From contig PDIP01000093.1 of NCBI GenBank assembly GCA_002811645.1, positions 74,790 through 138,789 of the forward strand: 64,000 nt of DNA, read 5' to 3'. Each line of letters opens with the position of its first letter. Within the stretch, counting starts at the first letter, position 1. The translations under genes and the position numbers were made by a program. Below the pieces are notes generated by a model that was given only the letters and a program-made list of their open reading frames with translations, ran no database searches and was not told the DNA's origin. Of this stretch, positions 1-64,000 are shown in pieces. The DNA comes from Corallochytrium limacisporum Hawaii. Its lineage: Eukaryota > Protista > Pluriformea.

Positions 1-919
1 GTTCAACGTCTGCGACCATGAGGATTGGCAAAAACTCGTCATCATACACGGTACGGATCTTGGTTTTTTCAGGCAGAGGGATCTGCTGGGGTCGTACGTA
101 GTCCCCGATACTCTTGCTGTCATCAACCGGTTGTTCACGCCTTTCGAGCTTAATGCCCCCGCTCGGTTCCAAGTTGTTCGGGGGTAGCTTCAAAACCGTC
201 CGTTGCGTACTAATCTGTTTCATAGCCGTAAACGGAACAGACGCTTGCACGGTCGCTGTCGCTCCCATTTCCTTCAAGCGGCGACGTTCCCGGAGCTCCT
301 CAACATAGAGCCGCTTGCGCTCGAGGGCAGCCTCTCGCTTCTCTTTAACCATGGCGTCGTGGTCCCCCTTGCCACGAGCGGCACTGTTGGCAGCAGTCTC
401 CTTGTGACGCTGGTATTCCATAAGGCCTGCTGCCTGGGCAAAAGATTGATACTCAATGCTCTGAACGGGCACAAAATTCCTGGCCGGCCGATACGGGTTA
501 TGATAGACTTCTGCTGGGTCTTTTGTGAGGATGTAAGGCTCCAGAGGGGCCGGTGCCAAGGGATCCATGTGTGAATCGCGCTGTTTGTGCAACTGATCGA
601 AAAGTAAAAGGTGACTGAAAATGTGTGCTCTCCCATCACTGTATTCTTTTGACGTCCAGATCGCATCTAAGTCACGCGCATTGGGGTCGTTGGCAATGAT
701 AAGGTCCGCATCCTTCCACTTATTCGTGATTCCGATTCTTGATGTGTAGTATGCTTGCCATTCACTGACCCACTTCTCATTAACGTCGGTAGCCACCCAC
801 AAAAAGACTTTCGAGCGTCCTTTCCTAGACTTGCATGGCAAAGGATACGCTCCTTGATCCCGACTTACACTCGTTTGACTGAGACGCGAATATGAGGCGT
901 CAGTTGTCGAACCCGCCAT
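1..919 (-). CDS. TERB2: TERB2-like protein (N-terminal BRCT-like TERB2 domain); runs off the window edge, 3' end not seen
   Basis: Not in the ORF track because there is no stop inside the window. Manual translation from ATG at 919 is open for 306 codons. Residues 41-131 (LWVATDVNEKWVSEW...ADLIIANDPNARDLDAIWTSKEYSDGRAHIFSHLLL...LEPYIL) match my recollection of the human TERB2 N-terminus (GWFCGSVSQDLRQFW...ADFLFSCDASHPDTLRIYQSLDYIEDNATVFHAYYL...LGHFIL). Confidence 0.7.
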   Translation of the reverse strand, partial: MAGSTTDASYSRLSQTSVSRDQGAYPLPCKSRKGRSKVFLWVATDVNEKWVSEWQAYYTSRIGITNKWKDADLIIANDPNARDLDAIWTSKEYSDGRAHIFSHLLLFDQLHKQRDSHMDPLAPAPLEPYILTKDPAEVYHNPYRPARNFVPVQSIEYQSFAQAAGLMEYQRHKETAANSAARGKGDHDAMVKEKREAALERKRLYVEELRERRRLKEMGATATVQASVPFTAMKQISTQRTVLKLPPNNLEPSGGIKLERREQPVDDSKSIGDYVRPQQIPLPEKTKIRTVYDDEFLPILMVADVE

Positions 920-1926
920 AATTATATTTCACTAATGAAGCACGAAAATTTGAATATTGATAAATGCTGTGTGTTTTATGTCCTGTCTTCTGTTACGAAA
1001 CCATAATCTTGACCCGTCTTTGCAATCTGTAGTCACTACGTCTCCGTCTTCTTCGACCCGAAATACGCACTACAGTGTAGGAGAACTTGGTGCACTTAAA
1101 TAAGAATTACACGCATCATCGTATAGACCAACTCAAAAATTCAACACCACAGACGGTTTCGCAGCAATGCATGCCTCTATCCCGCTATCCAATCCGTTCT
1201 TGCCCCAAATGAAGTCATGCCAGTGAAACTAAGGAACCCAAAACCCGCCCAGCCGCCTTCCCCATTGACCAGCATACCTTGCGCTCCACCAAGCGGCTCG
1301 GGTGCGATGAGAGAGAGCGCGCCAAAAAAAAAAAAAAAAACTACAGACAAAAATCTGCTTCGGAGACGGTTTGTAAGGTGCTATTTTATATACGGACATT
1401 TTTAGTTTCATAAACTTCAAACTCACAGGGACGGTTTTTCCGTTTCTCTGGAGGATTCGCAGAACGTGTTCGGAACCGATTCGGACGACAAGCAGAGTCC
1501 GATTTGAGTATTGGATTTGTACTGTGGAAAAGGGGCCGCAGCGCCCAGGCCGGAGAATGTGTATCCTGGACGATTGCGGACAATATGTAAAATTCTGGCT
1601 CCCCGCACCGTTCGTGGCCGGCGGGTCTCACAGAAATTGCAGTTCACTTTGCGTCGGGTGGCAGCCCCCGGTCTCTCGGGGCATTCCCGCCGAAGCCTGA
1701 CACGACCGGCTGGCCCGTTGCTTTGGCTGGTAGTTTCGCATGCATCTCTTGTTTCCTCTGGGATCAAGAGACTCATTAAGCTATCTGTGGACACGCAGAG
1801 GATAGAACGGTGAGTGATATAAGGTTCCCTGCAAGCAGTGCAAGCAGGATTCAGCTAGGAGATCAAGATCAAGTCTCACGTCAGAGGAGAGGAATCCCCG
1901 GGACCTTGGGAGAACATGATTTTCTC

Positions 1927-3747
1927 ATGCGGGTCTGTGGTTTGAGGCACGCGAGGACAAGTGTCTTTCGCACGCTTGCTTCGAGGCTACCTTTAGCAGG
2001 GGCCAAAACTGTGTTTTCTCGTTCTCCTGTGTCGAGATCGCTAGTCGTCTCCAGACCGTTTGGGTCTCGGGCATCCGGAGGTACCAAGATTGGCATCTTC
2101 ACAGGCATCGCGGCCGTTACCGCTGCATCGTTTCTAGTTGTGGGGGCATCCGAGACGATCGGATGCCTTTACATGTATGGTGATAATCGAAATGGCACTA
2201 TTGCAGGGCTTGCCGCTCCGGACGCACGCATGCCGTATAGGGTAACGTTCTTTGACGACAAAGGCTGCAACGCGATCAGCATGTCAGACATGTACAGCGT
2301 GGCAGCGGACTGGAATGGTGATTTGTGGGCCTGGGGCAAAGCTATACCAGGCAGTGATATCGAACAACCTGTAAAATTGGCAAGAAAAAGGAATGGCAAT
2401 GGCAATGGCAATGGCAATGGCGAAGACCATATCGAAGAAGATCAAGTAGAGGACGTAGTAGAGTACGAAACGGCCATGAGAACCGTCTACGTACCTGTCA
2501 GTGTGCTTTCAGGTCAGCATATTGGGCAGGTCAAGGCAACGCATGGCGGAATTTACGGGTTGTCTAACACGAATCGTCTGTTCTTTGTCGGGATTCAGCC
2601 GAACCAGGACGGCACCGTCAACCTAGCAAAGCCAATGGACATTACACCCGACAAGGGAACACACGCGGCACTTGTTCCCGGTGAGAATATTTCAGAGCTC
2701 ACCAGCGGATATCATCACATTGTCCTGCTCACCGATCGCGGCCGTGTCCTGTCAGCACCAACAACCGAAGATGGGAACAATTTTGGACAATTGGGCCAGG
2801 GACACCAGAACAAGGTCCCGCAAAACGAATTTTCGGTTGTTCCAGGCTTCACCGGGGACGTGGTCAAGCAGGTCAGCTGCGGAGCGTACCATTGCATCGC
2901 ACTTACCGGCAGTGGAGAGGCGTACGTCTGGGGCAGCGATCACCAGATGCAATTGGGTCTGGGAAATCCGAACAATTCGGGCAACAAGCCGTACTGCAGG
3001 AACAGGCCGGTCTTTATGAACGGCCTGTGGCAGCAGGGTGCTGATCACGAAGGCCGGGAGATCGCTTTGGTCGAAGCCGGTGACAACAATTCACTCTTCG
3101 TGGTCGATTCAGCAACTGGCACGGAGACCTACACAGTGGGCAATGGACGTACTGGATCCCTTGGTAATGGCATGTGGATCCATATGACGGGCAACCTCAG
3201 TCGAGTCAAGCATTTGAATGATCTTCGCTGGTATGACGAGCAGGAGCGCAAGTCCAAGAATATCAAGGTCTACTCTGTGACATGCGGTGCCAGGCATTGC
3301 GCACTCGCACTTGACACACGATACTCACCAACTGGAGGACTAGATGTCTACAGCTGGGGGTACAACCGGTATGGTCAGTGTGGTAATACCAAACGGGCCA
3401 ACCTTGCAGAACCCGAGTTCTTGCTCGATCCGGAGCGCAAGCGGAAGCATTTGCAACTTAGCCATAAGAAGCGTAGCTATGGCCAGCAGGCAATTCATTG
3501 TTCCAGCAACAACACAGCCATCATTCTGCCACAGAACCTGAATGACATGGAATTCGGGCAGATGAATCCCGCGCACATCAGAAAGAAGATCATGGTCCTG
3601 GAGCACACGCTCAAACAGAGACAGAGCGCACAGTCGGCCCTGAGAGTGCAACATGCCAAACTTCTCAATGACATTCAGGACCAGGTTACGAAAATTGAGG
3701 AAGAAATTGACCGACTGCGCTCCGAAGCATCCAAGAAAGGCGGCTAG
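1927..3747 (+). CDS. Mitochondrial RCC1-repeat protein (RCC1L/WBSCR16- or FMP25-like) with C-terminal coiled coil
   Basis: RCC1 repeats (SGYHHIVLLTDRGRV, NNFGQLGQG, VSCGAYHCIAL, VYSWGYNRYGQCG). Arg/Ser-rich presequence from the first in-frame ATG at 1927, followed by a hydrophobic segment. Confidence 0.8.
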   Translation: MRVCGLRHARTSVFRTLASRLPLAGAKTVFSRSPVSRSLVVSRPFGSRASGGTKIGIFTGIAAVTAASFLVVGASETIGCLYMYGDNRNGTIAGLAAPDARMPYRVTFFDDKGCNAISMSDMYSVAADWNGDLWAWGKAIPGSDIEQPVKLARKRNGNGNGNGNGEDHIEEDQVEDVVEYETAMRTVYVPVSVLSGQHIGQVKATHGGIYGLSNTNRLFFVGIQPNQDGTVNLAKPMDITPDKGTHAALVPGENISELTSGYHHIVLLTDRGRVLSAPTTEDGNNFGQLGQGHQNKVPQNEFSVVPGFTGDVVKQVSCGAYHCIALTGSGEAYVWGSDHQMQLGLGNPNNSGNKPYCRNRPVFMNGLWQQGADHEGREIALVEAGDNNSLFVVDSATGTETYTVGNGRTGSLGNGMWIHMTGNLSRVKHLNDLRWYDEQERKSKNIKVYSVTCGARHCALALDTRYSPTGGLDVYSWGYNRYGQCGNTKRANLAEPEFLLDPERKRKHLQLSHKKRSYGQQAIHCSSNNTAIILPQNLNDMEFGQMNPAHIRKKIMVLEHTLKQRQSAQSALRVQHAKLLNDIQDQVTKIEEEIDRLRSEASKKGG

Positions 3748-5532
3748 TGTCACCCCCGTTCGGTGTTGCTGTTTTTGGGCGCGGTTTCGACAAACTCAAT
3801 CCCCGCCGCACCACCCGGAGTCGTCTCGTCAACTGGAATGGCTCCGTCCAAACTGGTATCAATTTTTCAATGAATACCTATGTATATTAGGGGTCAGCTA
3901 TTGACTATATTTACTCTAAGTATCCAGTGCCAGTTGAAAGACTATGAAATCGTAGGTTGCATGTGCGTTTGCGTAGTCTCGCTACTTTGGCCAAAACATA
4001 CGTGTGGGCTGTGAAATTATACCAAAAGGAGACTCCTTTACGGGCGTAACACTAGTGCTAAGGAGGCGTAGTAGGGCTAAGGAGTATAGATAGCTTACAA
4101 GGTTAATACTCATGTTAAGGAGTCAAGATAGATCTAGTTTCGAAAAATTACAAGTGTCCAGACCCCCTTCTTTCACCCAAGCTTTTGCAAGGTGAGGCAA
4201 TGTGAGAACATGTCTCGTACGGAACCGTCCCCCACCCCCCCTTGCTAATTGATAGTCTCCTTGGGGCTCCGTAAGAGGGATAGCTTCTTCCCCCCCATTT
4301 CCCGGCATCAGTTGGTTTTCTTCTTGAGAAGTGGATGGGCGCGGACGGGCTATCACCGCCGGTTGCAAATCAAAATTTCAGTAAAAACCCGGGATACATG
4401 GGATCTGTAAACCCCCCTGAAACAAAAGAAAGGATTTTTGGGTTTAAAAAACACATCAGAATGCGTCCTACCTCCGAGTTGCTGTGCGGACCGTCGCACC
4501 ACTACCAATGTTCCGACAACCCAGCGGCACGCCTTGGCCGGCCCACAGTACCAATAACCCCCCCCCTCCCGGGTCTATCGACCATCTCGAATTCGCAATG
4601 AACGGGGCTTTTTTGGCGGGGTGCACCTAAACCGCCAGCGGCTGCTCCCGACCGCCATTGACTTATTACCCGCCTCTGGGCTGGCTGCGGTAGCTTTGTG
4701 TGTCCCCTATCTACTAACCATCCCGACGTGTTCACTACTTTTTCGTGTTTCGCGGTTTAAGCCAATCAGAGCGGTGTCCCCCTCCCGTACAAAACAAAGG
4801 GGTGAACCCTGTGGCAGATGTTGCATTGTACCAAACAAACAAGAGGAGGGGGAGGGGATCTCGTATGCGCACTCTGATGGTGTGGAATGCTCCTGATAAT
4901 TCTTGGTCACAAGTTCATATTTGGAATGCAATGGCCCAGCAGCAGGGGCACTGGTTCATTCCGAAACACACTCACATCCCAGGTCGTCAGCCATGAGACC
5001 ACCATGTGACGAGAACTTGCTGATCAATCGCTCGGGAAGAAACGGTTTGGTGTTACCAAGACGGTCAGTTCGGCGATGGACTCGTTCCTGGCGGTGTCCG
5101 TGGTAGTTGTAGCACAATACCATGTCGGTACGCTTCCGGTTGAAATGTGATCAATAGCACACACACACACTTTACGACGATTTCATTTCGTGGTGTGCCT
5201 AGGTTGGTCAAGTTTTCTTAACGCGCGTTCACATCAGGAGGCATTGTGCAAGCGGGCACGCTGCTACATCCAGCAACAGATCGATCGTTAATGAATCCTC
5301 CCCCATTCTAACCTAGTTTGCATGTGTACTGAGCAACTTACCATGGTTAGGAGATGGTGGGCATGCAGGCATGATGGTAGGCTTGGACCACAAGCGCACG
5401 GCATGCCCACAATAGTAAGCCTTTGCCTTTTTAACCACCTGTACCAGAGTTGACCCATCCCGACCAGGGGGTTGCGGACGATAATTTATAGAATTTTTTT
5501 AGTCGTAAGAGCCCCCCGAATCATACACATTA

Positions 5533-5799
5533 NNNNNNNNNNNNNNNNNNNNNNNNNNNNNNNNNNNNNNNNNNNNNNNNNNNNNNNNNNNNNNNNNNNN
5601 NNNNNNNNNNNNNNNNNNNNNNNNNNNNNNNNNNNNNNNNNNNNNNNNNNNNNNNNNNNNNNNNNNNNNNNNNNNNNNNNNNNNNNNNNNNNNNNNNNNN
5701 NNNNNNNNNNNNNNNNNNNNNNNNNNNNNNNNNNNNNNNNNNNNNNNNNNNNNNNNNNNNNNNNNNNNNNNNNNNNNNNNNNNNNNNNNNNNNNNNNNN
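5533..5799. other. Assembly gap (N run)
   Basis: Run of N. Confidence 1.
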
Positions 5800-6883
5800 A
5801 TTGATTCCGACGTGAGGATCAGGTCCCTGCCGTGTGGTGCCGTTCAGTGGTCAGCAAGGGCAGACAGAAGAGTGGTTGGTGGTGGTTGGGGTAGGGAGGC
5901 AATGGGAAGAAAGGGGGAGGGGGGGAGGGAGGAGGGGAAGAGGAGGGACGAATGGCAAGAGAGAGTATAGATCTGGACAACAACGAGATCAACTTTTGTT
6001 TTCTTTTTTTCAGTACCGAAACGATGGCAGAGAAAGGACTGGTGAAGGGGGGAAAGCCGTTTCAGTCGGTTTACGAAATCTTTTTTCTTCCTGTCCCAAA
6101 ACAATTTTTTTTGTTGGACACCGTAAGGGAAACAGCAAATTGAAGGCATAGGGGGAAGGGACCGCGTGCTGTTGTCCCTTGCCAGCATTCATATCTAAAG
6201 TACCTACTCGAGTCTTGGTATACGTCGCCATTTGTGCAACTATTGATGCTCCCCACGGGGGGATGATGTGTACAGCGAGGGAAAAGGGAGAAAAGGACAC
6301 AGCGTCTCGCGACCGGGATCAAAGTTTTGTGAATAAACACTCTATATAGTGAATGTATGATCCTTACACCCGCAATTGTCGTTTTGAACCGTATATAGTC
6401 AGCCTTCCGTTGGAAATCGGTTGGCAGCCTCTCAGCGAGCAATTCTTAGTATCAAATCTGTTAGCCATTTGTCACTCCTCGTCAAAATTTCGTCTGGCGC
6501 AATTTGCGTTACCTGGAACGTGAAGTTGTCACCTCAACACCGGAAAGAGATTTTTTGGAGAGATTACGTTTGGCGTCTCCATTCATTTATTATCAACTTT
6601 TCGCCCTAACCGCAGGGAGGGACTCGTCAGATACACCCAACCGCGAACTTTGAGGCGAAAACGCTCGAGGGGGTCGAAAGGGGGTCAATGGGAGAAGGCA
6701 TGGCAAAGGCCGGGCGGGCGCGGAAGAAGGGGGAGGGGGGAGAGAGGTAGGGGGAGCGAGAGGAAAAATCCGGGGGGAGGGGGAGGGGACTGCGAGGACC
6801 CGAGTAAAACAGAAATCAGATACAGAAAAGGGCCTCCGCTATTACAGTATTTCTCCGTGAGGCCTGGTGGGGGGGTATGGGGG

Positions 6884-7208
6884 NNNNNNNNNNNNNNNNN
6901 NNNNNNNNNNNNNNNNNNNNNNNNNNNNNNNNNNNNNNNNNNNNNNNNNNNNNNNNNNNNNNNNNNNNNNNNNNNNNNNNNNNNNNNNNNNNNNNNNNNN
7001 NNNNNNNNNNNNNNNNNNNNNNNNNNNNNNNNNNNNNNNNNNNNNNNNNNNNNNNNNNNNNNNNNNNNNNNNNNNNNNNNNNNNNNNNNNNNNNNNNNNN
7101 NNNNNNNNNNNNNNNNNNNNNNNNNNNNNNNNNNNNNNNNNNNNNNNNNNNNNNNNNNNNNNNNNNNNNNNNNNNNNNNNNNNNNNNNNNNNNNNNNNNN
7201 NNNNNNNN
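6884..7208. other. Assembly gap (N run) flanked by G-rich and (GGC)n sequence
   Basis: Run of N; GGGGGG tracts on the left, (GGC)7 on the right. Confidence 1.
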
Positions 7209-7715
7209 GGCGGCGGCGGCGGCGGCGGCGAAAAAGGGAGCAGCTTTTTTGGCCCAGAGTGTGCATACGCGTACGCTGTCTGCGCCTTGTGCGTGTGTTG
7301 TGTGTATGTATGGGCGGGCTGGCCCTTTCAGTATAGAAAGGGGCGTGTGTGGCGTTTTCCTCTGGATCCAGCAGCAGGACGGCGGGTTTTTGTAGAAACG
7401 GGTGGTTGGAGTCCATAACTGCACCTAGCCGGAGATTCTAGAATATGCAACGATAATTTTGAATAGATGTGACGAAAAATTGGAACCACAAAATCGTTTT
7501 CCTTGTGCTTAGATTTCCCGGTTTGGCTCTTAGGTTTTGTCTTTCCCATTAGGATCAGTACTGTGAAGGGTAGATCATGCAATATAGTGGTATTTGGTGT
7601 CCCTCACTCTGTGTACTCTGCGCATATTGCACTCGGCACTATGTAACAAAACCCCGGGAGCACGTTAATAACTAATCCCAGAACTGAGAAATCCAAAACT
7701 TTCGGAACCCCCAAC

Positions 7716-8864
7716 ATGACAGTAAAGACGAAGGCTGCCACCAAGGGCTCAAAGAACCCGAAGGTGGTCATGGAAGCCTGTGAACGGTGCGGATATACGC
7801 CAACAAACAAGTCAGACAGGTACCATCATACACATTATTTCCATTTAGATCGCTTGAAATACAAAAGCATTGCGGAGTTTGAGAAGGTAGTGAAGCCTGA
7901 ATTTGCACAGAAGGTCCGCGACGCGGTTAACAAGCATGCCAACGGAGACTGGACTGCCCTGCCTGTGTATCTGGAACTGGGACCAGCAGCTGTGGATATT
8001 CTGAAGAAGAAGAAACAGGAAGGTGATCGCAAGCACAACACCATGCGGGCTAAGAAGGGGATGACCCCCCGTCTGAACCGTCTTGAGGCCATGATGGCTT
8101 CTATTCAGGAGCAACTGACTGCAATCAACAAAAAGTTCACGACTATGGAGCAGGACCTCGGAGCCACCCAGAACGAGAACAAGTGGATTGAGCAGCAACT
8201 ACACCACTTTGGTGTGATTGGCAACCGAATTCGCTGCCGTTGCGGCACTGGATCCAAGAGCCAGGCTATAGAAGGCGCTGATGGCAAAAGCTCAGGTGGC
8301 GGTTGCTGTGGAGGTGGCAGCCAGAGCAAACCTGCCTCCGGCGGCGGCTGCTGTGGCGGTGGCAGTGGCGGCGGTGAGAACCCGTCCAGCCAAAGCAATG
8401 GTGGTCAGAGCATAGACTCTGGCATGGGAGGATCATCCTGCCATGGCACCAGTCACAGTGCGCCTATGTCTGCTGGCGGATCGACAGTTGCTGTCTTGAG
8501 CACTGCTAGCTCCCCACAATACGTCACAGGACAGATGTTGGATGTCAAGCTCAAGCAGCTGGCTGGTCCGCAACCGAGCTTTGACACCCGTGCCAACTCT
8601 CTGGCTATTATGCCCATTGACAAGGGCGCAAGCGATGAAGCCTCAAAATCGCGGTTAGGAGCATATGGCCCTTTCTACTATACCAAGGCACCTCCGGCCT
8701 CGAAGGCCATTGACCTTGGTCTTTCAGATCTCTTGAACCAGCCCACAAGCCATTACAACAACGAAAAGGCACTGCAGATCAGTCCTTTGCAGCATCAGCC
8801 TATGCATACTTTTGCCCAGGAGGACATGAAAGACCGTTTCTGGAAGTCCATGGAACATAAGTAG
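7716..8864 (+). CDS. Putative transcription factor: C2H2 finger, basic region and coiled coil, Cys-rich Gly/Ser region
   Basis: 382-aa ORF. C-x2-C-x12-H-x4-H (CERC...HHTHYFH); basic stretch KKKKQEGDRKHNTMRAKK followed by heptad repeats; CRC and two GGGCCGGG motifs. Confidence 0.65.
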   Translation: MTVKTKAATKGSKNPKVVMEACERCGYTPTNKSDRYHHTHYFHLDRLKYKSIAEFEKVVKPEFAQKVRDAVNKHANGDWTALPVYLELGPAAVDILKKKKQEGDRKHNTMRAKKGMTPRLNRLEAMMASIQEQLTAINKKFTTMEQDLGATQNENKWIEQQLHHFGVIGNRIRCRCGTGSKSQAIEGADGKSSGGGCCGGGSQSKPASGGGCCGGGSGGGENPSSQSNGGQSIDSGMGGSSCHGTSHSAPMSAGGSTVAVLSTASSPQYVTGQMLDVKLKQLAGPQPSFDTRANSLAIMPIDKGASDEASKSRLGAYGPFYYTKAPPASKAIDLGLSDLLNQPTSHYNNEKALQISPLQHQPMHTFAQEDMKDRFWKSMEHK

Positions 8865-9104
8865 TTCACTGACTATGAATAGGCATATACCACAAAACAA
8901 AGAGAACGTCTCTAATCATAACATATCCATAATCATTTACAGCGAATTATATGTGTGCAACATTAGTACCAATGGTCTTAAAGTGTCTTAGAAAGCGCGT
9001 CATCCACTTACCATACCACTTCGTACCAGTTTACCCTGCAAACTTAGAAGCATGACTTTACACAAACAAAGAAAAAGCTATTTCTTTGTAGCTCTAATTA
9101 AATT

Positions 9105-10259
9105 CTACTGAGAATTGGCCAGGGCGTCCTTGAGGGCCTCACAGGTAAACATTACGTTGAGCTTCTGGGCGTTGTGGCCCATCAGACCAACGCGGAAGGT
9201 CTTGCCGGCAGTGGGTCCTAGTCCACCGGAAACCTCCAGGTTGTAGTTGTCCATAAGGTACTTCAGCAATTTCATGGGATCCTTGACAGACTCTGGGATG
9301 GTGATGGTGGTCACAGTCGGCAGGCGGTCGGCCTTATTCTCGACGAAGGGCTTCAGACCGATAGCCTCAAGGCCTGCGTACAACGCATCGGCGCAAGCCT
9401 GGTGGCGAGCCTGGGCAGCTTCCAGGCCTTCCTCGTTGACAATCGCAGCAGCCTCACGCAAGGCATAGATAGTGGAGATGGGACCGGTGTGGTGGTAGAA
9501 ACGCGCACCATCGAGACCCCAGTACCTGCCGAGCAAGTTCATGTCGAAGTAGTAGGAACGGACCTTGGTCTTGCGGTTCTTGAACTTCTCAACAGCCCGA
9601 GGGGAGAAGGTGATGGGAGAGGCACCAGGGGGTGCGGACAAAGCCTTCTGAGAGCCACTGTAGCAGCAGTCAATGCCCCATTTGTCGACGAAGAGGGGAG
9701 CGCCACCCATTGTGCACACCGCGTCCACGAACAACAGGCAGTTATTGGCCTTGCAGACTTCACTCAAACCTTCAATAGGCTGCATAGTGCCGGTGCTAGA
9801 CTCACCATGGCACAGGAAAAGAACAGCAGGCTTCTCCTTCTCAATGGCAACCTTGAGATCAGCGATGGGAATGGTCTTCCCGAGATCGGCCTTGATCTGT
9901 GCAACTTCACCACCATAGCGCGCAACCATGTCGCTTACGCGTTCACCCCAGATACCGGTAACGGCGACCAAAACCTTGTCACCGGGTTCGACCAGGTTGG
10001 CAACACCGCATTCCATGGCGCCGTGGCCAGTGGCGCTGACAGCCAGCGTGTACTCGTTATCGGTCTGGAACAAATAACGCAACATGCCCATGGTGTCATC
10101 CATGATCTTTAGAAAGGGAGGGTGCAGATGGCCCAGCAAAGGGAGGCTCATAGCGCTGAGAATGCGGCTGTGAGCATTGCTGGGACCCGGACCCATGAGA
10201 GTGCGCTCGGGCACGTCAAGGCGGCCGGCGTCAGCCTTACGATGCTTCTCGTCAACCAT
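9105..10259 (-). CDS. AGXT: Alanine-glyoxylate / serine-pyruvate aminotransferase (class V PLP enzyme)
   Basis: LMGPGPSN, HGESSTG, VDAV, SGSQKALSAPPG (PLP lysine), YHHT, GGLGPTAGK-RVGLMG. Confidence 0.95.
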   Translation of the reverse strand: MVDEKHRKADAGRLDVPERTLMGPGPSNAHSRILSAMSLPLLGHLHPPFLKIMDDTMGMLRYLFQTDNEYTLAVSATGHGAMECGVANLVEPGDKVLVAVTGIWGERVSDMVARYGGEVAQIKADLGKTIPIADLKVAIEKEKPAVLFLCHGESSTGTMQPIEGLSEVCKANNCLLFVDAVCTMGGAPLFVDKWGIDCCYSGSQKALSAPPGASPITFSPRAVEKFKNRKTKVRSYYFDMNLLGRYWGLDGARFYHHTGPISTIYALREAAAIVNEEGLEAAQARHQACADALYAGLEAIGLKPFVENKADRLPTVTTITIPESVKDPMKLLKYLMDNYNLEVSGGLGPTAGKTFRVGLMGHNAQKLNVMFTCEALKDALANSQ

Positions 10260-10927
10260 ACTTGCTGTTGTTATTGATCATATAAATCGAATCTCCGATG
10301 AATAATTCATGCGGGTGAATAACACTGACATCTGTACATTGCAACCTCGAAACCTTGACGTACCTACCTTTGTAGACTCATTGGCGGAATAATGCCCGGT
10401 CCTGTAGTCACGTGTAAGACACAAACTCGGAAGCGAATCCTCGCCGGATACGCTGGTGGCCTGGGGAGAGAGCGAGAACCCTCTCCTCCATTGCCAACTA
10501 CTTCTTGTCCCGCCAGCCATAGATCACCAGAGAAATGTTATGGATTCCCCCCCCCCAAGTCCGTCTTCCGCGTACAGCCATCAACTTCCTCGCGATGACG
10601 GAACCACTCGTGCTGACGGCAAAACCCCCCTCCCCCCCCTTTCCCTCAGCGGAGAGCCGTGGCCCATATTCACTTCGGGGGAATGGTGAGCAAGCGCTGT
10701 CGAAGTGGAGAACCCCGGAGCACTTCTCCAGCCCCCGGCAGTCGAGAGGCCGACCCAAAGTAAACCGTGAAAACAAAGCACAACAAAATACAACGAAACA
10801 CAAGTGAAGAGGGTTTATGCATGGAACAACAACTTTGTGATGAATTCAGTATCGGGAGTCTCGCTGATATCCCTTTGAGCACCTATTACTTATTCCATTT
10901 CGCTCGCCGGAGTTTCGCATTCCCCCC

Positions 10928-10991
10928 NNNNNNNNNNNNNNNNNNNNNNNNNNNNNNNNNNNNNNNNNNNNNNNNNNNNNNNNNNNNNNNN
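10928..10991. other. Assembly gap; flanks carry a near-identical ~30-bp sequence ending in poly-C
   Basis: ccatttcgc(t/c)cgccggagtttcgcat-Cn occurs on both sides of the N run. Confidence 0.95.
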
Positions 10992-11114
10992 CCATTTCGC
11001 CCGCCGGAGTTTCGCATCCCCCCCCCCCCGGATGGTAGTATAGGAAGGTAGAGTTAGTTTATTTTATATACTGACGTTTCTTAAATCAGTTGAAACTAGG
11101 CCCCTGAGGATCGG

Positions 11115-11122
11115 GCGCGAAA
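11115..11122. promoter_or_regulatory. E2F/DP-type site (GCGCGAAA) upstream of Timeless
   Basis: Reverse complement is TTTCGCGC, about 310 bp upstream of the Timeless ATG. Confidence 0.5.
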
Positions 11123-11427
11123 GTTTTGGGGGAGGAGACCCGGGAATGGAAGGGGAGCGGATTGGAGGCCAGAACTGTCTGGTTGCACGGGTGGTGGGCT
11201 ACACACAGAGTCCATTGCGGTGCCTGCAGTCTTTGCTTCCTTAGAGACTTGTTTGAGTTCAGATAGAAACCGCCTTGATGGTATATGGTCTGCTGCATCA
11301 ACGAAATAGGCTCACATTACCGCCTGTTGATACTACAGAGCCATCTGCAGGTACACACGAACTGTGGGCTGTGTGAGTCCATGACTTCAGCACGGAGAGA
11401 TCGAACAGAAACAGCCAGAACTTAAAC

Positions 11428-14400
11428 ATGCCTGCCTTAGGGCTGGACATGCGCCGTGGCGCTCCATTTGGAGGCACCAAAGCCGAATACTATGATGATG
11501 ATGATATTCAAGCCATTATCGCACGCTTCGGGCGTATCCTTGAAACAGATGTTCCCTCTGGAACAGTGGCGCGTTTCGAAGTTGATCGGGACGAGGCATT
11601 AGAGGCAGTTCGGGAGCTTGAACGTATTCTAAAGAATGACCAGCCTCAAACACGCGTTGAGGCTCTGCGCTGCGCAAGGACTGGTGTGGCTTATGGCGAC
11701 CTCATGCCCATGCTGCACGCTGTTGTCACCAACAGCGAACACGAAGACCTGGGCCCGGAGTCAAAGCTGACCTTTGCTGTTGTACGCCTGTTGCACCGTC
11801 TAACTTTGCCCGTCGGAGTATTGTTCGAAACAGAGTTGGAAGAAATGGACAAAGAGGACAGAAACAAGGAAGTCATGCATAACATGCGAGAGTATGCGAA
11901 TATCATGACCCGTACATATAACATTTTGCTCTGCGAAACGTTTGTACTGGATCTCATGACTATTATTGCACCCTGTCTGGCGAAGGGTGTGGACGCTGAG
12001 GAACGGGACAACCAGCTTACCGGAATGGTAGTACAGATCTTTTATCACTTGACTTCTAGTCACTTCCACCGGGATTCGACCCAGGAAAAAGCCATCTTTG
12101 TGTATGATCAGACCGGTGTGATGGACCTTCTATTGGCTCTTGCCAGCGAGCCTGACCTAGAGCTGCGACTCTACGTTCTGAAGGTAGTGCGCGCTCTGTA
12201 TGGGTCCGTTAAACCAGTTGATCTCGCCAATTTCAAAATGCGTCGGGCGGGAAACAGCAATCCATTCCAAGAACCTGGGCTTAGGGATTCTACTCTGACA
12301 GTTAAAAAACAGAAGCCACCTGTCGCGTCACGGAGGGCAGGCCTGAGCCATCGCCATGGCCGATTCAATGGTGCATTTAGCATTAAAACCCTTGAGGAGA
12401 CAAGGTCAGCAAATCGCCTAGGAACATACGGTCAAATCAAGCACTACAATTTGGATGAGAACAAAAGGCTCGGACGGGGACGGAAGCAGGTATACGCCGT
12501 GGAGGAGGCCATTGACTACAGCAAGGGTCTCAGCGATTCCGCCAAACAGCGCCTCAAGGCAACCGCTCTACAGATAATTGAACGAAGCTTCAATGATCTC
12601 GTGGGTGATATTTCTGCTGCATTCAGGAACCCTCGATATCACGATCTTATGGAGGAAACGGATAATCTCAACTTTTTGTGGATGTTGTGGTTTTTCCCTG
12701 CCTTCCAACGCACGGTACGGGTTGCAATCCGTTCTTCCAGTGACAAGGATCTGGCCACCACAGATGCCGCCTTCAACGACATCCATGTTGATGATGCGAT
12801 AGGTCGCGAGAGTGTCAATGAGGCCATGGAAATTGAGAATTTCAAGAAGGTCATGGAATACCTAAAGGAGGCAATTTCTGATGAGAGCATCGACAAAGCA
12901 CACTGGAAAATCTATTCACCCAAGAAAGAGGCTGGCAGCCGAGTCTTCAATGAATATTTGCTACAATTGCGAGACATGATCGGACAGGATGGCTATGAAA
13001 AAGCTGCAAAGACTCTCTTACTCAATGTCCTTCATTACGAGGGTACACGGAGTCTTCCTCTCATGTTGCTAAACGATTGGCGCATGGATCGTCAAACACT
13101 GAGCCAGCTTCATTCACTTGTGTACATTATCGACAATCTCCTCAAGCTTGTCAAGGACTTAGAAGCCGAGTGTAAGCAAAATAATGAGAGGATTTTTGTG
13201 AGCAAGAAGACTCGTGCAGGCCGAGCTACCAGCAAAAAGAAGAAGCAGAATCTAGCCAATGATGATGGCGTCAATGTCGTCAGTGACGCTGAAGATGATG
13301 AGGATGATGATGAGGAGCACCAGCGCGAGACTGAACTGCACTACCGGGAATACTTTGAAACCTTCGTGCATCCCAAAGTCATTGACAAGTACATGTATTT
13401 GCTGAAGATGTATCAGCACAACCCGATTGATCTTGATCAAATTGCTGCTCGCATGATCTACAATCTGAGCCGGGTGAAGGGTAGCATGGGGATCTTCTAC
13501 AATCTGGAATACTTTGTAGTTTTCAACAATATTCTGCAGGATCCTAGGTCCCGGAAGGAAGGGCTTAAGCCCCTAGCAAATGTTGCCAAGACAATCATAT
13601 CGTCGTTTTTCAAAGAGGCCCAGAACAACCATTTTCTATTCGCAGATCTGCTGTTCCCGAACAACACGACCGACGTGAAGTCCATGCTTCGCTACGATGG
13701 TCAGGTCTTCACTGTCTCCGATACCAAGATGAGAGAGTTGGTGAACAAGAATCGGGAACAACCCGATATCATCGCCGCAATCCACAACGAGGTGAAGGAG
13801 CAGGTAAAGGATCCCCAGGACATTAGGGCCCAGCTCCGTGCCATGGGCTTCCTGGATGAAAATGATGAGCTGGTGGTGCGTCACGCCCAGCCACGTGCCA
13901 AGCGAGGCAAGCGCAAGGAGGAGAAGATCGACACGGCCATCACTGACGATCAATTGGACGAGGAGGGTACTCTCTGCTTCCAACCACTAATGACCACAGA
14001 GTATGAGTTCAACCGCACTCCGTGGACCAAACGGGAGGACGAACACCTGCGCAAGGAACAGGAGTCATACGAGGGGCTCACCCAGCAATTCGAACTGCTA
14101 GCCGACGGCATTCCCCCCCGAACGCCGATCGATGTGCTCTTCCGGTGCCTCTGGCTTCGCCTTGTGCCCATACGCGAACTGGGATCGCTATTCCGTCCTG
14201 ACACTGTGAAGGTGCTGGCATCGCGGTACAAAGACTTTCGGGATTCTGGTGGCTATGATGGTGAGAGCGTCCTTCCTTCAGCCACGCAGCAAGAGCAGTC
14301 TTCTGGTGATGAATTTTCCATCAAGTCCGCACCCAAGGGGAAGTACACTAGCAGTGCGATTGTTGTCCCGGAAGATGAGGACGAGGCTCTGTCGGAGCTC

Positions 14401-15243
14401 TTGAAAGCACCCACGCAACCCACTGTGGCGGTTGCTAAGAACCACGTGAAGCGGCTGGCCCGTGGATTGCTGGTGGATGGTCTGTACGCTGATACTACGT
14501 CCGATCTGAACATGATGGAGACCTGTACGTGGCTTGTGGCAGAAATGGAAAGCTGCTTGGATATGATGCCCATCAACGAGGACTACTTGCTCGTCCCCGG
14601 TGATCACTGTAAGGACGCGCAGGAGAACGAAGATTTTGTAGAGCTCCTGCTAGCACTCGGCTTTCACCGCAAAACTCTTGATCTTGAAAGGTCGTCCAAT
14701 TGGTGCTTGAGGCATTACATGAAACGTCAGCAGCTGCAGACCAGCATTGACACTCTCAAGAGCACTATGGCTCGCGTGGCCAAGGCAATGCAAGAGCAGG
14801 CGATGGAGAGCGACGATGAAGCAGCCGCCATCGACAGTGACAACGACCTCGCTGTAGGCGCATCACAGGCAGCCAAGAGGAAGGCCAAACGAAAGCGCGT
14901 GAAGGAGATACTCGAGTCTGATGACGACGATGACGATAACGATGACGAAAGTGAACTTGACTCTGAAGATGCCGCCATTCCGACCCAGGCCGACCTCTTG
15001 AAAGGATCGCAGTTTGCAGGTCACGTATCGGGCTCGCAGTGGCAGGACAAGATCAAGGTGAACAAAAAGCCTAGGAGCAAAAAGCCAAAGATCAGTGCTT
15101 CGCAGGTTGACGACTCAGATGCGGAAGCAGGGTCTGACGATGATGCTGTTCATGAGGCCAATGATGGTAACAGTTCACTGAACACGAGCTCTGCCAGCAT
15201 TGCAACAGACGAATTACTCGGCAGCAGTGATGAGGAACTGTGA
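11428..15243 (+). CDS. TIMELESS: Timeless/Tof1/Swi1 replication fork protection protein
   Basis: 1271 aa. Helical N-terminal domain with RHGRFNGAF motif; FVHPKVIDKYMYLLK region; Myb-like PWTKREDEHL; acidic C-terminus. Confidence 0.88.
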   Translation: MPALGLDMRRGAPFGGTKAEYYDDDDIQAIIARFGRILETDVPSGTVARFEVDRDEALEAVRELERILKNDQPQTRVEALRCARTGVAYGDLMPMLHAVVTNSEHEDLGPESKLTFAVVRLLHRLTLPVGVLFETELEEMDKEDRNKEVMHNMREYANIMTRTYNILLCETFVLDLMTIIAPCLAKGVDAEERDNQLTGMVVQIFYHLTSSHFHRDSTQEKAIFVYDQTGVMDLLLALASEPDLELRLYVLKVVRALYGSVKPVDLANFKMRRAGNSNPFQEPGLRDSTLTVKKQKPPVASRRAGLSHRHGRFNGAFSIKTLEETRSANRLGTYGQIKHYNLDENKRLGRGRKQVYAVEEAIDYSKGLSDSAKQRLKATALQIIERSFNDLVGDISAAFRNPRYHDLMEETDNLNFLWMLWFFPAFQRTVRVAIRSSSDKDLATTDAAFNDIHVDDAIGRESVNEAMEIENFKKVMEYLKEAISDESIDKAHWKIYSPKKEAGSRVFNEYLLQLRDMIGQDGYEKAAKTLLLNVLHYEGTRSLPLMLLNDWRMDRQTLSQLHSLVYIIDNLLKLVKDLEAECKQNNERIFVSKKTRAGRATSKKKKQNLANDDGVNVVSDAEDDEDDDEEHQRETELHYREYFETFVHPKVIDKYMYLLKMYQHNPIDLDQIAARMIYNLSRVKGSMGIFYNLEYFVVFNNILQDPRSRKEGLKPLANVAKTIISSFFKEAQNNHFLFADLLFPNNTTDVKSMLRYDGQVFTVSDTKMRELVNKNREQPDIIAAIHNEVKEQVKDPQDIRAQLRAMGFLDENDELVVRHAQPRAKRGKRKEEKIDTAITDDQLDEEGTLCFQPLMTTEYEFNRTPWTKREDEHLRKEQESYEGLTQQFELLADGIPPRTPIDVLFRCLWLRLVPIRELGSLFRPDTVKVLASRYKDFRDSGGYDGESVLPSATQQEQSSGDEFSIKSAPKGKYTSSAIVVPEDEDEALSELLKAPTQPTVAVAKNHVKRLARGLLVDGLYADTTSDLNMMETCTWLVAEMESCLDMMPINEDYLLVPGDHCKDAQENEDFVELLLALGFHRKTLDLERSSNWCLRHYMKRQQLQTSIDTLKSTMARVAKAMQEQAMESDDEAAAIDSDNDLAVGASQAAKRKAKRKRVKEILESDDDDDDNDDESELDSEDAAIPTQADLLKGSQFAGHVSGSQWQDKIKVNKKPRSKKPKISASQVDDSDAEAGSDDDAVHEANDGNSSLNTSSASIATDELLGSSDEEL

Positions 15244-15361
15244 AAGTAGCAAAGTGCGAAACATTTGTATGAAAAAAGTTATTGATGCTTAGTAATCTGC
15301 TGGTCTTATGATGATGAGGACCCTTTGTGTGTGCTCTCCATGGCATGATTCACCTGGCAGG

Positions 15362-16678
15362 TTAGAGCAGGATTTCGTCCCGAACAGTGGCCTTGATCTC
15401 CTTGTTCGGCAACACCACGCAGTTTCGTACCATCACCTCGTGTGCGATTTTGACATGATCTCCCACAACCACAGGTCCAGGTGCTTTCTTTCCTTCTACA
15501 AACTGATGACCTGCAGACTGCGGTGTTGGTGTAAGACCCTCGATGCGGCTCCAGCGTCCCACCACGCAGCCATCGCCCAGCACGGTCTTCACTACGTACG
15601 CGTCCATTTTGATCACACAGTCCGACAGGATGATCGCATCTTTGATCCGAGCACCGGCCTCCACAACTGTACCGTCTCCGATCGCAACGTTCGGTCCGAT
15701 CTTCGCCCCGGCCGCAACTGTCGCGCTTGGCGACACATAGACCGATCCTTGCACTTCATACGGAAGCTCAGATTTGCGATCCGTGCGAGCGGCTGTGCCG
15801 ACTTCCTCCTCACGACCCTTTTGGTAACGCTCCGCCAGGTAGAATGCCTGACAGTCCAGGGCCTCGCCGCTTGTCTTAAGCTGGCTCCAAAACGTTCCCT
15901 CGGGCTTCTGCCAGAGGAAGAGCTTGCCAGTGCCCGCCAACTTCTCGAGTACGTCTTTCTCAAGGTGGCAGACGTCGGAGTGACTCGGAGTGTCCACGGT
16001 GTCCGAGGTGGCTGGATCTGTATCCAATTCAAATAAGCTATCATGCCGGTTGGCCATATGCTGCTTAATGTGCTGGAATAATGCCTTTGGCTCAAATAGA
16101 TAGATACCGCCGTTAATAATATCAGAGACGTACGTCGAGGGTTTTTCGACGTAATGCTCGATCTCACCTGTCTGTGCATTAACCACACAGCGACCGTACG
16201 CGTTGTTGTCTGCCTCAATCTTTCCCATGGCCTTCACACCCAGCATGGTAGCAATTTCCTTTTCTGGACGGCTCTTGTGGAAGTCAAGCATCGCCTTCAG
16301 TGGGTAATCACATGCGATGTCCATGTGTTCCACAAAGAGGTAATCACATCCTCCACGAAGGATTCGGTCCCGGAAGTGATAAATGCCGCCGGCAGTGCCC
16401 AGGGGCTCGTATTCATAGAGGTAGTGCACATTGATACCATACCGAGTACTCATCTGACTGACGAATGCTTTGAACTCCGTTTCGGGGTAGAATCCGATTA
16501 GAAGGACCTCTACCAAGGCGTCAGTGAGTTCGTACTTGCACGCCGCGATCTGATGCTCGACCAGAGCTAGACCAGCAACCGGAAACAGTGCCTTCGGCAT
16601 GTTCAATGACATCGGACGGAACCGTGTTCCGCGGGTCGGACCACCGACCAGCAACACTGCCTTTGCTTTTCCCGACAT
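15362..16678 (-). CDS. GMPPA: Mannose-1-phosphate guanylyltransferase alpha subunit
   Basis: KAVLLVGGPTRGTRFRPMS...PKALFPVAG, PLGTAGGIYHFRD, VEKPSTYVSDIINGGIYLF, hexapeptide repeats (IGPNVAIG), NCVVLPNK. Confidence 0.93.
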   Translation of the reverse strand: MSGKAKAVLLVGGPTRGTRFRPMSLNMPKALFPVAGLALVEHQIAACKYELTDALVEVLLIGFYPETEFKAFVSQMSTRYGINVHYLYEYEPLGTAGGIYHFRDRILRGGCDYLFVEHMDIACDYPLKAMLDFHKSRPEKEIATMLGVKAMGKIEADNNAYGRCVVNAQTGEIEHYVEKPSTYVSDIINGGIYLFEPKALFQHIKQHMANRHDSLFELDTDPATSDTVDTPSHSDVCHLEKDVLEKLAGTGKLFLWQKPEGTFWSQLKTSGEALDCQAFYLAERYQKGREEEVGTAARTDRKSELPYEVQGSVYVSPSATVAAGAKIGPNVAIGDGTVVEAGARIKDAIILSDCVIKMDAYVVKTVLGDGCVVGRWSRIEGLTPTPQSAGHQFVEGKKAPGPVVVGDHVKIAHEVMVRNCVVLPNKEIKATVRDEILL

Positions 16679-17319
16679 CACGCTATATGAATTCTATCTA
16701 CGTGTCGATGCTAGAAGTCCCGACGCAGTTGGACATTGTGGGCTATGTTACGACAGTCACATCGTGACCTACAACTTATACCAACCGCGAAGATAATCCA
16801 TGGTAACCAACTGAGCATCAAATAGGAAACACCTTCATACTTTCGTCACACGGTGACACAGCCTCACTGGCGACCAAGGGCGCGCCCAACCCCCGGGCTG
16901 GACTCCGAGGGCAAGAGAGGCCGGGAATCTCACAAGCAGCGCTGTGTTTACCCCCCCCCTTCTCTGCCTGTGTTTTTAGTAACGGGAGAGAAGAATGGGG
17001 GGGGGGCCACCAAGCAAAAACAAGGTCAAAAAAAAAAATACCTGAAAGGAAAAAGAAGAGAAAACAAAAGAGGGCGAAGGAAGAGGAAAAGTAAGGGCTA
17101 GCTGGAAGGGCCCCTCGCTTTCTACCAAAAAAAAAAAAAAAACCAAACCGGGTTCCCCACATCCATCGCCCCTGGAGCTCGGGCTCGAACCCTCGCCACT
17201 TTTTCCCTTCGCTCACAAAGCCCAAATCCCGCCCCGTGTATTTTCTTTAACTATATGCGGCCATCTCCGAAACTCCCGCAAAGGGTTTCCTTTTTGAACC
17301 CCCCCCACAAACCCCAATA

Positions 17320-17526
17320 TATCACCGGCGGGCCTCGATCCCGCAACCTCAGAATCACTCTAACGAAAGAGGAGAAAAGTTGGGCGAGCTCCGAATGCTT
17401 TCACATCCGGAACAGCCAGCAATCAGCCAAACTGGGCCAGTGAAGTCCCAAACGGTACAAGATGTGTTGTGTTGTTCTCTAAACAGTTTAGAAGTCCTGT
17501 ACGCTATCCAATTGCGCCACGGTGAT
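17320..17526 (-). tRNA. tRNA-Arg(UCU) with 133-nt intron (17356..17488)
   Basis: 5' exon 17526-17489 ATCACCG TG GCGC AATTGGATA GCGT A CAGGA CT TCT A; 3' exon 17355-17320 A TTCTG AGGTT GCGGG ATCGAGG CCCGC CGGTGAT A. All four stems pair. The intron sits at canonical 37/38 and offers a C32:G(-3) anticodon-intron pair. Confidence 0.88.
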
Positions 17527-18040
17527 AGAGAAAGGAGTGTAGGGGGAAAAAGACTCGGAAAATGGTTGAAATGCACACAAGCAAAGGAAGAAACAGGGTA
17601 TTGAATGGGAAGAGTGAGGACAAAAAAAATGTGAGGGAGGAGTCAGAAGGTCGAAAGGTGATGACCGGAACGGTCGGATTTCCATACTAAAAGTATGGTA
17701 CACATACAGAGGCCAAAAATTCATATATATAGTACAGTAAAACGCTTGGAGTGGGGCGCAATAGTGAATGTACCAAACCGGGGTGTAGAAGAGGAGAGCG
17801 GACCCGGTGCTGCGGGTGTGTGTAGGTGGCGTGCCGGCCTGGGAGCAAACTATTTCGGACGGCAAGACACGGACATGAACGCTTGTCGCATTACTGTTGA
17901 AAATAGCAGCAGTGATGATGCGTTCCCTTACGACTTGTTATTTATGACACAGCCTTCTAATGTCGACTGGTGAAACGGAACCTGACTAGCATTGCTGAGG
18001 ACTTCGGATGTGACCTCCGCCGTGATCAAATGACAATGGT

Positions 18041-19030
18041 ATGGCGAATGTGAAACGCTCAATCGTGAGGCACTGTGTCAGTGTCCGCAGCAAGAATGAG
18101 ATATCTCAAGAGGCTGTTGAGGTGATAGTAGACCTCGGGATTGAGTCGGAGGAAACCCGTCGGCGCATTCTGAATAAGAGATACGGCATAGACGCACTAT
18201 CGTCGCTGGTTGGTGCGGCCTTGGGAAGAATCTGTCTGTTCGAAATTTTTGATGGAAAGATCGGCTTGGATGGAATACATCTTATCAGAGACGATGATGA
18301 TCTAAGCCCCACAGGACGACCGAAGGCTTTAGTACCCGGAGTGATGACCTCGTGCGATTTCAACCTTTCGCACCACGGTGGCGTAGTGGCAGGGGCCAGC
18401 ACCAAGTCAGCGACCACACCGGTTGCCATCGGCATCGATGTTGTCAATCCATGGCAAGATGACAGTCCGAAGCCACCTTACGCTGTAGATGGAATGGCAT
18501 CCGTGCTACATTCCAGAGAACGAGATGCATTGAGTGCCTACAATGCTGATCCTCGGCTGCAGACGCTGTTCTACCATGTCTTTTGGTCATGTAAGGAGGC
18601 CTGTCTAAAATGCACAGGGGATGGCCTTGGAGGCAGCGTTGATGTCTCGTCATTGTGCCTGGAAGAAATTGGAAAGTCGTCTGGGATGATTGAACGGCAT
18701 TTCCTTCGAGATCGCATCACGGATCGCCCATGTCACGTCCATGCGAACATACAGGACGATGGGAAGATGTCAGACAAAGCGAATCATCGACGCTTCTGTA
18801 TTATGGTCGGTCACGTTCTGAACCATCCGGACTTCATTGTGGCAGAGGCTGTACCGGACAATGAGGGGCAAGGCTGTCATTTTACGCTGGCACGCAGCCT
18901 GGAGCCTTGGTACAGTGCAACGAAATTGAAGTCAGTGACATGGACAACAAAGCCATCGACTCGTCGGCGGGACCGACAAGAGATTGTGGACGCCTTGATG
19001 ACGAAGGCATGGACACATACACCATTCTAA
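18041..19030 (+). CDS. Sfp-type 4'-phosphopantetheinyl transferase (AASDHPPT/Lys5-like)
   Basis: GRPK, FNLSHHGG, IGIDVV, FWSCKEACLKCTGDGLG motifs. Confidence 0.85.
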   Translation: MANVKRSIVRHCVSVRSKNEISQEAVEVIVDLGIESEETRRRILNKRYGIDALSSLVGAALGRICLFEIFDGKIGLDGIHLIRDDDDLSPTGRPKALVPGVMTSCDFNLSHHGGVVAGASTKSATTPVAIGIDVVNPWQDDSPKPPYAVDGMASVLHSRERDALSAYNADPRLQTLFYHVFWSCKEACLKCTGDGLGGSVDVSSLCLEEIGKSSGMIERHFLRDRITDRPCHVHANIQDDGKMSDKANHRRFCIMVGHVLNHPDFIVAEAVPDNEGQGCHFTLARSLEPWYSATKLKSVTWTTKPSTRRRDRQEIVDALMTKAWTHTPF

Positions 19031-19083
19031 CTGTCAGAGCATGACAAAGGAAAATGTTTCCTATACATTTCTCTATATGCTCC

Positions 19084-19530
19084 CTATACAGGAATGCCTG
19101 CCTGCTTGGCCTTGCGCTTGATGACCGTCACTATGCGATCCACCTGGGGATGTGCCGAACAGCGCAGCATAGACAACACTTCGGGACAGACCTACGGCCT
19201 TTCCTTGCCAGCCAGGATCATTTGGAAGGCACCGATACAGGCACCCCGCTTATCCTCCCAGTACTCTGGGTTCCCATCCAGGCGCTCGAGTACATTAAAC
19301 GCTTTGGCGGCAAGGTAGAACTGGCCCATTTTGTAACATGTGTTGGCGATCAGACTAAGCAACGAAAAACTTTCGGTGGAGTGCTCCATGCGCAGGTACA
19401 GATCCCAGGCGCGGCGCGGCTTGCCCATCATGATATGCGCCTTGCCAAGCCAGCCGAGGTATGGGTACGACTTCAAGATTTGCGAATCGGACACCTGCAT
19501 GAAGCCTCTTTCGCACTGCCTCTCCCTCCC
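19084..19530 (-). pseudogene. IFT56: Truncated intraflagellar transport IFT56/TTC26/DYF-13 C-terminal fragment with in-frame stop
   Basis: YLGWLGKAHIMMGKPRRAWDLYLRME...[46 protein letters not shown] matches the IFT56 C-terminus. Homology continues past TAG at 19192-19194 (VCPEVLSMLRCSAHPQVDRIVTVIKRKAK) to a second TAG at 19084. No N-terminal part is visible. Confidence 0.85.
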
Positions 19531-20007
19531 ACTTGAGAGGGAAGAGTTCAGCTGGTCACCAGGGTCGGCAGGGAGCCAGCCCAGGGGCGCAATCCTTCCC
19601 GCCCCCAACGAGTATTTGCTGATTCAAATATTTGCGTAAATATCGTTCATATTTAGTCGCGTATGTCACTGGCTGTCACACGCAACCGGCCCTTGCACAC
19701 CCCCGTCTCTGTGCGGGGAGGGAGCGCTGTTGGGAGCTGAAGGGCGGTGCGGGCCTTTCGGACATAGAGTATGAGGAAGCGGCTTTTGGTTCGCTACACT
19801 TTGCGCAAGGTTCATGATCCCCGCAAAGGTGTGAAAGACCACTTGGTTACCACATTGTCAGTGGTTGTGTGTTCAGTTATGCTTAAATAGATTAGTGCAC
19901 TGTCCAGTGTGAAAAACAACAGGCTGTCTGAAGTAGGTACCCAGTCAGCTTCAGTTTGCCTCTCCCGGGATCACGTTCGTTAGGTTAGTGTCTTGTTTGT
20001 AGTATCC

Positions 20008-20667
20008 ATGTTCCGCATAAGTGCAAGGCATGTGCGGCCTCTGGCCTCAATATCACGGACGATGATGCGGCAGCGGAGGTTAGCTTCTTCGACGTCTTCC
20101 ATGAAGAGTACAGTAGACAAAAAGAACATGGATTCACTAAAGTATTTGGTGGCTCTGGGGGTTTTAACAGTGGGAGCATCATATGCGGCCGTGCCAGCCT
20201 ACCGTGCATTCTGTGCCGCCACTGGCTTTGGTGGCCAGACAAAGCATGCTGATAAGACAGAAGAAATTGTGGACATGGTGCCGCGCAAGGATCGGGAGAT
20301 CACTATTAGATTCAACGCAGACACAAGTGCAAGTATGCGGTGGGGGTTCCGGCCGAGTCAGAAGGAAGTCACAGTGGTACCCGGCGAGACTACCTTGGCA
20401 TTCTACCGAGCTAAGAATCCGACAGATAAGCCAATCGTCGGCATCTCCACGTATAATGTAGTGCCCTTTGATGCCGGTCAGTACTTTAACAAAATCCAAT
20501 GCTTCTGCTTCGAAGAGCAGCGATTGAACCCAGGTGAAGAAGTCGACATGCCTGTTTTCTTTTACATTGATCCCGAGTTTGCCGACGACCCCTTGATGTC
20601 TAAAGTGACTACCATTACCCTATCGTACACATTTTTCCAGAGCAAAGGCGATGGAAAATGGGTGTAG
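20008..20667 (+). CDS. COX11: Cytochrome c oxidase copper chaperone Cox11
   Basis: SYAAVPAYRAFCAATGFGG, YFNKIQCFCFEEQRL, VDMPVFFYIDPEF, ITLSYTFF; presequence from ATG 20008. Confidence 0.97.
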   Translation: MFRISARHVRPLASISRTMMRQRRLASSTSSMKSTVDKKNMDSLKYLVALGVLTVGASYAAVPAYRAFCAATGFGGQTKHADKTEEIVDMVPRKDREITIRFNADTSASMRWGFRPSQKEVTVVPGETTLAFYRAKNPTDKPIVGISTYNVVPFDAGQYFNKIQCFCFEEQRLNPGEEVDMPVFFYIDPEFADDPLMSKVTTITLSYTFFQSKGDGKWV

Positions 20668-20970
20668 AAAACCAACATTATCGAATGACCCGTTGTGCAT
20701 CGTCGCAACGTTAAAGAATAAAACCAGATCTGAACCTTCGTACAATGGCCAGAGCGTCAATTTCTTCACACCATACAGAACATAACTGAAAGCAAACTTT
20801 TGTTTTCAATGTTTGACCACACTGTGGTCACGTATGTATGTTATTTTCTATTACTGATATGTTTTGCTCAAATGTGAACGTTCGTGTGAACATGCTTTGG
20901 AAAAAAATGACAAGTGCTCAAAGGAAAAATGAAAGGCAGGATTCAGGAAGATCAATCCCAATGTCCTCAT

Positions 20971-21993
20971 TTACAGGGCAACTACACCCTGAGAGGCCAT
21001 GGCGGAAAGAGAAATCCACTCTTCAGAGTCATCATCAGCATAGTAGACACGGAACAGTCCCTTGACAGTATCAACGTGGGTCACCTTACCAACATAGTAC
21101 TCGCCATTTGTCCACATGACTTTGATGGACTTGCCAATGACACGCTTGTCGATGAAGAACTCATCGCGCGCAATGTCAACACGAGAACCATAGTAGTACT
21201 GGGCCACAGAGTCAAGGGTCTGTGCGGTAGGGGCGCCAATGGAAATCAGCTGCACCTGTGCAAGAATGTCTTCCAGAAGGACCTGAACGTAGATGTCGGT
21301 TTCGATCAATTCGTAGGGGCACAGTTGGGTAGCCCGCTCCATGATCTTATCAGATACACCATGCTTTTTGGACAAAATGTCATCGGGCCTCAAGAACAGA
21401 CGGCCGTAGAGCTTGCCCTTGGTTGCAACAACAATGCGGATCAGAGCACCACCAACCAGTTGCCAGTCCTTGCCCACGGCATCAGCTGAGCTTTGGGGCA
21501 GAATGGGAGTGTGGAAAGGGGCATCCATTACCTTAGCGTTACGCGGAGACAGCTCGTTGAGCTCCTCAGTCACCACATAAGAGCATGGAGGGTACAAATG
21601 TGCTTCCTCTTTGCAAGGGATCATGTACACCTCGTCAAGCTCGCTTTGGAAAGATACGCGACGAGTGGACTTCAAGTCTTCATCTTGCTCATCAACGAAC
21701 CTCATCTTCTTAAGCTTGGGCTCCATAAAAGAGGAAGAACGGTGAATCGACTTAGACTTGAGGCAAGAGCGGAGGGGCTTAGCCTCAAAACTGTCAGATT
21801 CATCGTCAAACGAATGTTCCCTCTTCAGGCCACTAAGGATAGGCTTTTCATCGCTTTCATAACCCGACAATGTATGATGGAACTTATAGTCTTCGAAATC
21901 AAACTCGACCTTAGCCATCTCGCTGATGGCGCCCGTGTCAATGAAATCTTCAAACTTCATGGTATCTGCGAAGCAAACGGAAGGTGGTACCAT
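20971..21993 (-). CDS. Unknown protein with PP1-docking-like motifs and C-terminal Tudor-like domain
   Basis: 340-aa ORF. RSCLK, KKMRF and RRVSF motifs; C-terminal VIGKSIKVMW-NGEYYVGKV---D---GLFRVYYADDDSEEWISL Tudor pattern. Confidence 0.7.
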   Translation of the reverse strand: MVPPSVCFADTMKFEDFIDTGAISEMAKVEFDFEDYKFHHTLSGYESDEKPILSGLKREHSFDDESDSFEAKPLRSCLKSKSIHRSSSFMEPKLKKMRFVDEQDEDLKSTRRVSFQSELDEVYMIPCKEEAHLYPPCSYVVTEELNELSPRNAKVMDAPFHTPILPQSSADAVGKDWQLVGGALIRIVVATKGKLYGRLFLRPDDILSKKHGVSDKIMERATQLCPYELIETDIYVQVLLEDILAQVQLISIGAPTAQTLDSVAQYYYGSRVDIARDEFFIDKRVIGKSIKVMWTNGEYYVGKVTHVDTVKGLFRVYYADDDSEEWISLSAMASQGVVAL

Positions 21994-24900
21994 GTTTGCT
22001 TATTTGTGTTTCTGTGTGTGTAAAAAATTTAACTCTATCGGCGATTCGGTAATAAATTCAGTCGAACTTTCCCTGCATAATACGAACCCGAATAGTTTTT
22101 GTTTTTGGTTTTGAGAAGTGCTCGTTTGTCTGTAAGTGATTTGTGTTTGTTTTTTCTTTAACTATGGATAATTTGATTAATGATATGAAGTTGAGTTTGG
22201 TCGTTGGAAAGATTCAGGTGAACCGACTCCAAAGGCACCACAAACTGCCTAGAGAGCGACCTGAAAAAATGATTTATATAATATAGGGTTGGCTGATCAC
22301 ACAAGGTGATTAACCACAATAAGTTTCAACGTCACAAATACGTTTATAATAAAAGTGATTACTTATTTCAAATAGCTACATAACTCGACAGAAGACTAGC
22401 ATGCCATAATAACAAATGGGGGCTTCAGCTACAATGGAATAAACCAATTTCTTGTCGGTGCATAGAGCGCAAAAAAGTTAAAAATATGGAAACAGCAAAC
22501 AAACGTAAAAATAGTACAGAGAACTTACAAATGGGCAACCCCCCAGCTTGTGCGCTCACCACCCCCTCTACCCCCTGTACTGCAGAAGTACCGAGCTGTG
22601 GAAGAACACTCCCGACCATGTGCTCGAATTTTCTAGTATATTCACTATAGAAAATGGGACCATTGTGGCAGTGACGGGAGCTGTCCATTTCCTGCACCAC
22701 AGGCAGTCGCCACGTACATTAAACCGGTGAGATAGGGGGGAAAGCCAAGACTTTCAAGACGCCCCCCCTTTCCCCCCTCGCTGATTTGACCAGCTACGAC
22801 AAGCACGCCGATAGGTCTCCTGACCAGTTCCCGTGCCGCTCACGTATATGAATTATACGTGTACTTTTTGCCCACTGTCCCCCAATTGTGTTATTTCTAG
22901 TCCATTTCTAACTTCTAACGTGGGTGGATTTGGGGGCCGTGTTCGCTCTCGATTCCTGTCTTTGCAGCCCGGGCCCCGTCCAAGCTTGACTTTCCCTTCT
23001 TCTGTCGCCTAACGTCTTTCCCCAGTTTTTTGTTTGGGGGGTAGCTTTGGTTCCGTGTTATCATACGTAACGAGATGCAAATCCCAATACATTTACTATA
23101 TATGCGGGACCCCCCATGTGACAGAGAACAATCGGGCGACCGTCGTCTGTTCTCTGGGGGAGGGGGGAGGGGGAGGGGGAGGGCAAGCGAGCCGCTGAAG
23201 CTTCAGTGCTCTTTCCCCTCCTGAACGTGTCACCTGGTGCTTGTTCCACACTACCACTGATCCGACGACCGACGGTGCTCACATGGAGGTTTCAACAGCA
23301 ATAGATTCACCATTGAAGTTTGCCCGTTTAGGAGAAGCTTGTGGCAAATTGACGTTTCACCTAGCGAACTGTTTCTGAACGTTACACAGACCACAGACGT
23401 GTAGGCAGAAGAGCGCCGCCCTCCCCCCTACACACGCCCGAGCATTGCCGACCTAAAATGAGGCCCCGTACTGGGTTCAGCTAGTTTTCTATCATATGTT
23501 GATTATGAAGAAAAGGCTGATGATTTCAACCACAGGGTCAACACAGGTCGCCTATTTGCCGCCGCGGTGATGTTGTTTGTCGCTTACTCCTCATCGCCGA
23601 GGCACATCCGCAGATCCCGATCCTGTTCAAGAATCCCATTTTATGGCAACAATCTCCGGTTTATAAAGTATAGAAATTGTATATTTATTGAAAGCACCGA
23701 GGTTGCTTACGTTCACCATCGGTATTCAATTTTGTGCTCTCGTTATCGAAAAAACTCGGAAGACTTACTGTCGTAAGGTCCCGTTTGCGCCGCGATGCTG
23801 GCCTGTTAATTTGTGTTCTGCATAGTCTTTTGTCATACATTTCCACCAATCCTTAACATTTACCGCTGTCGGTTCATAGTCTTCTCGCGCTGCTGATATG
23901 ACCGGTGCTGGCACTGTGGAGAGACAGGAGGTATCTTGAAACCGATTTCTTCTGAACGTCAGTAAAGGTTTGGCATATACATTGAGGAACACACCGGCAG
24001 CCTTCGAAAGTTGGCAGCCCGAAAAAAATCTTTTTATCTGTTGTGCAACAGCAAAGAGAAGCAATTTACAATAGCTGTCAGCATTCATTCTAAGGGAGGG
24101 GCGGGATGTGTCTGATTATTGAAACGTGTTTTCTTGGTCGCTCTAAATCACACTGACCGTACCTTAATGTTGCTATATGTCTTCGCCACGAGGCGCGATT
24201 GCAGGTCGGACAAACCAGCGGAATTTTCCATGACTCGCCCGATACTGCGGAACTAATAAATACACACAAACTGTCCCTGGCTAAGCAAGATTGATAGTTT
24301 AAGAAAGCTACCGCACCTCGGGGAAGCAGGGATAACGACCATAAATTTTCGCGGCAATTGATGTCGCTGCTTGCTCGGAAGCGACCAATCATTGGATCCA
24401 GTGTCCAATAGCACACACCCACTTGTCCGCACATAGGGTTGTCTGATTCATAGGTAAACGTGCAGACCATGCCATAGTCTTTGTTACAAGAGGCTTATAT
24501 GCTTGGGGTGATCATGGCCTAATATCACTCCAGAATGCATTAGGCGAATATTACACACCCTCAAAGTTTAATTTATGGGGGTCAGACGCATAAATGATGT
24601 AGCTACCTTCACAGGCGTCTCATGACTATGTGAATGAGTGGGAAAATAATAGGAATGACACACTGTATTGCAATACTTTCTGTGTCAATTTGAGTCTACG
24701 CCCTCCACAGCAATGCCGTTCGAGCTAACTTTTTGAAACAAATGTACGGGACGGTGAAGCGATCTGGGAAGAAAATTTCTTCACCTTCCTGGACCCCAAC
24801 AGGTTTGGATTCTCAGCAGTCGAATTGTTGGATGCACGGCGGCCCTAAGTCCTGCCCTTTGGGACCGAGGTCTTGGGAAAGTTGTTGCAAAAAATTCTCC

Positions 24901-27900
24901 GAAAATTCTTCTTTGTGCCCACCTGCGTTCAACGAGTTTAGCTAGTCTTTCGCACCTGTGTCGTTGCATGTGGAGAGGGCGGGAGGAAAACGCCCATCGG
25001 CCTTCTCGTCGTTGTACCAGACCTTGTCCTATAGTAAGGCAACGAAAGTTCTCGGAATTCTCTTTGGCTTTCCTTCCATTGTCGGTGTCTCCGTTGGAGA
25101 CACGACAAGCGCCCAACCGAAAAGAAAAGTACGAAACGAATGGAGGCGACGTTGGTTCGAATCCCGGGGCCAGAGCGCATAATTGGGTAAACCCGCCCTG
25201 GGCCATCCCTCTCCCACCCCTCCACAAGCCGCTTGCGCCTGCCACAGCTTCGCTCGTTAGACGAGCAATATACCAAAAGCGGCTGCTGACTAGGTGGACT
25301 CTGTCGGTTCGACACGGAAGCCTTCTGTTTTCTTCTTCCGTATGCGTTTCCGTTCCATTGACCCAGGTGCTCCCTCACGGGTCTGGAGACTGAATGAGGT
25401 CAATAGTAGAGACGTCCGTGCTTGTTCACAAATTGAGTTGTGGGGTCGGCCGACCAGTCTACCACGACACGATTCGCAGGCACGCGAGTGGGGCGGTTCC
25501 ACCGTGTGCACTGTGTCATTCGTCTGTGGGATGAGACTCGAACCCACACGATCTACAGAGGAACGGAGCAATCCGCAGCGACAGATCCATAATGAACCCA
25601 CCTGCACCTTTGACTGTGTTCAACGTTTTGGGCCCTTTGTGAGGGAAGGCCCCACTCATCGCTTGGGAAGGTGATCCCACACTCGAGTCCTCCGGGCGGA
25701 ACAGAGAACAAATGCGAAGGAGGAAACGATAATCACCACAGTAGCCATGAACCCTTACGGTAGGAATGTATGGGTGCACCAGGTGTCCACGGCACGTAAA
25801 CTTTGGATGTCAGGGCGGCACAGGGTCAAGTGTATGAAATGTGACAATTGTCCCGCAAGCCGTGTTGTGTTTGCGATGAACAGTCATGCAGAGCATGTTG
25901 TGCAAAGCTTGCTAGGCGATCTTCGAAGTTTCAGATATTTTCATTTTCGAACACTTCAAGGACCACTCCGGCTCGAGCCGAACACTTTCGAACGAATTCA
26001 CCAGTATTCTTGTGGTCGTACAAAGATCTTCGCTACTCGACCCGTCGATTGGGTTAGTTTCTCTGCAGGTGTGGGCAACTAGTAAACAAACTGTTCAGAC
26101 TGAGCGTTCTTGTGAACCTAGTTGGGGTGTATCTCGACCAGGCGTGGAAAAGAGAGGAGGGGTGTGGGTGTGGAACGGCAGGACTTGGCGTGTTCAAGAC
26201 GTGGGTTCCTGCTCGCCTCTGCAACGTGAACGTACGGATTCGCGTGATGGCTTGCACTTTCATTATATTTGAATGCGGGATGCAAGATATCGCAAAAGAT
26301 CCGACCGACGCCACTGGGAGACGATAAGGAAACCAGGTGATATCTGAGCAATTGTCCTCTCGCATTGAATTAGTTTCCGTTTTCTTTAGCCCGATCGGGC
26401 AGCACGCGCGCTGGGAGTACTACTTCGGCTCAGGTGTTTAGTGACCCAGGAAAGGTAGTGACAGATTTGACGTAGAATCGCAGACGTTTGTGTTATCGTG
26501 TAACCAACCGTCAACGTCACCGAACCCGTGCTTTTTGGGTCGGAAAATCCATAGTAATAGCCAGCAGCTCCCGAAAATATGGATGAAGATTATCTACAAA
26601 CGTAGAAGGGTCAGTACACGTATCGCATAAAATTACCTTCTCGTCCAAAGGATAAGAACTAGGTTCAGTTTGATCAGATGGTTGCAAGTTTTCCAAAGTG
26701 GAAAAGTTTCCAAGCCTTGGGGCCATATTTTATCAACCACTACCCAGATTTCGAGCATGTGCTTTTAAGGATCTCCTTATCAACAACCGCGGTCCACTAA
26801 CGGTCACTGAGTACGTATGAAAGTGATAATTGCCAACGATCAGCGTGACTGGATGTCGAGCGTTTAGTAGATAGCCGGGGTACTAACAGAGGCGAATATT
26901 GTAAGTCTGTGGACTGCTTTCATTTTCTCGCATAAATGAGTGTCAGAAACTTGTCCGCGGTGAGTGGACGTAGGGGTGTATCCACACCCGAGGGTGTCCT
27001 CCACGGCAGGCCATGTTGGCACGTTCTGATTGGTCGAAAATTATTTGTTCAATATTAGATTTTCTAACTTTATACTGCCTCCCTTTCTCAACTTGTAACT
27101 TACCCAATTCAGAAGGTCTTGATTATCAGCAGGCGCGGGTAATTGATCTCTCCCGTTTTTCATCGCCTGGGCTCCCGATCCTTTTGTTCCCCAACGAAGT
27201 GTGTGAGAGAGTCGGTGATGTTGTGGATGGTGACGATTTTCACCAAGGAGACTTCTACCTACCATACCAATTTTTACGCCAAGACGCAAGTTGTAGGTCG
27301 CAAGAAACAAATAAATTTAGCCTGAGGTCGAGGCTTAAAGAAACTTGTGAGCAAGTCGAGGTATGTGCCCCCAAACTGCTACGACCTCGGCGCTTGTTTT
27401 AAGCAACGGGAGACTGCTACGCACCCTCGCTGCACGCTGGTTCGCGCTGTGACAAAAGTAAAGCCCCTCCGGACCTTCTGGTGCCTAACGGTGGCGGCAA
27501 GATGTTCTTCTGTCTCACTGTCACGGAGCAAGTACGCACGGGCAAGGAGTACCGTGCGATTCAAAACGCTGTAGAACTATTCTGTGAAACTTGACACAGG
27601 GAACTTTGAACGAATAGACAAAGGATCAGGAATAGGAAGAAGTATGTGAATTTCAGAGGGACACACGATACGGAGATCACTTGAGAGACCAGCGACATTT
27701 CATCGAAGGGTTCCATATCCCATCAGTGTTTCGTGAAGGTGTTAGAAAAAGTTCCCTAATATGGGTACGTTGAAAGAAGGATTGAGCGCATGACAATCAA
27801 GATGTGAAAAAACAGGGAACGCTGGAAAAGGGGAGGGCACACTCGAGTGCAGAGGACGGAAAGGGAGGGAGCCCTGGAACGTGTAGTGTTTGGCAATTTT

Positions 27901-30900
27901 GATGAGGTTCAAGAGACGCGATGAGGGGCGCCACAAAGGAGGAGGAACAAGCAATCCCCGCACTCAAGAGGAACGAAGAGTCCACTGTCCGTCGCCCGTT
28001 GTGGGTTTTTAGAAATTGGCGCGCATTTGCAAATTTTGTCCGTTGGCGTCGCGGTGCACCATGTGCTCAAACTGATCTCTATACTGAAAGTATTGAGTTG
28101 CTCTGAAATTGTTACGGGCTTCTGCAACTGTTTGAGATGTTGGGTGTGGAAAAACATCATTAACATTTCGCGCGTTTTCTTCACCTAGCTGGGACTGCTA
28201 CAGCACCTGCTTTTTTGCTTGTCTTACTGCCTGTGAATTTGTGGTTGTTTGAGATAGTATTGACAAGAGCTCTCCCTCCAGCCCTCAATGTGTGGAATAA
28301 AGCCTGTCGCAGTGTTCGTCCCTGATCTGCAATTTGCTTGCGGGGTGTGGAAATGTGGTAGTGGAGAAGGCTTGGGGAAAGGAACGGGCACAGACAGTCA
28401 GAGATAAGGAAGAAACCGAGCATGCACCGTAGGGATTCGCGCACACGGACCGTCGCATCAGGGTGACTTAGTGAAAAAATATTGCTGAGAGGACTTTCTC
28501 CTTCTATATCCAATATAGAAAATATGAAAAAGGAAAGACCAAACATATTGTTGACCATTGTTGGATTACAAGTGGGAATTTCTAAAGAGAAGCGGAAAGT
28601 AACCTTCAGATCACACACACACAGAGAATGAAGAGCGATAAGAATCACTGGTTTGTGTACTCGTTTATCGCCGCTTGTGTGCGCGGCAAAGGTCCCTTTC
28701 AAGCAAGTTTAACATGGTGGCCGTGTGTGAGATGAAGCAAATTCCATTGAATCACAGTGGGCTTTGGGATTGTATGAATACGAACTATGAGAGAAGTGCC
28801 AACACAACTAAGACAAGTGTTGATCAATTCTTTGTGTTGAACATGTCACCTGCATAGGATACAGCGGTTCTGGGTGCAGCATGAGCAGAAAGTAGCAGTA
28901 GAAACATATAGTAAGTTGAGTCACGCCTCGCCGGATCTCATTGTCGCTCGTTCCGATGTTCGATGTCTTGGGGTTGAAAGAAGGTGAAAACATCAACCAC
29001 ACTTTCATAGATAGCTCTCCGATGAATCCGTTTACATAATCGCTGTATGTTGCCGTACACCAAGTGTTTCCCACACATACGAAATACGTGTCTGCGAAGT
29101 TTGTCACCACTCAGTTCGCCTTTCGGAGCTGAGTACCTTGACCAACAGAGTGCTATTCAGGAAAGGTGACTTGAGCATATGAATGTACGCATAAAACACT
29201 GAAATCGTTTTAGGTAAGTTCCCACCTACCTCGGTTCCTTGCTGTCAAGTTCAGTCACAGGGGTATCGAAACATCGAGGCTTTTTATCGGAAATAATGTC
29301 GATCAGTGATTACTGAGCAAGATGTCACGGAAATCCAATAATTGTATTTTTTTGCCATGTTTGGCACATCTAATAATATTTGTTGGTAATTGTTTGTTTG
29401 GGGGAATTCATCATGGGTTAGAAAAAATAGGAAAAACATCATTTGTGTTATCTGTTGAAGCTCGCTTGTCAGATCCGTAGAAGAAAATATGGGCTGAGTA
29501 GAGAAGACGTTTATCGACCTCTGGGAGGTTTTCATCAACCCACATATCAGAACTACAGACACACTAATTCTTTTCCCCAAGCAACTCCCGATCTTTCCGT
29601 CAAATGAATAGTATAGACCCGAAATCTGACACGTAGAATACATATGACTCCCCCCAAATTTACCTGAGTGCGGAGAATAATTCTTTTGAGGGGTGAGACG
29701 CCAACATGCGGAAGTGATCGTTCGAAAAGTGAGACAGTGAGAAACGGGGAAAGGTCGCTTTTCCTTCGCACACGCCGAGGCCAAAGATTCTTTCAGTCGC
29801 TACCACTAAAATCATTGCCTACTGTCTTAATATGAAATGAACTGGCATGAAGGATTGCCGTCTGGACCTTCATCTTTTGCAGCACCATGTGGCCTGTAGT
29901 CTGCGTTGCCGGCCCACAAGAAAATATAACAGGAGCGGGCGGGCGGCATACGTGTTCCTCCACCTGACGGGATGGTAGACCTAATAAAGAAAAACTGTAT
30001 GCACTCTGGATGGGGTGGCAGACTTGTGCGTGTGGTCGTCCGTCTGCTTAGCCAACCACGAGTTGGTAGTTCACAGCGTGGAAAATTGCGGTTTTTTAGC
30101 TATGGATCGATCTCCGGGAAGCGGACACACTTGAGAACGGCCGATTGTTTTTCAATGTACTATGCGCATTATGAAAATCACACATCTGGCAGACCACCTC
30201 CTGACACTCCAGTGTTGACAAGATGTTACAGCTCCAGGAACGATCCAGGGCGCCGATATGTCAGCTGGCACAGTACCTCTCCGATGTGTTTTGAACAGAG
30301 TATGTCATGTGTGGAACATGACACGTCTCTGCGCATATGGCCATGTTTAGCAGACAACCCTGTTCTTCCTTTGTTCCGCCAAGGACCCGTCCTTTTCATC
30401 ACTTTGTTCCACTGCAAGAACTCTATTGCGCTATCAATCACGGCCGTACCCGCTCCTGACAGGTCCCTGATGTTTGTGTCCTCCCGTCCATCCCATAGTG
30501 CTTGTATGTCCAAATTGCTGTCGCTCTAGGTACACACTCCTTTTTGGTGACGAATCAAGGACACCGATCGCTGATAAAAACGAAACAGAGACATAGCAGG
30601 GAGTACCCTCCTGGGTTGTCTTTTTGTTGCAAAACAAACGGGCTTGGTTCGGACAGCTGCTGCCCACTGCGCTTTATTCTCATCAGCTCTGCTCCACCCC
30701 TGGCTCCCCTTCCATGCGCCTAATGGTTCTGCCAACGAGATACGTGTCTCCTCCTCCCCGCCCCCCTCCCCCCCTCTCCCCCTCTTGGGGGACCCTTTCC
30801 CCCCCCCCTCGCCTTATAGTGTCCCAGTCCGTCCCCGGCCTCTGCTCCGATTCCTTTGTTCCCGAACAAACATCTTCAGCACCCTCCAACACCAAACCCT

Positions 30901-31212
30901 AATAACAAATAACTGATACCCTAAAACATGTTTAGTAATAATTAGGGCATCAGGTTTTCCTTCGAGCGGCTCAAAAATCCCTGTTGGTAGTGAATGCATG
31001 GGGACCAGTCTATTCCCATAGTTCCAAGGGAGGATCCGACTGAAGCTGTGACCCATCTTCCCCGCAACTCCAGCGGGGTGGGGGACTTTGGTTGCAAAAG
31101 GGTTGGAATCATTTTCGAGCGGCTATTTTGGGGCATTGTCAATTCTTGTTTGGGTTTGAGAGATTTTGCATGGTCTCGAACAAGTGTACACGTCACTTAC
31201 GATTTTGCCGCT

Positions 31213-31950
31213 ATGGCCACCAATGGAATCAAGCGGGCCGCCGCACAAAACGGAAGCGAGTATCCGGAGGAACATCCCCGGACTCTCATCCCAGAGTTGT
31301 GCCGTCAATTCTACCACCTGGGGTGGGTTACTGGCACGGGGGGCGGCATCTCCATGAAACACGATGGCCACTACTACATCGCACCTTCAGGAGTCCAGAA
31401 GGAGCGCATATTGGACGAGGATCTCTTCGAATTGGATCTTGAGGAAGAGGTCCTTGCGGCACCACCGGAGTACAAAAAGTTCAGGCCCAGCCAATGCACT
31501 CCTCTGTTCATGTGCGCTTATGAGCTGCGTGGTGCAGGAGCCGTCATCCACACCCATTCCCAGCACGCGGTGATGGCTACTCTGATGTGGGACAAGGAGT
31601 TCACCATCACCCATCAGGAAATGATCAAAGGAATCCGTGACGACGAGAAGGGTGCCATGTTCGGGTACCATGACTCCATCACTATCCCCATTATTGACAA
31701 TACAGCGCACGAACGTGATCTTCGGGACAGCTTGCGCGAGGCTATGATCAAGTATCCCAAGGCATCCGCTGTTCTTGTCCGTCGCCACGGTGTATACGTC
31801 TGGGGACCCACCTGGCAGCAGGCCAAAACCATCTGCGAGAACTATGACTACTTGTTCCAGATGGCCTCCCGTATGCGTCAGATTGGCATGGACCCTACCA
31901 AGAAACCTGCCTGTGACTTCTGCGACGGCGTCGAAGGCGCAAAGCCCTGA
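31213..31950 (+). CDS. APIP: Methylthioribulose-1-phosphate dehydratase (methionine salvage)
   Basis: [64 protein letters not shown]. Confidence 0.97.
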
Positions 31951-32634
31951 ACAGGAGCGTGTACCATAATACATTACATTTACTTAGTTTGAGATTCGTA
32001 CCGTCCATCAACCCACACCCAGTCCACAGAAACGTGCAATTGCCATAAACAGCCTCTGATTCTAGTAGAATATGAAACAAATATTTCTTTTGATTCAAAA
32101 TGTATTTTAGTGCCCCCCCCCAACCCCCCCACCCCCATTGTCTCCTGTACGTCGGCACGCACTGTTAGCCACAACCGCAACCGGTGGTGTTTGGAAGGGG
32201 GAGCCCCCCTGAGGGAGAGGGGGGGTGGGGGTTTTGGCCCCGTGAGGTCATATATGTCTGGGTGGAGGAGGGGGAGGCCCAAGGGAACCAGCACACCGGA
32301 ATGCATCTTCGTTCCATCGATTTTGAGGACGAGACTTGTGGACTGGACATGCAGTCTTAGGTGAGCAAACAGATTTATGACATTAATGGACAGGTAGCAA
32401 GTGTGTTTATTCAATATATGCGTATGACGGGTAGTAAAGATCCAGTAGTCAACGACGCATAGAGAAAAGGGACCGATTGAGACAGAATACGACAGAATGG
32501 ACATCAGAGTATAGTTGGAAGGTATAGCCCTCTTTTAGTCCAAGACTATCGATCTCTGAGTGAACCCATATTCACCAGAAATTCATTAGGTAAAGAATAC
32601 TGTTCGACGGAAAGTAAACAAAAACTTGAACACC

Positions 32635-33123
32635 ATGAACACAGTCACTGGACGGATCCTGGCGTCGCGGGGTCTGCGTCAGGTGGTGAATAGAAACGTA
32701 GGTGCATGGCACACACCTGTTCTTGCTCAGTGTGCTAGCACAAGGAACGTGGCTTTGCGTAACTTTACAACGGGAAGCAGTATCAAGTTTGACACCCAAC
32801 GTGGAGGTGCCGATAAGACTGGCGATGCTGAGTACAAGTGGGATGGGGTATCTCCTATCGAGTTTTCCAAGACGAAAGCAGCCGGTCTGCGGCTTGAAGA
32901 CACAACCTATGGCTACGACAAGCCTCTGACCTGGTGGCAGAAGCTCATGGTGGCCTCTTTTGGTGCACTCTTTGCTGCGATTGTGTGGAGTATTGTGTCA
33001 GATCGTGCCAAGGGCAAGGAGAGCTACGCGTATCAGATGGCCGAGGCTGCAAAACGGGAGCGTGAGATCGCCTTGGATATAGAGAAGCAACGTATTGAAG
33101 ACCAGAGCACGGGACGTAATTAA
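32635..33123 (+). CDS. Small single-pass mitochondrial protein, CCSMST1/UQCC4 (C16orf91)-like
   Basis: Arg-rich presequence, then PIEFSKTKAA...WWQKL and a TM helix, resembling my recollection of the CCSMST1 family (PIxFSxSKA...PWW/YQ-TM). Confidence 0.55.
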   Translation: MNTVTGRILASRGLRQVVNRNVGAWHTPVLAQCASTRNVALRNFTTGSSIKFDTQRGGADKTGDAEYKWDGVSPIEFSKTKAAGLRLEDTTYGYDKPLTWWQKLMVASFGALFAAIVWSIVSDRAKGKESYAYQMAEAAKREREIALDIEKQRIEDQSTGRN

Positions 33124-33346
33124 CCGAGCCCGGCTAGGTCAAGCTGATGATGTCTTAGCACAATTGACGCACACCACCCTCTGAATTAAGTCCTGCAGAG
33201 CTTAGAAGTCTCAACTGATAAACACTGTTTTATACAAATGGTATACTATCAATATCTTGGTCAATTATGTTTCCATTATATTTTTAATGCTGTGTGCTTG
33301 GCGTGATATTTTGTCTGGACGGCTAACGATGGTGACAACGTCGCAC

Positions 33347-34642
33347 CTACCGGCGAGACCGATCCATTCGTCCGGCCATGCGGTTCGATTGCCGGCCACG
33401 GTAGCTTCGGCGGTCGTCACTGCGCTCTGACTCGCGCTCGTAGCGGTCATCGCCGCGGTCCCTGCGGTCGCCACTGCCACGGTCGTAGTTGCGGCCTCCG
33501 CGGTCAGACCGATCTCTATTGTCCCTACGATCGCGGTTTCCACCGCGGTTGTCTCCGCTGCGGTCGTAGCGGCCACGATCCCTGTCCCGATCACTCCGAC
33601 CGGCACGGCTAGATGGTGCGCGACTACTTCGATCATCCTGTGAAGCTGGTGTTCCCGGAGAGGAACGACGGTTGCTGCGGTGCGACAGATCGCCGCGGTC
33701 ACGATCACGGTCACGATCTCGGCGGTCGCGATCACCACCCCTACGGTCTCTGTCTCCACCTTGTCGCGACCGATCGTAGCGATGAGAGCTTGGGGCCGTA
33801 TCAGCTTCATAATCGCTGACGTCACCCTGATCTCCATCATTCTCGTCCTGGTCCATACCGTAGCCCGGTGGCATCACTCCCGGCATCATTCCAGGCGGAT
33901 AGAGGCCGACATCGTCGCCACCATCATCACCGTGGTTGCGCGACTCACGTTCCTCTCTCTGCTGTCTAAACTTATCCCGCATCTGTCCTCGGTGCCGGTT
34001 AAGACCCACGCCCCGGTGTTCATCCTCGTCACCGACTGGCATACGCGCCTTCCTCAGGAATTCGAGCATGTCCACACCTGTCTGTCGGAGCAGATATTGT
34101 TTCTCACAGTACGCTCGCCACGTCTCTTCGGTGAATCCGTAATTGAAGTAATCGCTGATGTCCGCGCCGGGAGCACGCCAGGGCCGTTCCTCGTACTCAG
34201 CTGGGTCGACATCATAGGTGCTCTGGCCGCGGATATCACCAGGAGCATTGAGATCGAGTAGACCGGCGGCGCCCTTCTGATCGCCCTCCGCAGTTGCAGT
34301 TCCCGTAGCTCCAGGTTTTTGCTCTGCACCTGCCTCGGTCTTCAGTAGTGTCGTGGTCGCTGCTGTGGCCGGTGTCTCCGTAGTTCCTGCTGCTAAGGCC
34401 TTGCTAAGGTTACCCTTTGAGGCATCCACGTCGCCCATGGTAATCGCCAGCTCATCGTCGCTGTCTGAGTCTTCTTCTGTGTACTCATCTTCATCTGCCT
34501 CTTCATCGTCTTCCTTCTTTACAGCTCCCTTGGTGTCTTCCCCTTCGACGTCTTCCCGGCTGCGTTTCGTTCCGGTCTTGGTCTGGGGAGGCTGTTCTTC
34601 CTCATCGCCATACAGAAGGGCGTCTTCGTCCACGTCGGCCAT
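33347..34642 (-). CDS. FIP1: Pre-mRNA 3'-end processing factor Fip1
   Basis: EERPWRAPGADISDYFNYGFTEETWRAYC (Fip1 motif); acidic N-terminus (DEDALLYGD); RD-rich tail. Confidence 0.95.
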   Translation of the reverse strand: MADVDEDALLYGDEEEQPPQTKTGTKRSREDVEGEDTKGAVKKEDDEEADEDEYTEEDSDSDDELAITMGDVDASKGNLSKALAAGTTETPATAATTTLLKTEAGAEQKPGATGTATAEGDQKGAAGLLDLNAPGDIRGQSTYDVDPAEYEERPWRAPGADISDYFNYGFTEETWRAYCEKQYLLRQTGVDMLEFLRKARMPVGDEDEHRGVGLNRHRGQMRDKFRQQREERESRNHGDDGGDDVGLYPPGMMPGVMPPGYGMDQDENDGDQGDVSDYEADTAPSSHRYDRSRQGGDRDRRGGDRDRRDRDRDRDRGDLSHRSNRRSSPGTPASQDDRSSRAPSSRAGRSDRDRDRGRYDRSGDNRGGNRDRRDNRDRSDRGGRNYDRGSGDRRDRGDDRYERESERSDDRRSYRGRQSNRMAGRMDRSRR

Positions 34643-35381
34643 AGCTGAGAATGTTTTTCGGTTACAGGAAAATGATTTATCTATCAAGATGTCTAATATC
34701 ACAATATTTTGAACTTGCTTATCGCACCATGTTTTCGGTCTCTTGTCAAACAATAACCAAGTATTCCTACACGTCCGAACTATCCACTTAGATCTTCTCG
34801 TTTTCATGATGGTGTTGAGTACACTGTCTTATAGCCTACCAGGAGGTGACTGCGCCCTGTAAATGCTTACTAATTTAATTATGACTGTTGCGAACGAATT
34901 GACACTGGTCAAGAGCTTCACTGGCAAGGAATGCTAAGATTTTTCAAATCCCCAAAAGTGCACAACTGCAGTGCCCCCCCCAGCCCCGCTCTTGGCTTTT
35001 TCATCCACAACCCCACAACCCCGTTCGGGCCGCCTCCCTTCCCGGCCTCCCCCTCCCCCCGGGGAGGAGGGGGAGCGGCGCGCCACAGTGCGCCATGCGC
35101 AAAGGAAAATCGCGGGCCCTGCTTGCATTGCTTTCGGGAGTCAATTTTTTCCTTCCGGAATGGCCCGGAACGAAAAAAAGGGGGGGGGAGTATGGGAGCA
35201 TAAAGGAAGGGGTGCAATGGGATGATCAGCCTGGCCAGGGGGAGGGGGGGGAGGCAGTGGAGCTGTGGGTCGCGATCGGGAAGCTATGGTTCCCGAGGGA
35301 CGAGGGCATGTTTTCAACCTGATCAAATTCTTTATAACTTTAACCTTGGCAAATCTAAAGAGTGCTGAGGAGAATCTCCAA

Positions 35382-37658
35382 TTACACATTGTCCATGGCC
35401 TTCTGATGCCACTGTGAGCATTCCGAACTGCAGTACCGGTACCACTGACGACTGAAGATTTCGCTCTTGTCATCCGGAAGCGGACGGTCGCAAAATGAGC
35501 AGTGTGTCAGTTCACGTTGGCTGGCCGCGATCCGCTGCTCGGCAGCGTAGGCCCGTTTTTCGCGGTCGGACATGGCCCGAAACTTGGCCATGCGGGACTC
35601 TTTCTCCAAACGGGAGGCCAGGAGCGCTTCCTGGTGCTGCTTTCGCTGGCGCTCAGCCTGCACGGCCTGGGCTCGTGCTGCCTCTTCTTTGGCTTTCTCT
35701 GCAGCTCTCCGTTGCTCCGCGCGCTTTTGTGCTCGTTCGCGGTACCGCGCACGTTCCTTCTCGCGCTCGTCCCTGCGGCGGAGCGTCTCGGCGTCGAGCA
35801 GCGAAGGCAAGCCCGCACCGCCATCCGCATTGGAGGGATCGTCGAGCCAGGGCCAAAGTTCGGGCTCTTCGGCGGCGAACTTGCGTAGAGCGTCTCGGGC
35901 AATGCGAGTCCGGGAGCCCTGGTACGGCACCTGCCCTCGGTAGTCCTTGAGGGTCGGATCTGCCCCATGAGAGAGCAGGACACGAATCAATTGCTCGGTC
36001 TTCGGCGTGCTGTCTTCGAGAAACTCTTCGTCCTCGTCACGACTGTGCCGACTACAGGCTTTGTGCAGGGCAGTCTGGCCCGTACGTTCGTCTCTCTGAC
36101 AGAAGAGGTTCTCAAGAGGAGTCAAATCCTCGTCTTCCTTGTGCTCTGTCGCTACTGCTTCGGCAATTAGTGCGTTGACCTGTTCCAGATCCCCATTGTG
36201 AACCGCATCCAGAAACGGGGCCTGATTGGATGGGGATTCCTCCGCCGAATTTTTGTCCTTGAGATGACTGGTACCGCGCCCCGGACTAGCCAAGCCACTT
36301 TGCGACCCGCCAACACCGAGATCAGTGCTACTGTTTCTCTCTGTGTGATGCGCCCTCTGAAGTAATCTCTCCCTCCTTTCCGCCGCCTCCCTCGCCTTGG
36401 CGATGGCGTCGGAATGGTGCTTGGCGATAGTAGCTTCATCATGCACCCAGCACTGCAGAGTACGGGCGTGGGCCTCCTCGACCAGTTCTAGTGTTGGCTT
36501 TTTGACTACCACTGGCAGTGACCGCAGGCGGGGGTCATTCCGGTTCAACAGGCGGACGTCGTCCTTCTCACCTTCCCCATCCGGATCGGCAAAGAAATGC
36601 CCCCGGACATTGCCGGGAGCATAGATAAACATCATGTCCGCCTCATTCTCCAACCAGTCCGCCCAGTCAGTCATGATGCCTTGAATATCATTCTTCAGCA
36701 TGACCTCACCCTGACGACGCATGTAGGCACCGACACTCTTAGGCTTCTTGCCGCCAGCGTCGCGGGTAGACTGCGCCGTACCCCGCTTACCACGAACTGT
36801 GTACCTCCGGGCTGTCCGATGTTCGATCATCTTCAAGCCTTCAAATAGACCACCGGCAAAATTGCCGCTAGAGGCCATGAACACCGCAACTTTTTGGACA
36901 CTGAGACTCTGCAGGAGAGCGGCTGGGTCGTTGGCATTGCGTTGGCGGTCGCGGCGCCTGTACCCGAGAAGATTGAGATGCAGACTGAAGAGGATGTCCT
37001 CGTCCTTTGGTACAGAAGTCACATTTGCCTGGTCCCTACTGGCACTAGTCTTCTCCTGTGTCTTCTTTATGGCTCCCAGTACCTTCTTCTGCACATCGCG
37101 AGGGAGTCGGGCGATCTGTGCGCGAAAAAACACTCGTGAATTCAATGGTCCTGATGTACTCGCCTCCTCCACATCTACACTTTTCTTTCGGAGCCGACTG
37201 CCATCTTCTACACCCTCATTATCACTGCCATGGTCACTCATCACAGCATTGTCCGACTCATCACTTTCTTCCTCCTCCTCATTCTTGTCTTCGTCATACA
37301 TGGCAGTCTCCTCCGCAGTGCCCTTCATGGCTTTGAACTCGTCCTCAGATATGGATTTCATTCCTTTTGCTCTTCTTTTGGCGTTATGCGCATGCCATGC
37401 TGTGCGGACATGTGCACGTAATGCACCACTTAGAGACCCATCGTCTGCATTGTAGTCCGCCCGACGGCCGTAGGAACACGTGATACAGATGTGATCCTCT
37501 TCCTCTGCCTGGGCGTCAGCTTCCTTTTCTGAGTCGTTCTGATCACTAATCTGTGTGCCATAGGGACTGACATTTAATCGAAACGCATCACCAGCTTCAA
37601 GCACTGAGAAGTAGGCCAACACACCTAGCTCCTTTTGCAGTGCATACACATGGGTCAT
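35382..37658 (-). CDS. ANKZF1: ANKZF1/Vms1 ribosome quality control tRNA endonuclease
   Basis: C2H2 finger (CITC...HVRTAWH), VLRF1 domain RYTVRGKRGTAQSTRD...SVGAYMRR, ankyrin repeats, coiled coil, SDREKRAYAAEQR, C-terminal treble-clef CSFC...YCSSEC. Confidence 0.93.
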   Translation of the reverse strand: MTHVYALQKELGVLAYFSVLEAGDAFRLNVSPYGTQISDQNDSEKEADAQAEEEDHICITCSYGRRADYNADDGSLSGALRAHVRTAWHAHNAKRRAKGMKSISEDEFKAMKGTAEETAMYDEDKNEEEEESDESDNAVMSDHGSDNEGVEDGSRLRKKSVDVEEASTSGPLNSRVFFRAQIARLPRDVQKKVLGAIKKTQEKTSASRDQANVTSVPKDEDILFSLHLNLLGYRRRDRQRNANDPAALLQSLSVQKVAVFMASSGNFAGGLFEGLKMIEHRTARRYTVRGKRGTAQSTRDAGGKKPKSVGAYMRRQGEVMLKNDIQGIMTDWADWLENEADMMFIYAPGNVRGHFFADPDGEGEKDDVRLLNRNDPRLRSLPVVVKKPTLELVEEAHARTLQCWVHDEATIAKHHSDAIAKAREAAERRERLLQRAHHTERNSSTDLGVGGSQSGLASPGRGTSHLKDKNSAEESPSNQAPFLDAVHNGDLEQVNALIAEAVATEHKEDEDLTPLENLFCQRDERTGQTALHKACSRHSRDEDEEFLEDSTPKTEQLIRVLLSHGADPTLKDYRGQVPYQGSRTRIARDALRKFAAEEPELWPWLDDPSNADGGAGLPSLLDAETLRRRDEREKERARYRERAQKRAEQRRAAEKAKEEAARAQAVQAERQRKQHQEALLASRLEKESRMAKFRAMSDREKRAYAAEQRIAASQRELTHCSFCDRPLPDDKSEIFSRQWYRYCSSECSQWHQKAMDNV

Positions 37659-37993
37659 GGTCCGTTCTGTTGTTTCACACCTTGGACCACCTGACCTATA
37701 CGAACCGGTTGTTGCATATTCGCTGATGTAGCAGCATTCTTAGTGCATCCCTTTAATCAACTATCCTTAAGCGTGTCATACCATAAGGTCGAATTCACAG
37801 TTCCCTTCACTACCTTTTCTGCTGCAGCCCTCAAAACATCGGGAAAACGTTCAGCAACGGCACTGGCTGGTGCCACTGTGGGACTCCCCCCCGGGGGGGG
37901 TTCAGTACGTGAGGGACAATCGCGGCGAGAGAGCGGGACTAGACTTGGGTGAGACATAGCAGTGTGTGTGTACTACGGTGATGATATATGTAG

Positions 37994-38093
37994 TGATGGC
38001 AATGATGATGGCAATGATGATGGCGATGATGATGGCGATGATGATGGCGATGATGATGGCGACGATGGCAGAGATGATAGATGATGATGATGG
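37994..38093. repeat. Imperfect tandem repeat, 12-bp unit GATGATGATGGC / (ATG)n
   Basis: Directly visible between ANKZF1 and the DUF547 gene. Confidence 0.9.
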
Positions 38094-38154
38094 TACTCAT
38101 GAAGTCACAAGGAGGCGTTCTTGACGTCTTTGGATGCTCATTTTTGCTAAATCC

Positions 38155-38850
38155 TTACGAGCGACACTTGTTGGGACTCCAATCGTAGTGCAGATACTTG
38201 CCCCGAATCAATTTGGAGGAGTCCTGTACGCCGGACAGCTTGGTCTTACTGTGCTTCAGACAAAAGTCCAAGGGACCCTCATAGCTACCCAGACTAAAAT
38301 CAGACTCGTACCACTTGAAGATGGCACTCAGACGGACCCTAGTTCCGTCTACCTGCATACCATTGTGTTCGTCAAGGAATACGCGTGTGCGTTCATCCAA
38401 AAACTCGTCAATGTCCTCAGTATCCATCAGACGGCGGGGTAGACGTGGACAAGAGTAAGATGCACAGTTCAGATACATGTGTAAACGAGGATCTTCAAAC
38501 TCCGGTCGGATTATTTTGTTCTCCAGTGCGTACAAGGTCATCTTCTTGCCGCAGATTGTGTGCTTAGCCATGAAGAAGAAGGACACCTTGTTGTACCATT
38601 TTTCGTTCGTATAAGTTGGCTTTTTCTTCATTTGTTCGACAGTAGCCCGCAGACAGACCATGTTGTATGCGTTGCAGAAAAAGGCCATACGCTCCTCTCG
38701 GCTCTTGCCTTCTAGATTCGCGGTGGCAACGTACTGGACATTGTGGTTTAGCATTTCCATAGCTGCTGTGTCCTTCATAAGTGCTGCATACTTCACCCAA
38801 CCATCCTCGGTGATGTACTCTACCGGGAGCTTAAAACCCTTTGTCGACAT
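38155..38850 (-). CDS. DUF547 domain protein
   Basis: ERMAFFCNAYN, LYALENKIIR--F-DPRLHMYLNCASYSCP-L, LSAIFKWYESDF, YDWS. Confidence 0.9.
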   Translation of the reverse strand: MSTKGFKLPVEYITEDGWVKYAALMKDTAAMEMLNHNVQYVATANLEGKSREERMAFFCNAYNMVCLRATVEQMKKKPTYTNEKWYNKVSFFFMAKHTICGKKMTLYALENKIIRPEFEDPRLHMYLNCASYSCPRLPRRLMDTEDIDEFLDERTRVFLDEHNGMQVDGTRVRLSAIFKWYESDFSLGSYEGPLDFCLKHSKTKLSGVQDSSKLIRGKYLHYDWSPNKCRS

Positions 38851-39731
38851 TTGTAAATGTGGTGACAGTCGCAATACTAAAGATCACCCCGTAGATGTTT
38901 CAAAGACAATTCCCCTGAACCACAGGTCTCACTGTAGCTCGTGCGTTACGCTCCTTTAAATACCCCAGGATCTTACATCCACGTATTCTTGGCATCGTAA
39001 CAAACCAAAGCCTACAACTAGTACACGTGAAAGCACATGATCCACAACCTGCGTCTCCATCAATCCGAAGACAACGCAAGGAAAGCCGGTGCAAGTTGGC
39101 GCCAGTCAACCTGCGTAGAGTTTCAAATCCGCTGCTGGGGTTTCCCGCAGGCAAGGGGGAGAAGGTATGTTCGGACGGACCGGAAAGAAATTGTTTTGTT
39201 CACACCCCGGAATACTATAGTACATTTAGTACGGAAATACACTTCATCTAAAACACGGGGCGAACGGGACCGAACGATCCCGAGAGATTTTTCTCTCTCG
39301 AGGGTATGGGCCCACAAAAACGAAAAAGACCGGTCCAGACAGGCATACCCGTTCACCTCTCTGTGCGCTCTGCATGAACGTTAAGGGCACGACAAAGTCA
39401 GCGCATTTTCATGTCCAGCGCAGTTGTGCTTAGATATTGTTGGAAACAATCCCTGCTCCGTCACCACCCGGGGCATGTACCAACGATCGCAAAGGCGGGC
39501 TGTGGGCACATATGCGACCCACACCCCGGACACCCCGTGTGAGTTGAGTTGACGTCACAGGCACAGGGAGGGTCAGCGGATGCGACTTCATTGTTGCGTC
39601 CGTACGGAATCCCAATCGGATGGCCTCTGTATTGGGGAATAAGGGGATTCTATCCATTCTCATGCATGCGGGTGTGAAAAGGATTTTATTATGCTTTGCA
39701 ATGAATGGTGTCCGGAGTGGAATGAATGACT

Positions 39732-41840
39732 TCAAGGCCGCACAATCTCGACCTCGCAACGGCTGGAGATACAATGTGCCATGAGCTGATCAGAATCCAC
39801 GGTGTCGAAGGTGGACTCGTCTGGGATGGCGATGCGGATGCGGGCGTAGGAGCCCGCACTGTTTCCCTTGACGAAACGGCCCGGGTTCAAGACCGTGGTA
39901 GCTTCGGTGGTGTGTGCAAAATAGACCAGGTCGGAAGGTAGGATGAGGACATCTGGCATAGCGGGCACTTCCATTTTTGAGGCTTGCTTCATGTCCACAT
40001 TGACCTCCAGGTGAGTTGGAAACAATGGGTAATATGACCGCTGGTGCAAAAGATGGGAAGTTAAGCGCTGCATGCGGTTGCTCTTGACTGCGCCGCCCTT
40101 GGCCTGGCGGGAAATCTCTTCCCCACTCAGATGCTTTACCACGTCAAAGGTTGCTACGCCGACAACAACTTCATTCAGGCAGAAGGTGAAGGGGTTAGCT
40201 ATGCAGTGCACGCGTTCGTGTTCCATGGCCAGATCGAGCGCGTTGTACATGGGGGTCGGACAAATGGGCTCGTTGTTGATGTCTTGGGCGGATGGGACTA
40301 GTACAACCTGCAGATCCTCGTGGCGCTGCAGAGCTTGTACTAATGGGCCGCTGAAATGCTCAGCTACAAGGTCGGCAACTGTGTGATCCCGGCAAGAAGC
40401 CAGCAGAGGATGCGACTCATGCAAAATTGGGCCCAGAACCACCAGGACGGAAGGTACGGTCCTCTCATCGTCGTCAAAGCTGTTTAAAAATTCTTTCCAT
40501 GGAGTGAATTCCAGCTCGTTGGCGAGGCAGAATGGTCCAGATATGGCGGCGATTTCCATAGGCCGGTAAGGGCCAGCCGGCTCTGCCTTGGTATTCACGC
40601 CATCGCCGTAGTAGAAGGCCTTGACACGATGGGAAGGCGTCTTGGGCAGGCTGGGAATGCAACCCGGCAGGATCTGTTTGGCGTGGATACAGCCACCAGT
40701 CGGGTTCATACCCTCTACGGCAATCACTTGACCAGGAAAGATTGAGAACGAGGGCACATCGTGGAGATCTAATGTTACCCGGGCACCTCCAGATGAAGCA
40801 ATGTTTCCTTCGAGCAGGGCACTCACTTCGTTCAGGCGGCCTTCACCATCGCACCAAATGCGGCCACAGTACCAGCCCATGCTGTGGTTGACCGCATTGA
40901 CGGGCAAGTACTCTTCAATGGGTGGATTAGTCGTGCCCTGCATCTGGATACCCATCTCGTTGATGCGCCAGTCAAGATCCTCACAGATCTCATCCATGCG
41001 GTTCCATCCGTAGCGGTAGTCCTCTGTCAGATTGGTACGGCTGTTGTGCACGGTAAAGTCAACCGGAGGACGAGATGTCCGGCTCTGCACATCTTCAGCA
41101 ATTCCACTTCCGATCTTGTGGTTCATAAGCACCTTTCCGCTCTGCGTCCGCATCTTCATGTACGGAGTATCCCCCAGGGACATGCCGGTCAGAGCCTGTA
41201 GGGCTGGCGATGGCGTCGCTTGCCCCAGCACAACGCTAGTGCGAGCGGCCGACGTAGGGGTGCCCTGGGTACTTGTTCCACGCTTACTGGCACTGGTGCT
41301 GCCTTCGGCAGGACGCTTCTGTAATGACGACGGGGTCGTTGGGGATGTGTTGTAGCGAACGTCTGCAGCATTGAGGACGCTCTTCGTCCGGTCAGCCATT
41401 GGGGTCGAGGAAGATCCCTGGGTTGGTGTGTGGAGGTTGTGCGTCACGCCCATGCCACTCAATTTTCCTGAGAGAGATGCTTTGTTATACACACTTCCCA
41501 TGGACTTGGCACTCATCGGCGTACTGGCGCTGCCACCTATACCCTTGCTCATGGACCTCTTGTGGGAGTCATAAAGGTGCGTGCGCAGCGCCTCGAAGCC
41601 CTCTACAGTGGGTTTGATATTGGCGTTGTAAGCGTAGGCTTCCCATTTTGTGACCAAATCAGCAACACCTATGTAAAAGTTTTCCGCAATGCTCACCGCC
41701 ACAGCCAGGGCATCATCACTGATGTTTTCGGCACCCAGGGCGCGGAATTCTTCTCGTAGTTCAGCGGTCATCTTCTGAAGCCTTGGGGGCATCGCTCCAG
41801 CGGAGACAGCGCCCTGTTCCTGATTCACAACAGCAACCAT
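39732..41840 (-). CDS. POLA2: DNA polymerase alpha subunit B
   Basis: GRIWCDGEGRLN, FSIFPGQVIAVEGMNPTG, ISGPF, LLHQRSYYPLFP, PDVLILPSDL-YF, NPGRFVKG. Confidence 0.95.
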   Translation of the reverse strand: MVAVVNQEQGAVSAGAMPPRLQKMTAELREEFRALGAENISDDALAVAVSIAENFYIGVADLVTKWEAYAYNANIKPTVEGFEALRTHLYDSHKRSMSKGIGGSASTPMSAKSMGSVYNKASLSGKLSGMGVTHNLHTPTQGSSSTPMADRTKSVLNAADVRYNTSPTTPSSLQKRPAEGSTSASKRGTSTQGTPTSAARTSVVLGQATPSPALQALTGMSLGDTPYMKMRTQSGKVLMNHKIGSGIAEDVQSRTSRPPVDFTVHNSRTNLTEDYRYGWNRMDEICEDLDWRINEMGIQMQGTTNPPIEEYLPVNAVNHSMGWYCGRIWCDGEGRLNEVSALLEGNIASSGGARVTLDLHDVPSFSIFPGQVIAVEGMNPTGGCIHAKQILPGCIPSLPKTPSHRVKAFYYGDGVNTKAEPAGPYRPMEIAAISGPFCLANELEFTPWKEFLNSFDDDERTVPSVLVVLGPILHESHPLLASCRDHTVADLVAEHFSGPLVQALQRHEDLQVVLVPSAQDINNEPICPTPMYNALDLAMEHERVHCIANPFTFCLNEVVVGVATFDVVKHLSGEEISRQAKGGAVKSNRMQRLTSHLLHQRSYYPLFPTHLEVNVDMKQASKMEVPAMPDVLILPSDLVYFAHTTEATTVLNPGRFVKGNSAGSYARIRIAIPDESTFDTVDSDQLMAHCISSRCEVEIVRP

Positions 41841-42147
41841 TCTGATCCGTCTTATACAATCTTGTATCACTATCCAGCCATGTCTTCCTTTCCGGCTATC
41901 TCTCCTTTTACCTTCTCGTTGTGATCTTGGCCTGCAACCGTGAGATGCCTTTGCAATGATTAGCAATTCGGAATTCTAGAGCATTCATCTGAAATACGCG
42001 TCTTGTCAATGCAGACCTAGGGTGTACCTCAAGCCGGCCCAACGGATCCTGACGTCGAAAGGGCCCTGACCTATTTGGAGGATACACCGCATCTCCGTCT
42101 CCATTTCCAATCTGCACCGAACTGTACCCCGTGCATTGCGCGCTCGC

Positions 42148-42161
42148 TTTCGCGCGCGAAA
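42148..42161. promoter_or_regulatory. Palindromic double E2F-type site TTTCGCGCGCGAAA upstream of POLA2
   Basis: Perfect 14-bp palindrome containing TTTCGCGC on both strands, about 310 bp upstream of the POLA2 ATG. Confidence 0.65.
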
Positions 42162-43644
42162 TCAGACCCGCCTTCGCCGTCTCCACGACCTCCTATAAAA
42201 GGTCCGGATATAAAAATGTCCAGATTTACATATAATGTATACTCAGATCTATCCGCATGATTGCTCATATTCAGGATAGGCGATCCTACATAAAAAAGCA
42301 ACAAAGCTGTATCCGGATATATATTTCGTCTGGTCTTTGCCTATGTCGGTGGTTTGTGTTAAATGTACACACTGCAATTGCGCAGTCGCCATGATGAGAC
42401 CCGCATTGTCCTCTTACTTGCACATCTCAATAGTGAATGGATAGCGATCATCTGTGCTGAATTACTTCACGTATGAGTGTTCGCAAGGTTCTGGATTCTG
42501 TCACATTGTTTTCGTTTTCCGCTGTGCGCTAGGAGGCACTCCTATAGTGAATGTACTGAGCGATCCCGTCGTGCTCTCACTATACACACACACGTCCCGC
42601 ACTCTACACAGAGAGACCTGGGGGTGAATGGCGCGCCCCGGGGCAGAAGTGAGACGCGGTTGGGTTCTTTGTAGCGCGCTCTGGCCGGCAGCAAAGACAA
42701 AGGAAAAAGGCGTGGCGCATGTGTGGCATGTGTGACGGGAGCCCCCGGGGGGGGGGGGGGGGGGGGGTGGGTGCGTGACCAAAACCGACCAGCCCCTCGA
42801 GGTAAGCGTTAGTTTCCGATAACCAAAGGGCCCAAACAAAGCGAAAAGGCGTATGTGGAGTTTTTCTTTTACTTTCCTTTTTGCTTTTTTCTTTGCGTCT
42901 CCCCCCCTCGCGGGCGGGGGGCCTCGCCGCTCCTCTCTAGCCCTACCCGGGTTTTCACCCCTCGTCTCCCACCCATCTCTGTTATTGTTAGTTATTTTTC
43001 ATATTGTCCACCCCCACCTTCCTGTACACCCCCCACCCCCCTGCTTCTCCTTCTCCCCACCCCCTTCCATTTTTTCTTATTTCAGAAAATACTTTCCTTT
43101 ATCTGCAAAAGGGGAACAATTCGGAAAAGTGAATCAAGGGAGAAAACAGGAGCCCCGGGAAGGGGGGGGGGCCAAAGTAAGCGCATCAATTTTACTGCTG
43201 CCGGGCCTGCAATTTCATTCGCTAGTCTTTTTTCCCTTTTTTGTGGGTTCAAACGCACCGACACCAACCAAAAGCTCAGCACATCGACAACGCGCAGCAA
43301 GGGGCACCGGGGACCGACCACTTGTCCGGGGGAAACGATGAGTACGGTGTTTGGGATTGTCTGTGGACATGCGGAACCCCATATGGAAAGAAAAGATTTC
43401 ATTCCACTCGTCTAGACTGTGGTGCATACTTATGTGATAAGTTTAGGACAAAGGTAGAAGAGCATGGATTTTCATCATTTTATCAAAACTTACCAAATTA
43501 AGAATATTCAGTATTTTGTCACTTATTTTATTGACCTTGCTATATTTATCTGTGATCTTCTGAAAAGATCATACCACAATGTTCGGGAATTGCTAGCAGA
43601 AAGCTAAGACCGTAATTTAGAAAATCAGAACAAGAGGATTCACC

Positions 43645-45669
43645 ATGGAGCACACCTGGAGATTCTTCAAGGAGCGAAAGAGGCCCATCAATCCCCTCGG
43701 TTCCACAAAAGAACTGGACAAGGAAGATCCCAACAGAACATGTGCGACCTGTGATGAAGCCTTGGTAGGAAAGATCTGTACCTGCATTGACTGCGGCAGT
43801 GTCCACCATCACACTTGTCATGATCGTAAGGGGAAAGAATGCAAGAAATTCCGTTGCGCAGAATGCTACAATAAGAGCAAACCTCATTTTGAAACATTCA
43901 AGGTAAAGAACATTAACTTCCACTCTTACCAGGGATCTCGGGGAGATGTTGTGGGCTCTAGGGCCTCCGTTTCCGCTGTCGCATCAACGCGCACTTCATT
44001 GCCTCCAATGGAGTCTCTGCAAAACGTTTTCAACTACAAAAAGATGGCCAAGGAACTGAAGCGTAAGCCCAAGGGACCTGAGGCACAATTCATTGCCAAA
44101 TTCCGTGCAGATGGCGGTGAGGCAAAGAAGCGGCCAAGTATGCCCCCATTGGTTGACCGGGATAAAGAGTTTGAATACGTCTTTGAGCGGAATGGCGACG
44201 ACGACGACGACAAGCCTCTGACTCGAGCATCGATGCCTGCGGCTGCCATGCGAAGTCAATTTGAAAGACTCAAGGATGTTGACCTGGAGAGCAGAAGCAG
44301 TTCTGCCGCGGCACCGAGCAAGAGCAGTGAGAAAGAAAAGGAATCAAAGGATAAGGAACCCGAAGAGAGTAATTCTCCTGCTCCTGCCCCTCCTGTGGCC
44401 GCACCTGTCAAGGAAGCCAGCGGAAAGGACAAAGAAAAGGACTCAGAGAAACCAGAGAAGAAGGAGGAATCAAAGAAGGAAAAGACCAACACAAGGACCT
44501 CTGCCATTTTCACATGGAACCACATTCAATCCACAGAAGTTACCCAGCGAGGTGGCAATGAGAACCCGACCTACCAGCCTGTAAAGAAGGCGAAGCCCAC
44601 CAAGGATAAGGACGCAGGAAAGAGTGGAGACAAAGAACATAAAGCAGACGCTGCAGCAAGGGCTGCCGCCGCTGCTCTGGCAGGAGTCACTGCTTCTGCA
44701 CCCCAGAGTCAGGCCCCGGGGCCTCCTGCACAAGCCCCCGCAGAGGGTCGGGAAAAGCGGCCGAAGAAGGCCACCGAAAACGGCGATCAAGCGTCAACGA
44801 AAAAGCGCAAAACGGCCGATGCTCAGCGTCAGTCAGGGGCCCCGTATGGTGGCGCACCGCCTCTCCCACACTATGCTGCCTACTACGGTCATCCTCCGCC
44901 ACCCCCGCCTGGCCAGGGTGGGGATCAGGATCAGTCACACCCCCCACAGTACCATGGCCACCAGTACCCGGGGCACTACCCTCCGCCTCCACCACCCCCC
45001 AGTGGTGATCAGAACAATGGCGCACCTCAAGAGCAGCGCGGTAGCATCCCTTACTATGCACCTGGCCCGGGCCCGGAGGGTTACTACCCACCTGGCGCTC
45101 CTCCTCCGCCTGGCCAAGAAGGTCACGCACACTACAACGGACAGGCTCCGCCTCAGGGTGACCAACGTGGTACGGGACCGCCACCTCCATATGGCTACTA
45201 CCCTGGGTACGACTACAATCGGATGTACCACGATTACTACTATGGGTATTACTACCGGGGACAAGATCAGCAGCAACAAGACACTCGAAGCAGTTCCGAT
45301 GACCGGTCAAAATACCCCCATCCGCCTCCACCCCCGGCCGATGGGCGCGGTTACCCGCCGCCACCTCCGGGTCATCATCCACCGCCACCTCCACCAGGAC
45401 AGTACCCGGGGGCACCACCAAACAGTCACCCTGCTGCACCACCGCCGGGACAATACCCACCACCTGTTCCCACGGCTGCAAACGGTGGCAGTGAAGAAGG
45501 CCAACAACAAGCACCGCCCCCTGGTGCGTGGCCTCCACCGCCTCCCCACTATCAATACTACTACGGCTACTACGGGCATCCACCACCACCACCGCAGCAG
45601 CAACAACAGCAAACACAGCAGGCCAACAGTGATCACCAAGCTTCCGGCGATGCCAGGCGCAGGTCGTGA
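43645..45669 (+). CDS. PHD-finger protein with long Pro/Tyr/Gly/Gln-rich low-complexity tail
   Basis: CATC...CIDC...H--C...CAEC (C4HC3); charged middle with NLS-like KKRK; PPPP/YYG-rich C-terminus. Confidence 0.75.
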   Translation: MEHTWRFFKERKRPINPLGSTKELDKEDPNRTCATCDEALVGKICTCIDCGSVHHHTCHDRKGKECKKFRCAECYNKSKPHFETFKVKNINFHSYQGSRGDVVGSRASVSAVASTRTSLPPMESLQNVFNYKKMAKELKRKPKGPEAQFIAKFRADGGEAKKRPSMPPLVDRDKEFEYVFERNGDDDDDKPLTRASMPAAAMRSQFERLKDVDLESRSSSAAAPSKSSEKEKESKDKEPEESNSPAPAPPVAAPVKEASGKDKEKDSEKPEKKEESKKEKTNTRTSAIFTWNHIQSTEVTQRGGNENPTYQPVKKAKPTKDKDAGKSGDKEHKADAAARAAAAALAGVTASAPQSQAPGPPAQAPAEGREKRPKKATENGDQASTKKRKTADAQRQSGAPYGGAPPLPHYAAYYGHPPPPPPGQGGDQDQSHPPQYHGHQYPGHYPPPPPPPSGDQNNGAPQEQRGSIPYYAPGPGPEGYYPPGAPPPPGQEGHAHYNGQAPPQGDQRGTGPPPPYGYYPGYDYNRMYHDYYYGYYYRGQDQQQQDTRSSSDDRSKYPHPPPPPADGRGYPPPPPGHHPPPPPPGQYPGAPPNSHPAAPPPGQYPPPVPTAANGGSEEGQQQAPPPGAWPPPPPHYQYYYGYYGHPPPPPQQQQQQTQQANSDHQASGDARRRS

Positions 45670-45796
45670 AGCGTTGTTGACCCTATGCATATCATAGAAA
45701 AAACGAAAACGAATACATGACAAACTTCCCCTCTTCCGTACCGACGTAAGTTGACTGAATCATGCTTTAGTTTTATTTATGTTGATCATTTCCTCA

Positions 45797-47008
45797 TCAA
45801 TAGCAACCAGTCGTGCCGTTAGTATAGTCGAGTTCGGCGAGTCGTTTCTCCTCGTCCTCAGGCTCCGAAGATGTTGACACGGAGGTGGATTCGTCACAGC
45901 TGCTGCTGTCCGTGACAGTTACCATGTTCTGGACCTTGGCAGGAGTTGATACGGAGCCTAGCTTCATTAGCTTCCGTCGTGGCATCAATTCGAGCAGCTC
46001 AGGGCATTCCTTGGCAATAGCCGCGCGCCACTTGATTGCCAGCTTCGGACGGCCTTTGAGAACCTTGCGCCAGACGACCGGTAGATTGCTACGGCTGACA
46101 AAATTCTGGGTCACCGCAGTAGAATGGTCCAGGTTTATGACGACGTGCCACCAGCCTCCCGGTACAAACATGGTCTCACCGGGCTTCTGCAGCGCAATGA
46201 TCGGCTTGGGTGCCTTCGGGTCGGCCATGATGGCTGGGTAGACTGTCATGAACCACGTGATTGCCTCCTTTTCCTTCATGCTCCTTGGTTTCACATGCTC
46301 CCGCTTCGAATTTGGTGGGAAAAGGGCCCACAGTTTATGCCCACTCAATAGCGAGTTCCACGCTGAAGTACCTAAGGGATCGATATGAATATTGCTACCA
46401 CTTCGAGCTGGACCCATCACGAACCATTTGTATGGAGGCCGACGCTCTTCCCCAACGTACTTGAACAAATCTTCCGTGAAGTAAGACAGCGGTTTGTAGT
46501 CGCCGCGCATCTGTGCCAGTGGGGCATCGTCTTCGCCCACGTTGCCCTCGAAAACATAAAGAGGGGAATCGTCCTGTTGATTGTGAATGTAGTGGAAATA
46601 GTACTTCAATTTCAACCTCACCGGATAACCCTCGTCATCCTCACCGATCTTCACCCGGGACTCACTGTAGGTCCCCATCAACTGTTCTGGGTTCCATTTG
46701 CCATTGCAGGCCGGCCAGTGATCGAAGCCACCAACGACTATGCATGGCTGATTTGTATCTTCCCAATTTGTTCTGAACTGTTCGGGGCTGCATTGAGAGT
46801 ATCTCACTCTTGGGCATGTGTCCAACGTTGCCCACTTGCGCAGACTGCCATCCCACTTGGCGGCGTAGCACCTACGAGACCATTCATAGGGTTTGATTTC
46901 TGACCTGGCACGCTTCTTTGCCCGCACTACTTTCCGACCTGCCTTGCCATGAAAACGTTCTCGGCGATCCTGTGCCACATAGGGATGCAACAACGAAGGG
47001 ACCGCCAT
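45797..47008 (-). CDS. JMJD6: JmjC-domain hydroxylase JMJD6
   Basis: [76 protein letters not shown], Ser-rich tail. Confidence 0.96.
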   Translation of the reverse strand: [403 protein letters not shown]

Positions 47009-47648
47009 ATTGCGAGTCCATTTACGGCACCATTTATTTCTGTACCACACTTCTAGAGTTCACCCCTGTTCGCTCTTAAATCCGCTCCGTCACTTATATT
47101 TGACAGATGAAGGTACAGATCAGTGTGTAACACTCGTGCAACATGGTTTGAATAGTTTTCCGCGGTGGTCTTCTTCGGAGCCGTTTGCCGCGGGCCAGTA
47201 TAGAGGCCGTCCGTGGCTAGACCATCCCTGGCGGGGCGGCGACACGCGGGTCCCGCCGGCAAGCCCTCTGGGACCGTTCGCGGCCCCCCCCCAACTCTTC
47301 TCCGGGTCCTGAACCACCTCGCCCAAGTTAAGTCCGCAGATGCGTGATTACGGGATCTTTCCTCTTTGGGGAGAGCCAGGGGGATTTAAGACTCCCTTTC
47401 GGTGAGGCGGAAGTTGGCCGCAGCGGGTCCCATGACCACCGGATAGGTCTGACGTGTCAGTTCCGTCTTACACAGTCCACATGTCGCGGCCTCCATTTAT
47501 TTGCTTTGTCTGGGACACCAGAGGTACCTAAGGATGTTCGGGGCATAAAAGTATTGAGAGCAGCGTGGGCTAAGCCCATAGGTCAGGTAAAGAATCTTGG
47601 TATAAGCCTTTGTGCCCCATCCCATTTGGCAATCCCGCTTGCAACACA

Positions 47649-49535
47649 ATGGGTGGTCCAGGGACAAGGAAAGCCGCTTGGCTGCAACTATTGAATTTCG
47701 CCGTAGTGTGCCTTGTGTTGCTTTCTGGTGCTGCAGCAGGACAGGACGGAAAGACGAAGCAGCAGCAGAAACGTAGTCGTCCCGCCAACCTATGGGATGC
47801 GAGCCAGTCTTTTGAAATGCGAGTATATATCAGTAGTAGTCCCGAATTCAAAACGGAAGACTGGGTTTCACAGGACAAGGACTTTGCGGGCGGTAAGTAT
47901 GCATATACACCAGAGGGCCCTCTGAGTTGGGACATTAAAAATGATACTGAGTCTGATGAGAACGTCGAGATACCGCCGATTCCGGAGGTAGGATATGATC
48001 TCGAAAGCATTGACGAGAATGGACAGATCCTGGTGGCAAAGCTCACGGATCTGGAGTATCAGACGCCATTTGAAGAGTACATTCATCTACGTTTGAAGTT
48101 AAATGACGGTGCCCAGAAAAATGGCACTTTGTATGCTCACGTGGTATCCAGCAAGACTAACCACGAGATTCATCCGCACAACTCCGGGTGGAAGAGCACC
48201 AATGCGCAAATTTTGACATCACCTTTGGTACGATACAAGCATCTTCGGTCTGGGCCAAAACTCAAAAACTTATTATCGGGTGCGGCTAACAAAACAATGG
48301 AGAACGGGACTATTGTCGAGCAGACTCCAGAGGAAGAGGAAGACTACAATCCGATTCTGAGTCACTGGCACAACAACCTGACCATCGCCTACGTTGAGGA
48401 CCCAAATCAGAACACACTTCCTCAGCTTTCACCCACCATGAGGAAGAATTTGACTTGGAACCGTACGGCTGGCGGATATATGCCGCTGGTATGGCGTAAC
48501 GAGTTTTGGACCTTCAAGGAGGACATGAAGCCTATCAATAGCACTGTACTTGAGGTAGACCTCTACATATGCGCTTACCACCTTTCCATCTGGCATTGGC
48601 AAATGATGGTCTCTATGGACGAGAGCTTTGGACTGCACCACGAGTGGGGAACCATGAACGAGGATGAACCGGAAGAATTCAAACGGATGCTACTGGACAC
48701 AGATCCATGGCTGTTGGGTATCACTTTCGTCGTTTCAATTTTGCATACGATCTTTGACTTCTTGGCATTCAAGAACGATATTCAGTACTGGCGGAAACGA
48801 AAGACTGTCAAAGGAATTTCCGTTCGGACGTTGTTCACCAACCTTGGCATGCAGGTCATTATTTTCCTCTACCTCCTGGACAATGACACCTCATATTTAA
48901 TTCTAATGTCCAACTTTGTCGGGTTATTCATCGACTTTTGGAAGGCTGGAAAGGCGGCCAACATCTCTCTAGACTACCAAAACAAGTACTTTGGTATCAT
49001 TCCTGCTGTTAGAGTAGAGGACCACGCATCCTACGCGAAATCTAAGACAAAGGAGTTTGATGATTTAGCCTTCTCATACTTGAGCTACGCCTTGTACCCG
49101 ATCGTCGTGATTTACTCCGTCTACAGCTTGATGTACAACGAGCACAAGAGCTGGTACTCCTTCATCTTGAACACCGTTGTCGGCATCATCTACATGTTTG
49201 GTTTCATCATGATGACTCCCCAATTGTTCATCAATTACAAGTTGAAATCGGTGGCTCATCTGCCATGGCGCATGTTGACGTATCGTGCGTTGAACACATT
49301 CATTGATGATCTTTTCGCATTCATCATCAAGATGCCTTTGTTACATCGTCTGGCCTGCTTCAGAGACGACCTCATCTTCTTCATCTATCTCTATCAGCGG
49401 TACATCTATCCTGTGGACCCCAACCGTCGATTTGACGAAGATGATGGAACGCAAGAACCAAGTGAGGCTAGTGAGGGCAAACCACTGCTCCAGAACGGCG
49501 AGAAACAGCCTGCAGAGTCAAAGAAGGACAAATGA
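47649..49535 (+). CDS. CLPTM1: CLPTM1-family multipass membrane protein (lipid scramblase family)
   Basis: VSILHTIFDFLAFKNDIQYW, FGFIMMTPQLFINYKLKSVAHLPWR-LTYRALNTFIDDLFAFIIKMP, YLYQRYIYPVD. Confidence 0.95.
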   Translation: MGGPGTRKAAWLQLLNFAVVCLVLLSGAAAGQDGKTKQQQKRSRPANLWDASQSFEMRVYISSSPEFKTEDWVSQDKDFAGGKYAYTPEGPLSWDIKNDTESDENVEIPPIPEVGYDLESIDENGQILVAKLTDLEYQTPFEEYIHLRLKLNDGAQKNGTLYAHVVSSKTNHEIHPHNSGWKSTNAQILTSPLVRYKHLRSGPKLKNLLSGAANKTMENGTIVEQTPEEEEDYNPILSHWHNNLTIAYVEDPNQNTLPQLSPTMRKNLTWNRTAGGYMPLVWRNEFWTFKEDMKPINSTVLEVDLYICAYHLSIWHWQMMVSMDESFGLHHEWGTMNEDEPEEFKRMLLDTDPWLLGITFVVSILHTIFDFLAFKNDIQYWRKRKTVKGISVRTLFTNLGMQVIIFLYLLDNDTSYLILMSNFVGLFIDFWKAGKAANISLDYQNKYFGIIPAVRVEDHASYAKSKTKEFDDLAFSYLSYALYPIVVIYSVYSLMYNEHKSWYSFILNTVVGIIYMFGFIMMTPQLFINYKLKSVAHLPWRMLTYRALNTFIDDLFAFIIKMPLLHRLACFRDDLIFFIYLYQRYIYPVDPNRRFDEDDGTQEPSEASEGKPLLQNGEKQPAESKKDK

Positions 49536-49941
49536 GTCCGCTCTCTTCTAACCCGAACAATAGACGCCTGCATAAAGTATGATGGTGTATCCATACAAAC
49601 ATCTTTGTCTCCCCGGCCAACCGCAACAGATGATCGCTGAAGACTACATCTTCCTCGTTCATCTCAGAAGCCACATCCTCCCACCACCAGCTTATCTTGA
49701 CCCCATGCCCGGCACCGAGTCGCGTGGGGGGAAGGGGGGGGGGGGGGCGGGGGGCGAGTGGCTCGCCCCGGGATATACGAGGCAGGGACAATCGGCAGCT
49801 TCGGTGGCTACTTGATGAAAGTGGATTTCGCTGTGAAGCACCTTCATTGATAAGGCTGTGCTCATATGGGCTCATTTAGAACATGTCCTGCGAAATCTGA
49901 GTGCCAATGCTGATGATCATGCAGGTTCGACTACCCGAGAC

Positions 49942-51093
49942 ATGATCCGCCACTTGAGGTCTCACTTCCGACCGGCAGAGCGGCCGGTGCAGACATGGTT
50001 CCCGGGACACATGGACAAAAGTCTTAAGAAAATACAAGCACAAGTCTATGAGCGTGTTGATGTGGTCGTGGAAGTACATGACGCACGGATACCTTTTCAT
50101 TACCGCAGTAAAACACTCGATCTCGTGGCCATGGCAAAGCCAAGACTGTTGGTTCTGAACAAGCGGGATCTGGCAGACCGCAGCCTGGAACCAATGATCA
50201 TCGAGAGATATATTAACGAAGCGAACACGGACGTGCTTTTCACAGACTCCCTAGGGAAAGATTTTCAAGGAAAGCAAGATGAAAATTTGAAAGAAATCTT
50301 GGAATGGATCGCAGACACTTCAGTCGCCAACCCGCGTCGCTTGCCATACGGTAAGAGACATGCCATCGGGAGCGGAAGTGACCCATCCCATGTGGTACCT
50401 GCGCTGGGATCGGGACGCAAACAGCAGTATCATCCACGTATCACAAGACAACTGGAGACCATCCGGGCGGCAGCTCTGCAGCGGACAAAGAGCGAGGACA
50501 GCCGATCCGCCCCTCCTGCTCTGCGCGGGTCGTTCAGGTACAACTGCATGGTGGTCGGGATTCCCAATGTGGGTAAATCAACGCTCATCAACAAACTTCG
50601 CAATGTCGGCATGGGTCGCAAGGGCAGCCTCAAGACAGCACCACAGCCGGGAGTGACCAAGAGCGTTGAGAATGGCATTGTGGTGCTCCAGGATCCCCCA
50701 GTGCAACTCCTGGACACACCAGGCATTGTGGAGCCCTTAGTGCCAAATAGGAAGGCTGGATTGACTCTCAGTATGCTGGGATCGATTGATGAATTGGTCT
50801 GTGGATGGTGGGAAATTTGCGACTATCTGTTATTTGTCCTCAATCGGCATGGGATGCTTCGGTATGCAGAGATTCTTGACATTGAGCCAACGGACAGTAT
50901 TCACGAACTCACAACTGGCGTGGCGTACCGGCTGAATCTACAAAAGATGCACACTAACACGGGCAGACCACAGAACCGTAAGAGCGCTGAAGCCATTGAC
51001 GCCACAGATCTGGATGTGGACGAGGCAGCCAAACAGTTTGTGCGTATGTTCAGACGGGGCGATTTTGGGCCAATCAGCCTAGTAAGGGGCTAA
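49942..51093 (+). CDS. MTG1: Mitochondrial ribosome-associated GTPase 1 (RbgA/YlqF family)
   Basis: WFPGHM, EVHDARIP, LNKRDLA (G4), VGIPNVGKSTLIN (G1), PGVT (G2), LLDTPGI (G3): circularly permuted order. Confidence 0.93.
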   Translation: MIRHLRSHFRPAERPVQTWFPGHMDKSLKKIQAQVYERVDVVVEVHDARIPFHYRSKTLDLVAMAKPRLLVLNKRDLADRSLEPMIIERYINEANTDVLFTDSLGKDFQGKQDENLKEILEWIADTSVANPRRLPYGKRHAIGSGSDPSHVVPALGSGRKQQYHPRITRQLETIRAAALQRTKSEDSRSAPPALRGSFRYNCMVVGIPNVGKSTLINKLRNVGMGRKGSLKTAPQPGVTKSVENGIVVLQDPPVQLLDTPGIVEPLVPNRKAGLTLSMLGSIDELVCGWWEICDYLLFVLNRHGMLRYAEILDIEPTDSIHELTTGVAYRLNLQKMHTNTGRPQNRKSAEAIDATDLDVDEAAKQFVRMFRRGDFGPISLVRG

Positions 51094-51158
51094 GAGCAAC
51101 TAATTAAACAAGCAACGAGCAGTATGTATAATAGAAATTGGACTATTCCCCTCTTACA

Positions 51159-52712
51159 TTATGTCGTGTATGCAATCTTCTCAATGTCCGTGCGATGCAT
51201 TTCAGAGTGGGCAGCTTTCTTCCAGTCCGCAAAGTACTTGTCCATAACAGCAGTGAGACCGGCCTTCTCGTCCTCATCACAGTCCTTGCGGTCCACGTAC
51301 ATGGCAACAACGTATATAAAGGCATCCCGCAACCGATGCGCCTCTTCAGCAGCGTCTCCGTTTCCTGTATAGGTACCATCACCAGTGGATATGCTCTGGT
51401 CCTGGAGACGCTTGCTCAATAGTTCGGCGTACCTTGCCGCATTTGGGACAATCAACAGCTGTACAATCAATGGTCCCAAGGCATGTAAGCCTAACAGGGC
51501 ACCATAGTGGCTAGTCATGGCCTTATCGGGATCCAGCAGGGCAGTCACTAGAGTCTTGCCCACGCGCGGCTTCAGATTCGGGTACTGCTTACCGTAGCGG
51601 TCACAGACCCTTCCCACCAGCTCCGCACTGAACCGCCGCAGAGTCCAGTGGTCCTGCTTGGCACTTCTACAGAGGCGCTTGCTGACCAGACATGTTAGTA
51701 CGCAGGGCATGATTTTGTGGAGATAAGGATCATGGTAAAGAGACTCATTCTGCACAATGGCATCAATGGCCATCATCATGCGGCAAAGCATGGGCAGATT
51801 ACGAAGATTGGCACTGATCTTGTCTTCAATGAAAGAGATGAGGTATGGCAGTAGCTGTTGCAAGCCGACATCCTTCCGCAGAGTCTTCAGTGCTGTCTGG
51901 CACAGCTTCGTATCACCATCTACAAGTCCATTGGTGACATGCTTAAAGTAGAATTGCAGTTCTTTGCTGAGAGTGTGGTCTTTGATCGGGCGTACCTCTA
52001 CGTTCTTCTTCAGTTGGGCACTATCACCAGTCTTGTTTGCCGAGTCAGCACCTTCCTCAACCTTGTTCATATTGATCACTCCTCGTTTCACGTCCTCATA
52101 TACAGATGGGTTCTCTGGAATATTGGGCATATGTCCATTGATTGCAAGCCAATGGGCTTTCCAAGTGACGTCAAAAGGTAGTCCCGGTGTAGGTGCCTTG
52201 ATCACGTCCTCCAGACTGACTTCTAGATCATCCGCAAAGTATAGAGTCTCACTCCCTTTGGCTGTGCTCACCTGCGCTTCTTTAGTCTCTGAATTTCCCG
52301 CGCCGGCGGCATCGGTGCCTGTTGCGTCCGAGTTGCCTTGTACGGTCGTAGATGACTTCTGTGCAGACTCTCCGTGGGAGGCCCGGAATTCTAAGTCCTG
52401 GAGAGTAACCCGACTGGTACCTTCGTGCCGACCACCACTAATCATTTGTGGATGAACCTTGCCAATTGTCTTGCTTTGTAACGTGCTGAATCCATAAAGC
52501 GGTTCAAAACGATATGACTCCAAAGCGGCGTTGACGTCTTTGGTCAACAGTTTCCTGCGCTTACTGTGAGATGCAAACTTCAGGGACTCCTGTACAATGT
52601 CTCGCAGCCGATACTCAAGATCAGGGACCAGAGTCTGAGCAACCTCATTGGACAAAGAAATCCCTAAGGAATCTGCGAAGCCCTTCACAGCTTCTCGACT
52701 GTGCTTTGACAT
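51159..52712 (-). CDS. TAF6: TFIID subunit 6
   Basis: Histone fold (DLEYRLRDIVQESLKF--HSKRRKL...EPLYGF), AHWLAING-MP-IPENP, H-LSKELQFYF, GLQQLLPY, HWTLR. Confidence 0.95.
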   Translation of the reverse strand: MSKHSREAVKGFADSLGISLSNEVAQTLVPDLEYRLRDIVQESLKFASHSKRRKLLTKDVNAALESYRFEPLYGFSTLQSKTIGKVHPQMISGGRHEGTSRVTLQDLEFRASHGESAQKSSTTVQGNSDATGTDAAGAGNSETKEAQVSTAKGSETLYFADDLEVSLEDVIKAPTPGLPFDVTWKAHWLAINGHMPNIPENPSVYEDVKRGVINMNKVEEGADSANKTGDSAQLKKNVEVRPIKDHTLSKELQFYFKHVTNGLVDGDTKLCQTALKTLRKDVGLQQLLPYLISFIEDKISANLRNLPMLCRMMMAIDAIVQNESLYHDPYLHKIMPCVLTCLVSKRLCRSAKQDHWTLRRFSAELVGRVCDRYGKQYPNLKPRVGKTLVTALLDPDKAMTSHYGALLGLHALGPLIVQLLIVPNAARYAELLSKRLQDQSISTGDGTYTGNGDAAEEAHRLRDAFIYVVAMYVDRKDCDEDEKAGLTAVMDKYFADWKKAAHSEMHRTDIEKIAYTT

Positions 52713-53119
52713 GATTTATATGTATATTTGAGCGAGCTCTTTAACCGTATCCTTTCCGCATTACAAAACACTCCGTTCACATTTAGTCCGTTCAAATGGT
52801 CGCATACTTCTTTTACATCATTTTAGTGCCTAAATTGCACAAGTTCACTGAAATACCTGTCATTACAAAATTTATTTCCATGAGTCCGAGAACGCGCTCA
52901 AAAACACGATGCGCCCGCGTTTCCCCCCTCCCCCTTTTGCCCCGGGCCCAGGGGGGGACCGGGGGAGCGCGGGGTGGCGGCGGCACACTAGTTCGAAGAA
53001 GTTCGATGATAACGTCAGGAACGGTCCCTCCTTCGATTCTACAGGCGGACGACAATGTTGAGATCACCCAGTTGGACACACAGTTTCCGATAGGGAACAG
53101 TCTGTACGCGAATGCACTT

Positions 53120-55990
53120 TCAATTGTCAATAACACCTAGAGCGAACTCCTCAGCCACGACCTCGAACTTGTTACGAGCGCCTTCGATCTGCTTCAGGAA
53201 GCGCTCTTGCTCAGCCTCATGGTGGTCATCGCCGGATCTGCCTGGTTGGCCGCTCAGACTTGACATGTTCAGCAGTCGCTGATACTCCTCATCGCACTGC
53301 ATACAGACCGGGTTGTCCTCATTCAGACAACGATCATGGTAAGAGTGCCCGCAAAGGAAATGTACCACAGGAAGTTCCAGGGGCAGACGACAAGCTTTGC
53401 ACTTGCCGAGGTGGAAAGTTTTTGCCTTGGTCTGTAAGTCTTCGAGCTGAGTCTCCAGATCCCGGTTTTTCTCTGCCAATTCACGGATGGTCTCCTCGTC
53501 AGAGGCAAGACGACCGTTGCTGTCATTGAACCAGCGCAAGAGGAAGTCCCTCACCACAGTGATGCTAATATTTGGTGCCTTGATCAATAGTTTGACCATT
53601 TGGAACGGAGTCATAGTTTCCTGCCGTTCAATGGTGACCAGCATCTCTGAAATGATTGCATTTGCATCCGCTGGTTCCTCAATGTTGGTGGAAAAATGTG
53701 TAAGGGCCTTGCTCCACAGCGACAAGTCCTGTGCGCCATACCGCGTACAGGTCCTCAGGATTGCCTCCGTGTCCCGCAGGCGAATGTGAAGATCCAAAAT
53801 CTGAGAGTACATGTGGTTTGTCTCCAGCAAATAGATAAGCCCCTCGCTAAAGTCGTTCTGTCCACAGATGAGAAGTGCCTGGTTCGGGTCATAGGCACAG
53901 TCTTCGTCCTTCAGTAACTTCAGTGCCTCTGCTTGCCGCTCTTTCTTTTCTGACTTTGATCCTGCGATATCAGGGCGCAGGTAAAGCTCCAGCAGAACGT
54001 TGACCACAGGCGCGTAGTGCCGGTGGTTGGCAGCGTGAACTGTCTCGGCAAAGGTCAAGAACTGTGCTGCGTGCTTGACAAAGACGTGGAAGAACTCTTC
54101 TGGTTTTGCACGCTTCCCATTCTCCTGAATCAGCAGCTCCGCTTCGTGACGTTTGGAGAAAGGAATGGCATACTGCAGATCCTCGCTGATCTCGGTGGGA
54201 CCAGGCCAAGTGGAGCAGAGGTCGATAAGAATCTTCACAGTCTGTTCTTCATCTTGCTCGATCAGAAAGACACCGTGGATTCGCAAAAAGTATGCGGCAA
54301 TCTGCAGAGGAAGGCTCTGCAGGTATTCGAGCGCCTTGGACCCTTCCTTCAGGTCGTAGACGGATATGGTAATGAACCAGTCGACATTGTGGAAGCGCCT
54401 CGCCACATTCAGTGCCAGGGACAGGAATCCACTATTACGCAAGGCTTTGATCGCACTATTCACGTCGAAGCTTGGGTACGTTTGCGTTGTTTGCTTGGCT
54501 CCATGCTCGTCCTCACCACCTGTCTTCGTTGTGGTCAGAAACCCTTCCAGTTGTTCCGCCTTACCGAGGCGTGTGTAGCACTGCAGCAGCAGTGTCGTGT
54601 GTGTCGGTCCCGCGGCGCTCTTGTCGTGGAGGACCTGCAGGTATTGGATCAACGGTTCTAGAGCCTGGATGTCAAGATACTTCTTGATCACGTAAGATGG
54701 TTCCAAGACACCGATTGTCTTTGTGTACTGGATCATGGCACCTTCGGTGTCTCCCTTTGAATACAAATAATCACCGTACTGCTTGAATACTTCGTAAACT
54801 GCTTGTGTGTCGTAATTCTGGCTTGACGATGCCAATTCAATTGCCAATGGATACAAAGACTTCTTGAATAGAATGTTTAGCTTGGTTTGCGTGTCCTGTT
54901 CATCCAATTGCATCATAATACCACTGCTATTGATAATGTGCAGGAAACCCCATTCCTTTACGATGAAGGCAATGTCATCGAACTTGCTCTGATAGGCGAC
55001 ATATTTCCGATTGATGTCGTAGATGGTGAGGACATTTCTTCCGCTGCCTTCGCGCGCCCCCAGCATGGATCCGCTTGACAGCTTCCCATCCACTGTTGCC
55101 AACACCAGATAGTCTCGAAACCAGGCTACCGAACGCTTGGTGCCATCAAACGCAAAACAAGGACCCAACCCATCGACGTTGTAGAAGAAGACGGCCTCCT
55201 TGCGAGCCACGATCAGGTCATTTTCGTTGAAGACGCCCTCTGCCAGCGTGGTGCACTGCATCTCTGCGCCTGACATGTCGAGTGTTTCGTACTGTACATT
55301 GTTGCGACCGCGAATCGTGAGGACTCCGGTTTCCGATTCTGTGGTAATGTAGAGATAGACGGTGCTCTGCGAATTGTTGACCGGTCCACGCCGGATAGTG
55401 ACAAATTTCAGCGATGTAATCTTGTCTCCGGGCTGGCTAAAAACGACTGACTTACTCGGGTTCCTTTCGCGTAGAATGTTGCCAAGGATCAGCACTACAT
55501 GACCATCATCGTAGCCTAGGGCTGTCATGGAGGCAGTGGCTGTGCAAGCAAAGCAGACTACTTGCCCTCTCCCTTCCTTCAGTTTGTCTACCCGGAACGA
55601 ACGCACCAACTGAGGGGCGTGACCGTCCTCAGGCTGCGCATCCGCAAAGTCCCAGGCCTTGAGATACTTGTGGTTATGCCCTCCTGGTGCCTCAACGTCC
55701 TCAATATCTCCTTCCAGCGTGACAAGTGTGTGAGATTGTTGCAGTGCAAACATTGAGAGAATCGGGTTTTCGTGTGCCTGTACGGACACGCATTCAAAGG
55801 ATCTGTTAAGAGTGTGCAGAGTGCCATAGTTGTCTCCCAATGCGAGGAACCCAGACGTGCCTGCAGCTGCAGTGAATCTGGCTCCCTGTGTCGTCTGACA
55901 AACAGTGTGCAACTGTAAACTTGCATCTGTCCTGGACAGAGCCTTTGGTTCAAAGAAATTGAACTTGCGCCACTGGCTTAGCGCGGGCAT
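53120..55990 (-). CDS. VPS11: HOPS/CORVET subunit Vps11
   Basis: WRKFNFF N-terminus, beta-propeller, YGDYLYSKGD...Y-KTIG-LEPSYVIKKYLD, HTTLLL-CY, RING C--C--PLELP-VHFLCGHSYH--C. Confidence 0.96.
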   Translation of the reverse strand: MPALSQWRKFNFFEPKALSRTDASLQLHTVCQTTQGARFTAAAGTSGFLALGDNYGTLHTLNRSFECVSVQAHENPILSMFALQQSHTLVTLEGDIEDVEAPGGHNHKYLKAWDFADAQPEDGHAPQLVRSFRVDKLKEGRGQVVCFACTATASMTALGYDDGHVVLILGNILRERNPSKSVVFSQPGDKITSLKFVTIRRGPVNNSQSTVYLYITTESETGVLTIRGRNNVQYETLDMSGAEMQCTTLAEGVFNENDLIVARKEAVFFYNVDGLGPCFAFDGTKRSVAWFRDYLVLATVDGKLSSGSMLGAREGSGRNVLTIYDINRKYVAYQSKFDDIAFIVKEWGFLHIINSSGIMMQLDEQDTQTKLNILFKKSLYPLAIELASSSQNYDTQAVYEVFKQYGDYLYSKGDTEGAMIQYTKTIGVLEPSYVIKKYLDIQALEPLIQYLQVLHDKSAAGPTHTTLLLQCYTRLGKAEQLEGFLTTTKTGGEDEHGAKQTTQTYPSFDVNSAIKALRNSGFLSLALNVARRFHNVDWFITISVYDLKEGSKALEYLQSLPLQIAAYFLRIHGVFLIEQDEEQTVKILIDLCSTWPGPTEISEDLQYAIPFSKRHEAELLIQENGKRAKPEEFFHVFVKHAAQFLTFAETVHAANHRHYAPVVNVLLELYLRPDIAGSKSEKKERQAEALKLLKDEDCAYDPNQALLICGQNDFSEGLIYLLETNHMYSQILDLHIRLRDTEAILRTCTRYGAQDLSLWSKALTHFSTNIEEPADANAIISEMLVTIERQETMTPFQMVKLLIKAPNISITVVRDFLLRWFNDSNGRLASDEETIRELAEKNRDLETQLEDLQTKAKTFHLGKCKACRLPLELPVVHFLCGHSYHDRCLNEDNPVCMQCDEEYQRLLNMSSLSGQPGRSGDDHHEAEQERFLKQIEGARNKFEVVAEEFALGVIDN

Positions 55991-56458
55991 TTTGGAACCT
56001 GTCTTCACTATAGTTTACATGCCTCCCAAATGCTATGTCTCGTTATTGATTCATGGTTCGATCCATGCCCTTTCCGCATTTTGAGGAACGCCGTGGTGGT
56101 AATTGGCATGATCTAAATGTTGGATATATAATACCTTTCCAAAAAGGGCGAACTTCTGTGTTTCCTCTTACAAAAGACCGCCAGCTGGGGATACCTGGGC
56201 TTGGAAGTGAGTTGGGGCTTTCAACAGCCACCTCCCAGCCTCCCGCGGCCCCCCGGGGGGGGGGGTCCAGAGAATCTAGGGAAAGGAAAAGGGCTGTTGA
56301 ACAATGGCATTCACGGGTTTAGACGATGTGTTCACCCATACCACAGTAACCTATTATTTTTGAGAAACGAACTATGTGCTCTTAACGGCCCTAACGTGAT
56401 GAAAAACGATCTATTCAACAAGAATCTGATAATGATAGGATTGAGACTCTAGTGTGCT

Positions 56459-57943
56459 TCATGCCCCTGATCCTGGAGGAGCGTAGAATTGCGGCTGCTG
56501 GCTCGGATCGTACTGCTGCGGGGGCGGTACCTGTTGGTGCTGAGGCAGCGATGACTGTTGTCCAGCAACCGGGGCTCCCTGATGTTGTTGCGATGGTCGT
56601 ACGTGCTGCTGGTGCTCCTGGCCTCCAGTGGGTGCGTAACCTTGCGGTGCACCATTACCGGGCCCCGGGTAATAGGACTGCTGGCCACCTTGGCCTTCTC
56701 CTTGCGGAGGTGCTCCAAAACCGGGCTGCGGTTGGTAGTACTGCTGTTGCTGTTGCTGTGGAGGCAAGCCACCGGCAGCTCCGTAGCCACTGTCATAGCC
56801 ACCATAACCGCCACCGTAGCCAGCCTGCACTGGCTGTCCCCGCATGAGTTTGTCGTACATGCTCAACGCCATGCAGAATTTGTCGTTAATGATCTCAAGG
56901 TCCTGCTTCTTCCTCTCAAGCTCGTCAACATCAGAAAGGATGACACTGCGATAAGTCATAATCTCCTGGTACTGATTCTCAATGTCCTGATCATCACGTT
57001 CTGTCATGCGGGTCACATCGGTGGTATTGATCTTCTGCATGAGGTTGTCAATCTTGGTTTCGTCAACTACCAATTGCGGTTGAACCTGAGCAGCACCCGA
57101 TCCATCCCCAGTGTACGGCGTTACATAGTTTGAAGGAAAGAGACCTTTCTTGCTCTTCAATTCTCCGTACCACCAACCCTCGTTGGAGTCATCGAGCAGT
57201 ACAATGACCTCGTCCTTTTTGAAGCTCAATTCTCCATCTTCGATAGCTTGGAAATCAAACAGAGCCTGTACCCTCTTCTTGTTATCTCCTGCTCCTGATT
57301 TTTTTTCTGCAGCTTTCATATTGTACAACTTCTCGCCTGTAGCCTTCTTGTTCTTCTTGCTCTTCTTTTTCTGGGCCTCCGCCTCTGCCAAGGACCTTCG
57401 AATGGCCTCCGCAAGATCGTCCTCTTCCTGTTTCGAGGACGCACCGCCAGCTGCCGCACCGCTTGAAGAGTATCCTCCACCAGAAGCCCCCCGGGCTGGT
57501 ACTTTCGGGCCATTCCGAGGGAAGTCATGACCCTCACTACTGAGGTCCCAATACAAGTTCAGCAATGAGGAGTGGTTAGTACCGTATTCGGAGGCCCATT
57601 TCTGCAGCATTTCCTTCGATTTGTCACACACGGCAGGATCTGTGTTGGTACGCAGCGCAAGAAGGGTCTTGTAGTTTTTTACACCTTCAGAATTGAATGC
57701 GACCCGAATAAATTTATCACCAACGTTGTCTACCAGCACTCCAAGCAGAGTTAGTCCCTTTACCGAGCTCTTGACATTCTCCTTGCTTGTCACCTTCTCC
57801 CAAACTGCTTTGTATGCTTTCTGCGTGCCATCCGAGGATGCGGCCTGTACCTTATCAACTAATTCGAGGTATAAAGCCCAGTCCTCGTCATTTTTTGACG
57901 GATCCGTTGCTCTCTGCACGGCACCAGTAAATGGGTTCGACAT
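56459..57943 (-). CDS. STAM: ESCRT-0 subunit STAM/Hse1
   Basis: VHS (NPF---V-RATD----EDW), UIM (EEDDLAEAIRRSL), SH3 (ALFDFQAIEDGELSF...GLFPSNYV), GAT coiled coil, Q/P-rich tail. Confidence 0.93.
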   Translation of the reverse strand: MSNPFTGAVQRATDPSKNDEDWALYLELVDKVQAASSDGTQKAYKAVWEKVTSKENVKSSVKGLTLLGVLVDNVGDKFIRVAFNSEGVKNYKTLLALRTNTDPAVCDKSKEMLQKWASEYGTNHSSLLNLYWDLSSEGHDFPRNGPKVPARGASGGGYSSSGAAAGGASSKQEEDDLAEAIRRSLAEAEAQKKKSKKNKKATGEKLYNMKAAEKKSGAGDNKKRVQALFDFQAIEDGELSFKKDEVIVLLDDSNEGWWYGELKSKKGLFPSNYVTPYTGDGSGAAQVQPQLVVDETKIDNLMQKINTTDVTRMTERDDQDIENQYQEIMTYRSVILSDVDELERKKQDLEIINDKFCMALSMYDKLMRGQPVQAGYGGGYGGYDSGYGAAGGLPPQQQQQQYYQPQPGFGAPPQGEGQGGQQSYYPGPGNGAPQGYAPTGGQEHQQHVRPSQQHQGAPVAGQQSSLPQHQQVPPPQQYDPSQQPQFYAPPGSGA

Positions 57944-58764
57944 TGCTGGTTTCTGGGTGGCTTTGAGTCCAATTAGCCATTCGATGTCGTATGTATTCTC
58001 TGTGCGGCCCATCTACCTACCAATAGAGTAAACATACAAGTCTAATGTACCTTAGCAATGATTTTGCTGCAGGAAGGCCGCTGCAGCGGTCTGTTTTCAG
58101 TGAGTCGCAACGGATTTCCGAGCTATTTGTAGCGAGCTGCACCCGCTCCATCCCCCCTACCCCTTGCGGGATACTTTCTTTGCAATTGGGACGCTGCCAC
58201 TCTGCAGCTTGAGTTGTCATTATTGAATGTTTTTGCTTTTCCAAGCCCCCACTTGCCGGCAACTGCAGATGCAGCTAACCCAAGTCGCGAAAGCAATGAG
58301 AGGGGGCTAAACCTCCCAAACTGCGGGTTTTCCACAGCCAAGCAGGATATGGACCGTATCATAGCCGTCGAAAATTCGATTCCCTCCCGGGGTCTAAGAT
58401 GGCCCTTGGCGGTCTACCTTTTGGAGAAAGTGAATGTTCTGGAGTAAGTTTACGAGCATATACGGAGTGCCACTCTGTATGATAAAGTTCACCGAAACTC
58501 TTGGGAGGCGTATAATTGCAGTATTGGGAGCAATGGGACCGCTTGGAGACGGAGGACGGGTACACTGCTGCGGGCCGTGTCTGCCAGCGATAGACCGGAA
58601 TTGATCATGTCCCATTTCGTGGTGCACAGGCATCGAGGGAGCACGTATTATCCTTTCGGAGTCTGTAGATCGGGCTGTTCATGCAGTTCGCTTAAAATGC
58701 TGAGGAGCTTAGCCATAATTTCTTTATGAGTTGTGATTGTGGTATGGTCTAGCTTTGGTTCTTG

Positions 58765-59277
58765 TTACCGCATCCACTGCTGGCCACCAAAGGACATGTT
58801 GGCTCTTCCCATGGAACCCATGATCTGTGCCTTGATCATCTGACCGGCCGGAGTGTTGTCCAGCTTGCGCATAATGTCTTCTGGCATATCAACGATCGAT
58901 TTGTCGATTCCGGTCCCAGTCAAAAATTCCGCCACGTCATTGCTAAAGTTGTTGCAGTTGTTGCTGAATAGATCATACGTGCCAAGGCTGTACTTGTGTT
59001 TTATGTCCTCAAGGAAATCCTGGAGAACTTCCATGGGGATCATAGTGTTTCCAAGTTGTACCTTCTTCTGGGGCTGACCAAGAGATGTGCGACCAGGTGA
59101 AGACTTCATCACGCCTTCTCCACCAAAGTAGACCTCTTCCTCATGGACCACTATGGCAGTGTGCCAGATCCCATCCAGACGCTCCCCCAGGAACATTTCC
59201 GAAAGGGCAGGGGCCATGCCAAAGGAAAGGTCGTAGATATAGAGTTCGACCGGCACTGATGGTTCTTCACTCGACAT
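58765..59277 (-). CDS. DESI1: Desumoylating isopeptidase (PPPDE peptidase)
   Basis: VELYIYDLS-GMA, GIWHTAIVV, YDLFSNNCNNFS (catalytic His and Cys). Confidence 0.93.
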   Translation of the reverse strand: MSSEEPSVPVELYIYDLSFGMAPALSEMFLGERLDGIWHTAIVVHEEEVYFGGEGVMKSSPGRTSLGQPQKKVQLGNTMIPMEVLQDFLEDIKHKYSLGTYDLFSNNCNNFSNDVAEFLTGTGIDKSIVDMPEDIMRKLDNTPAGQMIKAQIMGSMGRANMSFGGQQWMR

Positions 59278-59690
59278 GGTTTGCTGATTTCTTCTTGTTT
59301 CTATGCTAATAGTTTCACGAATAAACAAGACTACATCTGTCTTTGCAGTTAAACTAACATTATCCCAAATATCTGCAACGGCCACGTATCAACAACCAAG
59401 GCTCTTCTAGCGCCTACGTGGCGTGCGCGTCTGGTCGCGCTCCAGTGTTCCCGAACACAACTCACCTCCACAAACCCGCACAACTCAGTGCCCACTGGGG
59501 GAAGAAGGGGGGGAGGGCAGTTGCTGCGGAAGGGAAACGGAAAACGGCATTCGCTATTGAAGACAATGTTGCACGTCCTTCTGCTGCATTTGAAGGCGAG
59601 TCGTTACCGCAAACTTCTGATGGGTATCCATTTGGGTCCCAAAGTGCCCAGCAAGACATCCAGCCGTGGTTCACTCTCTCCCTGAAGGCT

Positions 59691-60233
59691 TCAGTAGAGC
59701 TTGAGATGTCCGGTAATCTCATTCACGTCAGCCACTGCCCCCGGCCCAATGCAAACGACCGTGGCAGTACCACTAGCGATCTGTGTATGGCCGGCATCGT
59801 GAATAACAGTGGCCGGCAGTCCGATTGCCCGGGCCTTTCGCTCGAGATCATACAAGGAATTTTCATCACCGGGTGCTTTCAGAGTGATCTTGGCCTGACC
59901 GTATCGTTCCCAACTTTCAAGAGCCTGGGATGCGTGGTCCAGGCACCAGCTGTAGTTAGCCATGCAGCCATGACAGCACTGGGCCACAATCTTGCCCTTG
60001 CCCATACCCAGGTCGGTACGGATCACCAGCACCATCTTGTGCTCACCCAGGTACTCCCCTTTCTTTCGTCTCTTTTCACGTTCTGTTTTGAGCTGGATTG
60101 CTGCTTCCCGGCCTCCGAACCTGGCCGACGCTCCGAACAGGCTGTTGACGGCGTAGCCGAGCGCGATCCCCGCCACCAAGGTGCCCACCGTCGTGGAATT
60201 GAACAGGTCCGCCATGATTTTGTATGTCCTCAT
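59691..60233 (-). CDS. PTH2: Peptidyl-tRNA hydrolase 2
   Basis: N-terminal TM anchor, KMVLVIRTDLGMGKGKIVAQCCH, W---GQAKI, DAGHTQIA-G--TV--IGPG, ITGHLKLY. Confidence 0.96.
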   Translation of the reverse strand: MRTYKIMADLFNSTTVGTLVAGIALGYAVNSLFGASARFGGREAAIQLKTEREKRRKKGEYLGEHKMVLVIRTDLGMGKGKIVAQCCHGCMANYSWCLDHASQALESWERYGQAKITLKAPGDENSLYDLERKARAIGLPATVIHDAGHTQIASGTATVVCIGPGAVADVNEITGHLKLY

Positions 60234-63200
60234 CGTCTTATGCTTGTTCGTCGTAGCTCAATGAGTGCAGGTGTCCCTAAAATACCTTCTCTTGTGTAAA
60301 CTGCTCGTCCGGTGGTCCTTGTGCGCGTGGGTGGAGGACTTCTATGCGGGTATAATAATCAATAAAAACACAAAGTTTTTTGATTATTGGATTGTACTAA
60401 TCAAAATCACAAAGAGTGTTGGTTCGCCATTGGCGCCAGAGATTCAAAAAATGGACTCCAAGATAAATATTGTGTCCGGTGGGGTCCAGAAAAAAGGACT
60501 CCGAGGATAGGCAGGCCAAGCATTTCGGAATAGTGAGGGAGACCACCACATGCAGCCCGAGCCAAGCTCGGAGGGAAAAAGGAATGAGGAGGAGGAACCT
60601 GGTTGTCAATATGGGTCCGCATTCATGATTGATCATCTCATGTCTTTCGTCTCCAACTGAACTCTCTCCAAAGCGACCATCTATCATTTATCCTATATCA
60701 ATTTTCTATCGCTACTCCTTGTGTGTGATCCCTGAATCGGCACAATTCCTTGCTGCTACGTGTAGCAATCAAATTCGGCTGACTACGGTTCATGTAGCCG
60801 TCACGTTGTTCCGCAATTCCACCCCCAACCCGGCGGAAACAAAGGTTGGAGTAGAAATCATGGACGATGCTTTGAGTAGAAATTTTGATAAGAAACATTC
60901 ACATGCGAAACAAACGACGCTCTCATCACTGTGCTACCGATCGCCGTAAGATACATTCCTGAGAGCAAGGGAGGGACTGGTTGACGGCAATCCCCTGCTT
61001 TGTCTCGTGCCTAGTGTCCGTCGTGCCCTTGGTCCAGAATTGACAGCAACAAAACACGAAGACCGTGTCTCACTTGATGAACCACCGAAACGAATAAATT
61101 CATTTATGTCAATTTCTTTTCTGTTCAATCGGGAGAAGTGGAAGCAGGTGCAGCCCACTTATCGCAACACTCAATCGAACACCCGCCCATCACCAGCCGC
61201 CACCAGCTTTGTATGCTACATTCTTGGGTAACTGCTTCCAAGCTCCGATAGGGACAATATCAGGTCACAAAGTACATGAGGCTATGTCACAGAATTGAGC
61301 TTTCTTCCTACTGTCGGACTTTTATATGTACACGCATCAACTGGATAAATCAGGTAGGCTCTGGTCGACTATGAAAGAAGGAGGTCAGCATTTCGAAAGT
61401 CCAAAATGTTTTTGGTCTAGTTGCTGGTGGATGACATCCTCGCCTCAAAACATGTGTAACCCATGTTCAAAAAGAAAAGGTTGTGCCTCTTCCCTTACTC
61501 CTGTGTCCTAAATGACAAAGTCTCAACCAACTTCCTAGCCGACATTGTGACAAAACTCCATCTACATATATCTGCACTGCGCGTCTAAGGGTATACTATG
61601 GTGTAATTCATCCCACCTTTGGGACCTCTTGTCAACCGTCGAAACCCTCCCACTAATCCCGTTCAAACACGGTGAACAGGCATCTTCTCCTGGGGTGTCG
61701 CTCGACCAGGATGGGGCAATCCGTTCCCCGACCGGTGGATGCTGTTCGCTGCAGTACGGAGTGTTGGACAGGTATTGTCCAGTCCCTGGGCCTCTAGAAT
61801 GGGTTCCCTTGGATGTCCTCTTAAACCCTTATTTGATCGCCAAGCAATAATTGGCGCAATTAGCACGCACGCACTCATCCGGAAACACCAAAAGGCCTAG
61901 TCCCTTTTTACTTCCCTCCTCCCTCCCACTTCTTCTCCTTTGTTTAATTTCTTCCCTTCGTCTCTCCTTCTCTCCTTCTTCACACCTCCGCTGAAGATAC
62001 TACTGTACCCATTAACTGCGGGCCCCGTCCTGGATATTTTTTCGATCTCGTATCAAAGAAGTATTGAAGTTTGCAGTCATATCAGTCGCAGAGGGCCCGC
62101 CGCAGGCATTGGATGAAGGACCCAGGTACTCAGAGACATACGAGGAACCGTACGTTGCATTCAAGTGTGCATGCGGTACCAGTGACTCCATGGAACCAAC
62201 AGATTCTTGTCTTGTTGGTCCTGCACATCATAGCGCAATGTATGGGTGCCTGCATGCTAAGTGTCGATGCCATCCATTCCTCTTCCATAGATTCATATGC
62301 TTTCCCTCATGCTCTTAGGATGATCCTGGATGAGTACATGTGCGTACTGCTCTTCTGGCTATCATGCCACTATTTTCATAATTTAGCCTTTTGCAGCATC
62401 CACGTTCCGTAGGAGATGACTTGATGATTTGGTCCGGAATGTATTCAAACAGTTTCCTTTCCTTGCCAGGGCAGAGACTTGGGTACAGTTGGCAAGGGCA
62501 CTGATGTACGGAACGAGGAGATGTGTGCGGGATCATTGGCGGCTCCTCACCGACGCCAGGGGGGCGAGATCCGAGCGACTATGTTCCTTGCATTGATCGC
62601 ATCTCGGATCCTCACAATTACTCCTTTCCTGGCTTTAAACCTTCGGTGCTGTATTCCAGGGGTTGAAACTCGGGAATGGCGATGAAACTGCCGCCGTCCA
62701 TGGCCAGCCGAAAAACCTTCACCGTTTACCACATCAAGCACTGAATTGTAATGGCTTTATGAAATAAGACGTTTACCGATCTTCCCTCGCTATGCTTTCT
62801 CCCGGGATGATTGATGGTGAAAGAAAGGGGAAACTACTGCTTCTGCTCAACTGGTGTGTGCACTTTATTGTGCATTGATCACCCAGTGACCCGAAATTCG
62901 ATTATCACAGCGCTCACACATACACTCTCTTCTCCTCCAATTAGTGTTTCTCTTGTTACTTCATCGGAAATTCCCAGCGACGTGGAGAGTCAGAGCAATA
63001 CGATGACCATCCGCTGCGGGCGCACGCAGCCATTGGGAGATAAACTTCATCAACTCCACGGACAGTGTTCGTTACCAACATAATCAAAGGCCAAGCTTTT
63101 GATCTCTCAATAGTTTCTCTGTTTTCAAGAGTCAATAGTACTTTGACCATTGACACAAAACGATGTTACTTTTTTCAATACCAGAACAAATCCAATGATT

Positions 63201-64000
63201 GCATTCAAAGCGGACTAGGACATTACCCCATTGAAAGTGAGGGCAGTATTGCGCGCACATGGAATTTTAATTGGTTCGATCCGCTCTTCTGATGTCTTTC
63301 GCCCCGCTCCGCCTCCCCCGCCCCGGGGGGGACCTTCCCGGACACGGTCTAAGAGACAAACGCGAGCAAGAGCATGTCTGAGAATATAGAGAACGAATGG
63401 GTCCCTTCAGGAGCCCCGCGGGGAGGAGGGTTGGGGTTTGGACGGTGTGATTGTGTTGGGGAGCGGAAAACAAATATACTGGGAGAATTTGAGGTCCGCA
63501 CGCACTGGGATAGGAGAACTCATGTGGAGAACAGCTACCAATCAACAATAGCATCTCTATAGTGAGAATATGTAATAATTCTCGTGCGCTCTGGAGGCAA
63601 GTTCTCCTTCGGTCCCCGCTTTTCTGACACGCCAATGAAGAAATTTCAAGAATTGGCGAACTTGCGAAGCCCCGCCCCGGCTCGTTGGGGTGGGTGATGG
63701 CATCCTGCACATATGCGCACCCATCCACCCAAATCCCACACACGAAGATATTGGGCTACTCTGACTCACCCCTTTCGAAGAATTTCTCCACCACAGACGA
63801 CACAGTGAGAGCTGAGCACGATATCCGGTTTGGCCTACGTGGTCCTCGCAGTCTATCTGTTGCAGATCGTAGTCGACAGTGGGATTTTGTGCGCGAAAAC
63901 TTTCTTCCACTGAAGACCCCGTCCTCCTCTCTTAACAGTGTGTCTTGTTCGGAGTGTCCCGTTCGCTTGGCCGTCAATCCGTTCGCCTCCTCTGCCTCCT

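Follow-up and report, generated by a model that had tools for sequence, protein, structure and literature searches.

A putative remote TERB2-like protein encoded by a single-exon gene of a probable non-animal opisthokont

The window, by which we mean the whole 64-kb stretch of DNA that was analysed, begins inside a gene on the minus strand. From the ATG at 919..917 the frame extends through 306 codons, none of them a stop, to base 1, and the remaining 19 codons and the stop codon lie beyond that base. The complete product of 325 aa, referred to here as P0001, is present in the protein collection that was searched, with EukProt as its sole source, where it is a predicted protein without a Pfam label. 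The first-pass annotation had described an ORF that leaves the window from position 919 (minus strand) and is missing from the list of ORFs; the frame is indeed present and open to base 1, and its absence from the list arises because the listing program skips ORFs that cross an end, but the gene is not ‘hidden’, as it had been called, since EukProt already holds its protein. Scored against the codon usage of twelve confident neighbouring genes, the coding sequence gives +0.27 bits per codon in frame versus -0.28 and -0.46 out of frame, which falls inside the range of the neighbouring genes. The ORF is a genuine single-exon gene. It stands head to head with a gene encoding an RCC1-like protein, and the divergent intergenic region is presumed to be a promoter region shared by the two (Table 1). 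The RCC1-like protein is extended at its N-terminus, carries a (Gly-Asn)5 run, for which the DNA has five copies of AATGGC, and ends in a coiled-coil-like tail.

Approximately 25 long single-exon eukaryotic genes are found in the 64 kb, with a gene spacing of ~2.6 kb, and include Timeless, VPS11, CLPTM1, TAF6, the DNA polymerase alpha B subunit, Fip1, COX11 and a STAM-like gene. The window is essentially intron-free, in agreement with the intronless genome that had been proposed at first reading. The intron-free genes and their spacing, the occurrence of the proteins in EukProt alone and the lack of any Corallochytrium entry among the matches, where sister data sets of the same study do occur, would fit Corallochytrium limacisporum as the host; the genome of Corallochytrium is reported to comprise 24.1 Mb and 7535 genes, at an intron density of 0.0 per kb of coding sequence (PMC5560861). 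Rfam and tRNA scans of the window returned nothing. Three runs of N mark scaffold gaps, and the overlapping ORFs around the second gap are artefacts of reading through it. A segment of ~9 kb with no ORF longer than 175 aa, no Pfam match among the ORFs tested and a lower GC content (0.44-0.50) is a gene-poor or lineage-specific stretch inside the dense window. Elsewhere a 674-aa ORF with 16% proline, without a Pfam family and with a strong AT skew of 0.24 is accompanied by long overlapping ORFs in other frames; its N-terminus is Cys/His-rich and zinc-finger-like by eye. A 160-aa ORF matches the Pfam family ‘Chromosome_seg’ (chromosome segregation during meiosis) at chance level (E 0.24, 12 bits).

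Table 1. Positions of the features discussed, numbered from the first base of the window
Feature	Position	Strand	Basis or remark
P0001 coding sequence, codons 1-306 of 325	1..919	-	Open translation, EukProt product and codon usage
Start of hydrophobic C-terminal tail, aa 286-306 of 286-325	2..64	-	D-D-E-F-L-P at 26..43
PP2C-resembling stretch, aa 268-299	23..118	-	16/32 identical to plant clade-A PP2C
Long charged helix, aa 160-219	263..442	-	AlphaFold2 pLDDT 63-94 over aa 170-220, below 50 elsewhere
TERB2-like N-terminal domain (candidate), aa 41-134 versus PF15101 profile 7-90 of 207	518..799	-	21.6-23.4 bits, E 6.5e-5 to 2.4e-4
Y-I-L-T-K, aa 129-133, at the place of [F/Y]xLxP, Pro missing	521..535	-	Pattern search
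Core block, aa 64-106 versus profile 26-68, equal length, 43 residues	602..730	-	Bulk of the TERB2 score
Tyr93 codon, at the place of human TERB2 Tyr56 (TERB1 contact)	641..643	-	Inferred from the block register
Basic patch KSRKGRSK, aa 30-37	809..832	-	Translation
Divergent intergenic region, P0001 gene/RCC1-like gene, 890 bp	920..1809		A17 tract at 1324-1340
RCC1-like gene	1810..3747	+	AATGGC x5 at 2392..2421
Scaffold gap	5533..5799		267 N
Overlapping ORFs	~6650-7420		Artefacts of the second gap
Scaffold gap	6884..7208		325 N
Scaffold gap	10928..10991		64 N
160-aa ORF	19054..19536	+	‘Chromosome_seg’, chance level
Gene-poor or lineage-specific stretch	22000..30900		~9 kb
674-aa ORF	43645..45669	+	
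CLPTM1	47610..49535	+	End branch 0.94 versus median 0.54
VPS11	53120..56008	-	End branch 2.0 versus median 0.35

In animals, TERB2 sits between TERB1 and MAJIN as the middle subunit of their meiotic telomere complex. When P0001 was searched against all of Pfam, TERB2 (PF15101) was the sole family at E ≤ 10. The match is sub-threshold [21.6-23.4 bits against the curated gathering cut-off of 27 bits], with 21.6-21.8 bits for the whole protein of 306 or 325 aa (E 2.0e-4 to 2.4e-4), 22.5 bits for aa 1-150 (E 1.2e-4), 23.4 bits for aa 30-140 (E 6.5e-5), 21.2 bits for aa 36-112 (E 3e-4), 19.5 bits for aa 66-140 (E 1e-3) and 19.3 bits for aa 60-112 (E 1.2e-3). In all five of these pieces PF15101 was again the sole family at E ≤ 10, and the profile coordinates were co-linear. 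The core block, which is without compositional bias, provides ~19 of the 23 bits, and the flanks contribute two to four bits. The two halves aa 36-88 and aa 86-140, each searched alone, gave no Pfam match.

The first-pass annotation had proposed a TERB2-like gene at 527..799 from a W-x4-V-x7-W spacing (aa 41-54), a 36-residue block (aa 71-106, window 602..709) and the string LEPYIL (aa 126-131). All three are found in the ORF, the core block encloses the 36-residue block, and the interval corresponds to aa 41-131, nearly the envelope of the Pfam match. The family was thus recovered independently over the same residues, although the score stays below 27 bits and comes mostly from one block of 43 residues. 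Among ~50 other ORFs or pieces of ORFs from the window that were run against Pfam as controls, none had an isolated match better than E 0.08. A phmmer search of PDB chains with aa 30-140 gave none at E ≤ 10, although the PDB includes the N-terminal domain of human TERB2 according to the published account, and TERB2 was not recovered by PDB sequence searches with the whole of P0001, with aa 30-140 or with the tail. The profile score being far above any single-sequence score fits matches that are concentrated on columns conserved in the family. At the profile level the resemblance of P0001 to TERB2 exceeds chance, and it constitutes one weak line of evidence from sequence.

The register of the block is set by a string that we take to be human TERB2, and in this register Y93 would take the place of Tyr56, E92 and D95 would correspond to Asp55 and Glu58, and Asp59 would be replaced by G96. 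The string agrees with the published numbering of Asp55, Tyr56, Glu58 and Asp59 (PMC6361898) and with that of the F/YxLxP motif, aa 86-90 (PMC7227075). In TERB2, Tyr56 and the acidic cluster of Asp55, Glu58 and Asp59 are the residues that contact TERB1, and a change of Tyr56 to Glu abolishes TERB1 binding (PMC6361898). All TERB2 proteins of animals are reported to carry the [F/Y]xLxP motif (PMC7227075). The corresponding stretch of P0001 lacks the proline (Table 1), and a pattern search for [FY]xLxP across the whole protein found zero occurrences.

Outside the domain, the first 40 residues of P0001 are basic (7 K+R versus 2 D+E) and contain a patch that, by eye, looks like a nuclear localization signal. 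The long charged helix, the one region in which AlphaFold2 is confident, may form a coiled coil or a single helix within a linker. No transmembrane segment is present; among 19-residue stretches, hydrophobicity is highest in the one beginning at aa 296, and F296 in D-D-E-F-L-P lies 29 residues before the C-terminus. By eye, aa 286-325 recall the region of Phe192 in TERB2 that binds MAJIN and can be regarded as a candidate partner-binding tail. A C-terminal MAJIN-binding motif, for which an extended ORF was to be inspected according to the first-pass annotation, was detected by profile nowhere in the 325-aa product; the C-terminal pieces aa 141-325, 230-325, 270-325 and 280-325 gave no Pfam match, PF15101 included.

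An exhaustive phmmer search over 1.84 billion representative proteins returned, besides P0001 itself, only two artefacts of repeat proteins (one with LRRs, the other 3390 aa long), a word-indexed protein search returned P0001 alone, and a metagenome scan returned no relative. Neither the P0001 gene nor VPS11 had a record when looked up by exact match in assemblies. Because no homologues were found, no alignment or profile of P0001 could be built. Prediction by AlphaFold2 without an alignment reached a pLDDT of 43 for the whole of P0001 and 38 for the domain alone, too low for a fold comparison. The N-terminal domain of TERB2 folds as a three-stranded sheet with six helices (PMC6361898). Among the scanned ORFs of the 64-kb window there was no match to TERB1 or MAJIN.

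These negative results give appreciable weight to the possibility that the resemblance is fortuitous. P0001 would then be a lineage-specific orphan, unrelated to TERB2 by descent, whose N-terminus is disordered and which has in addition a small alpha/beta region and a helix of the coiled-coil type, and the Pfam match would be a sub-threshold false positive, enriched because the region had been pre-selected by eye. A score that lies under the gathering cut-off and derives essentially from one block is what such a match would look like, and the failure of protein and metagenome searches to find a homologue points the same way, as do the two TERB2 motifs that are broken or undetected ([F/Y]xLxP and the C-terminal MAJIN-binding motif). 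The C-terminal tail, too, resembles an unrelated stretch of PP2C equally well by eye. The E-values of 6.5e-5 to 2.4e-4, however, refer to a search of the whole library, the block shows no compositional bias, and the window controls did no better than E 0.08. It also speaks against coincidence that the family matched comes from a likely sister lineage of the host (see below) and that the matched region is the expected domain and lies where a TERB2 protein would have it.

It is very unlikely that the N-terminal region is a generic alpha/beta module, BRCT-like or of another common kind, to which TERB2 happens to be the closest named profile. The low-confidence AlphaFold models do alternate strands and helices in the N-terminal region, but neither BRCT nor any other family was found in Pfam at E ≤ 10 with the whole protein or with any piece, nor was any PDB chain at E ≤ 10 with aa 30-140, and a generic BRCT family, which had been named at first reading as the competing assignment, is not preferred over TERB2.

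A derivation of P0001 from a decayed PP2C phosphatase, or from a fusion with a PP2C fragment, is more improbable still. It is suggested by aa 268-299, where half of the residues are identical to the ‘SRSIGD...PE...DD.L’ region of plant clade-A PP2C (e.g. 3nmv_B), yet even in a search of a set as small as the PDB the E-value is 0.1-0.9, there is no match to the PP2C profile of Pfam, the other 270 residues are without PP2C motifs and 32 residues cannot form a PP2C fold. The match is not significant and probably due to chance, and a PP2C origin of the C-terminus was rejected. This stretch overlaps the start of the tail, and its likeness to PP2C shows how little short resemblances in the tail mean.

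The host was placed with two genes of the window. Over its conserved core CLPTM1 has 56-60% identity to everything, and its best match is the ichthyosporean Amoebidium. The best matches of VPS11 are animals, at 33-34%, followed by Capsaspora, Pigoraptor, Chromosphaera and Ichthyophonus. Both genes have very long end branches (Table 1); the lineage is, by these sequences, fast-evolving and without a close relative in the collections searched. In the VPS11 tree a clade of animals (99/100) leaves the window sequence outside, a clade with fungi has an AU p of 0.31 and placement inside eumetazoans an AU p of 0.075. A two-gene tree of 10 taxa recovers Opisthokonta (98/97) and draws the window to Mortierellomycota (90/92), with Holozoa not rejected (AU 0.096). 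In a 30-taxon supermatrix analysed under a site-heterogeneous model the window falls inside Holozoa (SH-aLRT 95), beside Amoebidium (97), while a grouping with fungi survives the AU test (0.24). The single-gene and 10-taxon trees, computed with LG+G4, either gave no resolution or drew the long branch towards fungi, and more weight is placed on the 30-taxon tree. Judged from these trees the host is most likely a non-animal opisthokont, with Holozoa favoured and a fungal-side placement retaining AU p 0.24-0.31. The unicellular holozoan host of the first-pass annotation is borne out as far as exclusion from animals (99/100) and the best-sampled tree are concerned, but less firmly so against the fungal side. 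An animal origin of the scaffold, by contamination or otherwise, which would make the gene an ordinary divergent animal TERB2, is hardly credible: the highest-scoring VPS11 matches are animals and the position inside eumetazoans is not formally rejected by the AU test, but the animal clade excludes the window sequence, ~25 long single-exon genes lie in 64 kb, the best identity to any animal is 33-47% and the window proteins occur only in the protist collection of EukProt.

We favour, with moderate confidence, the reading that P0001 is a soluble, probably nuclear, remote TERB2-like adaptor in a fast-evolving non-animal opisthokont, likeliest a unicellular holozoan. From the N- to the C-terminus it would consist of the basic patch, a domain of ~95 residues (aa 41-134) remotely related to the N-terminal domain of TERB2, a charged helical linker and the hydrophobic tail. 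By analogy with animal TERB2 such a protein would have two working ends; the N-terminal domain would grip a helical motif in a partner that is bound at chromosome ends or telomeres, and the hydrophobic tail would dock onto a partner at the nuclear envelope. The gene, its layout and the profile match are observed; that the domain is homologous, that the two ends bind such partners and that meiosis is involved are inferences.

Several observations are counted in favour of the TERB2-like reading. In the block register Y93, E92 and D95 would occupy places of residues that contact TERB1, and the arrangement of an N-terminal domain, no transmembrane segment and a hydrophobic tail is the plan of TERB2 (PMC6361898). 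In a lineage that evolves as fast as the VPS11 and CLPTM1 branches indicate, a weak match is what is expected of a true homologue, and the placement in Holozoa makes the host coherent with a protein of an animal family. The coding region of Hydra Terb2 is 1780 bp, so that TERB2 varies in length and 325 aa is within the range of the family. Counted against this reading are the score below the cut-off, its origin in a single block, the lack of relatives, the broken [F/Y]xLxP motif and the tail without a profile match. With the score below the gathering value and [F/Y]xLxP absent, membership of the TERB2 family is not established.

Comparison with animal TERB2 shows both likenesses and differences. 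P0001 has TERB2 as its sole matching profile, over the N-terminal TERB1-binding domain, a tyrosine flanked by acidic residues at the putative place of Tyr56, a flexible middle and, as a soluble protein, a hydrophobic C-terminal tail. Unlike TERB2, it has an N-terminal extension of 40 residues and a linker of ~150 residues with a long charged helix, scores below the cut-off, has [F/Y]xLxP without its proline and a MAJIN-binding motif that is undetected by profile, and belongs to a host that is probably not an animal.

Small meiosis-specific adaptors that connect telomeres to the envelope are also found in fission yeast (Bqt1-Bqt2, with Bqt3-Bqt4) and in budding yeast (Ndj1). The job proposed for P0001 would be the same, namely to link, in an opisthokont outside the animals, a protein of the telomere with a partner that belongs to the nuclear envelope or has a SUN domain, but P0001 shows none of these Pfam families at E ≤ 10 and no sequence similarity to these adaptors was seen. 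Yeast and mouse adaptors have no common sequence similarity (PMC7227075). In C. elegans, MJL-1 is a MAJIN-like envelope protein (PMC9908027). It is an example of a strongly diverged component that resembles those of the telomere complex and was recognised late, so that very weak similarity would be normal for the system; unlike P0001, which is without a transmembrane segment, MJL-1 is the membrane partner and not an adaptor of the TERB2 type.

A published PSI-BLAST survey found TERB2 in animals only, back to sponges and placozoans, and dated TERB1-TERB2-MAJIN to the common ancestor of animals (PMC7227075). In our literature search no paper was found that pairs TERB2 with choanoflagellates or MAJIN with Holozoa. 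The stronger proposition, in which P0001 is a true orthologue of TERB2, its host an early-branching unicellular holozoan, probably Corallochytrium, and the tether as old as the root of Holozoa or older instead of dating from the first animals, appears rather unlikely on the present sequences, and cryptic meiosis in the host lineage, which had been hinted at initially, is speculation.

If the match is due to chance, the P0001 gene is one of many lineage-specific orphans. If the TERB2-like reading is true, the origin of the tether would shift to before multicellularity, and, were P0001 a true orthologue and the host on the fungal side, it would move back to the opisthokont ancestor. The gene would provide a concrete marker for seeking meiosis in a lineage without a known sexual cycle, and, on the orthologue reading, an organism without described sex would keep machinery for the attachment of chromosome ends in meiosis. 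It would also be a small, intron-free gene with which to test how the tether worked before animals.
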